A DNA stretch of 64,000 nt from positions 252-64,251 of the forward strand of contig JBAZTO010000019.1 in the NCBI GenBank assembly GCA_041661865.1. The letters are read 5' to 3'. Made by a program: the position numbers and the translations under genes. Positions 1 through 64,000 of this stretch are shown one piece after another. The notes beneath the pieces are model-generated. The model saw only the letters and a list, made by a program, of their open reading frames with translations, did no database searches and was not told the origin of the DNA. This DNA is from Phycisphaerae bacterium (GTDB lineage Bacteria; Planctomycetota; Phycisphaerae; SM23-33). The first letter of the stretch is position 1, and the number at the start of each line of letters is the position of its first letter.

Positions 1-244
1 CGGCGGCGATTTCCTTCAATACCGCCAATGGGCCGTCGTGCCTGGCCATGTGCAGCACCTTGCCGGTCCAGTTCTTTGACTTCAGTGCCTCCAGGCCCCA
101 GCAGATCGCGGAGACCACCCCAACGTGCTCGGAGAATATAAATCTTACGCTTCCCTCGCTGTCGACTTCAGCACGAGTTTGCAGTAGAAGGCGTTTGGTC
201 AAAGGCAAAAGCACAAGGAGGAGGAGAAGCAAACCCCTACGCAA
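1..244 (-). CDS. Partial CDS running off the left edge; N-terminus is signal-peptide-like (RRGLLLLLLVLLPLT), product unknown
   Basis: Minus-strand frame stays open from about 244 (TTG/GTG candidate starts) to position 1 and beyond; hydrophobic leader then ...VRFIFSEHVGVVSAICWGLEALKSKNWTGKVLHMARHDGPLAVLKEIAA; not in the ORF track because it has no stop in the window. Confidence 0.25.
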   Translation of the reverse strand, partial: MRRGLLLLLLVLLPLTKRLLLQTRAEVDSEGSVRFIFSEHVGVVSAICWGLEALKSKNWTGKVLHMARHDGPLAVLKEIAA

Positions 245-384
245 GCGCGCACTCCGTGCTCGTCACTTACATGAAGCTCAAATCACCCGCGATGTTTAAC
301 TTCCCACAGACTCCGCAACATAAGAAACGCCGGGATGGTAATGCACAAGGGACATAAAGAACAAGCAGGAAACAAGAATATTTG

Positions 385-843
385 TCATCGAGTGACGATT
401 CGCCAGCCTTCCGGCGTCTTCTCCCAGTCCGTATGCATGAATCCGTACTCGTGGCCGCCCACTTTGAACGCGGTGGTGCCCGGGGCTTGTTCGGCTTGCT
501 GAACCCACTTCCTGTAGTCGTGCCGCTGATGGCCTTTCTTCAGCGACTCCCACCACCGCAACATCTGCTGCGCCACCTCCGCATTCTTGGCCCATCGCTT
601 GGCGGCGTCAGCACATCTGTCCTCCTCCAGCAATCGAACCCAGTCCTCAATCGCATAAGGGAGGTCGCTCTCAGACGGGGCGGTGCTTGTGACAGCCGCC
701 TGGGATTCCGCGGGCTGCGAAGTTCCGGGCCCGGCGGGTTGGGTGGCCGTGCCCTCGCTCACAACCCAGATGGTCGCCTTCTCACGCTGGCGAGTGAAAG
801 TCAGTCCCGTCTGGCGTTCGAGATTGGCTAAGCTGCCTGCCAT
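385..843 (-). CDS. Hypothetical protein; 5' end abuts or overlaps the left TIR of the IS630 element
   Basis: 160-aa ORF (385..867) with protein-like C-terminal two-thirds; both candidate ATGs (867, 843) lie inside the IS left inverted repeat (826-858), suggesting IS insertion at the gene 5' end. Confidence 0.3.
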   Translation of the reverse strand: MAGSLANLERQTGLTFTRQREKATIWVVSEGTATQPAGPGTSQPAESQAAVTSTAPSESDLPYAIEDWVRLLEEDRCADAAKRWAKNAEVAQQMLRWWESLKKGHQRHDYRKWVQQAEQAPGTTAFKVGGHEYGFMHTDWEKTPEGWRIVTR

Positions 844-2013
844 AATGTTTGAACAGTTATTCAACATCCTGCCGAAAGAGTGGTTAAGGACGATTTATCC
901 GGTCATGGAGGACCGACAAGATGTCTCAACCATTCTTTGTGCGTCCGCTCACCCGAGCGGAACGGGCGGCGATCCGCAAGTTGCGGAGGCGGCCGCCCAA
1001 CTTGGACGTGTATCGCCGCGCCCAAGCAGTGCATCTATCCTTCCAGCGACTGAAGGTACAGCAGATTGCCGAGATTGTATCTCACAGTCCGCTGACCGTC
1101 CGACGCTGGTTGGCGGAATTTGGCGCCAACGGTCTGCCGGCACTTTGGCCCGGCAAGAGCACGGGCCGGCCGCCCAAGGCCGACAGCGACTTCCAAGCGG
1201 CTTTGGCCAAGGCCGTCGAGCAGAACCCGCACGATCTGGGCTATCCCTTCACCCGCTGGTCGGTGGATCTGTTGACCGAGCACATGCGAAGGACCACACT
1301 GGTCGACGTCAGTTGCTCGACGGTTTACCATACGCTCAAGCGGCTGGGCTATCGCTACGGCTGTCCCAAGCTCGATCTCAAGCATCGACAAGACCCACGA
1401 GAAGTCGCCCGGGCCAAGCGGCAAAAACGTGCCGCCTTAAAAAAACGAAAGAGGCCCGACCCGGTCGTTGTGCTTTCCTCTATCTTGACGAAGCCGAATT
1501 TCACCTCAATCCGGGTCTATCACGATGCTGGTCGCCTCGTGGTCGCCGAGTGATCGTGCCCTCGGCCGGCCAGAACCGCCGCGTGCCGGTGTTTGGAGCC
1601 TTGGACGCCATGACCGGCGAAGTCTCGGCCAAGATCACCGCCAAGAAGCGAAGCGGCGAGTTCCTGCAATTCCTCCACTGGCTGTTGGGGGATGTCTACA
1701 AGTCCTGCCGGCACGTCTACCTGTTCCTGGACAACTGCTCCATCCACCACACCCAGGCCGTGCAGCAGTTCTTCGATGATCACCGCGACCGCGTGACGGT
1801 GATCTGGAACGCGACCTATGCCCCGAATCTGAACCTGATCGAGCGATTCTGGGGCCACCTGAAACGCTCAGCCATCCACAACTACTACTTCGAGACGGTT
1901 AAGAATCTGGAGAAAGCGATCATGCGGGCGGTCCGCACACTCAACCGCAACAAGAATCACCCGTTGCGACTGAATCTCCAGACTGTTCATTCTTTAGTGC
2001 AGGCAGCTTAGCC
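826..2013 (+). mobile_element. IS630-family insertion sequence (about 1.19 kb) with imperfect ~33-bp terminal inverted repeats
   Basis: Left end 826-840 GGCTAAGCTGCCTGC is an exact reverse complement of right end 1999-2013 GCAGGCAGCTTAGCC; similarity extends inward (cataatgtttgaacagt vs actaaagaatgaacagt); encloses a DDE transposase; size typical for IS630. Confidence 0.8.
921..2011 (+). CDS. IS630-family transposase (HTH OrfA fused to DDE OrfB by programmed -1 ribosomal frameshift)
   Basis: ORF 921..1553 encodes HTH/winged-helix transposase N-terminus; overlapping frame 1439..2011 encodes the DDE_3 catalytic domain (LYLDEAEFHLNP...FLDNCSIHHT...APNLNLIERFW); slippery heptamer TTA AAA AAA at 1437-1445 where frames overlap; fused product about 360 aa. 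Confidence 0.8.
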
Positions 2014-2170
2014 TTCGCAAACCTATCACACTTACGCAGGGCGCGCCGGCGGAAACACCGGCTCGCCCTGCTATGTTTTTTCGGCCCAGAGTCCGACGGC
2101 GGGCGGTCCCACTGGCTGCAAGAAGCCCTTGGGATAGTTTCCGGCCAGTGCCTCCTATATAATCCCCACC

Positions 2171-3181
2171 GTGATACGCACCATAGCCTTCATCAATCCG
2201 AGCCTGTCCACCAGCAACGTCGGTGACCTGTTCATCGACGACAGCGTCAAACGCATCCTGTTGTTTGACCGCGAGAACTCCGTTCACATCGATCCCCGCA
2301 AGCCGATCACTCAGCGGGAGATCGACCTGATAAACTCCCGCGACGCGGCCGTTATCGCCGGGACAAACCTGTGGTATCGTTCCATCCGCAAAGAGGGGCG
2401 CTGGATGTTCACGCGGGAGGATCTGAAGCAGATCCGCGTGCCGATCATCCCGCTTGGCGTGGGCACCACGCGGCACACTGGCGAGGACAATGGCTTCGAC
2501 GCCGATACCCTCGCACAGCTAAAGCTCATCCACGCCTCCTGCCCCGCGGCAAGCGCACGTGACCTGCGGACGCAGGAATGCCTCGCCCAGGCCGGCATCA
2601 CCAACGTGGCCATGACCGGTTGCCCGACACTCTACCGCGGCCTGCGGCCTCAGTGGACGCTCAACAGGAAGACAAGCCGCCGGGTCGTCGTCACCGTCCG
2701 CAAAGGCGCCGCGGCCAATGTCCACAACCTCGACCGTATGCTTCGCGATCGCGGGTACGAAACCGTTGCGGCGGCCCAGATGCCTAAGGACAATTTTGTC
2801 CGCCGAGGAATACCTCTGTTCCGCCGGCCCATGCAGGCCATCTACGAGTTTGACATCCAGCCATACCTCCAACTGGTTGAGGAGTGCGTCGGCGCGATCG
2901 GTTGGCGGCTTCACGGCAACATGTTGCACCTGGCCCACGGGAACCCCGCGGTGTTCTTCGCCAATTGCTCGCGGGCGCAGTCGTTCTGCGAACATTTCCA
3001 GTTGCCTTGCGTGGCGAATGAAGACGGCGTGAGACTCAGCCCGGAAACGCTGACGGATATGATCGACACGTTCTTCGACGCCGGCGCTTACAACAAGTTC
3101 GCCCCCATCTACGCCGCTACCCGAAAAGTCATGGCCGGTTTCCTCGACGCCAACGGCCTGGGGCATAATCTGAAGATGTGA
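2171..3181 (+). CDS. Polysaccharide pyruvyl transferase family protein (CsaB/WcaK-like)
   Basis: 336-aa ORF, GTG start; overall similarity to exopolysaccharide pyruvyl transferases; adjacent to a glycosyltransferase. Confidence 0.55.
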   Translation: MIRTIAFINPSLSTSNVGDLFIDDSVKRILLFDRENSVHIDPRKPITQREIDLINSRDAAVIAGTNLWYRSIRKEGRWMFTREDLKQIRVPIIPLGVGTTRHTGEDNGFDADTLAQLKLIHASCPAASARDLRTQECLAQAGITNVAMTGCPTLYRGLRPQWTLNRKTSRRVVVTVRKGAAANVHNLDRMLRDRGYETVAAAQMPKDNFVRRGIPLFRRPMQAIYEFDIQPYLQLVEECVGAIGWRLHGNMLHLAHGNPAVFFANCSRAQSFCEHFQLPCVANEDGVRLSPETLTDMIDTFFDAGAYNKFAPIYAATRKVMAGFLDANGLGHNLKM

Positions 3182-3196
3182 GCGGGGTTGTCCGTG

Positions 3197-4351
3197 CTAT
3201 TGTCGTTCCCGGACGATCTCTTCGTAGATCGCGACCATCCGGCGGATGTGCTGCTCCTGGGAGATGTTCCCGCGAAGATCGAGACACGCCTGCCGCATGG
3301 TCTGTCGCGATGGCGGATCCAGCAGCCTCCGCATCGCATCGGCCAGTGCCGGCACGTCGGCGGGATCATCCAATTTGAACCCGTGCGTGCCGTTGACCAT
3401 TGTCTCGCAGGCCCCGTTGCAGACGGTGCTGATGACCGGCAACCCCATCGCCAGCGCTTCCAACACGACCAGACTGCATGAATCGTGGCGTGTCGGCAGC
3501 ACGAAGAAGTCGGCCGCCTGGTAGAAATCCGCGGGCCGGTCCGTCGATCCCGCAAAGACGACGCAGCCGGCGACCCCCAGCCGCTCAGCCATTCGCCGAT
3601 ACGCCGATGGGTCAGGCCGGCCCACGACGATCAGCCGCAACCGCTCGTCGCCAACTCTTGCCACGGCCTCGATGGCCTCTGCCACTCCCTTAAGCTTGAA
3701 ATTCTGTGCGATTATCAGGGCCGCAACGTGTTCCGCGCCCAACCCCAGTCGGCCTCGCAGTTCGTCGCGGGCCGCGGCGTTTGCCTGCGGGTCGAACCTG
3801 GCCAGATCAACGCCGTTCAGCAGAACCGGCAGGCGATGTTCGTCGAGGGGGTAATGTCGCCGGGCTGTCTCCTGGATGTATCGTGACAGGCAGAGCAGGC
3901 GCGGGCCGTCGGCACGCATCAGCATGTCACGCTCGACCGCGGCGAAGAAACGCCGCTTGCGGTTCAGATGGTTGAAGAACCGCGACACCGTCCGGCCGAG
4001 CCGCGAGCGGTACTTCATGTGCGCGGCTGCGACCTCCTCGGCGGCGATCCCCGCGTGCGGGTGATACAGGTCGCACCTCTCGACCGGCAGCATGGCATGA
4101 ACAATGTCGTACGCGCGGGCCCGCGTCTGTTCGCGCACCGACTCAAGGAATCGCCGATAGCGCCCCAGCCGCGACCGGCCGCGGGCGTCAAGGGGCAGGA
4201 AATCCACCCCCTCGATCGCGGTGCCAAACGAACTGGCCGCCAGCGTCACGGCATGTCCCAGTTCCACAAGCCTGCGGGCAAGGTCCACGGTGTAGCGTTC
4301 GGCTCCGCCGCGTGCGGGATCAGCATGCAGGATGACGAGGAGGATCTTCAC
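3197..4351 (-). CDS. Glycosyltransferase family 1 (GT4-type)
   Basis: GT1 signature (VKILLVILHADPARGGAERYT... EALAMGLPVISTVCNGACETMVNG); likely GTG start at 4351 with AGGAAA RBS; the longer ORF to 4462 reads into the MITE. Confidence 0.75.
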   Translation of the reverse strand: MKILLVILHADPARGGAERYTVDLARRLVELGHAVTLAASSFGTAIEGVDFLPLDARGRSRLGRYRRFLESVREQTRARAYDIVHAMLPVERCDLYHPHAGIAAEEVAAAHMKYRSRLGRTVSRFFNHLNRKRRFFAAVERDMLMRADGPRLLCLSRYIQETARRHYPLDEHRLPVLLNGVDLARFDPQANAAARDELRGRLGLGAEHVAALIIAQNFKLKGVAEAIEAVARVGDERLRLIVVGRPDPSAYRRMAERLGVAGCVVFAGSTDRPADFYQAADFFVLPTRHDSCSLVVLEALAMGLPVISTVCNGACETMVNGTHGFKLDDPADVPALADAMRRLLDPPSRQTMRQACLDLRGNISQEQHIRRMVAIYEEIVRERQ

Positions 4352-4414
4352 AATTTCAACTTTCCTGTCCAGACACACGCCCGACACTCCGCATCGAGCC
4401 TCTTGCCTGGAACC

Positions 4415-4510
4415 CTTAGAGCCTATCCCAATAGGTGGCACAGCTTTTCCAAGCTGTGCCATGCACAGGCTGGAAAGCCTGTGCTACACACCTACTGAGA
4501 TAGGTTCTTA
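4415..4510. mobile_element. 96-bp MITE-like element, copy A (22-bp imperfect TIRs, two internal hairpins)
   Basis: 95/96 bp identical to the reverse complement of 5353-5448; termini TTAGAGCCTATCCCAATAGGTG / CACCTACTGAGATAGGTTCTTA are inverted (18/22); internal hairpins GGCACAGCTtttccAAGCTGTGCC and GCACAGGCTggaaAGCCTGTGC. Confidence 0.75.
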
Positions 4511-5335
4511 CGCGCCGGCCGCCGGGGCCGGATAATCGCCGATCCGCCGGCGCATCTTCGCCACCTTGCGGGTGACCGCAGCCGCATAGCGACGCCCGTT
4601 GGAGATGCCCACAAGTCGCAGGTAGTCCTGGAAAAACGCGTCCCAGTGCCGCTCGATCCACGCCGGCGGCATGGAGTACTTCAGTTGGGCCAGATCCTTC
4701 ACGCGCCACCGAAACACGCAGCATCGCGGGCGAAACATCCGCGCCACGTCGATCAGGCTCAGCCGCATCGCGCCGTCGGGATCGTCCAGGTAGATGTGGG
4801 AGGCGTAGAGGTCGCGATGGACATAGCCGCTACGGTGCAAGGCGGCCACCAGCTCCGCCAGCCGCCGCGTGAAGTCTTCGAGCACTTCAGGCCGGCTGGC
4901 GTTGCGATCCATGAACTCCGCGAAGCAATGTTCCAACGCCACGCCCGGCACGGCGGAGAGAAGAATGTAGCTTCGCCGCACTCCCAGCAGGTCGCGTTCC
5001 TCCTGGTAGTAGGCGTGCTGGATGGTCGGCAGATTGGCCTGGTTGGCGCTGCGGACGCATTCCATTTCGACGCTGGCGGGGCTCTGGCCAGGCCCGTAAG
5101 TCAGCAGGCGCCTCAGCCGCCAGGCCAGCGGCTCACGCTCGTATCGCTTCATGTACAGCACGAGGGGCCGGCCCTGCCCGTCGGTCAACTCGATGCGAAA
5201 GTATCGCCGGTGCCCCAGGCCCGCGCGCGTCAGATCCCGGGCCTGGGCGTACGAAAAGGCCGACGCCACCGTGTCCAGATTGTTGCGGCGGATCACTTCC
5301 AGCATGTCCGCCGGCATGAACTGCTTCTCGCCCAT
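4508..5335 (-). CDS. Lipopolysaccharide kinase (Kdo/WaaP) family protein kinase-like
   Basis: 275 aa; catalytic-loop motif YVHRDLYASHIYL and overall Kdo/InaA/WaaP-kinase-like profile; ATG at 5335 lies 17 bp from MITE copy B; TAA stop (4510-4508) is formed by the terminal bases of MITE copy A. Confidence 0.7.
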   Translation of the reverse strand: MGEKQFMPADMLEVIRRNNLDTVASAFSYAQARDLTRAGLGHRRYFRIELTDGQGRPLVLYMKRYEREPLAWRLRRLLTYGPGQSPASVEMECVRSANQANLPTIQHAYYQEERDLLGVRRSYILLSAVPGVALEHCFAEFMDRNASRPEVLEDFTRRLAELVAALHRSGYVHRDLYASHIYLDDPDGAMRLSLIDVARMFRPRCCVFRWRVKDLAQLKYSMPPAWIERHWDAFFQDYLRLVGISNGRRYAAAVTRKVAKMRRRIGDYPAPAAGA

Positions 5336-5352
5336 CGGCCGCGCGCTCCATT

Positions 5353-5448
5353 AAGAACCTATCTCAGTAGGTGTGTGGCACAGGCTTTCCAGCCTGTGCA
5401 TGGCACAGCTTGGAAAAGCTGTGCCACCTATTGGGATAGGCTCTAAGT
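5353..5448. mobile_element. 96-bp MITE-like element, copy B (inverted relative to copy A)
   Basis: Reverse complement matches 4415-4510 with a single mismatch; lies between the kinase-like gene start and the tRNA-Ser 3' end. Confidence 0.75.
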
Positions 5449-5486
5449 CACAGCACCGAGTTGCGCATGCACAGGCGCATAAGAAA

Positions 5487-5571
5487 CGGAGAGGGAGGGA
5501 TTCGAACCCACGGTACCCGAAGGTACACCGGTTTTCGAAACCGGCCCATTCAGCCACTCTGGCACCTCTCC
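5487..5571 (-). tRNA. tRNA-Ser (anticodon CGA)
   Basis: Minus-strand cloverleaf GGAGAGG...; anticodon stem CCGGT/ACCGG with loop TTCGAAA (anticodon CGA); long variable arm typical of Ser; T-loop GGTTCGAATCC; 85 nt, no encoded CCA. Confidence 0.85.
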
Positions 5572-5662
5572 GGCTTTGGCAATGCGGCAGAACACTCTAC
5601 CCGCCGAGGCTATCACCGTCAAGGCGACTGCAACCAAAGCGTAGGGCCTTTCAGTTTTCGAC

Positions 5663-5777
5663 GTAGCACGGGCGTCTCGCCCGTGAGTAGCATGGGCATC
5701 TTGCCCATGTCGGTGAGTTTTCGTATATCGCACGGCCGGGACGGCCGTGATACTCATGGCCAAGATGGCCATGCTAC
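5663..5777. repeat. Two tandem twin-hairpin units (four 8-bp-stem, 3-nt-loop hairpins) between the sigma gene 3' end and tRNA-Ser
   Basis: Hairpins 5667-5685 CACGGGCGtctCGCCCGTG, 5691-5709 CATGGGCAtctTGCCCATG, 5731-5749 CACGGCCGggaCGGCCGTG, 5755-5773 CATGGCCAagaTGGCCATG; the two units differ by compensatory G/C swaps on both stem arms. Confidence 0.6.
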
Positions 5778-5944
5778 GAGAACTGATGGCCCTGAACCAA
5801 AGCGGGCCAACCTGACGCACTGCGGATTGTGCAGATGATGAAACAACCTCGCAGCGGCAGGCACGCACTCGTAGCCGGCGGAGGACTGCCGCACGAGGAG
5901 GGACTGGTATTCCATCCGTTTTGAAACTGCGGGTTGGGTGCGTG

Positions 5945-6778
5945 TCAGGCCTCGTTGTCGGCCAGTTGTTTCAACGCGGCCAGGGCCTTCTTTTCGAGCT
6001 GGCGGACACGTTCGCGCGTCAGGCCGACCTTCTGGCCGATTTCCTTGAAGGTCCGCGGCGGGCCCTCGTAGCCGTCCAGCCCAAAGCGCAGCTCCAGGAT
6101 CTTCCGCTCGCGCGGTTCGAGGTGCTTCAGGAGCGACTTGACCATCGGGGCGTTGCATGCGTCCATCATCGCCTGCTCGGGGGCCGAGCCGGTGACATCG
6201 ACCATGATCTCGCCGATGGCGCTACTGTCCTCGCCGCCCACCTGCGTCGGGGCGTTAACGGCCAGCAGGCCCTGCTGGACAATCTCGGCCTTCTTGCGGC
6301 TGATGCGGAGTCTCTTGGCCATCTCCTCGAGGGTCGGCGTGCGGCCGAACTGGCCTTCCAGCTCCGCGGCGGTCCTGCGCCACTTGCTGATGAGCTTGAC
6401 CAGGTAGGCCGGGATGTGGATGGGCTGGCCGGCGTTGATCATCGCCCGCTTGAGCGACTGCTTGATCCACCAGGCCGCGTAGGTGCTGAACCGCACGCCC
6501 GCGTCGGGGTTGAACTCCTCCACCGCCCGCATGAGCCCCAGGTTGCCCTCCGCCACCAGGTCGCTGAGCGTCATGCCGGGATTGTAATACTCCTTGGCGA
6601 TCTTGACCACCAGGCGCAGGTTGGCGGCGATCATCTGCTCGCGGGCGATGGGGTCACTGCCCTGGCGGATCTTGCGCGCCAGATCCCTCTCCTCCTGCGC
6701 CGTCAGCAGGCGAGCCTGCTTGATGCGGTCGAGATACCAGCCCAGCGTCGTCTGCGTCGATAGCGATCGCACGGTCAT
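5945..6778 (-). CDS. RNA polymerase sigma factor, sigma-70 family
   Basis: 277 aa with region 2 (GNLGLMRAVEEFNP, RFSTYAAWWIKQSLKRAM), region 3 and region 4 HTH (TFKEIGQKVGLTRERVRQLEKKAL). Confidence 0.85.
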   Translation of the reverse strand: MTVRSLSTQTTLGWYLDRIKQARLLTAQEERDLARKIRQGSDPIAREQMIAANLRLVVKIAKEYYNPGMTLSDLVAEGNLGLMRAVEEFNPDAGVRFSTYAAWWIKQSLKRAMINAGQPIHIPAYLVKLISKWRRTAAELEGQFGRTPTLEEMAKRLRISRKKAEIVQQGLLAVNAPTQVGGEDSSAIGEIMVDVTGSAPEQAMMDACNAPMVKSLLKHLEPRERKILELRFGLDGYEGPPRTFKEIGQKVGLTRERVRQLEKKALAALKQLADNEA

Positions 6779-6953
6779 CGGATCACCTCCAAGCGAGTCC
6801 TGACGTTCCTCATGGAATGTCGGCTTGGATTGGGTGCGACTTAAGCAAGGCCAGCCCCTCGGCGGCGCGTAAAAAAGGGCATGACATCCCTCGATGCCAC
6901 GCCCTTGTCAGGCTATCGTTTCCGGCCCCGCGAGGAGGCCGGGATGCCTCGAT

Positions 6954-8795
6954 TTACTCTTCCTGCTGCTCGTTGTTGCGAATGGTCTGGATGATGTCGT
7001 CGCCGATCATCCCGCCGCCGCCTTCCAGCCCGCCACGCCGCTTGGCGCGATCGCCGGAGTCGGCCGACTCGCCAGGTTGGCCATCCTCGGCGGCCCACTG
7101 GGCACGCTTGAGGCTCAGGCCGATCTTGCGGTCGTCGGTGTCCACGCGGAGGATCTTGACCTCGATCTCGTCGCCGACCTTGACCACGTCCTGGGGATTC
7201 TCGACCTTGTGGTCGGCCAGTTCCGAGACGTGCAGCAGGCCTTCCAGCTCGTCTTCCAACTCCACGAACACGCCGAAGTTGGTGAGCTTGGTGACCTTGC
7301 CCTTGACGATCTGGCCCGGCTGGTAGTGGGTTGGAATGCTTCGCAGCCACGGATCCTCGCTCAACTGCTTGAGGCCCAGGGCCACGCGCATCTTCTCTTC
7401 GTCCACCGCCAGCACGACGCACTGGAGTTCCTGGCCCTTCTTGAGAACTTCGGAAGGATGCCCGATCTTGCGCGTCCAGGACAGGTCCGAAACGTGCAGC
7501 AGGCCGTCGATGCCTTCCTCGATCTCCACGAACGCGCCGTAGTTGGTCATGTTCCGCACCACGCCCGTGATGACGGTGCCCGGCGGGTACTTTTCCTTCA
7601 CCAGCGTCCAGGGGTTGATCTCGGCCTGCTTCATGCCCAGCGAGATCTCCTGCTTGTCCTTGTCGATCTCCAGCACGACCACCTCGACCTCGTCGCCGGC
7701 GTTGACCATCTCCGAGGGGTGGTTGATGCGCCGCGTCCAGCTCATCTCGCTGATGTGCACCAGGCCTTCGAGGCCCTCTTCCAGCTTGACGAACACGCCG
7801 TAGGCCATGATGTTGACGACCTTGCCGCGGATGCGCGCGCCGACGGGGTACTTCTCGCCGACCTGTTCCCACGGGCTGGCCGTCTGCTGCTTGAGGCCCA
7901 GCGCGATCTTTTCCTTCTCGCGGTCGACGTTGAGCACCTGGACCTCGATCTCCTGGTCCAGCTTGAGCATCTCGGTGGGATGGCCGATGCGCCCCCAGCT
8001 CATGTCGGTGATGTGCAGCAGGCCGTCCAGGCCGCCCAGGTCGATGAACGCGCCGAAGTCGGCGATGTTCTTGACGACGCCCTTGCGGATCTGGCCCTCG
8101 CTGATCTCGGCCAGCAGCTTGCTCTTGGCCTCGGTGCGACGCTCTTCAATGAGCTTGCGACGCGAGACGACGATGTTCCGCCGCTCCTCGTCGATCTTGA
8201 GAATCTTGGCGTCGATGGTCTGGCCGACGTATTCGCCGATGTCGCCGGGCCGACGGATGTCCACCTGGCTGGCCGGCAGGAAGGCCGGCACGCCGATGTC
8301 CATCAGCAAGCCGCCCTTGATCTTGCGGGTGACGGGGCCGCGAACGATATCGCCTTCCTTGTTCTTCTCGATGATGCGCTCCCAGCCGCGGATGCGGTCG
8401 GCCTTGCGCTTGGAGAGAACCACCAGCCCGCTGTCGGATTCCACTTCTTCCAGCAGCACTTCCACCGGCTGGCCCGGCTGCATCTGCTCGGCGGATTCAA
8501 ACTCGCTGATATCGACGGTGCCTTCGCTCTTGAGGCCCACTTCGACGACCACGTCGTTGCCCACGACGTTGACCACCTTGCCCGTCAGGATCGAACCGAC
8601 CTGGGGGCTGGTGCGGACCTGCATCATCATTTCGCCCAGGGCTTCCTGGTTGAATGAGCCGCCCATGGCCTGGTCGAGCTGCTTGGCTACGTCGTCGTCG
8701 CTGACCCCCAATGACTTGATGAGATTATAATCTACCATTTGCTTCCTGAATTCCTGTTCCTGAGTCTCGCCTTCGCGACGTCGCTCCCGGTTCAC
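6954..8795 (-). CDS. rpsA: 30S ribosomal protein S1
   Basis: Six tandem S1 RNA-binding domains (repeated G..V.G.V..I..FGAFV.L..GL.GL.H.S motifs); alternative start at M20 (8738) possible. Confidence 0.9.
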   Translation of the reverse strand: MNRERRREGETQEQEFRKQMVDYNLIKSLGVSDDDVAKQLDQAMGGSFNQEALGEMMMQVRTSPQVGSILTGKVVNVVGNDVVVEVGLKSEGTVDISEFESAEQMQPGQPVEVLLEEVESDSGLVVLSKRKADRIRGWERIIEKNKEGDIVRGPVTRKIKGGLLMDIGVPAFLPASQVDIRRPGDIGEYVGQTIDAKILKIDEERRNIVVSRRKLIEERRTEAKSKLLAEISEGQIRKGVVKNIADFGAFIDLGGLDGLLHITDMSWGRIGHPTEMLKLDQEIEVQVLNVDREKEKIALGLKQQTASPWEQVGEKYPVGARIRGKVVNIMAYGVFVKLEEGLEGLVHISEMSWTRRINHPSEMVNAGDEVEVVVLEIDKDKQEISLGMKQAEINPWTLVKEKYPPGTVITGVVRNMTNYGAFVEIEEGIDGLLHVSDLSWTRKIGHPSEVLKKGQELQCVVLAVDEEKMRVALGLKQLSEDPWLRSIPTHYQPGQIVKGKVTKLTNFGVFVELEDELEGLLHVSELADHKVENPQDVVKVGDEIEVKILRVDTDDRKIGLSLKRAQWAAEDGQPGESADSGDRAKRRGGLEGGGGMIGDDIIQTIRNNEQQEE

Positions 8796-8997
8796 AACGA
8801 AACCGGGCGCCGCGCCCGCCGGTCAAGCCCCGCGGGAGGGGCGGCTGGACCACCCAGCCTCCTGCCCATAGGCAGGCCTGCGCCGCGGAGCAATACCGCC
8901 CCATGGCGCGAGCAGAGTAGTCTAGACGCATTTGGCCATTCCTGCAACACGATTATGCCTGGAAGTTGGGGCCGAGAATGAGCCTTTCGGGCAAGAA

Positions 8998-9024
8998 TGT
9001 AGGGCATGCAACTCGTTGCACGCC
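8998..9024. terminator. REP-like palindromic hairpin (GGGCATGCAAC-tcg-GTTGCACGCC) downstream of the DMT gene and upstream of rpsA
   Basis: 9-10-bp stem with 3-nt loop in an intergenic region; a near-identical copy lies at 29200-29226 between convergent genes. Confidence 0.45.
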
Positions 9025-9088
9025 CTTCTAACTGGCGCCCAGAGGAGAATGGGCGAAGCAATCATCCATTTCGGGCCGGCCGTTCAAG

Positions 9089-9430
9089 TCAGGGCTTGGC
9101 TTCCTTGAACATGAAGATGAAAAAGACCGCCGCCACGATCAGGGCGAAACCCACGAGGTAGTTCCACCGCAGCGGCTCGCGCAGGTAGACCACCGAGAAG
9201 ATCGAGAATACCACCAGCGTGATGACCTCCTGGATCGTCTTGAGCTGGGCCGCCGACATCTGTGCGTGCCCGATCCGGTTGGCCGGCACCTGGAAACAAT
9301 ACTCCAGGAACGCGATGAGCCAACTGACCACGACCACCTTCCACAAGGCGGTACTCTTGTACTTCAGGTGTCCGTACCACGCGATGGTCATGAAAACATT
9401 GGAGATAATCAGCAGTATGACGGTCCACAT
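9089..9430 (-). CDS. Small DMT-superfamily-like membrane protein (DUF486-like)
   Basis: About 113 aa, four predicted TM helices, start probably MWTVILL; family assignment is from recall only. Confidence 0.45.
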   Translation of the reverse strand: MWTVILLIISNVFMTIAWYGHLKYKSTALWKVVVVSWLIAFLEYCFQVPANRIGHAQMSAAQLKTIQEVITLVVFSIFSVVYLREPLRWNYLVGFALIVAAVFFIFMFKEAKP

Positions 9431-9521
9431 AGCAGCTCTTTGCACTCCTCAATGAAGTCGAAAATCGCGGCTATTCTAGCACAAAGGCCATGCCCGTTGG
9501 CGCACAAGAAAGCCCGGCGCC

Positions 9522-10658
9522 ATGAATTCACTTGTCCAAATGCCACAGCCCGGTAGAATCGCGAACATCGCTGGCGAGAGTCGTCGGCGAGCAGTCATCT
9601 GGGAAATGTTGGATTGTAGCGCAGACTGGATATCGGGAGGCGACGGAATGTTTGACCCTATTCAATGGATTCGTGACCATTTTGAATTGCACCAGGCCAA
9701 CTCGGCCGAGTTCATTTATGGTACGCAAGAGACGCTGTCTGACTTTCACCAACCGGGGATCTACAAACCGTGGGACCCCACCTGCAACATTCACGTCCAT
9801 CTGCGAGGTCGCATACTTGATTACGCGGCCATGATGGCCAATCGCCGCGTGTTGGATTTCGGTCCCGGTGAGGGGTATCCCTCGCTCGTGCTGGCACCAT
9901 TTGTGGCCGAGGTCGTGGGCGTCGATGGCAGCGTCAAACGTGTGGAGGAGTGTTCCGGCAACGCCGCGCGAATAGGCATTGCCAACGCCAGCTTCGTCCA
10001 CGTTCCACCGGGCCAACTCCTGCCTTTCCCCGACACCAGCTTCGATGGGGCCGTGGCATCCTGGTCGCTGGAGCAGTCACCGGACTTGGCACAGACGCTC
10101 CGCGAGATTCGTCGCGTGCTGCGGCCGGGCGGAATCTTTCGCTTCGAGCCCGAGACCCTCGGCCGTTATGCGGCCAAGCACCAGCAGCAGGTATGGCTGC
10201 CCGATGCGCTCGGCGGATTCCACGGTCTGACGATCTTCGACCGCGACATTGCCGGCGAGCGCGTGGTCCACTACGGCCTGTTGGTGGACCGTGGCATTAT
10301 CGATCGTTTGACGAAGAGACGCGGCATGCCGTCGCTGGACGTGCTGACGTTGGAGGTGCTGGAAGGATTGCGTCCGCACGTACTCAAGGCCGGAACGTGG
10401 ACTACACACCATCCTTCTTTCGCGTCCTGGCCGCGATGGCTGAGCGAAGCAGGCTTTGCCACATCGCGACTCACCTACAGCGGCGGCTGGATGGCCGACC
10501 GCATGATCCGCTGCCTGCCCAAGGACCAGCGTCCGGCGACGCTACAGGCTCTGGACGCACTGCTGGTGCCGATGGCTCGTCTGGCTGCCGAGATGGATGC
10601 TCCGCTGCCGCCGCCCGATGGCGAGGACGGCCTATTCATCACGGCAACCAAGACATGA
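9522..10658 (+). CDS. Class I SAM-dependent methyltransferase
   Basis: Motif I VLDFGPGEGYPS and motif post-I/II/III region (VVGVDGS..., LREIRRVLRPGGIF); start probably internal (about 9606-9648). Confidence 0.65.
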   Translation: MNSLVQMPQPGRIANIAGESRRRAVIWEMLDCSADWISGGDGMFDPIQWIRDHFELHQANSAEFIYGTQETLSDFHQPGIYKPWDPTCNIHVHLRGRILDYAAMMANRRVLDFGPGEGYPSLVLAPFVAEVVGVDGSVKRVEECSGNAARIGIANASFVHVPPGQLLPFPDTSFDGAVASWSLEQSPDLAQTLREIRRVLRPGGIFRFEPETLGRYAAKHQQQVWLPDALGGFHGLTIFDRDIAGERVVHYGLLVDRGIIDRLTKRRGMPSLDVLTLEVLEGLRPHVLKAGTWTTHHPSFASWPRWLSEAGFATSRLTYSGGWMADRMIRCLPKDQRPATLQALDALLVPMARLAAEMDAPLPPPDGEDGLFITATKT

Positions 10659-10742
10659 CATGGACTGACTCTGGAGAAAGTCCGCAGGTCGCGGCTGGTA
10701 TTGCATCAGTCTTGAAACTTCCCGGCACGCCCTACATTGCCA

Positions 10743-11087
10743 CTACATCTGCTTGAGGATGGCGGTGTAGAACAGCGCGATCAGGCCGGCGGCCAGGACC
10801 GTGAAGGACAATTGGACGGCCCAGGTGGCCAGGGCATGGCCTTTGCTTTCCGCATGGCCGTTGTGGCGGCGGAGGAAGTGTCTTGCGGTCATGGCCAGAC
10901 CAAAGACGGCCAGGCCGCCGATGATCATGCTCACGAAGACGACGGTGGCGACGTGCTTGACCTTGGGGTCCGACGGCAGCAAGGCAGACACCAGCAGGGC
11001 CACGACGGCGGCGGCGATCTGGTAGGCGATCACGGGGATCCTGCCGCGCGGCTTGCGGTTCTTGGTGGCCCGGGGTTTGTAGGTCAT
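10743..11087 (-). CDS. Hypothetical small membrane protein
   Basis: Three predicted TM helices; start likely MTYKPRATK at 11087. Confidence 0.35.
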   Translation of the reverse strand: MTYKPRATKNRKPRGRIPVIAYQIAAAVVALLVSALLPSDPKVKHVATVVFVSMIIGGLAVFGLAMTARHFLRRHNGHAESKGHALATWAVQLSFTVLAAGLIALFYTAILKQM

Positions 11088-11100
11088 GGCTGTGCCATCC

Positions 11101-12495
11101 TCAGAGGGTGAATCGATCGCCCGGCGCCGGAATGTAAACATTCCTGCAGCCGGCCCGCTTTAGAAGTTCGCTCATCGCCGCCGGCTGGGGCCCTTCGCCA
11201 TGCACCACGAAGGCTGCACGCAGGTCTTTGGCGATCGGGGCCAGGCAGCGGGCGAAGTCCTCCGCGTCGGCGTGGGCGGAAAAGCCGTTGAGTATCTCCA
11301 CGCGGCAGAGCAGCTTGTACATTCGGCCGAAGATCTTGAGTTCCTCCCGCCGTTCGACGATCCGCCGCCCCAGCGTGTGCTGGGCCATGAAACCCACGAT
11401 CACGACCGTGTTGCGTTCCTTCTCGATATTGTTCTTGAGGTGGTGGAGGATGCGCCCGGCCTCGCACATGCCGGCCGAGGCGATAATCACGCACGGCTCG
11501 TCCATTGTGTTGAGGGCCTTGGATTCATCGACCGACGTGATGTACCTGACCTTGTTGCCGCCGAAGATGTCCCCGCTATGGAACCAGAAATCGCGGGCCT
11601 CGCGGTCGTAGCACTCGGGGTGTTTCTTGAAGACCTCGGTGGCGTTGGTGGAGAGGGGGCTGTCGACATAGATCGGCAGCGGTTTGAGCAGTCCCTCGGC
11701 CATCGCCTGGCAGAGGTAGTAGACCACCATCTGCGTCCGCCCGACGGCGAAGGAGGGGATGATGACCTTGCCCCCGACGGCCACCGTCTCGTTGATGATG
11801 CGGACCAGTTCGTGCTTCATGTCGATCGCGTCGGCGTGGCGGCGGTCGGCGTAGGTACACTCGGTGATGAGGTAGTCCACCTCCGGCAGCGGGCAGGTGG
11901 GGTCTCTCAGGATGGGCATGTTCTGGCGGCCGAAGTCGCCGGTGTAAAGCAGATGCACCGGGCGGGACTGGTGGATGGCCACCAGCAGGCTGGCCGAGCC
12001 GAGGATGTGCCCGGCCTCCAGCCAGGTGGCCGTGGCCCCCGGGGCGATCTCGATGGGCTGGCCATACGGTACGCAGCGGAAGAGGGCGACGGCGTCCTTG
12101 GCGTCCTGGAGGGTGTAGAGCGGCTTGATGAACTCCGACGGGCCGGCGGCGCGTTTCTCGTTCCAGAACCGGGCGTCTTCCTCCTGGATGTGAGCCGAGT
12201 CGGCCAGCATCACCTCGGTCAGGTCGCAGGTGGCCGGGGTGGCGTAGATGGGCCCGCGAAAGCCCCTTCGCGTCAGGCCCGGAAGGTTGCCGCTGTGGTC
12301 AATGTGGGCGTGGCTCAGGAGCACGGCCTGGAGCTGCTCGGGCGGCACGGGGAAGGTTTCGTTTCGCTGGCGGGCATCCTCGCGCCGGCCCTGGAACATT
12401 CCGCAGTCCAACGCGAAGGGCCCCTGGTCAAGATGCAGGATGTGCATGGAGCCGGTCACTGTTTGTGCGGCCCCGAAAAACTCCAACTCCGTCAT
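11101..12495 (-). CDS. MBL-fold metallo-hydrolase with beta-CASP and RNA-specificity domain (RNase J/CPSF-like ribonuclease)
   Basis: HxHxDH motif (SHAHIDHSGNLP), beta-CASP and C-terminal RMMBL region; ATG at 12495 preceded by AGGAGT RBS. Confidence 0.8.
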   Translation of the reverse strand: MTELEFFGAAQTVTGSMHILHLDQGPFALDCGMFQGRREDARQRNETFPVPPEQLQAVLLSHAHIDHSGNLPGLTRRGFRGPIYATPATCDLTEVMLADSAHIQEEDARFWNEKRAAGPSEFIKPLYTLQDAKDAVALFRCVPYGQPIEIAPGATATWLEAGHILGSASLLVAIHQSRPVHLLYTGDFGRQNMPILRDPTCPLPEVDYLITECTYADRRHADAIDMKHELVRIINETVAVGGKVIIPSFAVGRTQMVVYYLCQAMAEGLLKPLPIYVDSPLSTNATEVFKKHPECYDREARDFWFHSGDIFGGNKVRYITSVDESKALNTMDEPCVIIASAGMCEAGRILHHLKNNIEKERNTVVIVGFMAQHTLGRRIVERREELKIFGRMYKLLCRVEILNGFSAHADAEDFARCLAPIAKDLRAAFVVHGEGPQPAAMSELLKRAGCRNVYIPAPGDRFTL

Positions 12496-12559
12496 GGGTA
12501 CTCCTGAACTGATTTCACTGGTCGCGGGGCACGCCGCGCTGCAACGCCCAGGCATGCCG

Positions 12560-14209
12560 TCAATTCCCGGGCCCATCCTCTAGTACATCGGTCAGCAGGT
12601 ATTGATGCTTGTACTGTTCTCCGCGGCCGAGACGCTGGCGAATTCTCTCCCTCTCGGCCTGCTCCATCGCGCCGGGGGGCAGGGCCCTCGGCTGGACGGG
12701 GCCCAGGCGCAGGGTCTTTCGCTTGGAGGCGTACTCGATGTTGAGCGCCATCAATTCGGCATCCATCGCCGCGGCCAACGCGGGCATGTCCAGGCCCGTC
12801 TCCTGCTCGAGGCGAAGTTCGTAGTAAGGCTCCCGGGCGAAGCGACCCTGCACGACAAATCGCTCCACTCGCGCCGAGACGACGGCGCAGGCCCGCCGCA
12901 TTGCCTCCACGACCTGGTGCTCGGTGATCTTCTCGCCGGTGATGTTGGCGGTGTGCAGCCCGCGCGACAGAAACTCAAACACCGGGCTTTGCCCCAGCCG
13001 GCCCGTGACGCGGATGCGGTCGTCGAGGCTGTATCGCCACAACCCGGCCCAGTTGGTGACGACCAGGAAATACTCCTGGCCGACTTCCAGCTCGTCGGCG
13101 CGAAAAACCGGCGGGTTGGGCCTGCCGTAGTCGCCGGCCGGGATGAACTCCAGGAAGTTACCCAGGATGTCCGCCACGCCCGCCGAGGTGTCGTCGGCCA
13201 TCGGGATGGAAAATCGCCCCTCGCTGGCCAGCAGGCCGATGTCGCGCACGGGCGCGTCGTTGAACAGCTCGCGGAGGCGTGGGAGGTAGAGCTTGAGCGT
13301 GCCGCCGGTCCAGTTGGCCAGGAAGGCGACGTTCCAGAAATGGCGCGGCAGCAGGTGTCCGTCGCGGGCGATGCCTGCCTCCAGCCGCCTGGCCAGGGCC
13401 TTGTTGGGCCTGAAACGCAATTGCCCCGCGACCGAAGGCGGCAAGCCGCCGGGCGGGTTGAGCGTCCCGTCGGCCAGGTCGCGAATCAGCCCATCGGCGT
13501 GCTGCTGGCCGGTCTCGATGAGCTTGATGGTGCTGGAAGGATTGGCGGTGGTGATGAACGAGACATCATGCTCGATGGCGCACCGCAACGTCGCGTAGCA
13601 CTTGGCCAGCGGGTCGGGGATCTCCAGCACGCAGGCGGGCACGACGTACATTCGCCGGACGATGGGCTTCTGCGTGCGGGCGAGCAGGCCGCTGATGGCC
13701 CCGCAGCACTTGCCGGTGGGGCTGTCGCTCTCGTGCATCGGCGAGGAAATCTGCAGAATCGGCCGCAGCCAGGCGGCCTTGTGGTCCAGCAGGGCCGCCA
13801 GTCCCCAGATGTTCCAGCCGCGACGCATCTCCGAGAGGAACCGGGGCGTGACGGGGATGTGCTTGGGCTTGCCCGTCGTGCCGGAGGTTCGGGAGAACAT
13901 CAGCACCGGCTGATCCGGCGGCAGCAGGGCGGTGGTTTGCCCGGCCAGTACCGCGTCCATGTAGGGGCGCAGATCGTCATAGGTGCGAATGGGCACCGCC
14001 GCCTTGAAGTCCTCGTAGGACCTGATCGACGCGAAGTTGTGATCGGCGGCGAACGTGGTGGCGGCGTGGCGATGCAGAAGTTCGCTCAGCAACTGGTCCT
14101 GCACCTGGCGCGTCCGCTGATGGGCGGAGAGGAAACCCTTCAACTGTCTCTGCGCATGCAGGCCGCCTAGGTATGCTATCGGCCTGAGGATCGTTCGTTT
14201 GAGGTTCAT
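12560..14209 (-). CDS. GH3 auxin-responsive-promoter family protein (acyl-acid amido synthetase-like adenylating enzyme)
   Basis: 549 aa; adenylation motif SRTSGTTGKPK and GH3-family-length architecture. Confidence 0.7.
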   Translation of the reverse strand: MNLKRTILRPIAYLGGLHAQRQLKGFLSAHQRTRQVQDQLLSELLHRHAATTFAADHNFASIRSYEDFKAAVPIRTYDDLRPYMDAVLAGQTTALLPPDQPVLMFSRTSGTTGKPKHIPVTPRFLSEMRRGWNIWGLAALLDHKAAWLRPILQISSPMHESDSPTGKCCGAISGLLARTQKPIVRRMYVVPACVLEIPDPLAKCYATLRCAIEHDVSFITTANPSSTIKLIETGQQHADGLIRDLADGTLNPPGGLPPSVAGQLRFRPNKALARRLEAGIARDGHLLPRHFWNVAFLANWTGGTLKLYLPRLRELFNDAPVRDIGLLASEGRFSIPMADDTSAGVADILGNFLEFIPAGDYGRPNPPVFRADELEVGQEYFLVVTNWAGLWRYSLDDRIRVTGRLGQSPVFEFLSRGLHTANITGEKITEHQVVEAMRRACAVVSARVERFVVQGRFAREPYYELRLEQETGLDMPALAAAMDAELMALNIEYASKRKTLRLGPVQPRALPPGAMEQAERERIRQRLGRGEQYKHQYLLTDVLEDGPGN

Positions 14210-14430
14210 CTGCTAACCGGATAACGTCGTGAAAACGATAGTATAACAAAGTTGGTCGTGGGGGCTGCTAACAATCAACTGGGTGCCATGACCGCGGTGT
14301 TTGCGGCCAGGTGAAACCATGGTTAACATTCTGCCTCGCCTCGCTGGCAAATCCCGTTATTAAACCAGTTGCAGTATAACAAACCGTAGGGGTTGACGAT
14401 GGGGAATCAGTGCAATGGCAGGTGGAGGCC

Positions 14431-14859
14431 TTACGTGCCAATGCTATCCTTGTGGTCTGGTTCCACCGTGGAAGGATCGGACGGTTGTTTTCGGAACAAA
14501 GCCGGCAAGTCATATGCAATGGGCATGAGCAAGAGCCCCAGGGCGAATGACGGCAGCAATACATGCAATTCGTCTCCGTAGACCCAAACGCCCACCACCG
14601 GGCAGAGGCCGTAGATGACTACCGCAATGATGCATCCCAGCCAGTTGAATGGGGCCCCCTTGGCGATGAACAGGTCCACGGTGATCATGGACAGCAGGCA
14701 AGCCAGTGGTGTGACGCATCCGGGAAGAAAAGAAACGAGCGCATGACCATCCTGGGTCAAGCAGACAGGAATAGCCGACACGGCCACAGCGCCACCCACG
14801 CCAGCCAGGAAATGAATGATCAGAGCGGTAGAAAAACGTGTCTTTCGCTTGTCAGCCAT
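14431..14859 (-). CDS. Hypothetical polytopic membrane protein
   Basis: 142 aa from ATG 14859 (MADKRKTRF...), four hydrophobic segments; the longer ORF to 15162 overlaps ribD and is not credible. Confidence 0.4.
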   Translation of the reverse strand: MADKRKTRFSTALIIHFLAGVGGAVAVSAIPVCLTQDGHALVSFLPGCVTPLACLLSMITVDLFIAKGAPFNWLGCIIAVVIYGLCPVVGVWVYGDELHVLLPSFALGLLLMPIAYDLPALFRKQPSDPSTVEPDHKDSIGT

Positions 14860-14878
14860 CAGCTTATCTCCTCTTGGA

Positions 14879-16036
14879 CTATTGGCGCCCCAGCACGTAC
14901 CGCTGCCAGCGGTCGGGGCCGAAAGTTTGCTCCTCCGCCGGCTCAATGGCCAACTCGCGGCGAAGTTGGGCGATGTCCAGGCGGGGCAGGGCCGGGTCGT
15001 CGAAGGCGCCGGCCGAGGGACAGACGAACACCTGAAACTCGTCGGCAAGGTTCTGGCGGATGAAGGAGTTAAGCACGGCCGCCCCGCCTTCCACCAGCAG
15101 GTACGTATGCTCGCGCTGTCCCAACGCATCCAGCAGGGCCGACAGAGAGACTCTCGGCTCATCCGAGCCCGCGACCTCCGTGGGCAATTCCAGTATCTCT
15201 GCGCCAGCCTGGCGAAGGGATGCCGCGGCGCTATCAGGTGCCACGGCTGCGGTTTTGGCAGCCGTGCTCGCCTTATCCTTGCCCGCGACCGTCGCGATCA
15301 GCACTGGCCATTGGCGGGCCGTGGCCAGCAGTTGGCAGTGGGGCGGGGTCCGCAGGCGGGCGTCCAGGACGATCCTCAGCGGCTGGCCGCCGCTGCCGCC
15401 GCGATTGTTGAGGAGCGGGTCGTCGGCCAGGACCGTGCCCGCGCCGACGCAAATCCCCTGGCACAGGCCTCGCAGGTGATGCACGTACTGGCGCGACTGC
15501 TCTCCGGAGATCCATCGCCCCGTGCCCCTGGGCAAGGCCAGCAGGCCCTCGACGGTCTGGGCCCACTTGCAGATCACCCACGGGCGGCGCCGGGTCCGCA
15601 GCTTGATGTAGGGGGCCAGCAGGGTCCGGGCCGCCTGGCTGCACGGGCCGACAGTCACCTCGATGCCCGCCTGGCGCAGCGTGGCCAGGCCCTTGCCGGC
15701 CACCTTGGCGTCGGGGTCTTCCATGGCCGCGACGACGCGAGCAACCTTCGCGGCAATCAGGGCATCGGTGCAGGGGGGCGTCTTGCCGTGGTGGCAGCAG
15801 GGTTCGAGCGTCACGTAGAGGGTCGCCCCGGCCGGGTCGATGCCGGCCCCTCGTGCAGCCGCCAAGGCCTCGACCTCGGCATGGGGGCCGCCGAAACGCC
15901 GGTGCCAGCCGCGGGCCAGCTCGCGTCCGTCGCGGGCCAGCACCGCGCCGACCATCGGATTGGGCTCGACGCTGCCCCGGCCGTTGCGGGCCAGGTCCAA
16001 CGCCAGAGACATTAAACGTTCATCCGCTTCAAGCAT
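14879..16036 (-). CDS. ribD: Bifunctional diaminohydroxyphosphoribosylaminopyrimidine deaminase / 5-amino-6-(5-phosphoribosylamino)uracil reductase
   Basis: N-terminal CMP/dCMP deaminase zinc motif (HAEVEAL... TLEPCCHHGKTPPC) and C-terminal RibD reductase domain. Confidence 0.9.
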   Translation of the reverse strand: MLEADERLMSLALDLARNGRGSVEPNPMVGAVLARDGRELARGWHRRFGGPHAEVEALAAARGAGIDPAGATLYVTLEPCCHHGKTPPCTDALIAAKVARVVAAMEDPDAKVAGKGLATLRQAGIEVTVGPCSQAARTLLAPYIKLRTRRRPWVICKWAQTVEGLLALPRGTGRWISGEQSRQYVHHLRGLCQGICVGAGTVLADDPLLNNRGGSGGQPLRIVLDARLRTPPHCQLLATARQWPVLIATVAGKDKASTAAKTAAVAPDSAAASLRQAGAEILELPTEVAGSDEPRVSLSALLDALGQREHTYLLVEGGAAVLNSFIRQNLADEFQVFVCPSAGAFDDPALPRLDIAQLRRELAIEPAEEQTFGPDRWQRYVLGRQ

Positions 16037-16117
16037 GGCCCTATTATAGGGACTCGGGGCCTCTTGGGAACGACAGTTGGCGCCACGTTTGGTACCACAG
16101 CCATCTCGGCTATGGAG

Positions 16118-16181
16118 GAAGACACAGGCGAGACGCCCATGCTACCCAAGATGAAGACACAGGCGGGACGCCCATGCTACC
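16118..16181. promoter_or_regulatory. Two tandem 35-bp repeats (GAAGACACAGGCGrGACGCCCATGCTACC) immediately upstream of ribD, each a hairpin on the minus-strand transcript
   Basis: Copies at 16118-16146 and 16153-16181; on the ribD-sense strand each folds as CAUGGGCGucyCGCCUGUG with two G.U wobbles; related to hairpin 5667-5685. Confidence 0.55.
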
Positions 16182-16192
16182 GGGCGCCATAA

Positions 16193-17104
16193 GTGTTGAC
16201 ATTGTCCGGGGTGGCGGGGTATCATGCCCCGTTTGCCGAGAGTCGCGCTTTCCTTCCGGCCTGGCGACGGCAAGGAGCCACGGTGAACAAGAGAAAAAAC
16301 TCGCCCGCTTTGTTTGAACTGATTGGCAAAGGCAAGGCCGCGGGTGGCGAAGAGCGGACGGCCGTGCCCAAATGGATGACCGGGGCCAAGGACGAGCCCG
16401 TCGAGGCGCCGGTGGCGCCCGAGGTGGATTCGGCCTCGCCGCCGGCTGAGCCTGGCGACGTGCGCGAACCGGCGGCGGCTCCCAGCGAGCCCGGTTACCC
16501 CGGAGCGATTTTTTCCACTGCCGGCGGGCGGCTGACGTTGTCGCTGAACCACACCAACGCGGTGATTGTCGGCGTGGTGTTTGTGCTGGCGTTGGCTGCG
16601 GTGTTCATGCTGGGACGTTCGGCTTCGCCCTCGGCCACGACGGCTGCGGGCGAGACCAAGGCCAGCATAGGCGAGCCGGCCAGCCTGCGTGTTCCGCCGG
16701 CCGACAAGGGCAAGGCCGCTGGAGAAGCGGCGGCGTCCAAGGCGCCCGCGGCCGAGAAGCGTGTGGCCGCCGAGGGGCCTCCCCCGGCCGTCAAGCGGAG
16801 CGAGGCGCTGGAAAAGGGCAAGTATTACCTGGTCATCCAGGGCGTGCCCAAGGATGAACAGCATTTGCAGGAAGCCCAGAAGATCGCGGACTTCTGCAAT
16901 GAACGCGGCGAAAAGGCGAAGGTTTTCGGCTATCCGAACAACCAATACGTGGTGATCTCGCTGACGCCGTTCGAGATGAAGGACAGTGACGAGGCGAAGA
17001 AGTACGTCCGGGCGATCGAGAACCTGGGTAAGGTTTACTCCAGCAAGCACGGACAATACAGTTTCAAGCAGCCGCCCGACGGTTGGTGGCACATTCAGAA
17101 ATGA
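16193..17104 (+). CDS. Hypothetical single-pass membrane protein with possible C-terminal SPOR-like domain
   Basis: One TM helix (AVIVGVVFVLALAAVFMLG), Ala/Pro/Lys-rich linker, C-terminal ~75 aa (YYLVIQGVPKDEQHLQEAQKIADFCNERGEKAKVFGY...) resembling a SPOR fold; start uncertain. Confidence 0.4.
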   Translation: MLTLSGVAGYHAPFAESRAFLPAWRRQGATVNKRKNSPALFELIGKGKAAGGEERTAVPKWMTGAKDEPVEAPVAPEVDSASPPAEPGDVREPAAAPSEPGYPGAIFSTAGGRLTLSLNHTNAVIVGVVFVLALAAVFMLGRSASPSATTAAGETKASIGEPASLRVPPADKGKAAGEAAASKAPAAEKRVAAEGPPPAVKRSEALEKGKYYLVIQGVPKDEQHLQEAQKIADFCNERGEKAKVFGYPNNQYVVISLTPFEMKDSDEAKKYVRAIENLGKVYSSKHGQYSFKQPPDGWWHIQK

Positions 17105-17120
17105 TTACGGAGTTTGAACC

Positions 17121-17495
17121 ATGAGTCTGGATCCGACATTGAAGACCCACGGCGGTCTGGCCCGCGTTCGCAGCGTTCTGACCCGCGCCGAGCGTATTGC
17201 CCAACTGACCGAAGAGGGCAAGTTTGACGCATCAGCCAACAGCCCGTTGGGGCTGCCGAAGGTTCGCGTGAAGCATTCCAGGGCCGGCCAGAAGGCCAAG
17301 AAGACGGCCGAGGAACTCGCCGCAGCCGCTGAAGGCGGCGCTGCCGAAGGCGCTGCTGCCGCCCCGGCCGCCAAGGGCGCTGCCCCGGCCAAGGGCGCCG
17401 CTCCGGCCAAGGCCGCTGCTCCCGCCAAGGGTGCCGCCCCAGCCAAGGGTGCTGCTCCCGCCAAGGGCGCCGCCCCGGCCAAGGGCAAGAAATAA
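17121..17495 (+). CDS. Small basic Lys/Ala-rich repeat protein (histone H1-like / AlgP-like tail)
   Basis: C-terminal seven tandem AKGAAP hexapeptides encoded by 18-bp DNA repeats (about 17380-17490). Confidence 0.55.
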   Translation: MSLDPTLKTHGGLARVRSVLTRAERIAQLTEEGKFDASANSPLGLPKVRVKHSRAGQKAKKTAEELAAAAEGGAAEGAAAAPAAKGAAPAKGAAPAKAAAPAKGAAPAKGAAPAKGAAPAKGKK

Positions 17496-17750
17496 TTCCT
17501 GGCGGGCCGAGACCCGCCCCGTGCGAGCTGCGACCCATCGCCCGCCTGCGATGGCTGCTGTCTACTGCGTCAGCGGTAGCCCGGCCGCCCGCGCAGGCGA
17601 GCGATTTTCTATTACGGCATTGGTCAAGACCGGAGAGATAGAGGCTGGACGTTGTTGTGCTTAAAGGATTGTCCTCTGCCTCTCTGTGACCTCCGTGTTG
17701 AGTTGCGTTCTTGTGAGTGGTTATTCCCGGAACAATCGAGGCAGGATCCC

Positions 17751-18863
17751 ATGACGCGCAAGAGCCACGCCATCGCCGAACGGATGAGACTGCTGGACGC
17801 ATCGGGCATTCGTAAGGTCTTCGACCTGGCGGCCAAGATGAAGGATCCCATCAACCTGTCCATCGGTCAGCCGGATTTCGACGTGCCCGAGCCGATCAAG
17901 GAGGCCGCCATCCAGGCCATCCGCGATGGGCTCAACAAGTACACCCAGACCCAGGGCACCGAGGCCTTGCGGGCGGTCCTGGCCCGGCAGTGCCGCGAGG
18001 AATTCGGCTGGAATGACGACAGGCCTTACCTGGTCACCTCCGGCGTCAGCGGGGCGCTGATGCTGGCCATCCTGACCACCGTCAACCCCGGTGACGAGGT
18101 CATCCTGACCGACCCGTACTTTGTGATGTACGCGCACCTGGTCAACCTCGCCGGCGGCACTCCCGTGGGCGTGAGCACCTACGACGACTTCCGCCCCGAC
18201 GTCCAGAAGATCGCCGACGCCGTCACCGACCGCACGCGCCTGCTCATCATCAATTCCCCGGCCAATCCCACCGGGGCCGTTTACTCGCGCCAGGAACTCA
18301 AGGACATCGCCGAGATGGCCGCCCAGCGCGACCTGCTGGTCGTCAGCGACGAGATCTACAACCTGTTCTGCTACGACGAGCCGTTCGTGTCCATGGCCGG
18401 CCTGTACGAAAACACGCTACTGATGCGGGGCTTTTCCAAGAGCTACGCGGTGACCGGCTGGCGAATGGGATGGTGTACCGGGCCCAAGGCCATCATCGAG
18501 AAGATGACCATGCTCCAGCAGTACAGTTTCGTTTGCGCGCCGAGCATGGCCCAGGCCGCCTCCATCGTGGCGCTGCGGACCGACATGTCGGCCGAAGTGG
18601 CGGCGTACAAGAAGAAACGCGACAGGGTCTACTCGGTGCTGGGGCCGGCGATGGGACTGGTCAAGCCCGGCGGGGCCTTCTACGCCTTCTGCCCGGCCCC
18701 CGGCGGCAACGCCACCGACTTCGTCGCCAAGGCCATCGCCAACAACGTGCTGGTCATCCCCGGCAACGTCTTCTCGACGCGGGACACGCACTTCCGCATC
18801 TCCTACGCCACCAGCGACGACAAACTCGCTCGCGGCCTGGAGATCCTGGCCAAGCTGGCGTAG
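17751..18863 (+). CDS. Pyridoxal-phosphate-dependent aminotransferase, class I (aspartate aminotransferase family)
   Basis: PLP-lysine region GFSKSYAVTGWRMGW, NSPANPTG motif; ATG at 17751. Confidence 0.85.
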   Translation: MTRKSHAIAERMRLLDASGIRKVFDLAAKMKDPINLSIGQPDFDVPEPIKEAAIQAIRDGLNKYTQTQGTEALRAVLARQCREEFGWNDDRPYLVTSGVSGALMLAILTTVNPGDEVILTDPYFVMYAHLVNLAGGTPVGVSTYDDFRPDVQKIADAVTDRTRLLIINSPANPTGAVYSRQELKDIAEMAAQRDLLVVSDEIYNLFCYDEPFVSMAGLYENTLLMRGFSKSYAVTGWRMGWCTGPKAIIEKMTMLQQYSFVCAPSMAQAASIVALRTDMSAEVAAYKKKRDRVYSVLGPAMGLVKPGGAFYAFCPAPGGNATDFVAKAIANNVLVIPGNVFSTRDTHFRISYATSDDKLARGLEILAKLA

Positions 18864-19009
18864 GAACTGGGAACCCCAGCCGGCGGAACGGAATACCGTG
18901 AGACCGGACTGGAAGGCGTGACGGGGGAGCAGCCTGCTGCCAAGTGACGTTCTTTGGCATTTTGCCGCCGCTGCGTCCGCGGAGGCTATTGTCGGCTGCG
19001 TGTCGTATA

Positions 19010-20356
19010 ATGGGGGTCGTGAGCAATCGGCGAGCGGCATTGGAAGACTTGCGGAAGAAGGTCTCGGCCTTGCCGACCGGCCCCGGCGTTTACCTGTTCA
19101 AGGACGCCGCCGGCGTGGTCCTCTACGTGGGCAAGGCCAAGAGCCTTCGCTCGCGCGTGGGCAGCTACTTCCAGCCGTCGGCGGACCTGATCGCCTCGCG
19201 CGGCCCGGACATCGAGCGGATGATCGCCGAGCTGGTCTGCGACGTGGACATCCTCGAATGCGACAGCGAGGTCGATGCCCTGCTCCGCGAAAGCCGGCTT
19301 ATCAAGGGCATCCAGCCGCGTTTCAACGAGCGCCAGAAGGACGACAAGACCTTCCCCTATCTCCAGGTGACCACCGGCGAGGACTTCCCGCGCGTCTCCA
19401 TCACCCGCCAGCCCCTGCGCAGCGGGGCCAGGCTGTACGGGCCGTTCGTCTCGCCGACGGACCTGCGGGCGGCGCTGCCGCTGATGCAGCGGGTCTTCAA
19501 GTTCCGCACCTGCACGCTGGACATTCTCGAAAGTGACGACTCGCGGCGGTTCTTCCGCCCCTGCATACTCTACAATATCAAGCAATGCACCGCGCCGTGC
19601 GCCGCGCACGTGGGCCAGGCCGACTACGGCCGGCAGATCGCGCGCTTCCGCGACTTTCTGGAGTCCAAGGGCACGGTGATCCGCCGCAAGTTCGCCGAGG
19701 AGATGAAGCAGGCGGCGGCCCGGCAGGACTACGAGCGGGCGGCGGAGCTTCGCGACGAGCTGGCGGCGCTGGAAGGCCTCCAGAAGCGCGGGCTCGTGCA
19801 TGAGCACGTCCAGCCGGAGGCGTTCTTCATCGACCCCACCGAAGGCCTGACGCGGCTGGCCGAGATCCTGGGCGCCGGGCCCATCCGCACGATCGAGGGC
19901 ATCGACATCGCCCACCTGGCCGGCGAGGGGATGTGCGGCTCGATGGTCTGCTTCATCGACGGCAAGCCCTTCAAGAGCGCCTATCGCCGCTACAAGATCA
20001 AGACCGTCGCGGGCGTGGACGACTTCGCCTCCATCCGCGAGGTCGTCTGGCGGCGATACAAGCTGGCGGGCATGAACGAGGAATTATTCCCCGATGTCAT
20101 CCTGATCGACGGCGGCAAGGGGCAGCTTTCCGCGGCGTACGACGCCTTCGAGGGCCTGGAGTTTCGCCCGCCGGCGCTGCTGTCGCTAGCCAAGCGCGAG
20201 GAGGAATTGTTCATCCACGGCCGAGATGAGCCGCTGCGCCTGCCGCGCAACGACGTGGCCCTTCGCCTCCTGATGGCCGTTCGCGACGAGGCCCATCGCT
20301 TCGCCCAGCACTACCACCACGTCCTGCGGCGACGGGCAACGTTCGAGGAAGAATAG
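19010..20356 (+). CDS. uvrC: Excinuclease ABC subunit C-like protein (GIY-YIG, UvrB-binding and RNase H-like endonuclease domains; lacks the C-terminal (HhH)2 domain)
   Basis: GIY-YIG (GVYLFKDAAGVVLYVGKAKSLRSRV), UVR-like helix (YERAAELRDELAALE), UvrC RNase H-like region; about 450 aa versus about 600 for canonical UvrC. Confidence 0.7.
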   Translation: MGVVSNRRAALEDLRKKVSALPTGPGVYLFKDAAGVVLYVGKAKSLRSRVGSYFQPSADLIASRGPDIERMIAELVCDVDILECDSEVDALLRESRLIKGIQPRFNERQKDDKTFPYLQVTTGEDFPRVSITRQPLRSGARLYGPFVSPTDLRAALPLMQRVFKFRTCTLDILESDDSRRFFRPCILYNIKQCTAPCAAHVGQADYGRQIARFRDFLESKGTVIRRKFAEEMKQAAARQDYERAAELRDELAALEGLQKRGLVHEHVQPEAFFIDPTEGLTRLAEILGAGPIRTIEGIDIAHLAGEGMCGSMVCFIDGKPFKSAYRRYKIKTVAGVDDFASIREVVWRRYKLAGMNEELFPDVILIDGGKGQLSAAYDAFEGLEFRPPALLSLAKREEELFIHGRDEPLRLPRNDVALRLLMAVRDEAHRFAQHYHHVLRRRATFEEE

Positions 20357-20455
20357 TTTAGCCCCTTGCATGACCGTCGTTGTCTCCGCACTCCGCACCC
20401 GTCTCCGGCAGGCAAGCTCCACACTATTCTCTTCCGAACCGGCCGTAAAAGTAGA

Positions 20456-21694
20456 TCACGCCGATGATGACGACGAGAGGTCCTTGCCGCGAAGAGCAAA
20501 CCAGAGAGTGCCCAATGCCCCGAAACCGAAGGCCGTCAGCAGGTTGATCGTCGGGCCCACGTCGGCGATACGCCACAGGAACGCCCCGCCAAAGGCTGCA
20601 ATTGATACGATCACGTCGCGAATGAGGTAATACAGTCCGAATACTCCTGCTTTGCGGTCCTCAGGGGCCAGATCCATGATCAGTGCTTTTCGCGTCGGCT
20701 CTCCGAACTCCTTCAGGCCGCGTAAGACGAAGGCAAGGATCAGCATTTCAAATGAGCGGGAAAACAGCAGTAACAGCGGAAAGAGGGTGAAAAACACGAA
20801 GGTCATCACCACGAAGGGCTTTTTGTGACCACGGTCGGCAAGGTAAGCCACCGGGATATAGATGAGGATGGCCGTGGCCATTTCGATGGTACGCAGAACG
20901 CCGAATTGCACCGCGCTGACGGGGCCTGGATGTGCGGCCGTGCCCACGGCCCAGATAACCACAAAGGCATACGGTATCTGTTCACAGAAGCGAACCAGGA
21001 TGTCCGACACCAGCAGGTTTCGCAGGTCGGGCGTCAGGTATTTCACAAGGCGGAACGGATTGTGCTCAGCGATGTTTGTCTTCGTCTGCCGGTCCTCGAT
21101 GGGGTCATCCGCGATCAACATCTGCTGAAGAACCGCGGCCACGATCGCCATGACCAGTGCGCCGACGAAGGCCAGCCGAACGCCGTCGGTCACGCCCCAA
21201 ATCTGGATGAAGACCCCGCCAAGGACAGGCCCCAACGCCATCGGCACGCGCCGGACCAGCGAATGGACCGACACGCCCATGGTCCGCTTGTTCTTCGGAA
21301 GCACGCGGGCCACCAGGCTCATGGTCGCCGGCAGTGAAATCGCCGTCCATGACAGGAACAGCACGGCCCCGGCCAGGACCGCCTGCCAGGTGGGAATGAA
21401 CACGACGATCAGAAAACCGATCATCGCAATCATGTTGAAAATCAGCAGAGCCCGCTTGATGCCTAGACGATCGGACAGGTAACCGCCAGGAAACGAGTAC
21501 AGTGCGCCCAAAAGGTTATCCATCCCATTGAGGAAGCCGACCGAGAGAAACCCGCCGCCGAGGGCGATCAGGTACAACGGAAGAAACTGCTCGGCCATGT
21601 GCTCGCCCATGCCGACCAGGATCACCATGCTCAGTAGGCCGACAATGCTGCGCTTGAGCCCGAGGAATTCCGCCAAGTGATTCAACTTCGTCAT
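20456..21694 (-). CDS. MFS transporter
   Basis: 412 aa, 12 predicted TM helices, MFS motif A-like GYLSDRLGIKRALL. Confidence 0.8.
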   Translation of the reverse strand: MTKLNHLAEFLGLKRSIVGLLSMVILVGMGEHMAEQFLPLYLIALGGGFLSVGFLNGMDNLLGALYSFPGGYLSDRLGIKRALLIFNMIAMIGFLIVVFIPTWQAVLAGAVLFLSWTAISLPATMSLVARVLPKNKRTMGVSVHSLVRRVPMALGPVLGGVFIQIWGVTDGVRLAFVGALVMAIVAAVLQQMLIADDPIEDRQTKTNIAEHNPFRLVKYLTPDLRNLLVSDILVRFCEQIPYAFVVIWAVGTAAHPGPVSAVQFGVLRTIEMATAILIYIPVAYLADRGHKKPFVVMTFVFFTLFPLLLLFSRSFEMLILAFVLRGLKEFGEPTRKALIMDLAPEDRKAGVFGLYYLIRDVIVSIAAFGGAFLWRIADVGPTINLLTAFGFGALGTLWFALRGKDLSSSSSA

Positions 21695-21878
21695 GGCATG
21701 ACCACCTTACTTGCCGCTTGGCTACCTCCAGGCTGTAGCGGCATTGGACCTTTCCTTGCATCACGGATGGGTATTCTATCCGCCCCATTGTCGGTGGGGG
21801 GAAAATCCGTGATGTCTGGCTGGGACGGCTTACAATTATCCGCGGCCCTCAATGAAATGGAAATGAAAGGGACAAATC

Positions 21879-22499
21879 ATGCTGGCTCTGCAAAGTGGCG
21901 GCCCCGCGGTTCCATTCATCGACTTCCTGACTTTGATGCTGACCAACATGTCCGCCGGGCTGTGTATCCTGGCCTTCTTCCTGGTCTGGGGCCTGTCGCG
22001 TGAGGACCGCCGGCCCTGGGCGGCCGGCTTTGCCATGGTGGGCCTGGTGGCGACGGTCAGCGGGCTCCACATGAGCCTGACCTGGCCCATCACCGTCGCC
22101 GGTGAGTACAACCTCCGCTTTGCCAACCTGGCCTTCGGGGAGATGTCGGTCCTGGTGGGCATCCTGTTCCTGGGCGCTGGCGGCGTACTGGCCTGGCGGA
22201 TGAGCATGGCGCCCATCGCGATCTACGCAGCCATCGCGGCGGCCATGGCTGTCGCGCTGGGCATCCGCATCGAGGGGCTGGGGCTGACCGCAAAACCAGC
22301 CCTGACGTGTGGGGGCTTCGTCCTGACGGCGATCGGCGGCTTGGGGGCGGCGTTGGCTGCCACCGTCAAGATGCCCCTGGGCGTTCGTATCGCCAATGCC
22401 GTGGTATTGTTGGTCGCCGCTGCCATCTGGCTGGCGACGGCCATCCTGGCATACTGGGCGCACATGCAGAGCCTCTCGGGCAAGACCGGAGGATTGTAA
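21879..22499 (+). CDS. Hypothetical polytopic membrane protein (DUF981-like, tentative)
   Basis: 206 aa, 6-7 hydrophobic helices. Confidence 0.4.
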   Translation: MLALQSGGPAVPFIDFLTLMLTNMSAGLCILAFFLVWGLSREDRRPWAAGFAMVGLVATVSGLHMSLTWPITVAGEYNLRFANLAFGEMSVLVGILFLGAGGVLAWRMSMAPIAIYAAIAAAMAVALGIRIEGLGLTAKPALTCGGFVLTAIGGLGAALAATVKMPLGVRIANAVVLLVAAAIWLATAILAYWAHMQSLSGKTGGL

Positions 22500-22517
22500 G
22501 CACCGGGGCTGGGTGGT

Positions 22518-24614
22518 TCAGGCTGGCCCCTTGGCATCGCCCGAGGCGAACTCCATGGGTTCGATGAAAAAGCCGTGGAGCGAACACTGTACGAGGGTGC
22601 CTGACAAAGGGCCTGGAACGACCTCCAATGCCGCCCCGATCATCTTGGCGCGATACGTCATGGTCCGCAGGCCCATGCCGGGCAGGGAGCACTGGGTCGG
22701 GTCGAAGCCGGCCCCATTGTCCTCGACGCTCAAGGTCATATTTCCCGGCCCGGTTGTCTCGACGCCGATGATGATCCGCGAGGCATGGGCATGCTTGATG
22801 GCATTGTTGACCGCCTCGTGGCAGATGTAATAGAGCTGCGTGGCGGCCGTCTCGTCGTGGACCAGGACGATCCGGGGGCAGTGGAACTGGCAGGGGATTC
22901 GGAACAGGCTGGTCGTCGTCGAGGCCAGTTGTTGGAGGGCGGCCAGCAGGCCGTCGGCCTTGAGATCGACCGGGCAAAGTCCCTTGGCCAGGCCGCGGGT
23001 TTGTTCGAGCGTCTCGCGAACGACCCGGGAGACGTACTCCAGATCCCCCGTCGCATCGCCGGCCTTGTGGGCCAGTTTCTTACGCACCGCGCTGACCATG
23101 AAGGCGATGCCGGCCAGGCTGCTCTGGATGCTGTCGTGCAAGTCCCGGCCGATGCGCCGCCGCTCGCGCTCGGTCGCCTCCAGCACTTCTCTCTGGACGC
23201 GAACGCGGTCGGTGATCTCGGTGAAGACGCACATCACGCCGGTGACCTGCCCCTCCTGGCCGTAAAGCGGGGAATACCGAGCCTCGAAGACCAGCCCGCC
23301 GTATCCCACCTCCGCCGCCACCTGCTGGCCTGCCTTGGCCCGCGCGATCTGCTCGAGGATCTCGGGCCGCTCTCCGAACAGGTCCTCAATTCGGCGTCCC
23401 ACGATCTGGTCGGAGGACATCCCGATCAGGTCGAGTCTTCCATCCGCCAGGGTGCAGAGGTTCTCGGCGTCGATGGTCCAGATGATTACCGGCGCGCTGT
23501 GGACGACCCGCTGAAGGTGCATCTGACTTTGCCGCAGCGCCGCGCGGGTGCGAATGGCCACGATGCCGTAGGCCAGGTTGTCGGCCAGGTCGGTCAGCAC
23601 CTTGGCTTGTGTCAGGCTGAAGACCCGGGGCTTGTCCGCGTAGACCGTCAAGGCGCCGAAGGTCTTGCCGTCGGCCCTGAGCGGCACGGCAATGGACGAG
23701 CGGAAACCCCGTTTTACCGCCTGCTCCCGCCACGGGGCCAGTTCCGGGTCGGACAGGAAATCTCCGCCCACTCGCGTTTCACCCAGGCGGATGGCCGAGC
23801 CGGTGGGACCGCGGCCCATCTCGGTGTCCGACCAGGTGATTCCCGCCTGCTCGAGGTAGCCCTCCTCGAACCCCACGTGCGCCACCGGCCGGACCGTCTT
23901 GGCCTCGTCAGGCTCGGCATAGCCGACCCATGCCATGCGGTAGCCGCCGACGTCCAGGATGATCCGGCAGATCTCCTGGACCATCGCTCGTTCGTCATCG
24001 ATCCGGACCAGGGCCTCGTTGCACTGGCTGACCATCTGCATGATGCGGTTGGCGGCCTGGAGTTCCTCCTCGGCCATCAAACGGTCACGAACCTCCAACT
24101 CCAGGCGGTCAACGGTGCTGGCCAACTGGGATGTTCGCTCTCGGACTTTTGCCTCCATCTCGGCGTGGGCCCGCTGAAGTTCCTGCTGGCCGGCCTTGCG
24201 CTGGATGGCGTAGCGGATGGATCGTTCCAGCACCTCGGGCCTGATATTGTCCTTGGTCAGGTAATCCTGCGCACCCCTGCGGACCGCCTCGATGCCGGCC
24301 TGCTCGTCACTGAGCCCCGTCAGCACGATGATCGGCACATGGGCCGCGACGGCGTTGACGCGATCGACGGTCGCAAGGCCCGCGCTATCGGGGAGAGAGA
24401 GGTCCAGGAGGACCGCGTCGAAGGGCGACTTGCCCAGCAGGATCAGCGCCTCGCTCAGGTTGGTGGTGGCGGTAAGCTCGAAACGTCCGTGCAGGGACGC
24501 GCCCAGCGTCTCCTTCAACAACAGGGCGTCGCCGGGGTGGTCTTCGACCAACAAGATACGCAGGCCCCCCTCACTGTCCCTTATGTCCGTTGTCAAGAAC
24601 CGCATTCCTTCCAC
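22518..24614 (-). CDS. Hybrid sensor histidine kinase: N-terminal receiver, GAF/PAS sensors, HisKA_3-type kinase core
   Basis: REC (RILLVEDHPGDALLL...FDAVLLDLSLPD...IIVLTG), GAF/PAS regions, H-box RIGRDLHDSIQSSL (HisKA_3), HATPase_c (HEAVNNAIKHAHA... VEDNGAGF). Confidence 0.85.
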   Translation of the reverse strand: MEGMRFLTTDIRDSEGGLRILLVEDHPGDALLLKETLGASLHGRFELTATTNLSEALILLGKSPFDAVLLDLSLPDSAGLATVDRVNAVAAHVPIIVLTGLSDEQAGIEAVRRGAQDYLTKDNIRPEVLERSIRYAIQRKAGQQELQRAHAEMEAKVRERTSQLASTVDRLELEVRDRLMAEEELQAANRIMQMVSQCNEALVRIDDERAMVQEICRIILDVGGYRMAWVGYAEPDEAKTVRPVAHVGFEEGYLEQAGITWSDTEMGRGPTGSAIRLGETRVGGDFLSDPELAPWREQAVKRGFRSSIAVPLRADGKTFGALTVYADKPRVFSLTQAKVLTDLADNLAYGIVAIRTRAALRQSQMHLQRVVHSAPVIIWTIDAENLCTLADGRLDLIGMSSDQIVGRRIEDLFGERPEILEQIARAKAGQQVAAEVGYGGLVFEARYSPLYGQEGQVTGVMCVFTEITDRVRVQREVLEATERERRRIGRDLHDSIQSSLAGIAFMVSAVRKKLAHKAGDATGDLEYVSRVVRETLEQTRGLAKGLCPVDLKADGLLAALQQLASTTTSLFRIPCQFHCPRIVLVHDETAATQLYYICHEAVNNAIKHAHASRIIIGVETTGPGNMTLSVEDNGAGFDPTQCSLPGMGLRTMTYRAKMIGAALEVVPGPLSGTLVQCSLHGFFIEPMEFASGDAKGPA

Positions 24615-24680
24615 TTACGGCGGTATATGTCCAGACCTGCCGACCCTGTTCCGACGAGGAAAAACTGACGGCAAAACGCT

Positions 24681-25109
24681 CTAATTTGTCATAGCCGATG
24701 CCCAGAACGCCTGAATCTGCCGGAAGACTTCGATCAGTGCGGAGAACGTAGTCGGCTTGACCATATAGAGCGTCTTCGCGGGGTCGCATCCGTCCACGAC
24801 ACTCTGCTCCTCGCGGCTGCTGGTCAGCACCACCAGTGGGATGCGTCGCAACGCGGCGTCGGCCTGGAGGTCGCTGAGCACATCCCGGCCATTCTTGCGG
24901 GGAAGGTTCAGGTCTAACAGGATCAGGTTCGGCCGGGGGGCCTGGCTGAATCGGCCCCGGCGAAAAAGATACTCCTCCGCCTCCACGCCGTCATGCACGA
25001 CGTTGAGATGGTGGACCACCTCGGCGTCCTTCAATGCTTCCTTAGCCAGAAGCACATCGCCCAGGTTGTCTTCCACCAGAAGGATTTCCATTACCTCAGT
25101 GCTGTTCAT
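24681..25109 (-). CDS. Stand-alone response regulator receiver protein (CheY-like)
   Basis: MEILLVEDNLGDVLL... NLILLDLNLPRKNG ... LVVLTSS ... MVKP; start M chosen near the receiver domain start. Confidence 0.8.
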   Translation of the reverse strand: MNSTEVMEILLVEDNLGDVLLAKEALKDAEVVHHLNVVHDGVEAEEYLFRRGRFSQAPRPNLILLDLNLPRKNGRDVLSDLQADAALRRIPLVVLTSSREEQSVVDGCDPAKTLYMVKPTTFSALIEVFRQIQAFWASAMTN

Positions 25110-25338
25110 GGGTTGCATCTCCATGCCTGAAAAGCGCCCGATCCTTCCAAGCGCCCCTCTCTGTTTTTCGCTCATCTTCCGCTGGCCCGCGCCCTCTCCC
25201 GCCGACTACTCCATTGTAGCCGAAGACCCGCCGGAGGTGTGCCTTTCCACAGAATAAGCTTCCGATACCCGGAGGACGACTTTTTTCGCGGGCAGCGCTG
25301 TCCGTGAAGATGATGTCGAACCGCATCCGTGCCGGCCG

Positions 25339-27207
25339 TCAAAGCCAGTGGCGCACCAGGCCGGCGCTGGATTCCAGGATCAACTGGAGCCAGGACCGCG
25401 ATTCGTGTTCCCACAGGGTGACCTGGTGGCAACAGGCCAGGTCCATGAACGTTTGTTTCCGCAGGGTGATGGCGAAGTCGGGGTCGGCCACGACGGCCAC
25501 GTCCTCGAGTTGGTGAAACAGGCTGCGGTGGTCGAAATTGTAGCTGCCGACGATGGCCCAGCAGTCGTCGATGACGGCCGTCTTGGCGTGCAGCATTCCG
25601 TGGGGCCACTCAAAGATGTGGATCCCGCGCTCGAGCAGGCCGCTGTAGAGGCCGCGGCTGGCGTAGGCGGCCAGGGTTATGTCGCTGTAGCGGGCGACGG
25701 CCACCGCAACGTAGACCCCTCGCCGGGCGGCGCGGGCCAGTTCGGCGCGGATCGCGCGGCTGGGAATGAAGTAGGCGTTCTCGATGAGGATATACCGCCG
25801 CGCGGCGCGGATGGCGTGCAGGTAGGCCTGCTGGATGCGGTGGCGGAATCGCTGTTCGTCGTTGCCGATGACCTGAACGGGCAGGCCCTCCCCGACCAGG
25901 CCCGCTTGCGGAACCGGAGGGCCTTCGCGCCGCAGGGCGACGATCTTGTCCAGGCGGCTGCGGAGTCGTCGTTTGAGATTTCCGCGCTGTACGATGGAAT
26001 GTGGAGTGGCCTTCCGCCAGCCCCTATTGAAAAGGTGCAGGCCGGCTGCGGCGACCTCGGGGCCCTCCAGCCGCACATGTGTGTCGCGCCACCCCTTGCC
26101 GCCTTCTTCCACGGGGGCATTGTCGTCGGAAATATTCAGGCCGCCAGTGAAGAAGATGTGGCGATCGACCAGGAGGATCTTGCGGTGGTCGCGCCGCTGC
26201 ATGCCGCGAAACGGATGAGGAAACAGCGGCGGGCGGTAAACCGACACGTCGACCCCCGCGTCGGCCAGTTCCTGGACGAACCGGTTGCTCAGGCCCAGCG
26301 AGCCGATGTAGTCGTAAAGCAGCCGCACGCGGATGCCTCGCCGGGCGGCGCGCAGCAGGGCCTGCTGAAACCGCGTGCCGATATGGTCGGCGTAGAGGAT
26401 GTAGGTTTCCAGATCCACGCTCTGGGTGGCCGAGTCGATGGCCGCGAGCATCTCTCCGAAGCCCTGGCCGCCGTCGACCAGGAGCCTGGCCGATGAGGCG
26501 CGCTGAATGTGCGCGGGCCAGCGGATGTAGCGGCTGACAATCTCGGCGCGGCTGAGCGGGACGGCCGGGGCCTGCCCCAGTTCAGGCCCGGCCTTGCGGG
26601 GCCGGACCCGTGCCCGGCGCGAGCGACCACCGTGGAGCCGGGCCCGCCAGGTCCACACGGCGATGACGGTGACGGGATAGGCGACCACCGCGGCGACGGC
26701 GCCGGTGAGAATGACCCCCAGCAGCAGCGGCCCGGCCGCGTCACCCAGGCCACACAGAACGGGCAGCAGGCCCTTGATCGACTCGCGCAGTTCCAACCAC
26801 TGCCACTCGGCCACCACCGCACGCAACGCAGTCATCGCCTCCTTCGCCCCGGCTGCCTTGAGCGGCCAGAGCAAGGCACCGACCTCGTATTGCAGATAGG
26901 CCAGCGGGATCATCGTCACGGCGTTACTGATGAACTGGGGGATGAGGGAGACGGCTTTGTTGCCCCGTGCCAGCCAGGCGGCCAGCAGGGACAAGGGGAT
27001 CTGGAGGCCCGGAAGCGGAAAGGCCGCCGCGAAGGCCCCCGCCGCCGCCCCGCGTGCAATTCGGGCGGCGGAATCGTGATACCCCATGACGTCGCGGAAA
27101 CGCCGCATCGCGCGGCCGCGAAGGCGCCTGGCCTGTGACAGAATTCCGCTGGGGCGCGACATCCTCTTTCCGATTCTCCCGCCTGTCTCCTGAGCGGATC
27201 GTTCCAT
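25339..27207 (-). CDS. DUF2062 membrane domain fused to phospholipase D / cardiolipin synthase-like enzyme (two HKD motifs)
   Basis: HKD motifs HRKILLVDRH...GGLN and HAKTAVIDD...GSYNFD; N-terminal about 200-aa membrane region. Confidence 0.8.
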   Translation of the reverse strand: MERSAQETGGRIGKRMSRPSGILSQARRLRGRAMRRFRDVMGYHDSAARIARGAAAGAFAAAFPLPGLQIPLSLLAAWLARGNKAVSLIPQFISNAVTMIPLAYLQYEVGALLWPLKAAGAKEAMTALRAVVAEWQWLELRESIKGLLPVLCGLGDAAGPLLLGVILTGAVAAVVAYPVTVIAVWTWRARLHGGRSRRARVRPRKAGPELGQAPAVPLSRAEIVSRYIRWPAHIQRASSARLLVDGGQGFGEMLAAIDSATQSVDLETYILYADHIGTRFQQALLRAARRGIRVRLLYDYIGSLGLSNRFVQELADAGVDVSVYRPPLFPHPFRGMQRRDHRKILLVDRHIFFTGGLNISDDNAPVEEGGKGWRDTHVRLEGPEVAAAGLHLFNRGWRKATPHSIVQRGNLKRRLRSRLDKIVALRREGPPVPQAGLVGEGLPVQVIGNDEQRFRHRIQQAYLHAIRAARRYILIENAYFIPSRAIRAELARAARRGVYVAVAVARYSDITLAAYASRGLYSGLLERGIHIFEWPHGMLHAKTAVIDDCWAIVGSYNFDHRSLFHQLEDVAVVADPDFAITLRKQTFMDLACCHQVTLWEHESRSWLQLILESSAGLVRHWL

Positions 27208-27492
27208 TATCAGGCCTTAGCCAAGTATAGCAAAGCGATGTTGCCCGACTTTTGTGCCATGATGAAGCCCCGTCCGAGGCGGAAAAGCATGCCTTGGGGC
27301 GGTGGCTACCTACAATAGCCCGTCGGCTGGCCCTGATTTGGGCCAGTTGTATTATCGGCCGATGGCGGCGTTCGCCGATACTTGGGGTTATCACGACTGA
27401 AGCAGCCGGTCGTCGGTAGCCCGCGGCCCGGAGGCCGCCTCCGGGACGCCGGCTGCGCGCTGCCGGCTATTATGGATGACGAGGAGTCTTGT

Positions 27493-29193
<1,701 letters not shown>

Positions 29194-29199
29194 GCGGTA

Positions 29200-29226
29200 G
29201 GGCGTGCAACTCGTTGCACGCGGAAT
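29200..29226. terminator. REP-like palindromic hairpin (GCGTGCAAC-tcg-GTTGCACGC), bidirectional terminator between GH57 gene and hypB
   Basis: Perfect 9-bp stem with 3-nt loop between convergent stops (29193 and 29335); second copy of the 8998-9024 element. Confidence 0.5.
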
Positions 29227-29334
29227 GAAGTCAAGCACGGCTGCAAACACCGCAGCCGTGGCACCTATCCCAAAGTTGGGCGCCGTGGCCTGCCTGCCGC
29301 AGGCAGGTTGTGGCGTTTGCGATCACGATTGAAC

Positions 29335-29985
29335 CTAGCGTTTGCCCGCCTCGCGGAGCCACTCCACGACCTTGTCGATGCCCGCGCCGTTGCGGGCGGA
29401 GACTTCAAAGATCGGGGCAGCGGCATTGACGGCGCGGACGCCGGCGACGAAGTTGTCCATCGTGAATTCCACGTGGCCCAGCAGGTCGATCTTGTTGAGG
29501 ACCACCGCGTCGGCCAGGCGGAAGATGGCGGGGTATTTCACCGGCTTGTCGTCGCCCTCGGGCACGGAGGCCACCACCAGGCGCAGGCTCTCGCCGAGGC
29601 GGAAATCGGCCGGGCAAATCAGGTTGCCGATGTTCTCGATGAACAGGAAGCCCGGCCCCCGCAGCGTCAGCTTGTCCAGGGCCGAGGCGACCATGCTCGC
29701 GTCCAGATGGCAGCCGCCGCCGGTGTTGATCTGCGTGGCGGCAAAACCCAGGGCGATGATGCGGTCGGTGTCGATGGAGGAGGCGACGTCGCCCTCGACG
29801 ACGGCGTTGTTCAGTTCGCCCGGCAGGGCCTGGAGCAGGCGGACGATGAACGTGGTCTTGCCGGCCCCCGGCGAGGCCAGGATGTTGACGCCCGAGATGC
29901 CCAGGCCGGCCAGCCGCTGGGCGTTGGTGAGGGCCTGCTGATCGTTATCGCTCAGGACATTCTTGCGGACGTTGATTTTCATCAT
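29335..29985 (-). CDS. hypB: Hydrogenase/urease nickel incorporation GTPase HypB
   Basis: P-loop GSPGAGKTT, ENIGNLICP, NKIDL motifs of HypB/UreG-family GTPases. Confidence 0.85.
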   Translation of the reverse strand: MMKINVRKNVLSDNDQQALTNAQRLAGLGISGVNILASPGAGKTTFIVRLLQALPGELNNAVVEGDVASSIDTDRIIALGFAATQINTGGGCHLDASMVASALDKLTLRGPGFLFIENIGNLICPADFRLGESLRLVVASVPEGDDKPVKYPAIFRLADAVVLNKIDLLGHVEFTMDNFVAGVRAVNAAAPIFEVSARNGAGIDKVVEWLREAGKR

Positions 29986-30326
29986 TCCACCTCGACACTT
30001 TCCACGTACAACTCGTCGCCGCCCTCCAGCGAGACATTCGATCCGCACACGGCGCAGCGCGGGTCGAGAGGGCCGGCCCCGTCGTAGTCTCGCCGCTGGC
30101 GGCAGTCCTTGCACACCAGGCGGGCCGCGGCACGCGTGATGACCATCGTGGCCCCTTCGGCGGGCGTGCCCTTGCTGAGGTGTCCAAACCACAGCAGCAA
30201 AGGCTCGTTCTCCACGCCCGACAGCGCGCCGGCCACCACGGTCACTCGGGTGATCTTCGGCCTGTCCTTGGGCGTGGCTTCCATGGCCACGCGAAGGATC
30301 GATTCCGCAATGGCGCCTTCGTGCAT
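29982..30326 (-). CDS. hypA: Hydrogenase nickel incorporation protein HypA
   Basis: MHE N-terminus and zinc-finger cysteines CxxC...CxxC (CKDC ... CAVCG); overlaps hypB by 4 nt (ATGA). Confidence 0.8.
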   Translation of the reverse strand: MHEGAIAESILRVAMEATPKDRPKITRVTVVAGALSGVENEPLLLWFGHLSKGTPAEGATMVITRAAARLVCKDCRQRRDYDGAGPLDPRCAVCGSNVSLEGGDELYVESVEVE

Positions 30327-30415
30327 GGTTCTATTCTAATCGATAGGGTAAGAAGTTACGAATGGGATTGGATACTGCCTCGCATCCACCCTATATTTTC
30401 AAAACGGATGGAATC

Positions 30416-32407
30416 CTATGCCCGGAAGGGCAGGATCACGAACGGTACGCCTTTGCGATAGAGGCGTTTCTGCACCGCGAAGACCAGGTTGTTGTGCAGC
30501 AACCGCGTGAAGAACGACTCGTTGTTGAAGATCAACTGGCCGGCGAAGAACACCACGTCGGGATACTTCTGCACCACCTCGGCCGCGGCCTGGTCGATCT
30601 CGTCGGCGATGTCGGTGCCCACGCGGGTGATGCACTCGGCGTAGTAGCCTTCCTTCTGCATCAGGTCCACATAGCGGTTGTTCTCATCGTGGATGTGCTC
30701 GCGAAGATTGTTCAGTTCGGCGATGCCCTTGAAGTTGCCGGCATCGACCATTCCCACGGCCAGGAAGACGAAGTTCTTGAAGCTGTCGCCGAAGTAGCGA
30801 ATGACGTTCTGCGTGGAGTGGAGCCCCAGGCCGTTGAAGCCGTTGACCAAAATGGCGGCGGTCTTGGCCTTGGGGTCAAAAACCGGCGCGGCAGCCGTCG
30901 CGATGACCTTGGACTGCAGCGTCTGGGTCAGCACGGCCTGGGCAAGCTTGTTGAGGCTGGTCAGGCTCTTGCCCACCGCGTTGTAATGGCGGCGAATGGA
31001 GCTGACCATCGCCACCAGGCCCACCGTCACCACCAGCGTCACCCAGCCGCCCTCGAAGAACTTCAGCACCGTCACCCAGACCAGGATGAAGCCCGTCATC
31101 ACCAACCCCGCGCCGTTGATGAACAGGCGGTGTCCCCAGCCCGGCTCCTTGTGTCGGACCTGCCACCAGTGGCGGACCATGCCTGTCTGCGAGAGGACGA
31201 ACGTAATGAAGACGTTGATACTGTAAAGCACCACCAGCGTGGAGACTTCACCTCCGGTGCCCAGCAGGGTCACGGCGGCGGCGGAGCTCATAATAAGTAT
31301 GCCATTGCGGGTGACCAGGCGGTCGCTGAGCATCGACAGGCGCGTGGGCAGCCAGCGGTCGGTGGCCATGTTGGCCAGCACACGCGGCCCGCCCAGGAAG
31401 CCGGTCTGCGCGGCGATGAACAGGATGGTGGCCTCGGAGATCAGGGTGATGATGACGAAGGGCTGGCCCCAGGCTGCGCTCCAGCCCTGGGTGGCCTTGG
31501 TCAACATGACGGCGTTGAGACTCTTGCCCGGAACCTCATGCACATTGAAAAGCATGTAGGTCAGCATCAACCCCACTGACGCGATGGCCAGGGAGATCCA
31601 CATGTAGGTCATGGTCCGCTTGGCCGTCTGGACGCGCGGCTCGCGCAGGATGGCCATGCTGTTGCTGACGGCCTCGATGCCGGTGTAGGTGCCCGCGCCC
31701 ATGCTGTAGGAGTGCATCAGCAGGAAAAGCATCCCCCAGATGCCCAGCGCGCCGCGCGCCTGGCGTGTCTGCGTGGTCACGTTTCCCGCCAACTGGCCGA
31801 ACTCTGTCACGTGGGTGGCCAGGGCGTAAACGATCACGAAGGCGTGGGCCAGCACGAAGATCAGGAAAATCGGCACCAGCGGGACGACCGACTCCCTGGC
31901 CCCGCGGATGTTCAGCAGGGTCATAACCACGATGACGCCGATGGCGAACCACAGCTTGTACTTGACCCACGGCTCGGGCAGGAAGCTGAACAGCGCGTCG
32001 GCCCCGCTGGCGATGGAGATGGCGATGGTCAGCACATAATCCACCAGCAGCGCGCAGCCGGAGACGGCCCCCGCGCGCGGCGAGAGCAACTTGCTGGCCA
32101 CCAGGTATCCGCCGCCGCCGGAGGGGAACAATTCGATGATCTGCGAGTAGCTGGCGCTGATGACGAAGATCGTCACCGCGGTGGCCAGGGCCACGAAGAT
32201 GCCCAGATAGGGATATTCCTTGAGCGCGATGAACGCCTCGGGCGGGCCATAGCACGACGAGGAGAGTCCGTCGCTGCCCAGGCCCACCCAGGCCAGGAAT
32301 GCGGCCAGGGAAAGCTTGTGGAAGATCGTCCGGTCGTGGACGCTGCGGGCGCCGCCGACGATCAGCCGCGTGAGGCGCTCGTTGAATGGCGTCTTAACTT
32401 CTGACAT
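30416..32407 (-). CDS. APC-superfamily permease with about 200-aa C-terminal cytoplasmic domain
   Basis: 12 TM amino-acid/polyamine/organocation permease core followed by a soluble C-terminal extension. Confidence 0.75.
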   Translation of the reverse strand: MSEVKTPFNERLTRLIVGGARSVHDRTIFHKLSLAAFLAWVGLGSDGLSSSCYGPPEAFIALKEYPYLGIFVALATAVTIFVISASYSQIIELFPSGGGGYLVASKLLSPRAGAVSGCALLVDYVLTIAISIASGADALFSFLPEPWVKYKLWFAIGVIVVMTLLNIRGARESVVPLVPIFLIFVLAHAFVIVYALATHVTEFGQLAGNVTTQTRQARGALGIWGMLFLLMHSYSMGAGTYTGIEAVSNSMAILREPRVQTAKRTMTYMWISLAIASVGLMLTYMLFNVHEVPGKSLNAVMLTKATQGWSAAWGQPFVIITLISEATILFIAAQTGFLGGPRVLANMATDRWLPTRLSMLSDRLVTRNGILIMSSAAAVTLLGTGGEVSTLVVLYSINVFITFVLSQTGMVRHWWQVRHKEPGWGHRLFINGAGLVMTGFILVWVTVLKFFEGGWVTLVVTVGLVAMVSSIRRHYNAVGKSLTSLNKLAQAVLTQTLQSKVIATAAAPVFDPKAKTAAILVNGFNGLGLHSTQNVIRYFGDSFKNFVFLAVGMVDAGNFKGIAELNNLREHIHDENNRYVDLMQKEGYYAECITRVGTDIADEIDQAAAEVVQKYPDVVFFAGQLIFNNESFFTRLLHNNLVFAVQKRLYRKGVPFVILPFRA

Positions 32408-32541
32408 AGTCCGCCATTATATGGCCCCGGGCGGGATAATCGCCAGTGGGTGGGGGGCACGGCCCGTCGGCCTGCGGTCGCCGGGCTGAAAGCCCAGGGC
32501 ATGATTCACTACCGTCGCGGCTGGGGTATCTCAGGGTCACG

Positions 32542-33054
32542 CTACTGTCCTGCCACAACCACATATTCGGCAAAGATCCGCTGGTTGAAGGGGCTTGAGA
32601 AGGTGGCCACCAGGACAAACTTCTGGCCCGGCTTGGCCGGCTGTGTCCACTGGAGCTTGAACTCGTAGGCGCGGGTGATGTTGTTCCAGTGGGACAGGTT
32701 GGCCTTGGCCTCAAGCATCGGCACATCCCAGGCGGCGATCTTGACGTCCTTGGGGTCGGTGCTGACGTTGCGGAAGGTGTAAAGCTCGAAGCGGAAGTCC
32801 CCGTAAGCCCTGGTCGTGTCGCCGTAGGCATCCAGCGCCTCGATCCGCACGTCCAGGCCGCGCACTCCGTTGGCGTCCTCCAAGTCCCGCAAGGCCGTGA
32901 AGGGATGAATCCGCAGCGACTGGGGCAGCATCAGGTTGATCGGCGAGGGCACCGGCGTCAGTGAGGGCGTGTTACTCCCGGCGCAACCGCACAGGGGCAG
33001 GCAGATTCCCGCCAGGCACAACAGGCCGATATGTCGCAGGCTCCAGCTCTTCAC
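32542..33054 (-). CDS. Hypothetical lipoprotein
   Basis: Signal peptide with lipobox-like LCGC (KSWSLRHIGLLCLAGICLPLCGCAGS); GTG start at 33054 or ATG at 33099. Confidence 0.4.
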   Translation of the reverse strand: MKSWSLRHIGLLCLAGICLPLCGCAGSNTPSLTPVPSPINLMLPQSLRIHPFTALRDLEDANGVRGLDVRIEALDAYGDTTRAYGDFRFELYTFRNVSTDPKDVKIAAWDVPMLEAKANLSHWNNITRAYEFKLQWTQPAKPGQKFVLVATFSSPFNQRIFAEYVVVAGQ

Positions 33055-33153
33055 GCAGACTTCCTTTGAGATCAACTCGCCGACGCAGGACAATATCAAC
33101 CGCTCTGGGGGCCGTCAAATACAAACCGTCCCGGCGGGGCGGGCGACCACTCG

Positions 33154-34287
33154 TCAGGGCGCGGGCGTCAGCGTGAATACGGTGACCTCCGCCGGCGCGC
33201 CCAGGCGGATGGGTGGGCCCCATGTGCCGGCCCCGATGTTGACGTACAGGCTCGATCCGTCGCTCAGGTCATAGAGGCCGCGGTAGTAGGGGTAGATTCT
33301 CCGCGAAATGACCTGGAACGGGAACACCTGCCCGCCGTGCGTGTGGCCCGAAAGCTGGATCACGAAACGCCCCAAGGATCGTGCGTCGAGGCGCGGCTGG
33401 TGCTTGAGTAGCAGCGTCGGCGTGGGCGCAGCGCCGGGGGCCAGTGCAGCCGCCTCGTCGGGGAAGCAATCCTGGCCGGTGCGTTTGCCGGCGGGGTCAT
33501 CCACGCCGGCTAGACGAACGCGACCATCGAGGACGACGGATTGCTGGCGAAGCACCTGGAACCCAGCCGCCTCGTGAAAGGCCAGGCTCGCGGGCAGGCC
33601 GGTGTAGAACTCGTGGTTGCCCAGGATGGCGAATTTGCCCATCGGCGGAGTGATGGCGGCGAAGGCGTCGGCCTCCCATTGCAGGTTGGCCGGCGAGGTG
33701 TCCACCATGTCGCCGGTGCTGATCAGCACATCGGGGGATTCCCGCTGAACCAGGCCGATAATGCGGTCGAAGCGGCGGGCGTTCATGTATTCGCCCAGGT
33801 GGAGGTCGGAAATCTGCATCAGGCGGATGGGCCGCCCGGCGGGCAGGCCCGGGACCGCGATCGTCAGCCGCCGGACCTGGATGTCCTGGGCGCCCAGGAG
33901 TCCGCAGGTGAGCAAGGTCGCGATGATCGCCGCGATGGCCGGCAGGTAGACCTTCCCCGGCACGAGAAGGAGCCTGGCCGCAGGGAAGGGCCCAGCCGCT
34001 CCGCGCAGGGCAAGGTTCCAGACATCGACGGCGGCCATGAGCACCAGGAACCAGAAGGCCACCGCCATCCACGAATAGCAGACGAAGCCGGCGACCTTGG
34101 CCAGCGAGAGCCAGTGGCCCTTTTCGAGGTAGTGGGCGATGAAGGGCCCGGCCACCATCACCAGCAGGAAGGCGGCAATGGCGATCCGCCAGTAACCCAA
34201 CTGCGGGTAGACGCAGAACACCTTCCAAAACAGGTAGGAGTTCATCGCGCCGTAGAGAGTCAGAAAAATCAGGAGGAACCAATGCAT
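33154..34287 (-). CDS. Membrane-anchored metallophosphoesterase (calcineurin-like phosphoesterase)
   Basis: N-terminal TM helices then MPP motifs (ISDLH, GDMVD, GNHEF, GHTHGGQ). Confidence 0.8.
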   Translation of the reverse strand: MHWFLLIFLTLYGAMNSYLFWKVFCVYPQLGYWRIAIAAFLLVMVAGPFIAHYLEKGHWLSLAKVAGFVCYSWMAVAFWFLVLMAAVDVWNLALRGAAGPFPAARLLLVPGKVYLPAIAAIIATLLTCGLLGAQDIQVRRLTIAVPGLPAGRPIRLMQISDLHLGEYMNARRFDRIIGLVQRESPDVLISTGDMVDTSPANLQWEADAFAAITPPMGKFAILGNHEFYTGLPASLAFHEAAGFQVLRQQSVVLDGRVRLAGVDDPAGKRTGQDCFPDEAAALAPGAAPTPTLLLKHQPRLDARSLGRFVIQLSGHTHGGQVFPFQVISRRIYPYYRGLYDLSDGSSLYVNIGAGTWGPPIRLGAPAEVTVFTLTPAP

Positions 34288-34332
34288 ACCACCATTATGG
34301 CGGCGTGGCGGACCAATCTCAAGTGCAGCGGC

Positions 34333-35598
34333 CTATCTCAGCCTCAGCCGGAAGTACACCCACTGCTTGCCGCCGCCGGAAGGGAAGACCCCGTCGATGA
34401 TGTCAGCCAGGGGCGTGCCGCATCGCGGCAGCGACAGGCCGTAGCCGGCGTACTCGACCTTGTATCCCTTCAGGTCCAACTGGATGGGCTTGTCCAGTTC
34501 CGTGCCGTCGTCGTTCAAGGCTGGGTAGATCAGGCCTGACTCGGCCAGGATGTAAAACCGGCCGGTTGAATCCTGGAAGATTCGGCACAAGCCCGGATTC
34601 CCCGGCAGGAGCACGTCTTTGAGTACCGCTCCGTCGCGGCTCAGGACCGCATGGCGGATCTGCCATTTCCCGCCGGTTTCCCTGGTCGCGAAGGAGTGCA
34701 AAACGTGCATTCGTCCTGTCGTGTCCATGTAGGCGTCCAGGGCGCGGCAGTCAGCCCTGAGGAAGTCCGGCGAGATGGGCGACTCAATGCTCCCTGCCTC
34801 GGCCAGGGGCTTGCGGAGGATGTCGGGCGAGCGCCAGAGCCGCCACTCGTTGAAGACGTAGGGGTACTTCTGATGCTCCGGCGGGGTGGGGATGCCGAAG
34901 GCTTCGTACTTCACGTCGCGGCTGGCGACGAGCGACAGTCCGCCGCCTGCCTGCGGGATCACATAGGCGTAGCAGTGGCGAAAGTCGGTCGGCAGCGAAT
35001 GGAACCGCCACTTGTCCCTGCTCCCGGCCCTTTGATTGGCCGGTCCGGTGTAGGCCAGGTTGATCTTGGCCGGCGACTTGTTGCTGTTGCCTCCACAGGA
35101 TTGGACGATGCAGATGTTGCCTTCGCTGTCGATACCGGCGGCGTTGTAAGGCCAGTGGCTATCCTCCCACGCGCCGGGTACGACCTCGTCGGGCACGCGA
35201 TACTTGCCGTTGGCCCGCGTCGCGGTCCAGACCGTCGGCCGCTTGTCGGGCCAGGCGACGATGTGCAGAGTGCCTCCCGGACCGGCCAGCAGATTGACCG
35301 GCTCGCGCCCGCTGCGGTCGGACTTGATGAGCTTCCAGCCCTCGTCGGTCCGTTTGACCAGCCGCCATTCCCGATCGAAACCTCCTGCCGCGGTGTAAGC
35401 AGTGAAGACGCCCTCGTCGGTGCGGACGATGCGAGCCTGATGGCCGCCCCAGGCGTTGCCACTGTCGCCGGCCATGGCTTCGTCAGTTACCAACTCCAAC
35501 GTTTCGATCACCGGCGTGGCCGGTTGGCTCTGGCCGACCAGCCCGCGGGTCAACGCCAGTAGGACCATCACGCCCGCAAGAGTTCCCTTGTTTCGCAT
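34333..35598 (-). CDS. Secreted hypothetical protein (signal peptide)
   Basis: 421 aa; N-terminal MRNKGTLAGVMVLLALTRGLVGQSQP signal peptide; no confident family match. Confidence 0.45.
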   Translation of the reverse strand: MRNKGTLAGVMVLLALTRGLVGQSQPATPVIETLELVTDEAMAGDSGNAWGGHQARIVRTDEGVFTAYTAAGGFDREWRLVKRTDEGWKLIKSDRSGREPVNLLAGPGGTLHIVAWPDKRPTVWTATRANGKYRVPDEVVPGAWEDSHWPYNAAGIDSEGNICIVQSCGGNSNKSPAKINLAYTGPANQRAGSRDKWRFHSLPTDFRHCYAYVIPQAGGGLSLVASRDVKYEAFGIPTPPEHQKYPYVFNEWRLWRSPDILRKPLAEAGSIESPISPDFLRADCRALDAYMDTTGRMHVLHSFATRETGGKWQIRHAVLSRDGAVLKDVLLPGNPGLCRIFQDSTGRFYILAESGLIYPALNDDGTELDKPIQLDLKGYKVEYAGYGLSLPRCGTPLADIIDGVFPSGGGKQWVYFRLRLR

Positions 35599-35715
35599 CG
35601 TCCGTTCTCCTTCAGGGCCGGATTATCCCGACCGGCTGCACAATAATCAAACGAAGTGGAAACAGTATCCTTGCCATAATCGTCGAGGGCACGCCCAGGT
35701 TCCTGATTGCCGGCG

Positions 35716-38184
35716 TCAGGCTTTTTCGGCCGATGGAGTGGCCGGGGCGTCGGGATTCGTGGGTGAGGAGTCGGGGGGCATCGGAGTTGTCGGGGCAGGC
35801 GCCGCGGGCGCGGGTTCAGGCGGGGCTGTCGGTTGGGCGGCGGCGGGATTCCGGGCGGCCTGCTTTTCGGCCTGGACCCTGGCGGCCAGCAGTTCGGCGG
35901 CCGAGGCCCGCTTGCCCGCCGGCGTGGGGTAGCTGGGTCGCGAATGGTAGATGCCGCAGAGGCTTTTGATGAGGGATTGCTCGATCAGGTGTACTTCCTT
36001 GAGCGTCAGGTCGCAATCGTCGAGCTGGCCGTCCATCAGGCGGCGGTTGACCATGGTGTGGACCTGGTTCTCGATCCGCCCGGGCGTCGGCTCGGACATC
36101 GACCGCACCGACGACTCCGCCGCATCGGCCAGCATGAGGATGGCGCATTCCTTGGATCGCGGCTTGGGGCCGGGATAGCGGAACTCCACCTCGTCGGGGG
36201 CCCGCTCGAGCCTGGGGCGGTGCTTCTCGGTGGCGGACTGGTAGAAGTATTGCAGCAGCGTCGTGCCGTGATGGCTGGTGATGAACTCGTGGAGTACCCT
36301 GGGCAGCTTGTATCGCCGGGCCAGCTCGATGCCGTCCTTGACGTGTCCGATGATAATCAGCAGGCTCATCGCCGGGGAAAGTTTGGCGTGCTTGGAGGCG
36401 ATGGAACACTGATTCTCCACGAAATACTCAGCCTTGTTGATCTTGCCGATGTCGTGGTAGTACGCGCCCACGCGGGCCAGCAGTCCCCGGGCCCCGATGG
36501 CGTCGGCGGCGGCCTCGCACATGGTGCCCAGTTGCAGCGAGTGGTTGTAGGTGCCCGGAGCGTCCATGGCCAGGCGTTTGAGCAGCGGCTTGGACGCATC
36601 GCACCATTCCAGCAGGGTCAGGCTCGTGGCCACCCCGACCAGGCGCTCGATGAGGGGCAGGATTCCCTGGGCCAGGAAGCCCACCAGCACCGCAAAGCCC
36701 GCCGCCCACAGCCCGTCGCTCAGGATGAAACGCCAGGGCACGCTGGCGGCCAGTCCCACGGCGCAGACGGTCAGAAAGATCACAACGGCGGCGACGGCGT
36801 TGACCTCGATCAGGCGGCTGCGGCGGCGGATCTCGCGGAGTTGGAAAACCACCGCCATCAGGGCAGCCAGCAGGACCAGGAACAGCGCAAAGTCGGCCTG
36901 CAATTGGAAAACCATCAGCACCGATAGCATGGCCCCCATGACGAAGGCGAATCGCTGGTCATAGGCGACGGTCAGAATAATGGCGCCCAGCAGGATGGGC
37001 AGGACCATCGCGTGGATGTTGCACTGGAGCGGGAAGTACATGGCCTTGGCCAGCGCCATCATCAGCAGGAGCAGGACGCCCAGTTGCGCGCCGCGCCAGT
37101 AGTTTCGGATCACCTGGGTTTGCAGCCGCACGACGTAGAAGCAGATCATGGCCGTGATGAGCAGGCCGATGGCGGCGCGCCCGGTGGCCCGGCCCAGCCT
37201 CAACCAGGGATGCTCGCTCTTCTCGCGGGCCACGAAGGCCTCGTGCTCGGCGGCCAGCAGCAGCAGGTCATCGGCGTCCAGGCCGACGGCCTTGCCCCCG
37301 GCCAGGTCGCGCAGGCTGCGGCGCACGAGCCGCTCGCCTTCCTTGAAATGCTCCTTGGGCGGGTCGGCCTGGATCGCGGCGATGCGGGCATCGACGTCTC
37401 TCCGCGTGGCGGCCTTGTCGATCTCGTAGAGCGGGATGCGGGGGCGGGCGACCATGAAGGTGTTGACCAGGTAGCTGCGAACGCTCTCGCGGATGGAGGG
37501 ATCAACCTCGCGGACCAGATGCGCGACTGTCTCCTCCACGTCGGTGGACCTGTCCAGGCTGATCAGGCGCCTGGCGCGGATTGTCTCCCGTCCGCTGGGG
37601 GTGATAAGGTAGACATCGGGGCTGGCGTTATCGAGATCGCTGGCCAGGACGAGCGGAGTCTGCTGGAGGGCCAGCCGCAGACCCTGGAGTTGCTCGGGGT
37701 AACCGGGGCTTCGGGCCGGCTGGGTGACGGCCTTCCAGGCCTGGATGGATTCGGGGGCCGAAAGGGCGAACTCCCGACGCAGGTTGGGGTCCACGTCCGA
37801 TGGTTGGGTTGCCGGCGACAGCTTGCCCGGCAGCGCTGTCAGGTCCGAGACGATCTTGCTGATGGCGGCAGCATTAAGCTTGAAGGTGGGCGGGGTGGTG
37901 TTGGCGACATTGTCGATGGCCTTGTCCAGCAGACGCTGTGGGGCAATGTCGAAATCGACTCTGGCGTGGATGTCCTGGGGGAGGTACTCCCCGCGCCGGT
38001 AGGGCAGCGGGTCCGACGGCCAGGTGTCCAGCAGGAGCATGCACAGGAAGAACAGGATCGCCACGATGAGCGAACCGCCCCCGCCGGCGGCCCTGAAACG
38101 CTGCCAAGCGGTCACCGCCTCCGCGGGCATGGCCTTGCGGAAGTCTGAGCGGCGTGGCCCTAACCTTTTCTTAATCAACCACAT
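35716..38184 (-). CDS. 7TM receptor with intracellular HD hydrolase domain (HDIG / PgpH-like)
   Basis: N-terminal extracellular region, 7 TM helices, C-terminal HD domain (HDIGK...ITSHHG); Pro/Ala-rich C-terminal tail; immediately downstream of phoH. Confidence 0.85.
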   Translation of the reverse strand: MWLIKKRLGPRRSDFRKAMPAEAVTAWQRFRAAGGGGSLIVAILFFLCMLLLDTWPSDPLPYRRGEYLPQDIHARVDFDIAPQRLLDKAIDNVANTTPPTFKLNAAAISKIVSDLTALPGKLSPATQPSDVDPNLRREFALSAPESIQAWKAVTQPARSPGYPEQLQGLRLALQQTPLVLASDLDNASPDVYLITPSGRETIRARRLISLDRSTDVEETVAHLVREVDPSIRESVRSYLVNTFMVARPRIPLYEIDKAATRRDVDARIAAIQADPPKEHFKEGERLVRRSLRDLAGGKAVGLDADDLLLLAAEHEAFVAREKSEHPWLRLGRATGRAAIGLLITAMICFYVVRLQTQVIRNYWRGAQLGVLLLLMMALAKAMYFPLQCNIHAMVLPILLGAIILTVAYDQRFAFVMGAMLSVLMVFQLQADFALFLVLLAALMAVVFQLREIRRRSRLIEVNAVAAVVIFLTVCAVGLAASVPWRFILSDGLWAAGFAVLVGFLAQGILPLIERLVGVATSLTLLEWCDASKPLLKRLAMDAPGTYNHSLQLGTMCEAAADAIGARGLLARVGAYYHDIGKINKAEYFVENQCSIASKHAKLSPAMSLLIIIGHVKDGIELARRYKLPRVLHEFITSHHGTTLLQYFYQSATEKHRPRLERAPDEVEFRYPGPKPRSKECAILMLADAAESSVRSMSEPTPGRIENQVHTMVNRRLMDGQLDDCDLTLKEVHLIEQSLIKSLCGIYHSRPSYPTPAGKRASAAELLAARVQAEKQAARNPAAAQPTAPPEPAPAAPAPTTPMPPDSSPTNPDAPATPSAEKA

Positions 38185-38239
38185 AAGGCCGGAAGCTCAA
38201 GGTCTCCACTATCAGGTTTAAGTACAACTCTAATTAATC

Positions 38240-39244
38240 TTATCGGTCATTTGGGCCTGGAGGTGCATCCTCAACGCTCGTGTCCGGCGCTTGCGTCGGC
38301 GCCTCGGGCGGGGTCTTGTCCTTCGAGTAGGCCAGGACGATGCTCTGGACCAGTCGGTGACGCACGATATCCTGGCGCTCCAGCGTGATAAATGCCAGCC
38401 CCTTGATCCCCTGGAGGCGGAGTTTGGCGTCCTGTAGGCCGCTGAGGACGCCCTCGGGCAGGTCCACCTGGCTGTCGTCGCCGGTGATGATCATCTTCGA
38501 GCCGTGCCCCATGCGGGTCAGGAACATGAGCATCTGCGAGGCGGTGGTGTTCTGCGCCTCGTCGAGAATGATGACCGAGTCGTTGAGGGTTCTGCCGCGC
38601 ATGAAGGCCAGCGGGATGATCTCGATGAGGTCGTTGGCCATGAACCGGCGGATCTGGTCATAGTCCATCATGTCGTGCAGGGCGTCGAACAGCGGGCGGA
38701 GGTAGGGGTTGACCTTGGCCTGCATGTCGCCGGGCAGGAAGCCGAGTTTCTCGCCGGCCTCCACGGCGGGGCGGACCAGGACCAGCCGCTTGGCATGCTG
38801 GTGCTTGAGCATGTGTACCGCGATGGCCACGGCCAGGTACGTCTTGCCCGTGCCGGCCGGCCCGGTGCAGAAGACCATGTCCCGCGATCGCATCGCCTCG
38901 ATGTACCGCCGCTGCCCCGCCGTCTTTGGGACAATGGGCTGCCCGGCGACGTAGACGTCCAGGGAATCGACGCTGGCGGTTCCCTTCTGTTCCACCAGAA
39001 GCGAAATGGCGTCGGCGACGCTGGAGGCGTCGACCGGCTCGTTGCGGCGAAGGGCCTTCTGGAGGTTCTCGATGACGGCCGCCGCCCGCGAGACGTTGGC
39101 GGTGGCGCCGGTCACCTTCACCTGGTCGTCACGCGCGAAAATCTGCACATCCAACGCCTGACGGATCATCCTCAGGTGCCTATCGGCCGGCCCGAAAAGC
39201 GCGCCCCGCTTGCGGGGATCTTCCAGTGTTATGCTCAGTTCCAA
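38240..39244 (-). CDS. phoH: PhoH-family ATPase
   Basis: Walker A GPAGTGKTYLA and PhoH signature IILDEAQN...ITGD. Confidence 0.9.
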   Translation of the reverse strand: MELSITLEDPRKRGALFGPADRHLRMIRQALDVQIFARDDQVKVTGATANVSRAAAVIENLQKALRRNEPVDASSVADAISLLVEQKGTASVDSLDVYVAGQPIVPKTAGQRRYIEAMRSRDMVFCTGPAGTGKTYLAVAIAVHMLKHQHAKRLVLVRPAVEAGEKLGFLPGDMQAKVNPYLRPLFDALHDMMDYDQIRRFMANDLIEIIPLAFMRGRTLNDSVIILDEAQNTTASQMLMFLTRMGHGSKMIITGDDSQVDLPEGVLSGLQDAKLRLQGIKGLAFITLERQDIVRHRLVQSIVLAYSKDKTPPEAPTQAPDTSVEDAPPGPNDR

Positions 39245-39440
39245 AAAACCGTTCCTTCAACTAGAACCACAGTGTTGAATACTACCGTCCGGCGGCACAA
39301 GTTGCACGCGGAAGCAGCAAGATTCCGGCGGATCGGTTATTCCCGCAGGCCCCCGCGCCCCGCAGTCAGCGCAAAAAAAAGGCGAGGCGGCAACCGAAGT
39401 CGCCGCCTCGCCCGAGGGTCTCAGGATCAAGAACGAGGAG

Positions 39441-40379
39441 TTATTGCTTGAATGGACCGATCAGGAAGGCGTCGTCAGGCTCCTGCCATGAAGCTCCCCA
39501 TGTGGTACATTTGAGGTCGCCGGTCGTAACGGCGGTACGGCAATTAGCGGGGCCCGTGTTGCCGTAGGTGCTGTAGATATTGTCGTCGCCCTTGCCGCCG
39601 CCCGCCAGCGTGCCGACATCCGCGCGCTTGTTCTTGGAGGTGGAGCCGTCAGCCAACAGGGTATTGTTGAGTTCGCCGTTGTGGTTGGGGCTGTTCCACA
39701 GTTTGATCACGACGTCAGAAGCCTCCGTGCCGGAAGCGGGGAAAGCGTTGGCTTCGAGAGCGGCCTTCTGGCTACCGTCCCAGTTGGGGCTCTTGTCAGC
39801 CATCCAGACCTGCCGAGGACGTTGCGAGGTCAACACGGTGCCTCTTGTAGCCATCTGGTGAGAGTAGCTCACGCCCTTGACGGCCAATAAGGATATGTTC
39901 TTAGTATCATCTCCCCAGGTGCCGGTCTTGGCAGTGCGAAAATGGAAGTCGAAGGCATAGGCGCCGGTGTTGGGATCCTTGGGCTCGGTATCCTTGGTGT
40001 CATCCGTGCTGGGGCAGACAAACAGGCCTGGGTCACTCTGGGTGCTGCGAAGGATCAGGAACATCAATGCCGTGATGGAATGGTCAAGGGCGTTGTTGCT
40101 TGCGTCCCTGCGGGCGCCGTAATTCTTGCCCGTGGGGAAAAAGAAGTTGCTGTCGCCATTAGCAGAGGTATTGGCGCTGGCCAACATCGGATACTTGTCG
40201 TCATTGTCGGCCATGTAAACAAGGCCGGCCTTGCCGATGCCCGACAGGTTCGCCATGCACTTGAGCTGGTTGGCCAGTTCCTTGGCTCTGCCAAGGCTGG
40301 GCAGCAGGATGGAAACCAGCAGGGCGATGATGGCAATAACCACCAACAACTCAACCAGCGTAAAACCCTTTTTCTTCAT
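39441..40379 (-). CDS. DUF1559-type protein with prepilin-type N-terminal cleavage/methylation domain
   Basis: [30 protein letters not shown]-terminus then a DUF1559-like body; ATG 40379 preceded by AAGGAGAG RBS. Confidence 0.85.
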
Positions 40380-40979
40380 GATACTCTCCTTCACCTTTTC
40401 CACCGCCTCGTTGTTCTGCCAGGCAGGCCGTTTCGGACTAACGGGAAAACTGGATAATTAGTCCTTCATGCGGCTCCGAAAGCAGGCTTCCTAGCTCGCC
40501 CAATTCGGCGGTAGGCCTGGTTCGAACTCTCCAGACGAACGCCGTCTGGATTCTTTTCAAGTAAACCAGCGGTTGGCGTTTCCGCTGGGCAGCAACCCAG
40601 TTTGCCTTTCGCGATAAACCGCCGCTTCCAGCGGAAGAGGCCGGGCCTAAACGCTAAAGGCCATCACGCGGGAGAGAGTTCAGGAGAGAGAGCCGAAGAT
40701 TCAAGATCGTATTAGGGCAGACTCATCCAGCTATCGTCTCTCGAACACTTCTCCGTTGCTTAAATTGTACGCGGCGGGCCTAGGCCCTGTCAACGTGTCT
40801 ATCGGCAAAAACCATAGTTTTCAGTAGGATTTGGCTCGCGGCCGGGGCAGGGTTTTCGGCCCACGACCGCCGGGGGAGCCCATTGACAAAGTCCAGCCGG
40901 GGGGCTTACTGTTTACCGTCAGTTGGCAATTCATGGCTTTGCACCTGCCCGGCCGATAGACTAGGTAACTCAAAGCGGT

Positions 40980-42419
40980 TTGGAGAGCGAGAATATGGAC
41001 ATCAGGGCCGTTCGCCAGAAGTTGGATAAGCACGGGCAGTCACATCTGTTACGCTATTACGATGAGCTGAGTGACAGCAAACGCACGGTCCTGCTGGAGC
41101 AGATTGCTTCCATCGATTTTGACAAGATGGATGAGTTGATCGCCCGGTACGTGCTTGAAAAGCCTGTCGTTCGCCCGATGGGCCAGATATCGCCTCCTCC
41201 CATCGTCTCGGCCCGGTCGACCGACGCGGCGGCACAGGCTGAGCTGAAGGCCGCCCGCAGGCGTGGCGAGCAATTGATCTCCGAGGGCAAAGTCGCAGCC
41301 TTCGTGGTCGCCGGCGGGCAGGGGACGCGCCTGGGCTACGAAGGGCCCAAGGGCTGCCTCGAAGTGACGGCGGTGGCCAAGAAGTCGCTGTTCCAGGTAT
41401 TTGCGGAGCAGATACTTGCGGCGTCGCATCGCCATCGCGTGACGATCCCCTGGTACATCATGACCAGCCAGGCCAACGACGTGGCCACGCGGGCTTTCTT
41501 CCGCCAGAACCAGTTCTTTGGCCTCAACGCCAAGGACGTGTTCTTCTTTCCGCAGGGGATGATGCCGGCCATCGGGCTCGACGGCAAGCTGCTGCTGAGC
41601 GACAAGGGGTCGATGGCGATGAGTCCCGACGGCCACGGCGGCTGTCTGGCGGCCATGCGCCGCAGCGGCGCGTTGGAGGACATGGCCAAGCGCGGCGTCG
41701 AACTGATCAGCTACTTCCAGGTGGACAATCCCCTGGTTCACTGCATCGACCCGCTGTTCCTGGGGCTGCACGATCTGAGGAAGGCCCAGATGAGTGCTAA
41801 GGCCCTGCCCAAGCGCGACCCGATGGAGCGTCTGGGCAACTTCTGCGTGGTTGACGGCAAGGTGACGGTCATCGAGTATTCGGACATGCCCGAGGAGTTG
41901 GCGCGGGCCACCACCGAGAGCGGGCGGCTGAAGTTCAGTTCCGGCAGCATCGCCATTCACATTCTCTCGCGGGCCTTCGTGGAAAAGCTCACTGCGGCCG
42001 ATGGCAAGCTTTCGCTGCCCTTCCACCGGGCCGACAAGGCGGTGGCCTGCGTGGACGAGTCCGGTAACGTGGTCAAGCCCGCCAAGCCCAACGCGGTCAA
42101 GCTGGAGATGTTCGTTTTCGACGCCATGCCCCTGGCTGAGGCGACCGCGATCCTGGAGACCGATCGGGCCGAGGAATTCAGCCCCGTCAAGAACGCCACC
42201 GGCGAAGACAGCCTGGCCAGCAGCCTGCACGACCAGGTCCGCCGCGCGGCAGCCTGGCTGGAGGCGGCCGGCGTCAAGATCCCGCGCGACGCCGACGGAC
42301 ATGTCGCGGCAGCCATCGAGATTTCCCCGCTGCTGGCTGACAGTGCCGCGGCCTTGATCGGAAAGGTCGATCCCAAAAAGACCGTCATTTCCGGTGGGCA
42401 AAGCCTCTATCTGGGCTGA
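40980..42419 (+). CDS. UDPGP-family nucleotide-sugar pyrophosphorylase (UDP-GlcNAc / UTP-glucose-1-phosphate uridylyltransferase-like)
   Basis: VAGGQGTRLGYEGPKG nucleotide-binding loop and eukaryotic-type UDPGP fold length. Confidence 0.8.
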   Translation: MESENMDIRAVRQKLDKHGQSHLLRYYDELSDSKRTVLLEQIASIDFDKMDELIARYVLEKPVVRPMGQISPPPIVSARSTDAAAQAELKAARRRGEQLISEGKVAAFVVAGGQGTRLGYEGPKGCLEVTAVAKKSLFQVFAEQILAASHRHRVTIPWYIMTSQANDVATRAFFRQNQFFGLNAKDVFFFPQGMMPAIGLDGKLLLSDKGSMAMSPDGHGGCLAAMRRSGALEDMAKRGVELISYFQVDNPLVHCIDPLFLGLHDLRKAQMSAKALPKRDPMERLGNFCVVDGKVTVIEYSDMPEELARATTESGRLKFSSGSIAIHILSRAFVEKLTAADGKLSLPFHRADKAVACVDESGNVVKPAKPNAVKLEMFVFDAMPLAEATAILETDRAEEFSPVKNATGEDSLASSLHDQVRRAAAWLEAAGVKIPRDADGHVAAAIEISPLLADSAAALIGKVDPKKTVISGGQSLYLG

Positions 42420-42427
42420 GGCCCAGG

Positions 42428-42593
42428 AATGACGAAGCTCGAATTACGAATGACGAATCAATGACGAAACCCCAATACCGATAAGGTGCAGGTGGCTGGC
42501 GGGTAGGAATATACTTAGCGGGAGGGATTTGTCGAACGTGTCGGGTGTCTATTGTTCGGGCTTCGTCATTCGAATTTCATCATTCGTCATTGG
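42428..42593. repeat. Imperfect inverted repeat built from ATGACGAA units, about 100 bp apart, upstream of nadK
   Basis: Left arm 42428-42459 (aatgacgaagctcgaattacgaatgacgaatc) pairs with right arm 42562-42593 (reverse complement aatgacgaatgatgaaattcgaatgacgaagc), about 25/32 matches; outer 12 bp gaatgacgaagc / gcttcgtcattc exact. Confidence 0.45.
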
Positions 42594-42602
42594 TTTCAAA
42601 AA

Positions 42603-43445
42603 ATGTCCCGGAAAATAATCATCATCGCCAACGCGCTGAAGCCTGCCGTGTCCGAGCAGGTCGAGCAGTTGCGCCCGTGGCTGGAACAGCACGCGGAGAT
42701 ACTGGGCGTCGCGCCGGCCCACCAGCCTCTCCCGCCCGCGGCGGCCCAGGCCGACCTGTGCATCGTGTTTGGCGGGGATGGCACGCTGCTGGCCGCGGCG
42801 CGGGCCCTGACCGGCACGGGCGTTCCGCTACTGGGCGTGAACATGGGCAAACTCGGCTTCCTGGCCGACTTCAACGTCGAGCACATGCAGAAGCACCTGG
42901 CCGAGATCCTCGCCGGCGCCGTCCAGCCGACCGAACGCATGATGCTGGATATCTGCGTCCGCGACTGCAAGAAGCACGCCTTTTGCTCGGCGGTGGTCAA
43001 CGACGTGGTCTTTGCCGCCGGGGCGCCTTTTCGCATGATCGACCTGGATGTCTACCAGGGCGAAGACGGCATCGCCCGCTATCCCGGCGACGGGCTGATC
43101 ATCTCCACGCCCACCGGCTCGACGGCCTACAACATGTCCGCCGGCGGACCGATCATGCAGCCGACGCTGGACGCCATCGCCATCACGCCCCTGGCGCCCC
43201 ACAGCCTGTCGATGCGGCCGATCATGGTCCGCAGCGACCGCCCGATTTTCGTCAAGGCCGTGCGGGTCAACGCCGGCTCAGCCGTCATTGTCGACGGGCA
43301 GGTCAGCAGCGGTCTGTGCAACGGCGACGTGGTGGAAATCAGGCGGGCCGACGTCGGGGCCAGGATCATCCCGCACCCGGGCAGGACGTTCTTCGAGACC
43401 CTCACCAGCAAACTCCAGTGGGGCACCGGCCCCCACAACATCTAA
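42603..43445 (+). CDS. nadK: NAD(+) kinase
   Basis: GGDGTLL and NxGxLGFL motifs; ATG at 42603. Confidence 0.9.
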   Translation: MSRKIIIIANALKPAVSEQVEQLRPWLEQHAEILGVAPAHQPLPPAAAQADLCIVFGGDGTLLAAARALTGTGVPLLGVNMGKLGFLADFNVEHMQKHLAEILAGAVQPTERMMLDICVRDCKKHAFCSAVVNDVVFAAGAPFRMIDLDVYQGEDGIARYPGDGLIISTPTGSTAYNMSAGGPIMQPTLDAIAITPLAPHSLSMRPIMVRSDRPIFVKAVRVNAGSAVIVDGQVSSGLCNGDVVEIRRADVGARIIPHPGRTFFETLTSKLQWGTGPHNI

Positions 43446-43518
43446 TCGTGGGGAAGCCCACAACCGCCCCTTTTTCCGGTAGACCCCGCGAAGCCTCGCA
43501 AAAACAGAAGCGGGTGAC

Positions 43519-43543
43519 CCGGTCCGCCTGAAATAATGTTTGA
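43519..43543. repeat. Orphan 23-bp match to the inner part of the IS630 TIR (GCCTGaaATAATGTTTGAACAGT)
   Basis: 21/23 identity to IS left end 836-858, located in an AT-rich convergent intergenic spacer (43446-43683). Confidence 0.4.
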
Positions 43544-43682
43544 ACAGTCGTTTTGTGCCTTAAGACAAAGAAGTTATGAATACAATAAAGATCTGTCGCC
43601 TGGCCTGAAATCGCATGTTCAAGGATGAATTCAGCATAATGGAAGAATTCCGAGTCTCTGGCACCGATATCGTGCCGCGGAC

Positions 43683-44804
43683 TCAGAGCTTCAGGTATTT
43701 GTCCGCCCCTTTCAGCCGAGGGGCAAGTCCGGCCAGGTCGCGAAGGGAGCCAATCCTGCTTCCATCCTTACGCAATGACAGGATTCGGTTAACCACGGTC
43801 GGCCCGAGGCCTGGCACACGGAGAAGCTCGAACTTACCGGCCTTGTTGACGTCGAGGGGGAAGAATTGCGGATTACGCTGGACCCAAACCGCCTTGGGAT
43901 CGGCCTGAAGCGATAGGTTGCCGTCCGGCTCGAAGGGTATCTCCTCGGCGACAAAACCGTACTTGCGCATGAGCCAATCCGCCTGGTAAAGCCGATGCTC
44001 GCGCGTGAGCAGGTCGCCGGAATTTTGCGGCATAAGGCGTTCGCCAGGAAGACGCGGCTCCCCCAGCCCACGCTGGTAGGCGCTGAAGTAGACTCTGCTA
44101 AGCCGCAGGCGGCGATACAGGCCGAAGGTCGCACGCACCAGGTCGGCGTCCTTCTCGTCGGCTGCGCCAACGATGAATTGAGTGGTCTGGTGAACGCCTG
44201 CGTAACGGGAGCCTGGCGCGGTCAACTGGCTGATCCGGCGGACGCCGCCGACAATATCCCTCTCGAAATTCTTGGTTGGCGAAAGCTGCTCGAATGCCGA
44301 ACGATGCGGCGCCTCGACGTTCAGCGAGACCGCGCTGGCCAGCGAGAGCGCTTCCTCAACGGCCGCATCCGATGCGCCCGGAATGATCTTAAGGTGAATA
44401 TATCCGCGGTACTGATGGCGCCGTCGCAGCAGGCTGGCGACTTCCAGCAGGCGGCTCATCGTGTGATCGGCGTCGCGAATCACCCCGGAACTGAGAAAAA
44501 GCCCGTGTATCCGCCTCTGCCGCACATAGTCCAGAAATATCGAGACGATCTCCTCGGGCGCCAGGCTGTAGCGTGGAACATCCCTGCCCTGACGAAAAGG
44601 ACAATAGCGGCATTGGTTAACGCAGACATTCGACAGAAGCGTCTTGAGCAGGATGGACTGACCACCCCGCGGAAGTGACACCGGATACAGCCATGTCCCG
44701 TCCCGGCCGCGAACACGGTGCTCGTCCTTCTGTGTTCCGCAGGCACAGGCCAGGTCGAATCGCGATGCATCAGCCAGATATTCGAGTTTTTTCCGAGCAT
44801 CCAT
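43683..44804 (-). CDS. Putative DNA modification/repair radical SAM protein (TIGR03916-like) with C-terminal helix-hairpin-helix
   Basis: N-terminus MDARKKLEYLADASRFDLACACG, radical-SAM CxxxCxxC (CVNQCRYC), C-terminal HhH (LLRVPGLGPTVVNRIL); ATG at 44804. Confidence 0.75.
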   Translation of the reverse strand: MDARKKLEYLADASRFDLACACGTQKDEHRVRGRDGTWLYPVSLPRGGQSILLKTLLSNVCVNQCRYCPFRQGRDVPRYSLAPEEIVSIFLDYVRQRRIHGLFLSSGVIRDADHTMSRLLEVASLLRRRHQYRGYIHLKIIPGASDAAVEEALSLASAVSLNVEAPHRSAFEQLSPTKNFERDIVGGVRRISQLTAPGSRYAGVHQTTQFIVGAADEKDADLVRATFGLYRRLRLSRVYFSAYQRGLGEPRLPGERLMPQNSGDLLTREHRLYQADWLMRKYGFVAEEIPFEPDGNLSLQADPKAVWVQRNPQFFPLDVNKAGKFELLRVPGLGPTVVNRILSLRKDGSRIGSLRDLAGLAPRLKGADKYLKL

Positions 44805-45029
44805 ACTCGCCGCGCCAGGTTCCAACTGCGGCGAATTATACCTAACAATATACGAACGTAAAGAAAAATCACGACAATAAATGGTGGCTGGCGAACCCCC
44901 AGAGCAGGAGAACAGGTGAGCAGCAGGGCGGAAGATGAGGAAAAAGTCGATGCAAAATCCGACGCAGCAAAGTGCGCAGTTTCTCGAACGCGAAGGACGT
45001 GGCGGCATTCTAAGGCAGCTTTGCGTCAC

Positions 45030-45103
<74 letters not shown>

Positions 45104-45215
45104 TTGCGCGCTTGCGAGTGTGAGTACTTGCTCGCAAGCCTGTGTAATTCGGGGGTATTCTGCACTCGCGAGACCGGCAAAGTCAAGGAAACGATCAATC
45201 ATCAGGATGCGATCA

Positions 45216-46001
45216 TCATCCATGCCATCGTCGGCTGCGATAGGCCAGGATCTTGCGGATGAGTCGCTTTCCATCCTCGTCCAACCTGGCCCGGCCGAGG
45301 TAGTCCTTGATGAAACGCATCCGCTCGACCCGGGAACAATACTTGGCAGCGCACCGATCCAATGCGGCCAGATCCTTGATGCGCCGGTGACGCCCCAGAA
45401 ACCAGCGGGCAAAACTGCCGCGCGGGCAGTCGATCCAGCACAACAGCGGCCGCTCGCCCGGCGAGCCTTCGATGAGCACGTTGCGCCAGTAGAGATCGTT
45501 GTGATAGAAGGACGCCGCATGTATGCGCCGGGTCATATCGGCCAGTTGGCGGCGAAAGGCCGCCCGGGCATCGGGCGCGCACGACCGGGCGCCGGCTGGC
45601 TCGGGGCCCCCGAAATAATCCAGCAAGGTGACCGCATTGGGAACCGTGCGCGTGAGGATGAAGGCGTGCCGCAGCCGGCCTAGCCGGTCACGCTCTTCAC
45701 CGCAGGCAATCCGCTGGGCGCACCGTATGCCCAACCGTTCAAAGACCGCATAGTTCTCGAACTCCCGCCGCGCCTTGGAGGTCCGCAGCCAGAACAGCCA
45801 TGAAGCGCGGGGAAAGCAATATTGCTTGAAGAAGACCGGGACGATCTCGCCCGAGGGCAGGGTCAGCGAATGCGGCTGCACGATGACGCCGGCAGAGCCC
45901 GCGGCCGGCCCGCCTCCGAACACGGCCAGAACATCAGACGAGGTACGAAGGCCCAACTGGAGAAAGGCCGATTGCCATCGCGGGTCAACAAGTAGCGTCA
46001 T
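45216..46001 (-). CDS. Lipopolysaccharide kinase (Kdo/WaaP) family protein, paralog 2
   Basis: FYHNDLYWRNVLI catalytic-loop analog and Kdo-kinase-like length; start ambiguous (ATG 46001, 46046 or 46118). Confidence 0.6.
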   Translation of the reverse strand: MTLLVDPRWQSAFLQLGLRTSSDVLAVFGGGPAAGSAGVIVQPHSLTLPSGEIVPVFFKQYCFPRASWLFWLRTSKARREFENYAVFERLGIRCAQRIACGEERDRLGRLRHAFILTRTVPNAVTLLDYFGGPEPAGARSCAPDARAAFRRQLADMTRRIHAASFYHNDLYWRNVLIEGSPGERPLLCWIDCPRGSFARWFLGRHRRIKDLAALDRCAAKYCSRVERMRFIKDYLGRARLDEDGKRLIRKILAYRSRRWHG

Positions 46002-46160
46002 GGCGGGTCCGATTCGATCTTCGCGTTTTTCGCAGCCTATAATCATACTGCCTGAAGTTGTGGAGGTTAGCTTATCGGCACAGGGCCCGTGTTTCCAGTC
46101 CGGCGGGAAAGATTCCATGTTTCAGCTTCATTTCATGTGGATGATTGATAATCGGAGCGT

Positions 46161-46817
46161 ATGGCCGACACAATACATTACAGCAACCGCTTCAAGGACA
46201 GCCGTCGTGCCCTTGGCTACGCCACCCGTTTCGATCAGGGTTCGCGCCGGCGGATCAACGATCGCGAACAGCGCGCCGTCCGCGGAATATTCGAGGCGAT
46301 GCCTCATTGCCGCAGCGTGTTGGATGTGCCATCGGGCGCCGGGCGCTTTCTGACCGTTCTGACACAGGGTGGACGCGAGGTGACCGAAATGGACATCTCC
46401 CGGGAAATCCTGGCTCTCGCCCGACAGCAAGCGGACAGCCTCGGCCTCCAAGCCAGGTTTCTCGAAGGCGACGCCCTGCGTATCCCCCTGCCGGCTGACA
46501 GTGTGGATGCCGTGTTCTGCAACCGTCTGCTGCATCACATCGGTTCCCCGGTGGACCGGGTGGCCTTCCTCCGGGAATTCCATCGGGTCACGCGCCGATA
46601 CCTGGTCGTATCATTTTTCGATTTCCGGTCTTTCGGCACCACACGCACCTTCTTCAAGAAGCTCGCTGGCCGCCGTGCAAGTTTCGCCAAACATCCGACG
46701 CAGGCTGAGTTCGCGGACGAGGCCGCCCAGGGCGGGTTTCGTCTGTTACAAGTGGTGCCCACGGGTGCCTTTTGGGTTGCCCAGAAGTACTTCGTGCTGG
46801 AAAAAACGGGGATTTGA
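46161..46817 (+). CDS. Class I SAM-dependent methyltransferase
   Basis: Motif I VLDVPSGAGRF, downstream MDIS..., LHHIGSP. Confidence 0.7.
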   Translation: MADTIHYSNRFKDSRRALGYATRFDQGSRRRINDREQRAVRGIFEAMPHCRSVLDVPSGAGRFLTVLTQGGREVTEMDISREILALARQQADSLGLQARFLEGDALRIPLPADSVDAVFCNRLLHHIGSPVDRVAFLREFHRVTRRYLVVSFFDFRSFGTTRTFFKKLAGRRASFAKHPTQAEFADEAAQGGFRLLQVVPTGAFWVAQKYFVLEKTGI

Positions 46818-46890
46818 GCCGCTTCGCGGCCGGCTGTCTCCCGCACCCTCCCACCTGATTCTGTCCGACGACCGCTCGCGCCTCCAACAC

Positions 46891-46930
46891 TGCGCCCGAC
46901 AGGATTCGAACCTGTGACCTGCGGTTTAGG
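46891..46930 (-). pseudogene. tRNA 3'-fragment (T-arm plus acceptor 3' strand, Arg-tRNA-like) without a matching 5' half
   Basis: Reverse complement ...ACCGCAGGTCACAGGTTCGAATCCTGTCGGGCGCA has a perfect T-arm and CGGGCGC-A acceptor 3' end closely resembling tRNA-Arg at 45030; no complementary GCGCCCG 5' strand or anticodon arm can be formed upstream. Confidence 0.55.
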
Positions 46931-47201
46931 AAACCTTCAGTCGGGTTACAACATCATTGATGCTACGTAGTTATAAGGCGGATTACAAGCATTCTTGAGG
47001 TTTTCAAGTGGATGGCAGGTCACTGAGCACTGCAAAACAAGTCACCACCATGTGACGACTGACCAACTCAGTGACCAACTCGGAACTACCGGCAAAACAA
47101 TGGGAGGAATAGGTCCGAACAAGGACGTTGCCGCCAAACCAACGCGATGGTTGACCGCCTTCATCCCATTCGACTGTCCTTGCCCGCCAATCATCCAGGC
47201 G

Positions 47202-50200
47202 TCAGACAATATGTATGAATTCTCCGGGCTCGCTGGAAACTTGCCGCGGCGGGGCAGGATAGGCCCATGAGTTCAGCTTGTCAACCGTGTCTGTGTGCTT
47301 GACCGACTTGACCTTGCCGGCCGGAGCGAACAGCCCGCCCAGGCCATCCCAATTCAGCAGGTTCAGCGTGCCTATCCTGGCGGAGATGTGGCTGTCCACG
47401 AAGAATCGCGGTATCGGCTGATTTCTGGGGATCTTCCATCCCGTCACGGTCAGTGTCTTGATAGTACCGGTCGGCGCGTTGGCCGTGTCACCTTGTTGCA
47501 CATGGCGATCGGCCTGGAGCAGGTTGAAGCTTACGCCCGCGCCGTAGTCGCTGCCATTGCTGGCACCCATTTTCAGGCTGGTAATGTCTCCAGCTGAGCG
47601 GATCACGCTGTGGTCAACCGTTCCGGCAAAGGTGAGCGAGCCGACGAAACCGGCTTGCACGTCCCATGTCGTGCCGTTGAGCAGATCGCCCGCGACCTTG
47701 ACGCTGCCCAAGGCAGCCTTCTTGGCCGGCAAGGCCGCTCCAGTCAGCGTCACGTCGGCCCCGAAATGTCCTTGGGAGCCGGTCTTGGTGTTCACGCTTG
47801 TGGTCAGCGAGCCGATCCAGCCTGCCGTGATAGTGCCTGACTGCCAGTCGGAGACCGTGATCGAGTTGATCCCGCCCGAGGCCGTAACACTGGCGGTGCC
47901 GACCCGGCCGGCCTTCAGCGAATTGATCGATACGCCGCTGCGGGCGTCCTGGCCCGTAGCCGTCAGTGTGGACTGATCCAGATAGCCCAAGACGTTGAGG
48001 TTCTTAAGCCAAGAGCCAACATTGAGATCCACACCAATCATTTGGCCGCAGGTAATGCCAATCCCCTTGGTGGCGCCGGCGCCAGGCATGACCAGATCGG
48101 CGCCATCTCGCACGTCCTCCACCTGCAAGGTACCGATGTACCCGGCGCCGGTCATAAGAACGCCGCCGCCGACCAGATCAATTGTGCTTGCGTCCACTTG
48201 TCCAAGTGGATCATCGCTCGTAATCCGCCCGACTGTCGCGCCGGGAACAGTCCCGCCCTTAGTCTTGAAGGTCAGTTTCGTTTTGTCGTCTGATTGGGTC
48301 AGGGCCACCTCTTCCAGTTCCAGGCCCGTCCCAACGACGGTGATGCCCTTCTTGTTGACGGTGTAAGTCGCCTCGCCCAGGAAAGTGAAGATCGCCGAGC
48401 CGCCCTTGAGCGTGACCGTCACATCCGTGCCGTCAGCGTCCTTGTAGTACAAGGCCTTGTCCGTGAGCGCATACGGCACCATCGTCATGGACCTGACCGT
48501 GACCTGCCCGTCCTGCAACGTCAGGACCAGATGGCCTTCGTTCAGCGAACTGGTATCGGCGAGATCCAGTAATGCCTGTCCGGGCAGGGCGCCAGCCGAG
48601 ACCTGGAAGTTCAGTTCGACCAGGCTGCCGGACCCGCCGGCCAGGATGTTCGTGGAATAGACCCACAACCTGACCTCTCCGGCCGCGTCGTCCACGTTGG
48701 TCGTGAGGGTCCACCCAGGTGTCAGGGTGCCAAGGCTCACGTCCGCGTTCGTCAGGTCCAGCAAGGAGGTATCGTAACGCAGGCAGATGTCCGCCGCTTG
48801 CAGCCCGGTGGCGTCGCCGAGAAGCACCGGGACGCTGACCCGTCCGCCGGGCACGGCCGTCAGGTTCGGCACGCTCATCAACGGATCGGGCCCGCCTTCC
48901 ACGATCGCCGGCAGCACGCCTGGAAGGTTGGGTATCTCCGGCTGTGACAGGCCAACGCCCTTGCGGGCGAGGTACGAGGCGTCCAGGCTGCTGAGACCCC
49001 CGTTGCCGGTGGTGTCAGCCAGCAGGACTGGGTCTTTCATGCGGTAGCTGGCGAAGCCTCCGTCCAAGCCCACGCCCACGCGGGCCAGGTACGCCGCATC
49101 CAAGGCGCTGTAGGCGTGGTTGCCCGTGGCATCGCCAAGGTAGGCCACCACTTGCACCGCGCTGTCGGTGGCCGAGGAAATCGCGCCCTCGTTGATGGAC
49201 AGGTTCTCCAGCCGGATCGGGCCGGCCGAGGAGTAGGGGGCGCCGTTGGGAATTGCTGCCGACACCCGCACCAGGTCGCGCGCGTCGGCTGCCAGGGGCG
49301 TCTGGCCGAAGACCCACACAGCCACACGGCCAGGGGTCCCAAGGTCGCGTTCCACCGACCAGCCCGCCGGCATGCCCGACGCCAGCGTCACGCCGGTGAC
49401 GGTCAGCATGGTCGGGTCGTATTCTAAGACGAAATCGATACCCAGGATGCCGTCCCCGTTGTCAATGGACACAGGGATTCCCGCGCCGGTCGCCGGGACG
49501 TTGACGGCCTGCCCCGGTCCGCGGGTGAAGTCCGGCAGCGAGAGCATCCGGGCCGTGCCCGCCTCAACCGTAACCGTGTTGACGTAATCGCCACCCTCGA
49601 CGTTGTTCGCGTCGCCGTCCAACAGATGGCCTTCGCCGTCCTTGAAGGCGTCGGCTCCGCTCCGCAGAGTCACGGTGTACGTGTCGGCCGCCAGTGGACC
49701 GCCGGTCTTGATGAAGGTGACCGTCCTGGCCTGCTCGTCATACAGCAGCGAGCCGGCCACCGGGCCGACGGTAGCGCCAACCACCGTCAGGTCCGCCGGG
49801 CCGTATGTGCCCGCCTGCACGTCGTAGAGGTTCAGCGTGCTGACGTCCAGTGACCGTCGGAAGCGGACGACGAAGCCGCTCGGCGTGGTCTCCAATCGAT
49901 CCACGCGGAGCTGCGAGAAGTCCAAAGTGGTCGCCGCCTCGATGGCGCCGGGATCGTCCTCGACGTACCCGACGTTGTCGCGGGCCACGCTGCGGAAGGC
50001 GTAACTGTGCCCGCCGACGCCGATGAACTGGGCCGAGGTATCGGCCGTGTCCTGCTGCCAGACCTGCCACTCCCCGCCGTTGTCGGAGACGTAAACCGTG
50101 TAGCTGCCGACGCCCGAACCGTTGGCGTCGTCCTGTCCGGCCCAGGTAACCGTGAAGGGCTCATCCGGCAGTTGCACCGCCAGGGCCTGCACGGCGCTGG

Positions 50201-64000: not shown

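Follow-up and report, generated by a model that had tools for sequence, protein, structure and literature searches.

Two inverted copies of an 89-bp MITE with IS5-type ends and a REP-like interior, probably inserted independently, around a Kdo/WaaP-family kinase gene in Phycisphaerae

Genes of the locus and their relatives

In the window, by which is meant the whole 64-kb stretch of Phycisphaerae DNA analysed here, the minus strand carries at 4508..5335 an intact gene of 275 aa for an LPS kinase of the Kdo/WaaP family (InaA-type; Pfam PF06293, E 1.3e-22). The encoded protein is identical to NCBI MFA6133865.1 ('MAG: Phycisphaerae bacterium'), and exactly this protein is on record in this context only. 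The kinase gene is followed on the same strand by a gene for a GT4 glycosyltransferase (3197..4354, −, GTG start at 4354; Pfam GT4/GT1 matches) and is preceded by tRNA-Ser(cga) at 5486..5572 (−). A repeat search found, closely enclosing the kinase gene, near-identical inverted arms at 4415-4510 and 5352-5447, of 96 nt, 95/96 (99%) complementary and 841 nt apart. The first-pass annotation, made from the letters alone, had already described two such copies around a kinase gene beside a tRNA-Ser, and this description is borne out, as are its coordinates for the first copy, the second having been placed one base off (5353-5448).

The synteny of kinase and GT4 gene is kept in six relatives (L060, L061, L062, L096, L098 and L099), together with the order kinase-GT4-pyruvyl transferase, and the kinases of these relatives, of 275-277 aa, are 55-78% identical. 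Kinase stop and GT4 start adjoin or overlap in five of the six: the junction reads TAGcggATG in L060, L061 and L062 share the overlap ATGA, L096 has a gap of 3 nt and L098 an overlap of 16 nt. In L099 the called genes stand 30 nt apart, or 26 nt if the GT4 gene is taken to start at an in-frame GTG further upstream. To judge from the sequences, kinase and GT4 gene were ancestrally partners in one operon, with the GT4 gene downstream. In the window the distance from the kinase stop to the GT4 gene is now 153 nt, the sum of one MITE (89), one duplication (3) and a spacer of 61. No copy of the element was found by BLAST at the orthologous loci of the six relatives (0/6), which differ from the window by 22-45% in protein sequence and are not sister strains; the MITE-kinase-MITE arrangement is missing from all of them, with the kinase-GT4 operon present.

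The ends of the kinase gene have been preserved. The C-terminus, ...GA*, and the stop position are the same in the window and in the closest relative, L060; the leader, aatGGAGcgcgcggccgATG, aligns with gatGGAGtacgcggcgATG (L060) and gcGGAGtgcgcggttgATG (L061), and both leader and C-terminus are colinear with the relatives up to the insertion points. The earlier proposal of a hot spot where two insertions trimmed the gene fails as regards trimming, given the 275 aa, the end shared with L060 and a leader conserved from ribosome-binding site to ATG; its other half, the independence of the insertions, is upheld below.

The tRNA-Ser gene is not part of the element; it shares the strand of the kinase and lies upstream of copy B, at a distance of 39 nt when the duplication is counted with the copy. 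A tRNA-linked islet was considered and discarded, there being no tRNA at the locus in any of the relatives (0/6) and no integrase-type signature at tRNA-Ser. The diverged Kdo-kinase paralogue beside tRNA-Arg (45216-46118), previously presented as a related case, is free of the element and has nothing to do with the event. Within 4 kb there are also an IS630-family element (826-2013) and a REP cluster (5663-5777).

The element and its copies

The transposable unit proper comprises 89 bp per copy, between the duplications, and has no coding capacity, the open reading frames that run across it being over-extensions of the neighbour genes. Copy A (4419..4507, +) consists of TIR-L, GAGCCTATCCCAATAGGTG (4419-4437), REP hairpin 1 (4437-4460), REP hairpin 2 (4463-4484) and TIR-R, CACCTACTGAGATAGGTTC (4489-4507); copy B (5355..5443, −), inverted with respect to copy A, begins on the + strand with TIR-R, GAACCTATCTCAGTAGGTG (5355-5373), and ends with TIR-L, CACCTATTGGGATAGGCTC (5425-5443). 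The TIRs are thus of 19 bp (GAGCCTATCCCAATAGGTG / GAACCTATCTCAGTAGGTG), with 16/19 positions identical between left and right, and the sole mismatch between the copies is T4485 in A, where B and a third copy (below) have C.

Each copy is flanked by three bases in direct repeat. Copy A has TTA at 4416..4418, repeated at 4508..4510, where on the minus strand it serves as the kinase stop codon, TAA; copy B has TAA (on the + strand) at 5352..5354, repeated at 5444..5446. The TIRs had been given as 22 bp long, and they are indeed inverted repeats, of which 19 bp remain: because the TTA flank is a direct and not an inverted repeat, it represents a duplicated target site outside the TIR, the argument for duplication being one of the direct versus inverted orientation of three bases, since the target is always TWA. 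Copy B does stand near the ATG, as had been seen, with a gap of 16 nt (5336-5351) when the duplication is included, in place of 17 bp; the kinase ribosome-binding site, GGAG, is intact at 5346..5349 (−), 3 nt downstream of this duplication.

Within the 64-kb window no further copies of the hairpin or of the end were found, and 100 shuffles gave 0 matches. A third full copy is present in an unrelated contig (L079), with 93/95 aligned bases identical and flanks TTA..TTA, also direct; it sits between a PEP-CTERM-type gene and bioD, and the BioD protein is closest to Phycisphaerae MAG proteins. The copies known are three, in three different flanks and 98-99% identical, and they define a MITE family of uncultured Phycisphaerae that has apparently been active recently. 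The identification as a MITE, which had been made at first sight, is confirmed by this third copy, by the small non-coding unit (below about 300 bp) with TIRs, by the direct 3-bp TWA duplication at every copy, by the several unrelated sites and by the empty orthologous sites of the relatives. In addition, the kinase gene recurs in an independent Logan unitig, L059 (SRR18595301), bordered by 30 nt of copy B and by 71 nt of copy A, in each case the inner part; as this unitig carries both inner junctions, these are not an artefact of one assembly.

Affinities of the terminal inverted repeats

A scan of a genome collection (in which the source MAG is not included) with the degenerate TIR GARCCTATCYCARTAGGTG gave 58 loci in many phyla, and TTA or TAA stands immediately before 32/58 of these matches, against about 3% expected (two of the 64 trinucleotides). 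The matches in Vibrio and Photobacterium are the ends of an 859-bp IS with flanks TTA..TTA. Two overlapping ORFs of this IS encode DUF4096 (E 5e-26) and DDE_Tnp_1 (E 2e-18), the annotation in RefSeq plasmids is 'IS5 family transposase', and the left TIR of the IS agrees with the TIR-R of the window at 18/19 positions. Short paired-end elements with these ends, of 56-164 bp, are found in Photorhabdus, Massilia, Kosakonia, Chloroflexia and Elusimicrobiota. Among ten clearly TWA-flanked pairs (short elements and the Vibrio IS) the flank is direct, and not inverted, in eight, and this prevailing orientation marks it as duplicated target rather than as TIR sequence. The IS5-family element IS1237 of Leifsonia xyli, of 899 bp, has 19-nt inverted repeats starting GAG and direct repeats 'TTA (TAA)' (PMC2516522). 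Thus, with ends in common with elements that encode DUF4096 and DDE_Tnp_1, and with a 3-bp TNA/TWA duplication, the element of the window has the marks of the IS1031/IS427 type of the IS5 family.

A tblastn search of the window, for which the Vibrio IS5 transposase was the query, gave no IS5-family transposase gene, and no full-length IS bounded by exactly these TIRs came to light among planctomycetes; matching autonomous elements were seen in Vibrionaceae alone. Some matches of the degenerate TIR were set aside: those in Leptospira, in one Vibrio gene and in Saprospiraceae are conserved coding sequence and not IS ends; a candidate full-length IS of 1.7 kb in Serratia symbiotica (L034) has no transposase ORF; in L041 the ORF beside the TIR, judged by eye, resembles the transposase of a different IS; and L020 is a sulfatase-like context and not an IS.

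Insertion history and choice of target

We consider it quite probable that the element is an IS5-family (IS1031/IS427-like) MITE of 89 bp, of which two copies were inserted independently into an LPS-core operon by a transposase supplied in trans. The cognate IS would be present elsewhere in this genome as a full-length element, whose DDE transposase would bind the 19-bp TIRs in trans and would integrate the element at a T-W-A trinucleotide, which would be duplicated on either side. Since the kinase stop and the GT4 start are adjacent in relatives without the element, copy A is placed as an insertion into the TAA stop of the kinase, in such a way that the duplication would have regenerated the stop and displaced the formerly adjacent GT4 gene; copy B would have entered, in the opposite orientation, a TTA on the upstream side of the kinase ribosome-binding site, three bases away from it. 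As each copy has a duplication of its own, and the outer flanks, TTA and TAA, do not form a direct repeat, the two insertions are independent and took place in situ. To this extent the hot spot proposed at first stands, with the IS630-family element and the REP cluster as further occupants of the neighbourhood.

The tight bracketing of the kinase would have arisen from the choice of target together with selection, insertions within the ORF being counter-selected. For the 64 kb, base composition predicts 803 TWA sites, and 365 are present, a density of TTA/TAA of 5.7 per kb in DNA of 63% GC; only two of them fall within the 828-bp kinase ORF. Such scarcity, joined to counter-selection within the ORF, would account for the bracketing. 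In more general terms, because the target is rare inside the genes of GC-rich DNA, TAA stops and AT-richer leaders are favoured as landing places. The locus is therefore a clean example of how target preference steers where small transposons settle, in which the duplication restores the stop and leaves the genes intact, yet uncoupled from their operon partners.

The interior of the element

The two internal stem-loops noted at first are real. Hairpin 1 (4437-4460) reads GGCACAGCTT-TTCC-AAGCTGTGCC and hairpin 2 (4463-4484) reads GCACAGGCT-GGAA-AGCCTGTGC, and the element folds far better than its shuffles, both as DNA (-30.1 kcal/mol, z -7.5) and as minus-strand RNA (-61.6 kcal/mol, z -8.9). Together they form a head-to-head dimer of two REP-like hairpins tagged GTGG or GTAG, with a spacer of 0-6 nt; the palindromes of the core are of 22-26 nt, with the tag on the outside, which is GTGG, and GTAG in the second unit of copy A. 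The core GT-GGCACAGC..GCTGTGCC-(0-6)-GCACAGGC..GCCTGTGC-CAC recurs in 31 distinct metagenome contexts, mostly intergenic; the two unconstrained bases before it are GT in 27/31, which gives the GTGG tag, and CAC or TAC follows the second hairpin in 21/31. In 30 other metagenome contexts the REP dimer occurs alone or within other inverted-repeat shells, most of them without the TIR shell. Tail-to-tail dimer variants are seen in L076 and L082, and at least three other TIR shells hold the REP dimer (TAA|GSGGCCGTGCAAGAATAA, TAG|TGWGCCGTCAAG and TAG|TGCTCTGTCAG). In the relative L062 the orthologous GT4 gene has a stand-alone dimer at its 3′ end, and further GTAG hairpins form the REP cluster of the window (5663-5777). 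A scan of viral contigs for the REP-dimer core gave no matches. Closely spaced dimers and REPs tagged GTAG or GTGG have been described in the PVC superphylum, whose members with GTAG-tagged REPs include Rhodopirellula baltica and Opitutus terrae (PMC3733652). The interior of the element is, then, a REP dimer, and not transposase debris or the remnant of a deleted IS.

This combination invites a bolder interpretation, according to which the element would be a chimera, an IS5-type TIR shell around a head-to-head REP dimer of a separate family that in other bacteria is RAYT-dependent. Genomes of the Phycisphaerae type would repeatedly capture REP dimers into MITEs, or the dimers would invade the centres of MITEs, so that two unrelated machineries could move the elements; the inverted pair could also constitute an RNA-duplex or inversion switch on the LPS-core kinase. 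Taken as a whole, this interpretation is unlikely, if conceivable.

It could also be argued that the REP dimer is itself the mobile unit, a REPIN or BIME moved by RAYT, the 19-bp outer arms merely lengthening the hairpin. The core by itself does have the traits of a REP, being a palindrome with a GTAG-type tag arranged as an inverted dimer, and the dispersal of the dimer, for the most part without a TIR shell, its solitary occurrence at the GT4 gene of L062, the other tagged hairpins of the window and the precedents in the PVC superphylum all speak for it. However, REPs have neither TIR shell nor target duplication, and the copies of the window have both: the complete shell is common to all three full copies, the direct TTA duplications stand exactly outside the 19-bp arms, and these arms match the termini of bona fide IS5-family elements at 18/19 positions. 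Transposition of the HUH/RAYT type is not known to make target duplications, and those present here count against it. We regard this account of the mobile unit as improbable and, because of the DDE-type TIRs and the 3-bp duplications, do not class the complete 89-bp element among the REPINs.

The dimer within TIRs is the one less ordinary aspect of the locus, and it does not change the classification as two routine MITE insertions: the event is of an ordinary kind and the element is mildly unusual.

Transcription and RNA structure

A single sigma70-like promoter, TTGACG-17-TAGAGT, matches the consensus between 4250 and 6000, upstream of tRNA-Ser (5594..5622, −), and from it transcription might read through into MITE B, the kinase, MITE A and the GT4 gene; the search of the same interval found no promoters in or beside the MITEs. 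A promoter of L060, TTGACT/TATAAT, which aligned with the 3′ end of tRNA-Ser, was too weakly similar to be used. In a permissive Rfam scan of 4000-6200 only the tRNA scored, the element giving sub-threshold mir-3688 noise, and so the element belongs to no known RNA family. If the preferred reading of two MITE insertions is accepted, the translational coupling of kinase and GT4 gene would have been lost, and a highly structured RNA module, of the REP/BIME or Correia kind, would lie in the 5′ leader and in the intercistronic region.

From here it is a short step to supposing that the palindromes were selected as such, the hairpins terminating, insulating or stabilizing the transcript, or the inverted pair acting as a 96-bp RNA duplex or an inversion switch. 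The great stability of the RNA fits this supposition, as do the predicted fold, in which the element is an independent three-way module within the 5′ leader, the 99% complementarity of the two copies on one putative transcript, and the known modulation of mRNA stability by REP/BIME and Correia elements (also background in PMC3733652). Termination or insulation, which the first-pass annotation had suggested, finds no support: the sequences after the stems, UAAGGGUUCC and UUAAUGGAGC, have no U-run on the transcribed strand of either element, and a terminator scan called none on the minus strand in 4250-6000; hairpins with no U-tract are not intrinsic terminators. Nor does the centroid structure support a sequestration of the kinase ribosome-binding site by MITE B, the site being unpaired in it. 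Moreover, the arrangement is missing from all six relatives examined, and such effects would be consequences of insertion and not an alternative origin. As an account of how the locus arose, selection for palindromes is thus very improbable.

Comparison with known systems

Composite transposons, with two inverted copies around a single gene, are the most immediate likeness, and the outer ends here are identical TIR-L sequences in inverted orientation that a transposase could in principle pair; but the idea, put forward at first, that a cassette of 1,025 bp has moved or will move the kinase is hardly credible, and as an origin is already largely refuted, by the duplication of each copy, by outer flanks (TTA left, TAA right, on the + strand) that are not a direct repeat, by a passenger gene in its ancestral position, with the GT4 gene behind it as in six relatives, with the kinase-GT4-pyruvyl transferase order kept and with leader and C-terminus colinear up to the insertion points, and by a protein on record in this context only, so that there is no sign that the unit ever moved.

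The closest kin are the insertion sequences of the IS1031/IS427 type of the IS5 family, represented by IS1237 and by the 859-bp IS of Vibrio and Photobacterium, and the MITEs that derive from such sequences; with them the element shares 19-bp TIRs starting GAG or GAA and the 3-bp TTA/TAA duplication; in contrast to these ISs it has only 89 bp, no transposase and a REP dimer as interior.

Correia/NEMIS of Neisseria and the MITEs of the ERIC/RUP type are of about 100 bp, bounded by TIRs, with a short A/T-rich duplication, and adjacent to ORFs; they are co-transcribed, and their strong hairpins can alter the fate of the mRNA. Such elements also belong to the background of PMC3733652. The element described here is like them in size, TIRs, short duplication, ORF-adjacent sites and hairpins, whereas the TIR family and the target differ from those of Correia (TA), and no promoter or IHF site is evident.

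Tourist-type MITEs of plants (PIF/Harbinger), eukaryotic relatives of IS5, likewise are non-autonomous, with about 100 bp, TIRs, a 3-bp TTA/TAA duplication and a preference for gene-proximal sites, although with eukaryotic hosts and unrelated sequence the likeness is one of analogy only.

Finally, the core resembles the GTAG-tagged REP dimers, REPINs and BIMEs of E. coli, Pseudomonas and Stenotrophomonas in being a tagged head-to-head dimer that is dispersed, and differs from them in lying between DDE-type TIRs that are flanked by target duplications, features absent from REPs; with it, a GTGG-tagged REP-dimer family is documented in an uncultured Phycisphaerae lineage.

Structure and Kinship of the Elements

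The two inverted repeats around the kinase gene are real as described in the first-pass annotation, with arms at 4415-4510 and 5352-5447 (96 nt, 99% complementary, 841 nt between them in a repeat search of the window), the second having been placed there one base out. The mobile unit itself is 89 bp, at 4419-4507 (MITE A) and 5355-5443 (MITE B), and is bounded by 19-bp terminal inverted repeats (TIRs), GAGCCTATCCCAATAGGTG and GAACCTATCTCAGTAGGTG, identical at 16 of 19 positions. Copy A lies between direct repeats of TTA (4416-4418 and 4508-4510), and copy B between direct repeats of TAA on the + strand (5352-5354 and 5444-5446). Were the flank part of the TIR, it would read TTA...TAA, in inverted order; being direct, it is what a target-site duplication should give. 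In copy A the inner duplication (4508-4510) is also the kinase stop codon. The fold energy of the element is -30.1 kcal/mol as DNA (z -7.5 against shuffled controls) and -61.6 kcal/mol for the minus-strand RNA (z -8.9), with two internal hairpins borne on a long outer stem in the predicted fold; Rfam recognised nothing around it besides the tRNA. With up to three mismatches allowed, the 64-kb window has no further occurrence of the 24-nt hairpin or of the 22-nt end, and shuffles also gave zero matches. A Logan unitig from SRR18595301 carries the kinase gene and both inner MITE junctions, independently of the window assembly.

A degenerate-TIR scan of 185,579 species genomes found 58 loci in many phyla, with TTA or TAA (TWA) directly before the TIR in 32, where chance would give about 3% (two of 64 trinucleotides). 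The matches in Vibrio, Photobacterium and Salinivibrio are the ends of an 859-bp element flanked by TTA..TTA, with two overlapping ORFs (DUF4096, E 5e-26; DDE_Tnp_1, E 2e-18), annotated on RefSeq plasmids as 'IS5 family transposase'. The window's right TIR differs from the left TIR of this element at one of 19 positions. Paired-end short derivatives of 56-164 bp with direct TTA/TAA flanks occur in Photorhabdus, Massilia, Kosakonia, Chloroflexia and Elusimicrobiota. IS1237 of Leifsonia, an IS5-family member of the IS427 group with IS1031-like features, is 899 bp long, with 19-nt IRs beginning GAG and direct repeats 'TTA (TAA)' (PMC2516522). The window element is accordingly a MITE with IS5-family, IS1031/IS427-type ends and target, which sharpens a label that was already right.

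Insertion Into an Ancestral Operon

Scanning metagenomes for the double-hairpin core gave one full copy beyond the window's two, on contig Ga0172379_10112037 (L079), with flanks TTA..TTA and 93/95 aligned bases identical; it sits between a PEP-CTERM-type gene and bioD, a context unrelated to the window's, and this BioD is closest to Phycisphaerae MAG proteins.

The Kdo/WaaP-family kinase gene (4508-5335, minus strand; 275 aa, PF06293, E 1.3e-22), whose product is identical to MFA6133865.1 of a Phycisphaerae MAG, lies between tRNA-Ser(cga) upstream (5486-5572, minus) and a GT4 glycosyltransferase gene downstream (3197-4354, minus). Six relatives' loci with a kinase homologue (L060, 78% identical; L061, 74%; L062, 64%; L099, 62%; L096, 60%; L098, 55%) contain neither the 89-bp element nor a tRNA, and all six retain the order kinase, GT4. 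A pyruvyl transferase gene follows GT4 in L062, L096 and L099, plsY lies further downstream in the four longer loci (L062, L096, L098, L099), and a GT9 heptosyltransferase gene precedes the kinase in L096, L098 and L099. The kinase reading frame runs up to or into that of GT4 in all but L099: the junction is TAGcggATG in L060, a 4-nt overlap in L061 and L062, a 3-nt gap in L096 and a 16-nt overlap in L098, against 30 nt between called genes in L099 (26 nt if an in-frame GTG further upstream is taken as the start) and 153 nt in the window.

A composite transposon is not supported, because each copy has its own duplication, the outer flanks (TTA and, on the + strand, TAA) form no direct repeat, and the passenger kinase has stayed in its ancestral operon position. 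Nor is trimming of the gene ends by the insertions supported: since the window and L060 proteins end alike (...AAGA* and ...TKGA*), the stop is where it was ancestrally and the gene was left whole, and the leader aatGGAGcgcgcggccgATG can be aligned to those of L060 and L061 as far as the site of insertion, 3 nt ahead of GGAG. The tight bracketing follows from the scarcity of targets, as the window (63% GC) contains 365 TWA sites where 803 would be expected, and the 828-bp kinase ORF only two; an insertion within the ORF would, besides, inactivate the kinase gene.

The neighbourhood is permissive for mobile DNA, given an IS630-family element and a cluster of GTAG-tagged hairpins. The former (826-2013; DDE_3, E 5.8e-27) has 32-nt terminal inverted repeats (GGCTAAGCTGCCTGC..., 84% complementary) and a reading frame broken in two about an A7 run near 1438-1444, and lies past the pyruvyl transferase gene, in the position of plsY in L062, L096 and L099. 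The latter (5663-5777), between a sigma-factor gene (5945-6778, minus) and the promoter-like site of tRNA-Ser, comprises four REP-like hairpins with tags outward, GTAG-CACGGGCGTCTCGCCCGTG, GTAG-CATGGGCATCTTGCCCATG and two inverted partners, of a REP family different from that of the MITE core.

The REP-Dimer Interior

A metagenome scan fixing only GGCACAGC..GCTGTGCC..GCACAGGC matched 31 distinct contexts. The two unconstrained bases ahead of the core are GT in 27, giving a GTGG tag, CAC or TAC follows the second hairpin in 21, and inner stem positions show compensated changes (e.g., GCC..GGC vs GCT..AGC). The organisation is that of GTAG-tagged REPs in head-to-head dimers, with tail-to-tail variants on two contigs (L076, L082); the REPs described from the PVC superphylum likewise include a GTGG tag variant and dimers 1-2 bp apart (PMC3733652). 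In the window the tag (4435-4438) overlaps the final GTG of the TIR, because base 4437 is both the last base of the left TIR and the first of the hairpin.

For most of the 31 contexts no flanking inverted repeat was found. A stand-alone dimer (GGCACAGCCTTTCTAGGCTGTGTATGCACAGGCTGGAAAGCCTGTGCTAC) without IS5-type TIRs overlaps the 3′ end of the orthologous GT4 gene at 2345-2396 of L062, whose kinase is the 64% homologue. About one third lie inside other TIR shells with TAA or TAG flanks: TAA before GSGGCCGTGCAAGAATAA (L063), TAG before TGWGCCGTCAAG (L065, L070) or TAG before TGCTCTGTCAG (L066, L072, L092). On L063 a full IS5-family IS (296-1222; TIR GGCTCTGTCTGAAAAC, flanks TAG..TAG; its transposase shares 30-32% identity with that of the Vibrio element) adjoins, at about 130 bp, a MITE-like element with the REP-dimer core (1345-1490) but different TIRs and flanks TAA..TAA.

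The window MITE is thus scarcely more than two IS5-type TIRs round a REP dimer, and this chimeric architecture is the one modestly novel feature of a case otherwise more routine. It may have arisen when TIRs captured a REP dimer, when REPs invaded MITEs, or by descent from a single ancestral MITE.

Elsewhere in the window, GTAG-GGC(A/G)TGCAA-CTCG-TTGCACGC occurs twice (8999 and 29197), a 39-nt hairpin (CCACGGCTGC..GCAGCCGTG) has inverted copies 14 kb apart (15236-15274 and 29228-29266), and a 32-mer is in tandem at 16115-16181, which suggests that the source genome holds several low-copy REP-like families.

Expected Consequences for Expression

The MITE hairpins had been proposed as terminators, but no intrinsic terminator is predicted at them, as neither element is followed by a U-run. 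In the closest relatives, L060 (40-95; TTGACT-17-TATAAT) and L061 (225-262), the kinase is preceded by a sigma70 promoter near consensus; in the window its place seems to be taken by the 3′ end of tRNA-Ser, so that the native promoter appears displaced or lost. Since the only sigma70-like match within 4250-6000 is upstream of tRNA-Ser, kinase and GT4 may be transcribed by read-through over MITE B, unless they have a promoter that went unrecognised. Within the leader, MITE B is predicted to fold on its own as a three-way module, with the ribosome-binding site unpaired in the centroid structure. MITE A removes the stop-start proximity that most relatives show, and GT4 would then have to rely on its own GGAAAG-N8-GTG start. 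If carried on one transcript, the two copies could in addition base-pair over 96 nt, or they could serve as substrates for RecA-mediated inversion.

Other Observations in the Window

A 48-nt fragment at 46888-46935, called as a tRNA by neither ARAGORN nor Rfam, matches the 3′ half of tRNA-Arg(tcg) (45030-45103) at 81% identity and is separated from that tRNA by a second Kdo-kinase paralogue (45216-46118, minus) and another ORF; a duplicated tRNA or an old integration could have left it behind. Finally, a single ORF of 5,578 aa (47202-63938, minus) contains tandem runs, at 59587-63444, of a 165-nt (55-aa) unit of which 12 copies were detected, besides other internal repeats, and presumably encodes a giant protein of surface or adhesin type.

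Follow-up and report, generated by a model that had tools for sequence, protein, structure and literature searches.

A proposed internal Rhs cassette in a giant Phycisphaerae protein, and the stalk and adhesin domains that follow it

In the accepted picture of bacterial Rhs/YD proteins, everything past the DPxGL motif is cargo that fits within the cocoon and ends the protein. In canonical Rhs polymorphic toxins a toxin domain of ~100-300 aa, placed directly after the core, ends the protein, and a cognate immunity gene lies downstream. The locus described here raises the question of what an Rhs core does when much more chain follows it. The window (the whole stretch of DNA analysed, 64,000 nucleotides from a Phycisphaerae bacterium, Planctomycetota) contains a giant gene in which residues 4266-5598, 1,333 aa, continue in frame beyond DPLGL. 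An extension of about 1,330 aa is far too large for a cocoon to hold.

Reading frame, gene setting and N-terminal region

Translation of the minus strand from nt 63998 to the stop codon at 47202-47204 gave 5,598 sense codons with no stop among them. The 5' end of the ORF lies past the window edge and probably past the end of the 65,386-bp contig too. The initial annotation had recognised the giant open frame and given its product as at least 5,578 aa, a length counted from a GTG at 63938. As the frame is open at the window edge and this GTG is merely the first possible start codon, the size was corrected to at least 5,598 aa. The features of the gene were as follows, with residues numbered from the first complete codon in the window.

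47202..63998, minus strand: giant ORF, at least 5,598 aa; stop codon at 47202-47204; 5' end open
57999..63998, minus strand: N-terminal adhesive region (aa 1-2000), repeat blocks and CARDB
54999..57986, minus strand: LVIVD/beta-propeller region (~aa 2005-3000, approximate boundaries)
54642..54854, minus strand: PPC (pre-peptidase C-terminal) domain (aa 3049-3119)
51444..53681, minus strand: Rhs/YD cocoon (aa 3440-4185), RHS_repeat and YD_repeat_2x
53478..53660, minus strand: DUF6531 (aa 3447-3507), Pfam E 2e-06
51204..51443, minus strand: Rhs-associated core, TIGR03696 (aa 4186-4265)
50772..51203, minus strand: hypervariable post-core segment (aa 4266-4409, 144 aa), presumed encapsulated cargo
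50205..50771, minus strand: DUF7619 domain (aa 4410-4598), beginning DPNDK with K4414
49914..50204, minus strand: Fn3-like domain (aa 4599-4695), conserved W.G.DD..GSG...Y.VYVSDNGG
49554..49901, minus strand: Ig-like domain (aa 4700-4815), weak, Big_5 E 0.11 only
49134..49526, minus strand: cohesin module 1 (~aa 4825-4955), 25.9 bits against a cut-off of 24.1
48939..49136, minus strand: duplicated 25-aa segment (aa 4955-5020), dockerin-like by eye only
48501..48875, minus strand: cohesin module 2 (aa 5042-5166), profile positions 4-137 of 139
47205..48047, minus strand: conserved C-terminal domain (~aa 5318-5598), ending in FIHIV and the stop codon
47040..47060, minus strand: terminator-like hairpin, ~140 nt past the giant stop codon

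The neighbouring gene (46161-46817, plus strand) encodes a SAM methyltransferase and is convergent with the giant gene. The gap between them holds the terminator-like hairpin and no credible small ORF, so that no immunity-like gene follows the giant gene, in line with what had been annotated. ORFs downstream of the relatives gave no match to a known immunity family, a tentative result given the noise of ORF calling in high-GC DNA.

The integrity of the frame was considered at the junction between core and extension. The contig comes from a metagenome-assembled genome, and the two closest metagenomic relatives (L001 and L002) are full of frameshifts; an assembly or sequencing error that lost a stop codon or a frameshift might thus have joined a conventional Rhs gene to a separate adhesin gene. 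The frameshifts in L001 and L002 are, however, spread along the whole gene, as with long-read errors, and are not limited to the junction. The same internal-Rhs layout was found in 89 polypeptides (the window protein and at least 88 others), among which are 28 independent genome loci that belong to several phyla. Because all 89 chains read continuously across the junction, an artefact was regarded as extremely improbable and was rejected.

The N-terminal region comprises repeats of ~55 aa (consensus FRVNTYT...WQS..QDGS..GVYGQRY; ~17-25 units) arranged within aa 1-2000 in three blocks, with CARDB after each block and then more CARDB. CARDB was matched in Pfam at E 4e-69 (6 stretches) and 3.7e-29, and the NCBIfam model PDIAV_lipo gave a weak match of 56 bits, under its cut-off. 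Further Pfam matches in the giant protein were LVIVD (E 1.2e-35), Beta_propel (E 6.2e-08) and PPC (E 3.6e-07; 31.4 bits against a cut-off of 25.9). The N-terminal domains listed initially, namely an unnamed repeat family, CARDB, LVIVD and PPC, were correct by Pfam. No PAAR, VgrG or other delivery-system domain was found in the visible part of the protein.

The Rhs cassette and the segment beyond its core

Following DUF6531, the YD region was matched by RHS_repeat (Pfam; E 1.5e-33 and 6.8e-65, 10 stretches) and YD_repeat_2x (NCBIfam; E 1.2e-46), and the core by TIGR03696 Rhs_assc_core (NCBIfam; 58.2 bits against a cut-off of 32.5, aa 4186-4265). A complete Rhs shell with a textbook core in mid-protein had been claimed, with ~1,330 aa after it, and these matches bear the claim out. 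Judged by its AF2 model (pLDDT mostly >90), the predicted cocoon is bona fide. Its best Foldseek matches were the solved T6SS Rhs cocoons (E 1e-54 to 1e-48), followed by the bacterial teneurin-like protein (TLP) 9ifo (E 6e-46) and teneurins (~1e-40), with much lower similarity to Tc toxin cocoons (~1e-31). A YD cocoon after DUF6531 is shared with T6SS Rhs effectors (RhsA, Tse5, Tse15) and with WapA.

The core motifs DPLGI (aa 4237-4241) and DPLGL (aa 4261-4265) and the putative catalytic residues R4224, D4237 and D4261 are all present. In an alignment of 51 homologues, D4237 was invariant and R4224 and D4261 were conserved in at least 90%. This conservation of Arg/Asp/Asp leads us to expect cleavage by the core, with the autoproteolytic cut predicted between L4265 and W4266. 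The TIGR03696 core, the DPxG-x19-DPxGL spacing, the catalytic Arg/Asp/Asp and a cargo-sized hypervariable segment directly past the core are features of Rhs/YD polymorphic toxins in general. Unlike those proteins, the giant protein continues beyond the presumed cargo for ~1,190 aa, made up of conserved domains of stalk, adhesin and anchor type. It lacks both a known toxin fold and a downstream immunity gene, and is itself a surface protein exceeding 5,598 aa, with the cassette in its interior. The chain does not stop with a toxin domain directly after the core but runs on for 1,333 aa, with only the first ~144 of them variable.

The extent of ~1,330 aa given for the extension was right, but the extension is not uniform and begins with a distinct, cargo-sized segment of ~144 aa. 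This segment (aa 4266-4409) was predicted to be helical and amphipathic, at pLDDT 21-66 (AF2: 21-29), and matched nothing in Pfam at E<=1. When 1.84 billion representatives were searched exhaustively with HMMER, a single real homologue emerged, P0122 (3,391 aa), in which the domain stands at 29% identity right after the Rhs core and is followed by 1,171 aa; one further match was discarded as a spurious repeat hit. Across the 89 chains the post-core segments measured 84-223 aa (median 142) and fell into 75 BLAST clusters, a hypervariability typical of canonical Rhs proteins. The flanks remain 40-80% identical while the segment itself diverges, and the segments of the window protein, L001 and L002 differ even though their flanks are 50-80% identical.

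As none of the 78 family segments scanned matched any Pfam family at E<=0.01, they contain no known toxin fold; this absence does not exclude a novel toxin. A TM-like hydrophobic window was present in 22 of the 89 segments, and that of L002 is glycine-zipper-like, a type also represented by locus L053 (Microcystis aeruginosa LEGE 91341). Such segments are comparable to the C-terminal domain (CTD) of BiTLP, which is membrane-active (PMC13018210). Many others are Pro/Gly-rich low-complexity sequence, and for this reason the diversity could come from a loosely constrained linker and need not mean that a toxin is under diversifying selection.

A 2026 structural survey proposed the cavity as a limit on C-terminal size (Raoelijaona et al. 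2026, PMC13018210). In TLPs the cargos are of ~15 kDa, limited by a cavity of ~44,000 cubic angstroms; the CTD forms the actual end of the protein, sits wholly inside the shell and has an immunity gene after it; and neither the solved bacterial Rhs cocoons nor those of TLPs have an opening through which the chain could leave (PMC13018210). The giant protein resembles TLPs in its surface-displayed YD shell after large adhesion regions, its DPxG motif and its hydrophobic (presumed) cargo of ~15 kDa. Of the superfold of teneurins and TLPs (FN-plug, NHL beta-propeller and YD shell), the YD shell was matched, and no NHL domain was detected by Pfam at E<=0.01. A further difference is that the TLP CTD ends its protein. 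TLPs were reported from six phyla, with Planctomycetota and Cyanobacteria not among them (PMC13018210).

The layout had also been called formally closer to eukaryotic teneurins. Domains do lie beyond the YD shell, as in metazoan teneurins, but R4224, D4237 and D4261 are kept and Foldseek ranks the shell nearer to T6SS-type cocoons. Metazoan teneurins are without the DPxG protease motif (PMC13018210). With the catalytic Arg/Asp/Asp conserved, a lack of cleavage is not a likeness to be expected between the giant protein and teneurins. The external domains of teneurins, ABD and Tox-GHH, had no Pfam matches in it.

In Tc toxins, the TcB-TcC pair likewise builds a YD cocoon whose core is an aspartyl protease, and the hypervariable region (HVR) is encapsulated and cleaved. 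A beta-propeller gate in TcB gives the Tc cocoon a defined exit. The giant protein lacks domains of the TcB or SpvB type as well as a TcA partner, and the Tc HVR, unlike the segment described here, ends its protein.

The extension and the recurrence of the layout

Past the variable segment the chain enters DUF7619 (PF24595; Pfam E 8.6e-13, 48.5-48.9 bits against a cut-off of 27). The model of this domain (pLDDT >95) has a CnaA/pilin-like fold, with pilins, AgI/II and Cna as best PDB matches. The family is predicted to form an intramolecular isopeptide bond (PMC12617251). K4414 and N4573 lie near the profile positions of the putative Lys-Asp-Asn triad in that study, and the Lys is replaced by I, L, M or V in ~95 of 244 modules. 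The Fn3-like domain is the constant companion of DUF7619. Ig/Fn3-like domains had been placed in the extension, and both Fn3 and an Ig-like domain were found there, but the conserved DUF7619-Fn3 module had gone unrecognised.

Farther along, two cohesins were identified (PF00963; E 3.8e-16 and 60 bits for the whole piece, with stretches at aa 4841-4923 and aa 5042-5166). Between them lies the duplicated segment, with copies LGDATGNHAYSALDAAYLARVGVGL and LADTTGNGGLSSLDASYLARKGVGL. Dockerin_1 gave no Pfam match at E<=1 in the extension, and hhalign of the duplicated segment against four real dockerins gave E=0.11; a dockerin was not called because neither method supported it. Of the proposed cohesin-dockerin-cohesin arrangement, the two cohesins therefore stand and the dockerin does not. 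The part described as a Gly/Thr/Ser-rich, beta-rich tail proved instead to be a conserved C-terminal domain. It is rare, with 5 homologues in which it occupies the extreme C-terminus in every case, each ending F[IV]H[LI][IV]. It had no matches in Pfam or, by phmmer, in the PDB, and a sorting or anchoring role is possible. HemolysinCabind (RTX) repeats were absent from the window protein by Pfam.

The layout recurs in Planctomycetota, Cyanobacteria, Verrucomicrobiota and Armatimonadota. Of 80 genome loci with the DUF7619-Fn3 module, 28 carry a TIGR03696-type core within the ORF of the module, 92-202 aa upstream of it, and the chain continues for 550-1,551 aa after that core. When TIGR03696 was re-tested in six of the loci it was confirmed in all six. 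PF24595 occurred together with RHS domains in 52 of the best 120 shell homologues. The homologue search apparently reached proteins of up to ~1.75 times the query length, and on this account full-length giants were represented through genome loci only. The common order is Rhs core, hypervariable segment, DUF7619 and Fn3, adhesin repeats and a C-terminal export or anchor module, which may be RTX repeats, a dockerin or, in the window, two cohesins and the rare C-terminal domain. Among nine relatives, the C-terminus held RTX repeats in four and a terminal Dockerin_1 in two. The combination of domains, initially thought unusual, is so relative to described Rhs proteins, but it is not unique, being one member of a widespread architecture. 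No description of it was found in the searched literature, and within that literature it is apparently undescribed so far.

Giant RTX and fibrillar adhesins (CLIPPER/DUF11, DUF7619; PMC12617251) offer a second comparison. Like the giant protein they are very large, repetitive surface proteins with a CnaA-like DUF7619 stalk and Fn3, Ig, cadherin or PKD repeats, and relatives of the giant protein end, as they do, in RTX repeats or dockerins. No fibrillar adhesin with an internal Rhs cocoon was described in the searched literature.

The cohesins bear on the idea, put forward initially as a released fragment, that the Rhs core mainly serves as a self-processing site. It would split the N-terminal adhesin from a cohesin-bearing C-terminal scaffold, and the halves would act separately or re-associate through cohesin-type contacts. 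The conserved catalytic residues and the two cohesins agree with this, as does a C-terminal fragment that would by itself be an entire protein of adhesin type, C-terminal domain included. To build a cocoon of over 800 aa would nevertheless be an extravagant means of obtaining a single cut, and the dockerin partner found no HMM or profile support. Moreover, the relatives end in RTX repeats or dockerins and not in cohesins, so cohesin docking cannot be the general logic of the family. We consider this explanation improbable.

In a close relative (L003), aa 1110-3387 of the giant protein are matched at 43% identity and aa 4403-5178 at 62%, while aa 3388-4402, the Rhs cassette, are swapped for other domains (beta-sandwich repeats). 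Read from this comparison, the cassette is modular and exchangeable. The swap with retention of flanks also suits a purely structural use, in which the cocoon would provide a giant adhesin with a rigid scaffold or a hub for interactions, without a toxin, much as in teneurins. The post-core segment would then be a fast-evolving linker that threads out of the shell or never enters it, and cleavage might or might not take place. The lack of a Pfam toxin family in all 78 segments, the Pro/Gly-rich composition of many, the lack of an immunity gene and the long, teneurin-like extracellular extension past the shell point the same way. Against it stand the family-wide conservation of the aspartyl-protease residues, which metazoan teneurins have lost, and the Foldseek E-values that place the shell nearer to toxin-carrying T6SS cocoons than to teneurins. 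Segment length is also bounded at 84-223 aa, like that of real cargos, and does not drift freely, and TM-like stretches occur in a quarter of the segments. On balance a structural use seems unlikely, while remaining the most serious competitor to the explanation developed below.

Proposed role of the internal cassette

The explanation we favour, with moderate confidence, is a giant surface or extracellular protein whose middle is occupied by an entire Rhs cassette, competent for catalysis, with an encapsulated payload and a C-terminal stalk and anchor. The chain would begin with over 3,400 aa of adhesive sequence, made up of the repeat blocks and the CARDB, LVIVD and PPC domains. It would continue into the cassette proper, made up of DUF6531, the YD cocoon and the aspartyl-protease core. 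The ~144-aa segment after DPLGL would be the payload, its size matching the capacity of the cocoon. Some 1,190 aa would lie outside the cocoon as stalk and anchoring end, in the order DUF7619, Fn3, Ig-like domain, cohesin, dockerin-like duplication, cohesin and C-terminal domain.

We infer that the core cuts after L4265 to give two polypeptides, and propose that the two hold together through the payload, which would form the N-terminus of the C-terminal fragment after the cut and be caught inside the cocoon. This peptide would probably be membrane-active, or toxic in some other way, and displayed on the cell surface. The internal position of the cassette is proposed to arise because export and anchoring modules must occupy the C-terminus; RTX/T1SS signals, dockerins and the tail domain of the window protein would all need that place. 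The C-terminal modules of the relatives, including a tail domain that is C-terminal wherever it occurs, would fit such a constraint.

Several observations weigh against the favoured explanation. The segments have no known toxin fold, AF2 models that of the window protein at pLDDT 21-29, and the giant gene has no immunity gene after it. The model needs the chain to leave the cocoon, an exit that it leaves unexplained and for which the solved cocoons offer no opening. In proteins that have no Rhs shell, too, hydrophobic or helical segments precede the DUF7619-Fn3 module.

A more speculative version, to which we give a low probability, would make the cocoon a releasable latch within a surface fibre of giant size. 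Once the protein had cut itself, only the trapped hypervariable peptide would tie its adhesive N-terminal half to the cell-anchored stalk. Binding of a target would generate a pulling force that uncaps the cocoon, and a membrane-active or toxic peptide would be exposed at the tip of the pilin-like stalk. Such a latch implies an exit for the chain, unlike the solved bacterial structures.

The window protein and at least 88 relatives consistently break the rule that the region past DPxGL is an enclosed, terminal cargo. In these proteins, hypervariable sequence of cargo size gives way to a conserved pilin-like module and then to hundreds to more than 1,000 aa of adhesin and export domains. If the chain truly leaves the cocoon, internal-Rhs proteins would have an opening in the shell, and might correspond in bacteria to the teneurin arrangement, with the protease kept; this would bear on the origin of teneurins. 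If the cargo is a toxin, the family would deliver it by a route that depends on neither T6SS nor Tc systems, and would do so in groups of environmental importance, among them planctomycetes and bloom-forming cyanobacteria. Were the cocoon to act as a force-released latch, Rhs cargo would be delivered without T6SS or Tc machinery in Planctomycetota, Cyanobacteria (including Microcystis), Verrucomicrobiota and others.

The giant reading frame and its domains

Translation of the minus strand gave a single frame running from nt 63998 to a stop at 47202-47204, comprising 5,598 sense codons with no stop inside. The length of 5,578 aa in the initial annotation was counted from the first GTG, at 63938; the same frame stays open up to the edge of the window. 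As the first visible residues (numbered here from nt 63998) carry on a domain, the true N-terminus is beyond the window. The surroundings of the stop were as initially described, with no immunity-like ORF and a convergent next gene:

47060-47040, minus strand: terminator-like hairpin, 3' of the giant-gene stop
46161-46817, convergent to the giant gene: SAM methyltransferase, beyond the hairpin

No credible small ORF was found between the stop and the methyltransferase. A 320-aa protein elsewhere in the window (39441-40403, minus strand) carries a prepilin-type N-terminal methylation motif (N_methyl, E 6e-08). Such proteins are abundant in Planctomycetota, and its presence agrees with the Phycisphaerae assignment.

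Pfam detected CARDB (4e-69), LVIVD (1.2e-35), PPC, DUF6531, RHS_repeat (6.8e-65, 10 stretches), Cohesin (3.8e-16, two stretches) and DUF7619 (8.6e-13), and NCBIfam added YD_repeat_2x (1.2e-46) and the TIGR03696 Rhs_assc_core (aa 4186-4265; 58.2 bits, cut-off 32.5). The domain list of the initial annotation was thus recovered with the exception of the dockerin. The core sequence reads MRAR...EDPLGI...VDPLGL, with R4224, D4237 and D4261 present, and is followed in frame by 1,333 aa (residues 4266-5598), matching the roughly 1,330 residues previously claimed beyond a complete core.

On the N-terminal side (aa ~75-1520, within window 57999-63998, minus strand) lie three blocks of ~55-aa repeats, each followed by CARDB. 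The repeat (consensus 'EFRVNTYT..Q..P.VA.D..G.FVV.WQS..QDGS..GVYGQRY') has no name in Pfam, has a sub-threshold NCBIfam hit to 'PDIAV motif-containing lipoprotein' as its sole match (56 bits vs cut-off 90), and probably forms beta-propeller blades.

The order of the extension was obtained from Pfam searches on sub-pieces, an AF2 model of aa 4266-4700 and Foldseek.

Table. Regions after the Rhs core (minus strand; residues of the giant protein).
aa 4266-4409: helical, low-confidence segment; no Pfam match
aa 4410-4598: DUF7619, from 'DPNDK'; pLDDT above 95; best PDB matches Gram-positive pilins, AgI/II and Cna domains
aa 4599-4695: Fn3-like domain, conserved together with DUF7619
aa ~4700-4815: Ig-like domain, weak (Big_5, E 0.11)
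aa ~4825-4955: Cohesin 1 (Pfam)
aa 4955-5020: duplicated 25-aa segment, dockerin-like by eye only
aa 5042-5166: Cohesin 2 (Pfam)
aa ~5167-5317: beta-rich stretch, by eye; no Pfam match
aa ~5318-5598 (window 47205-48047): C-terminal domain; 5 homologues

Of the proposed cohesin-dockerin-cohesin module, the two cohesins were recovered and the dockerin is not supported, with no Pfam Dockerin_1 hit at E<=1 and an hhalign E of 0.11 against four real dockerins. DUF7619 was predicted to be a CnaA-like intramolecular isopeptide domain in a 2025 survey (PMC12617251). By sequence, K4414 and N4573 appear near the expected isopeptide profile positions; the Lys position is I/L/M/V in ~95/244 modules.

One chain in the relatives

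A rival explanation is that assembly error fused two genes. When aa 4266-4700 were used as the query, 190 proteins were found; alignment began at 'DPNDK' in nearly all of them, and several had an Rhs core directly upstream of it. The longest proteins listed by the homologue searches had 762 aa (query 435 aa), 1,714 aa (query 981 aa) and 874 aa (query 499 aa), ~1.75 times the query length; full-length giant relatives were found through genome loci only. A DUF7619-Fn3 profile run against GTDB species representatives gave at least 557 loci, the best 80 of which were examined using an HMM built from six cores and applied to stop-to-stop ORFs. In 28 of these 80 an Rhs core stood in the same ORF, 92-202 aa upstream of DUF7619, and 550-1,551 aa followed the core; proteins with more than 500 aa after the core, for which the initial annotation had suggested searching, do exist. 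TIGR03696 was confirmed in 6/6 re-tested loci, the core ending exactly as predicted. With the shell query (aa 3440-4420), PF24595 and RHS/TEN_YD-shell occurred together in 52 of the best 120 homologues. Since core and DUF7619 share one chain in 28/80 loci and 52/120 shell homologues, the assembly artefact was excluded.

Such chains occur in, among others, Pirellulales, Planctomycetaceae, Gemmataceae, Isosphaeraceae, Phycisphaerae, Kuenenia, Verrucomicrobiota, Armatimonadota and cyanobacteria, the last including Microcystis aeruginosa LEGE 91341, Aulosira and Sphaerospermopsis. In the two closest metagenomic relatives, L001 (ERZ25039489 contig_162769) and L002 (ERZ21869592 contig_303), frameshifts spread over the entire giant gene break it into many short gene calls, so that database copies, e.g. 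P0001 and P0003, are fragments. Scattered frameshifts are typical of uncorrected long-read assemblies.

The cocoon and the hypervariable segment

An AF2 model of aa 3440-4600 was built with 51 homologues. Its pLDDT exceeded 90 over most of the shell, fell to 21-29 in the post-core segment and was high again in DUF7619. Foldseek matched the predicted shell to:

T6SS Rhs cocoons (8qja, 7q97, 8qjc, Tse15, Tse5): E 1e-54 to 1e-48
bacterial teneurin-like protein (TLP) 9ifo: E 6e-46
teneurins: E about 1e-40
TcB-TcC: E about 1e-31

The giant protein has the features of an Rhs/YD cocoon, with a functional-looking core. In the 51-sequence alignment D4237 was invariant, and R4224 and D4261 were conserved in at least 90%, indicating that the aspartyl protease is kept in this family, unlike in metazoan teneurins, which have lost the motif (PMC13018210). 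From the sequence, self-cleavage between L4265 and W4266 is expected. The initial comparison with teneurins holds only for the domains lying beyond the shell: the protease motif is present and no NHL domain was detected in the giant protein, which thus appears to be neither a teneurin nor a TLP by defining features. [quoted passage not shown]

When the window protein, database proteins and loci were pooled, core and DUF7619 shared one polypeptide in 89 chains. The intervening segments (84-223 aa, median 142) fell into 75 BLAST clusters between conserved flanks, and 22/89 contained a 19-residue window with Kyte-Doolittle hydropathy >=1.6. Even the three closest relatives differ, with amphipathic helices in the window protein, a glycine-zipper-like hydrophobic stretch in L002 and an unrelated beta-rich domain in L001. 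Exhaustive HMMER against 1.84 billion representatives found one real homologue of the window segment, the 3,391-aa database protein P0122 (29% identical across the full 147 residues), where it likewise lies right after the Rhs core, before DUF7619, with 1,171 further residues. By eye, P0122 has a parallel beta-helix repeat region and a LamG-like region on its N-terminal side, and a glycoside-hydrolase-like TIM-barrel region and a Kazal-like Cys-rich region after DUF7619, which suggests that the extension can carry enzymes besides adhesin domains.

Segment length matches known cargos: TLP CTDs are ~15 kDa, a limit their authors ascribed to a cocoon cavity of ~44,000 cubic angstroms; shell opening was not seen by them (PMC13018210). 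Against a toxin reading stand the lack of any Pfam family (none at E<=0.01 in 78 segments scanned), the many Pro/Gly-rich segments, the lack of an immunity gene after the giant gene and, in relatives' downstream ORFs, that of any known immunity family. A canonical Rhs polymorphic toxin ends in its toxin domain, which has a known fold and an immunity gene next to it; the giant protein shows none of these three features. By analogy with the CTD of the TLP BiTLP, the cargo may be a membrane-active peptide. Rival readings take the cocoon as structure, as in teneurins, with the segment a mere linker, or assign the Rhs core a role in polyprotein processing. ORFs of ~220-230 aa lie directly 3' of the Rhs-DUF7619 gene in L021 (Kuenenia, nt 11813-12466) and L069 (Phycisphaeraceae, nt 12309-13007), with borderline PEP-CTERM motifs (E 5e-4 and 1e-3).

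An exchangeable cassette and a C-terminus proposed to be reserved

L003 (CAZQXG010000007.1, ORF nt 2-16108; >5,369 aa) is a close homologue from another MAG, with 43% identity to the giant protein over aa 1110-3387 and 62% over aa 4403-5178. The stretch between these, aa 3388-4402, is replaced by CarboxypepD_reg-like repeats, a Gly/Ala-rich helical domain and a linker of poly-Pro, so the Rhs cassette with its payload is an insert that can be exchanged while the giant scaffold around it is conserved. The label of L003, 'uncultured Alcaligenaceae', seems doubtful, the protein being otherwise found in planctomycetes. In Rhs-less proteins the DUF7619-Fn3 module is preceded by helical, hydrophobic or acidic-linker segments.

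In nine relatives, DUF7619 followed the core in 9/9, then He_PIG, cadherin or PKD repeats. Their ends comprised RTX repeats (4/9, including Microcystis and Aulosira), terminal Dockerin_1 (2/9), and otherwise DUF4214 and DUF4114. In known systems such modules need a C-terminal or near-C-terminal position to function, as established for T1SS signals and dockerins. The last ~280 aa of the giant protein, initially read as a Gly/Thr/Ser-rich beta-rich tail, proved to be a rare conserved domain with five homologues (P0243-P0247) otherwise unlike one another, one of which starts with a planctomycete-style 'LEPRLLLS' N-terminus. It lies at the extreme C-terminus in 5/5, all ending F[IV]H[LI][IV], which marks it as a dedicated C-terminal domain. 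It has no Pfam or PDB match and, judged from these sequence features, may be an undescribed planctomycete sorting or anchoring domain.

In the best-supported reading the protein is a giant adhesin, on the surface or secreted, that carries its Rhs cassette internally. The hypervariable 144-aa segment would be the cargo, and the remaining extension, outside the cocoon, would form stalk and anchor. The cassette would be internal because the C-terminus is kept for export or anchoring, and after self-cleavage the trapped cargo would hold both halves together. The chain would have to leave a cocoon of a kind that every solved bacterial structure shows closed; the cargo would be enclosed and may be toxic. 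In the literature searched, an Rhs core with a conserved adhesin extension behind it was not described. The domain combination, initially called unusual, is not unique (at least 28 loci), and the protein is one member of a widespread class, undescribed in that literature.
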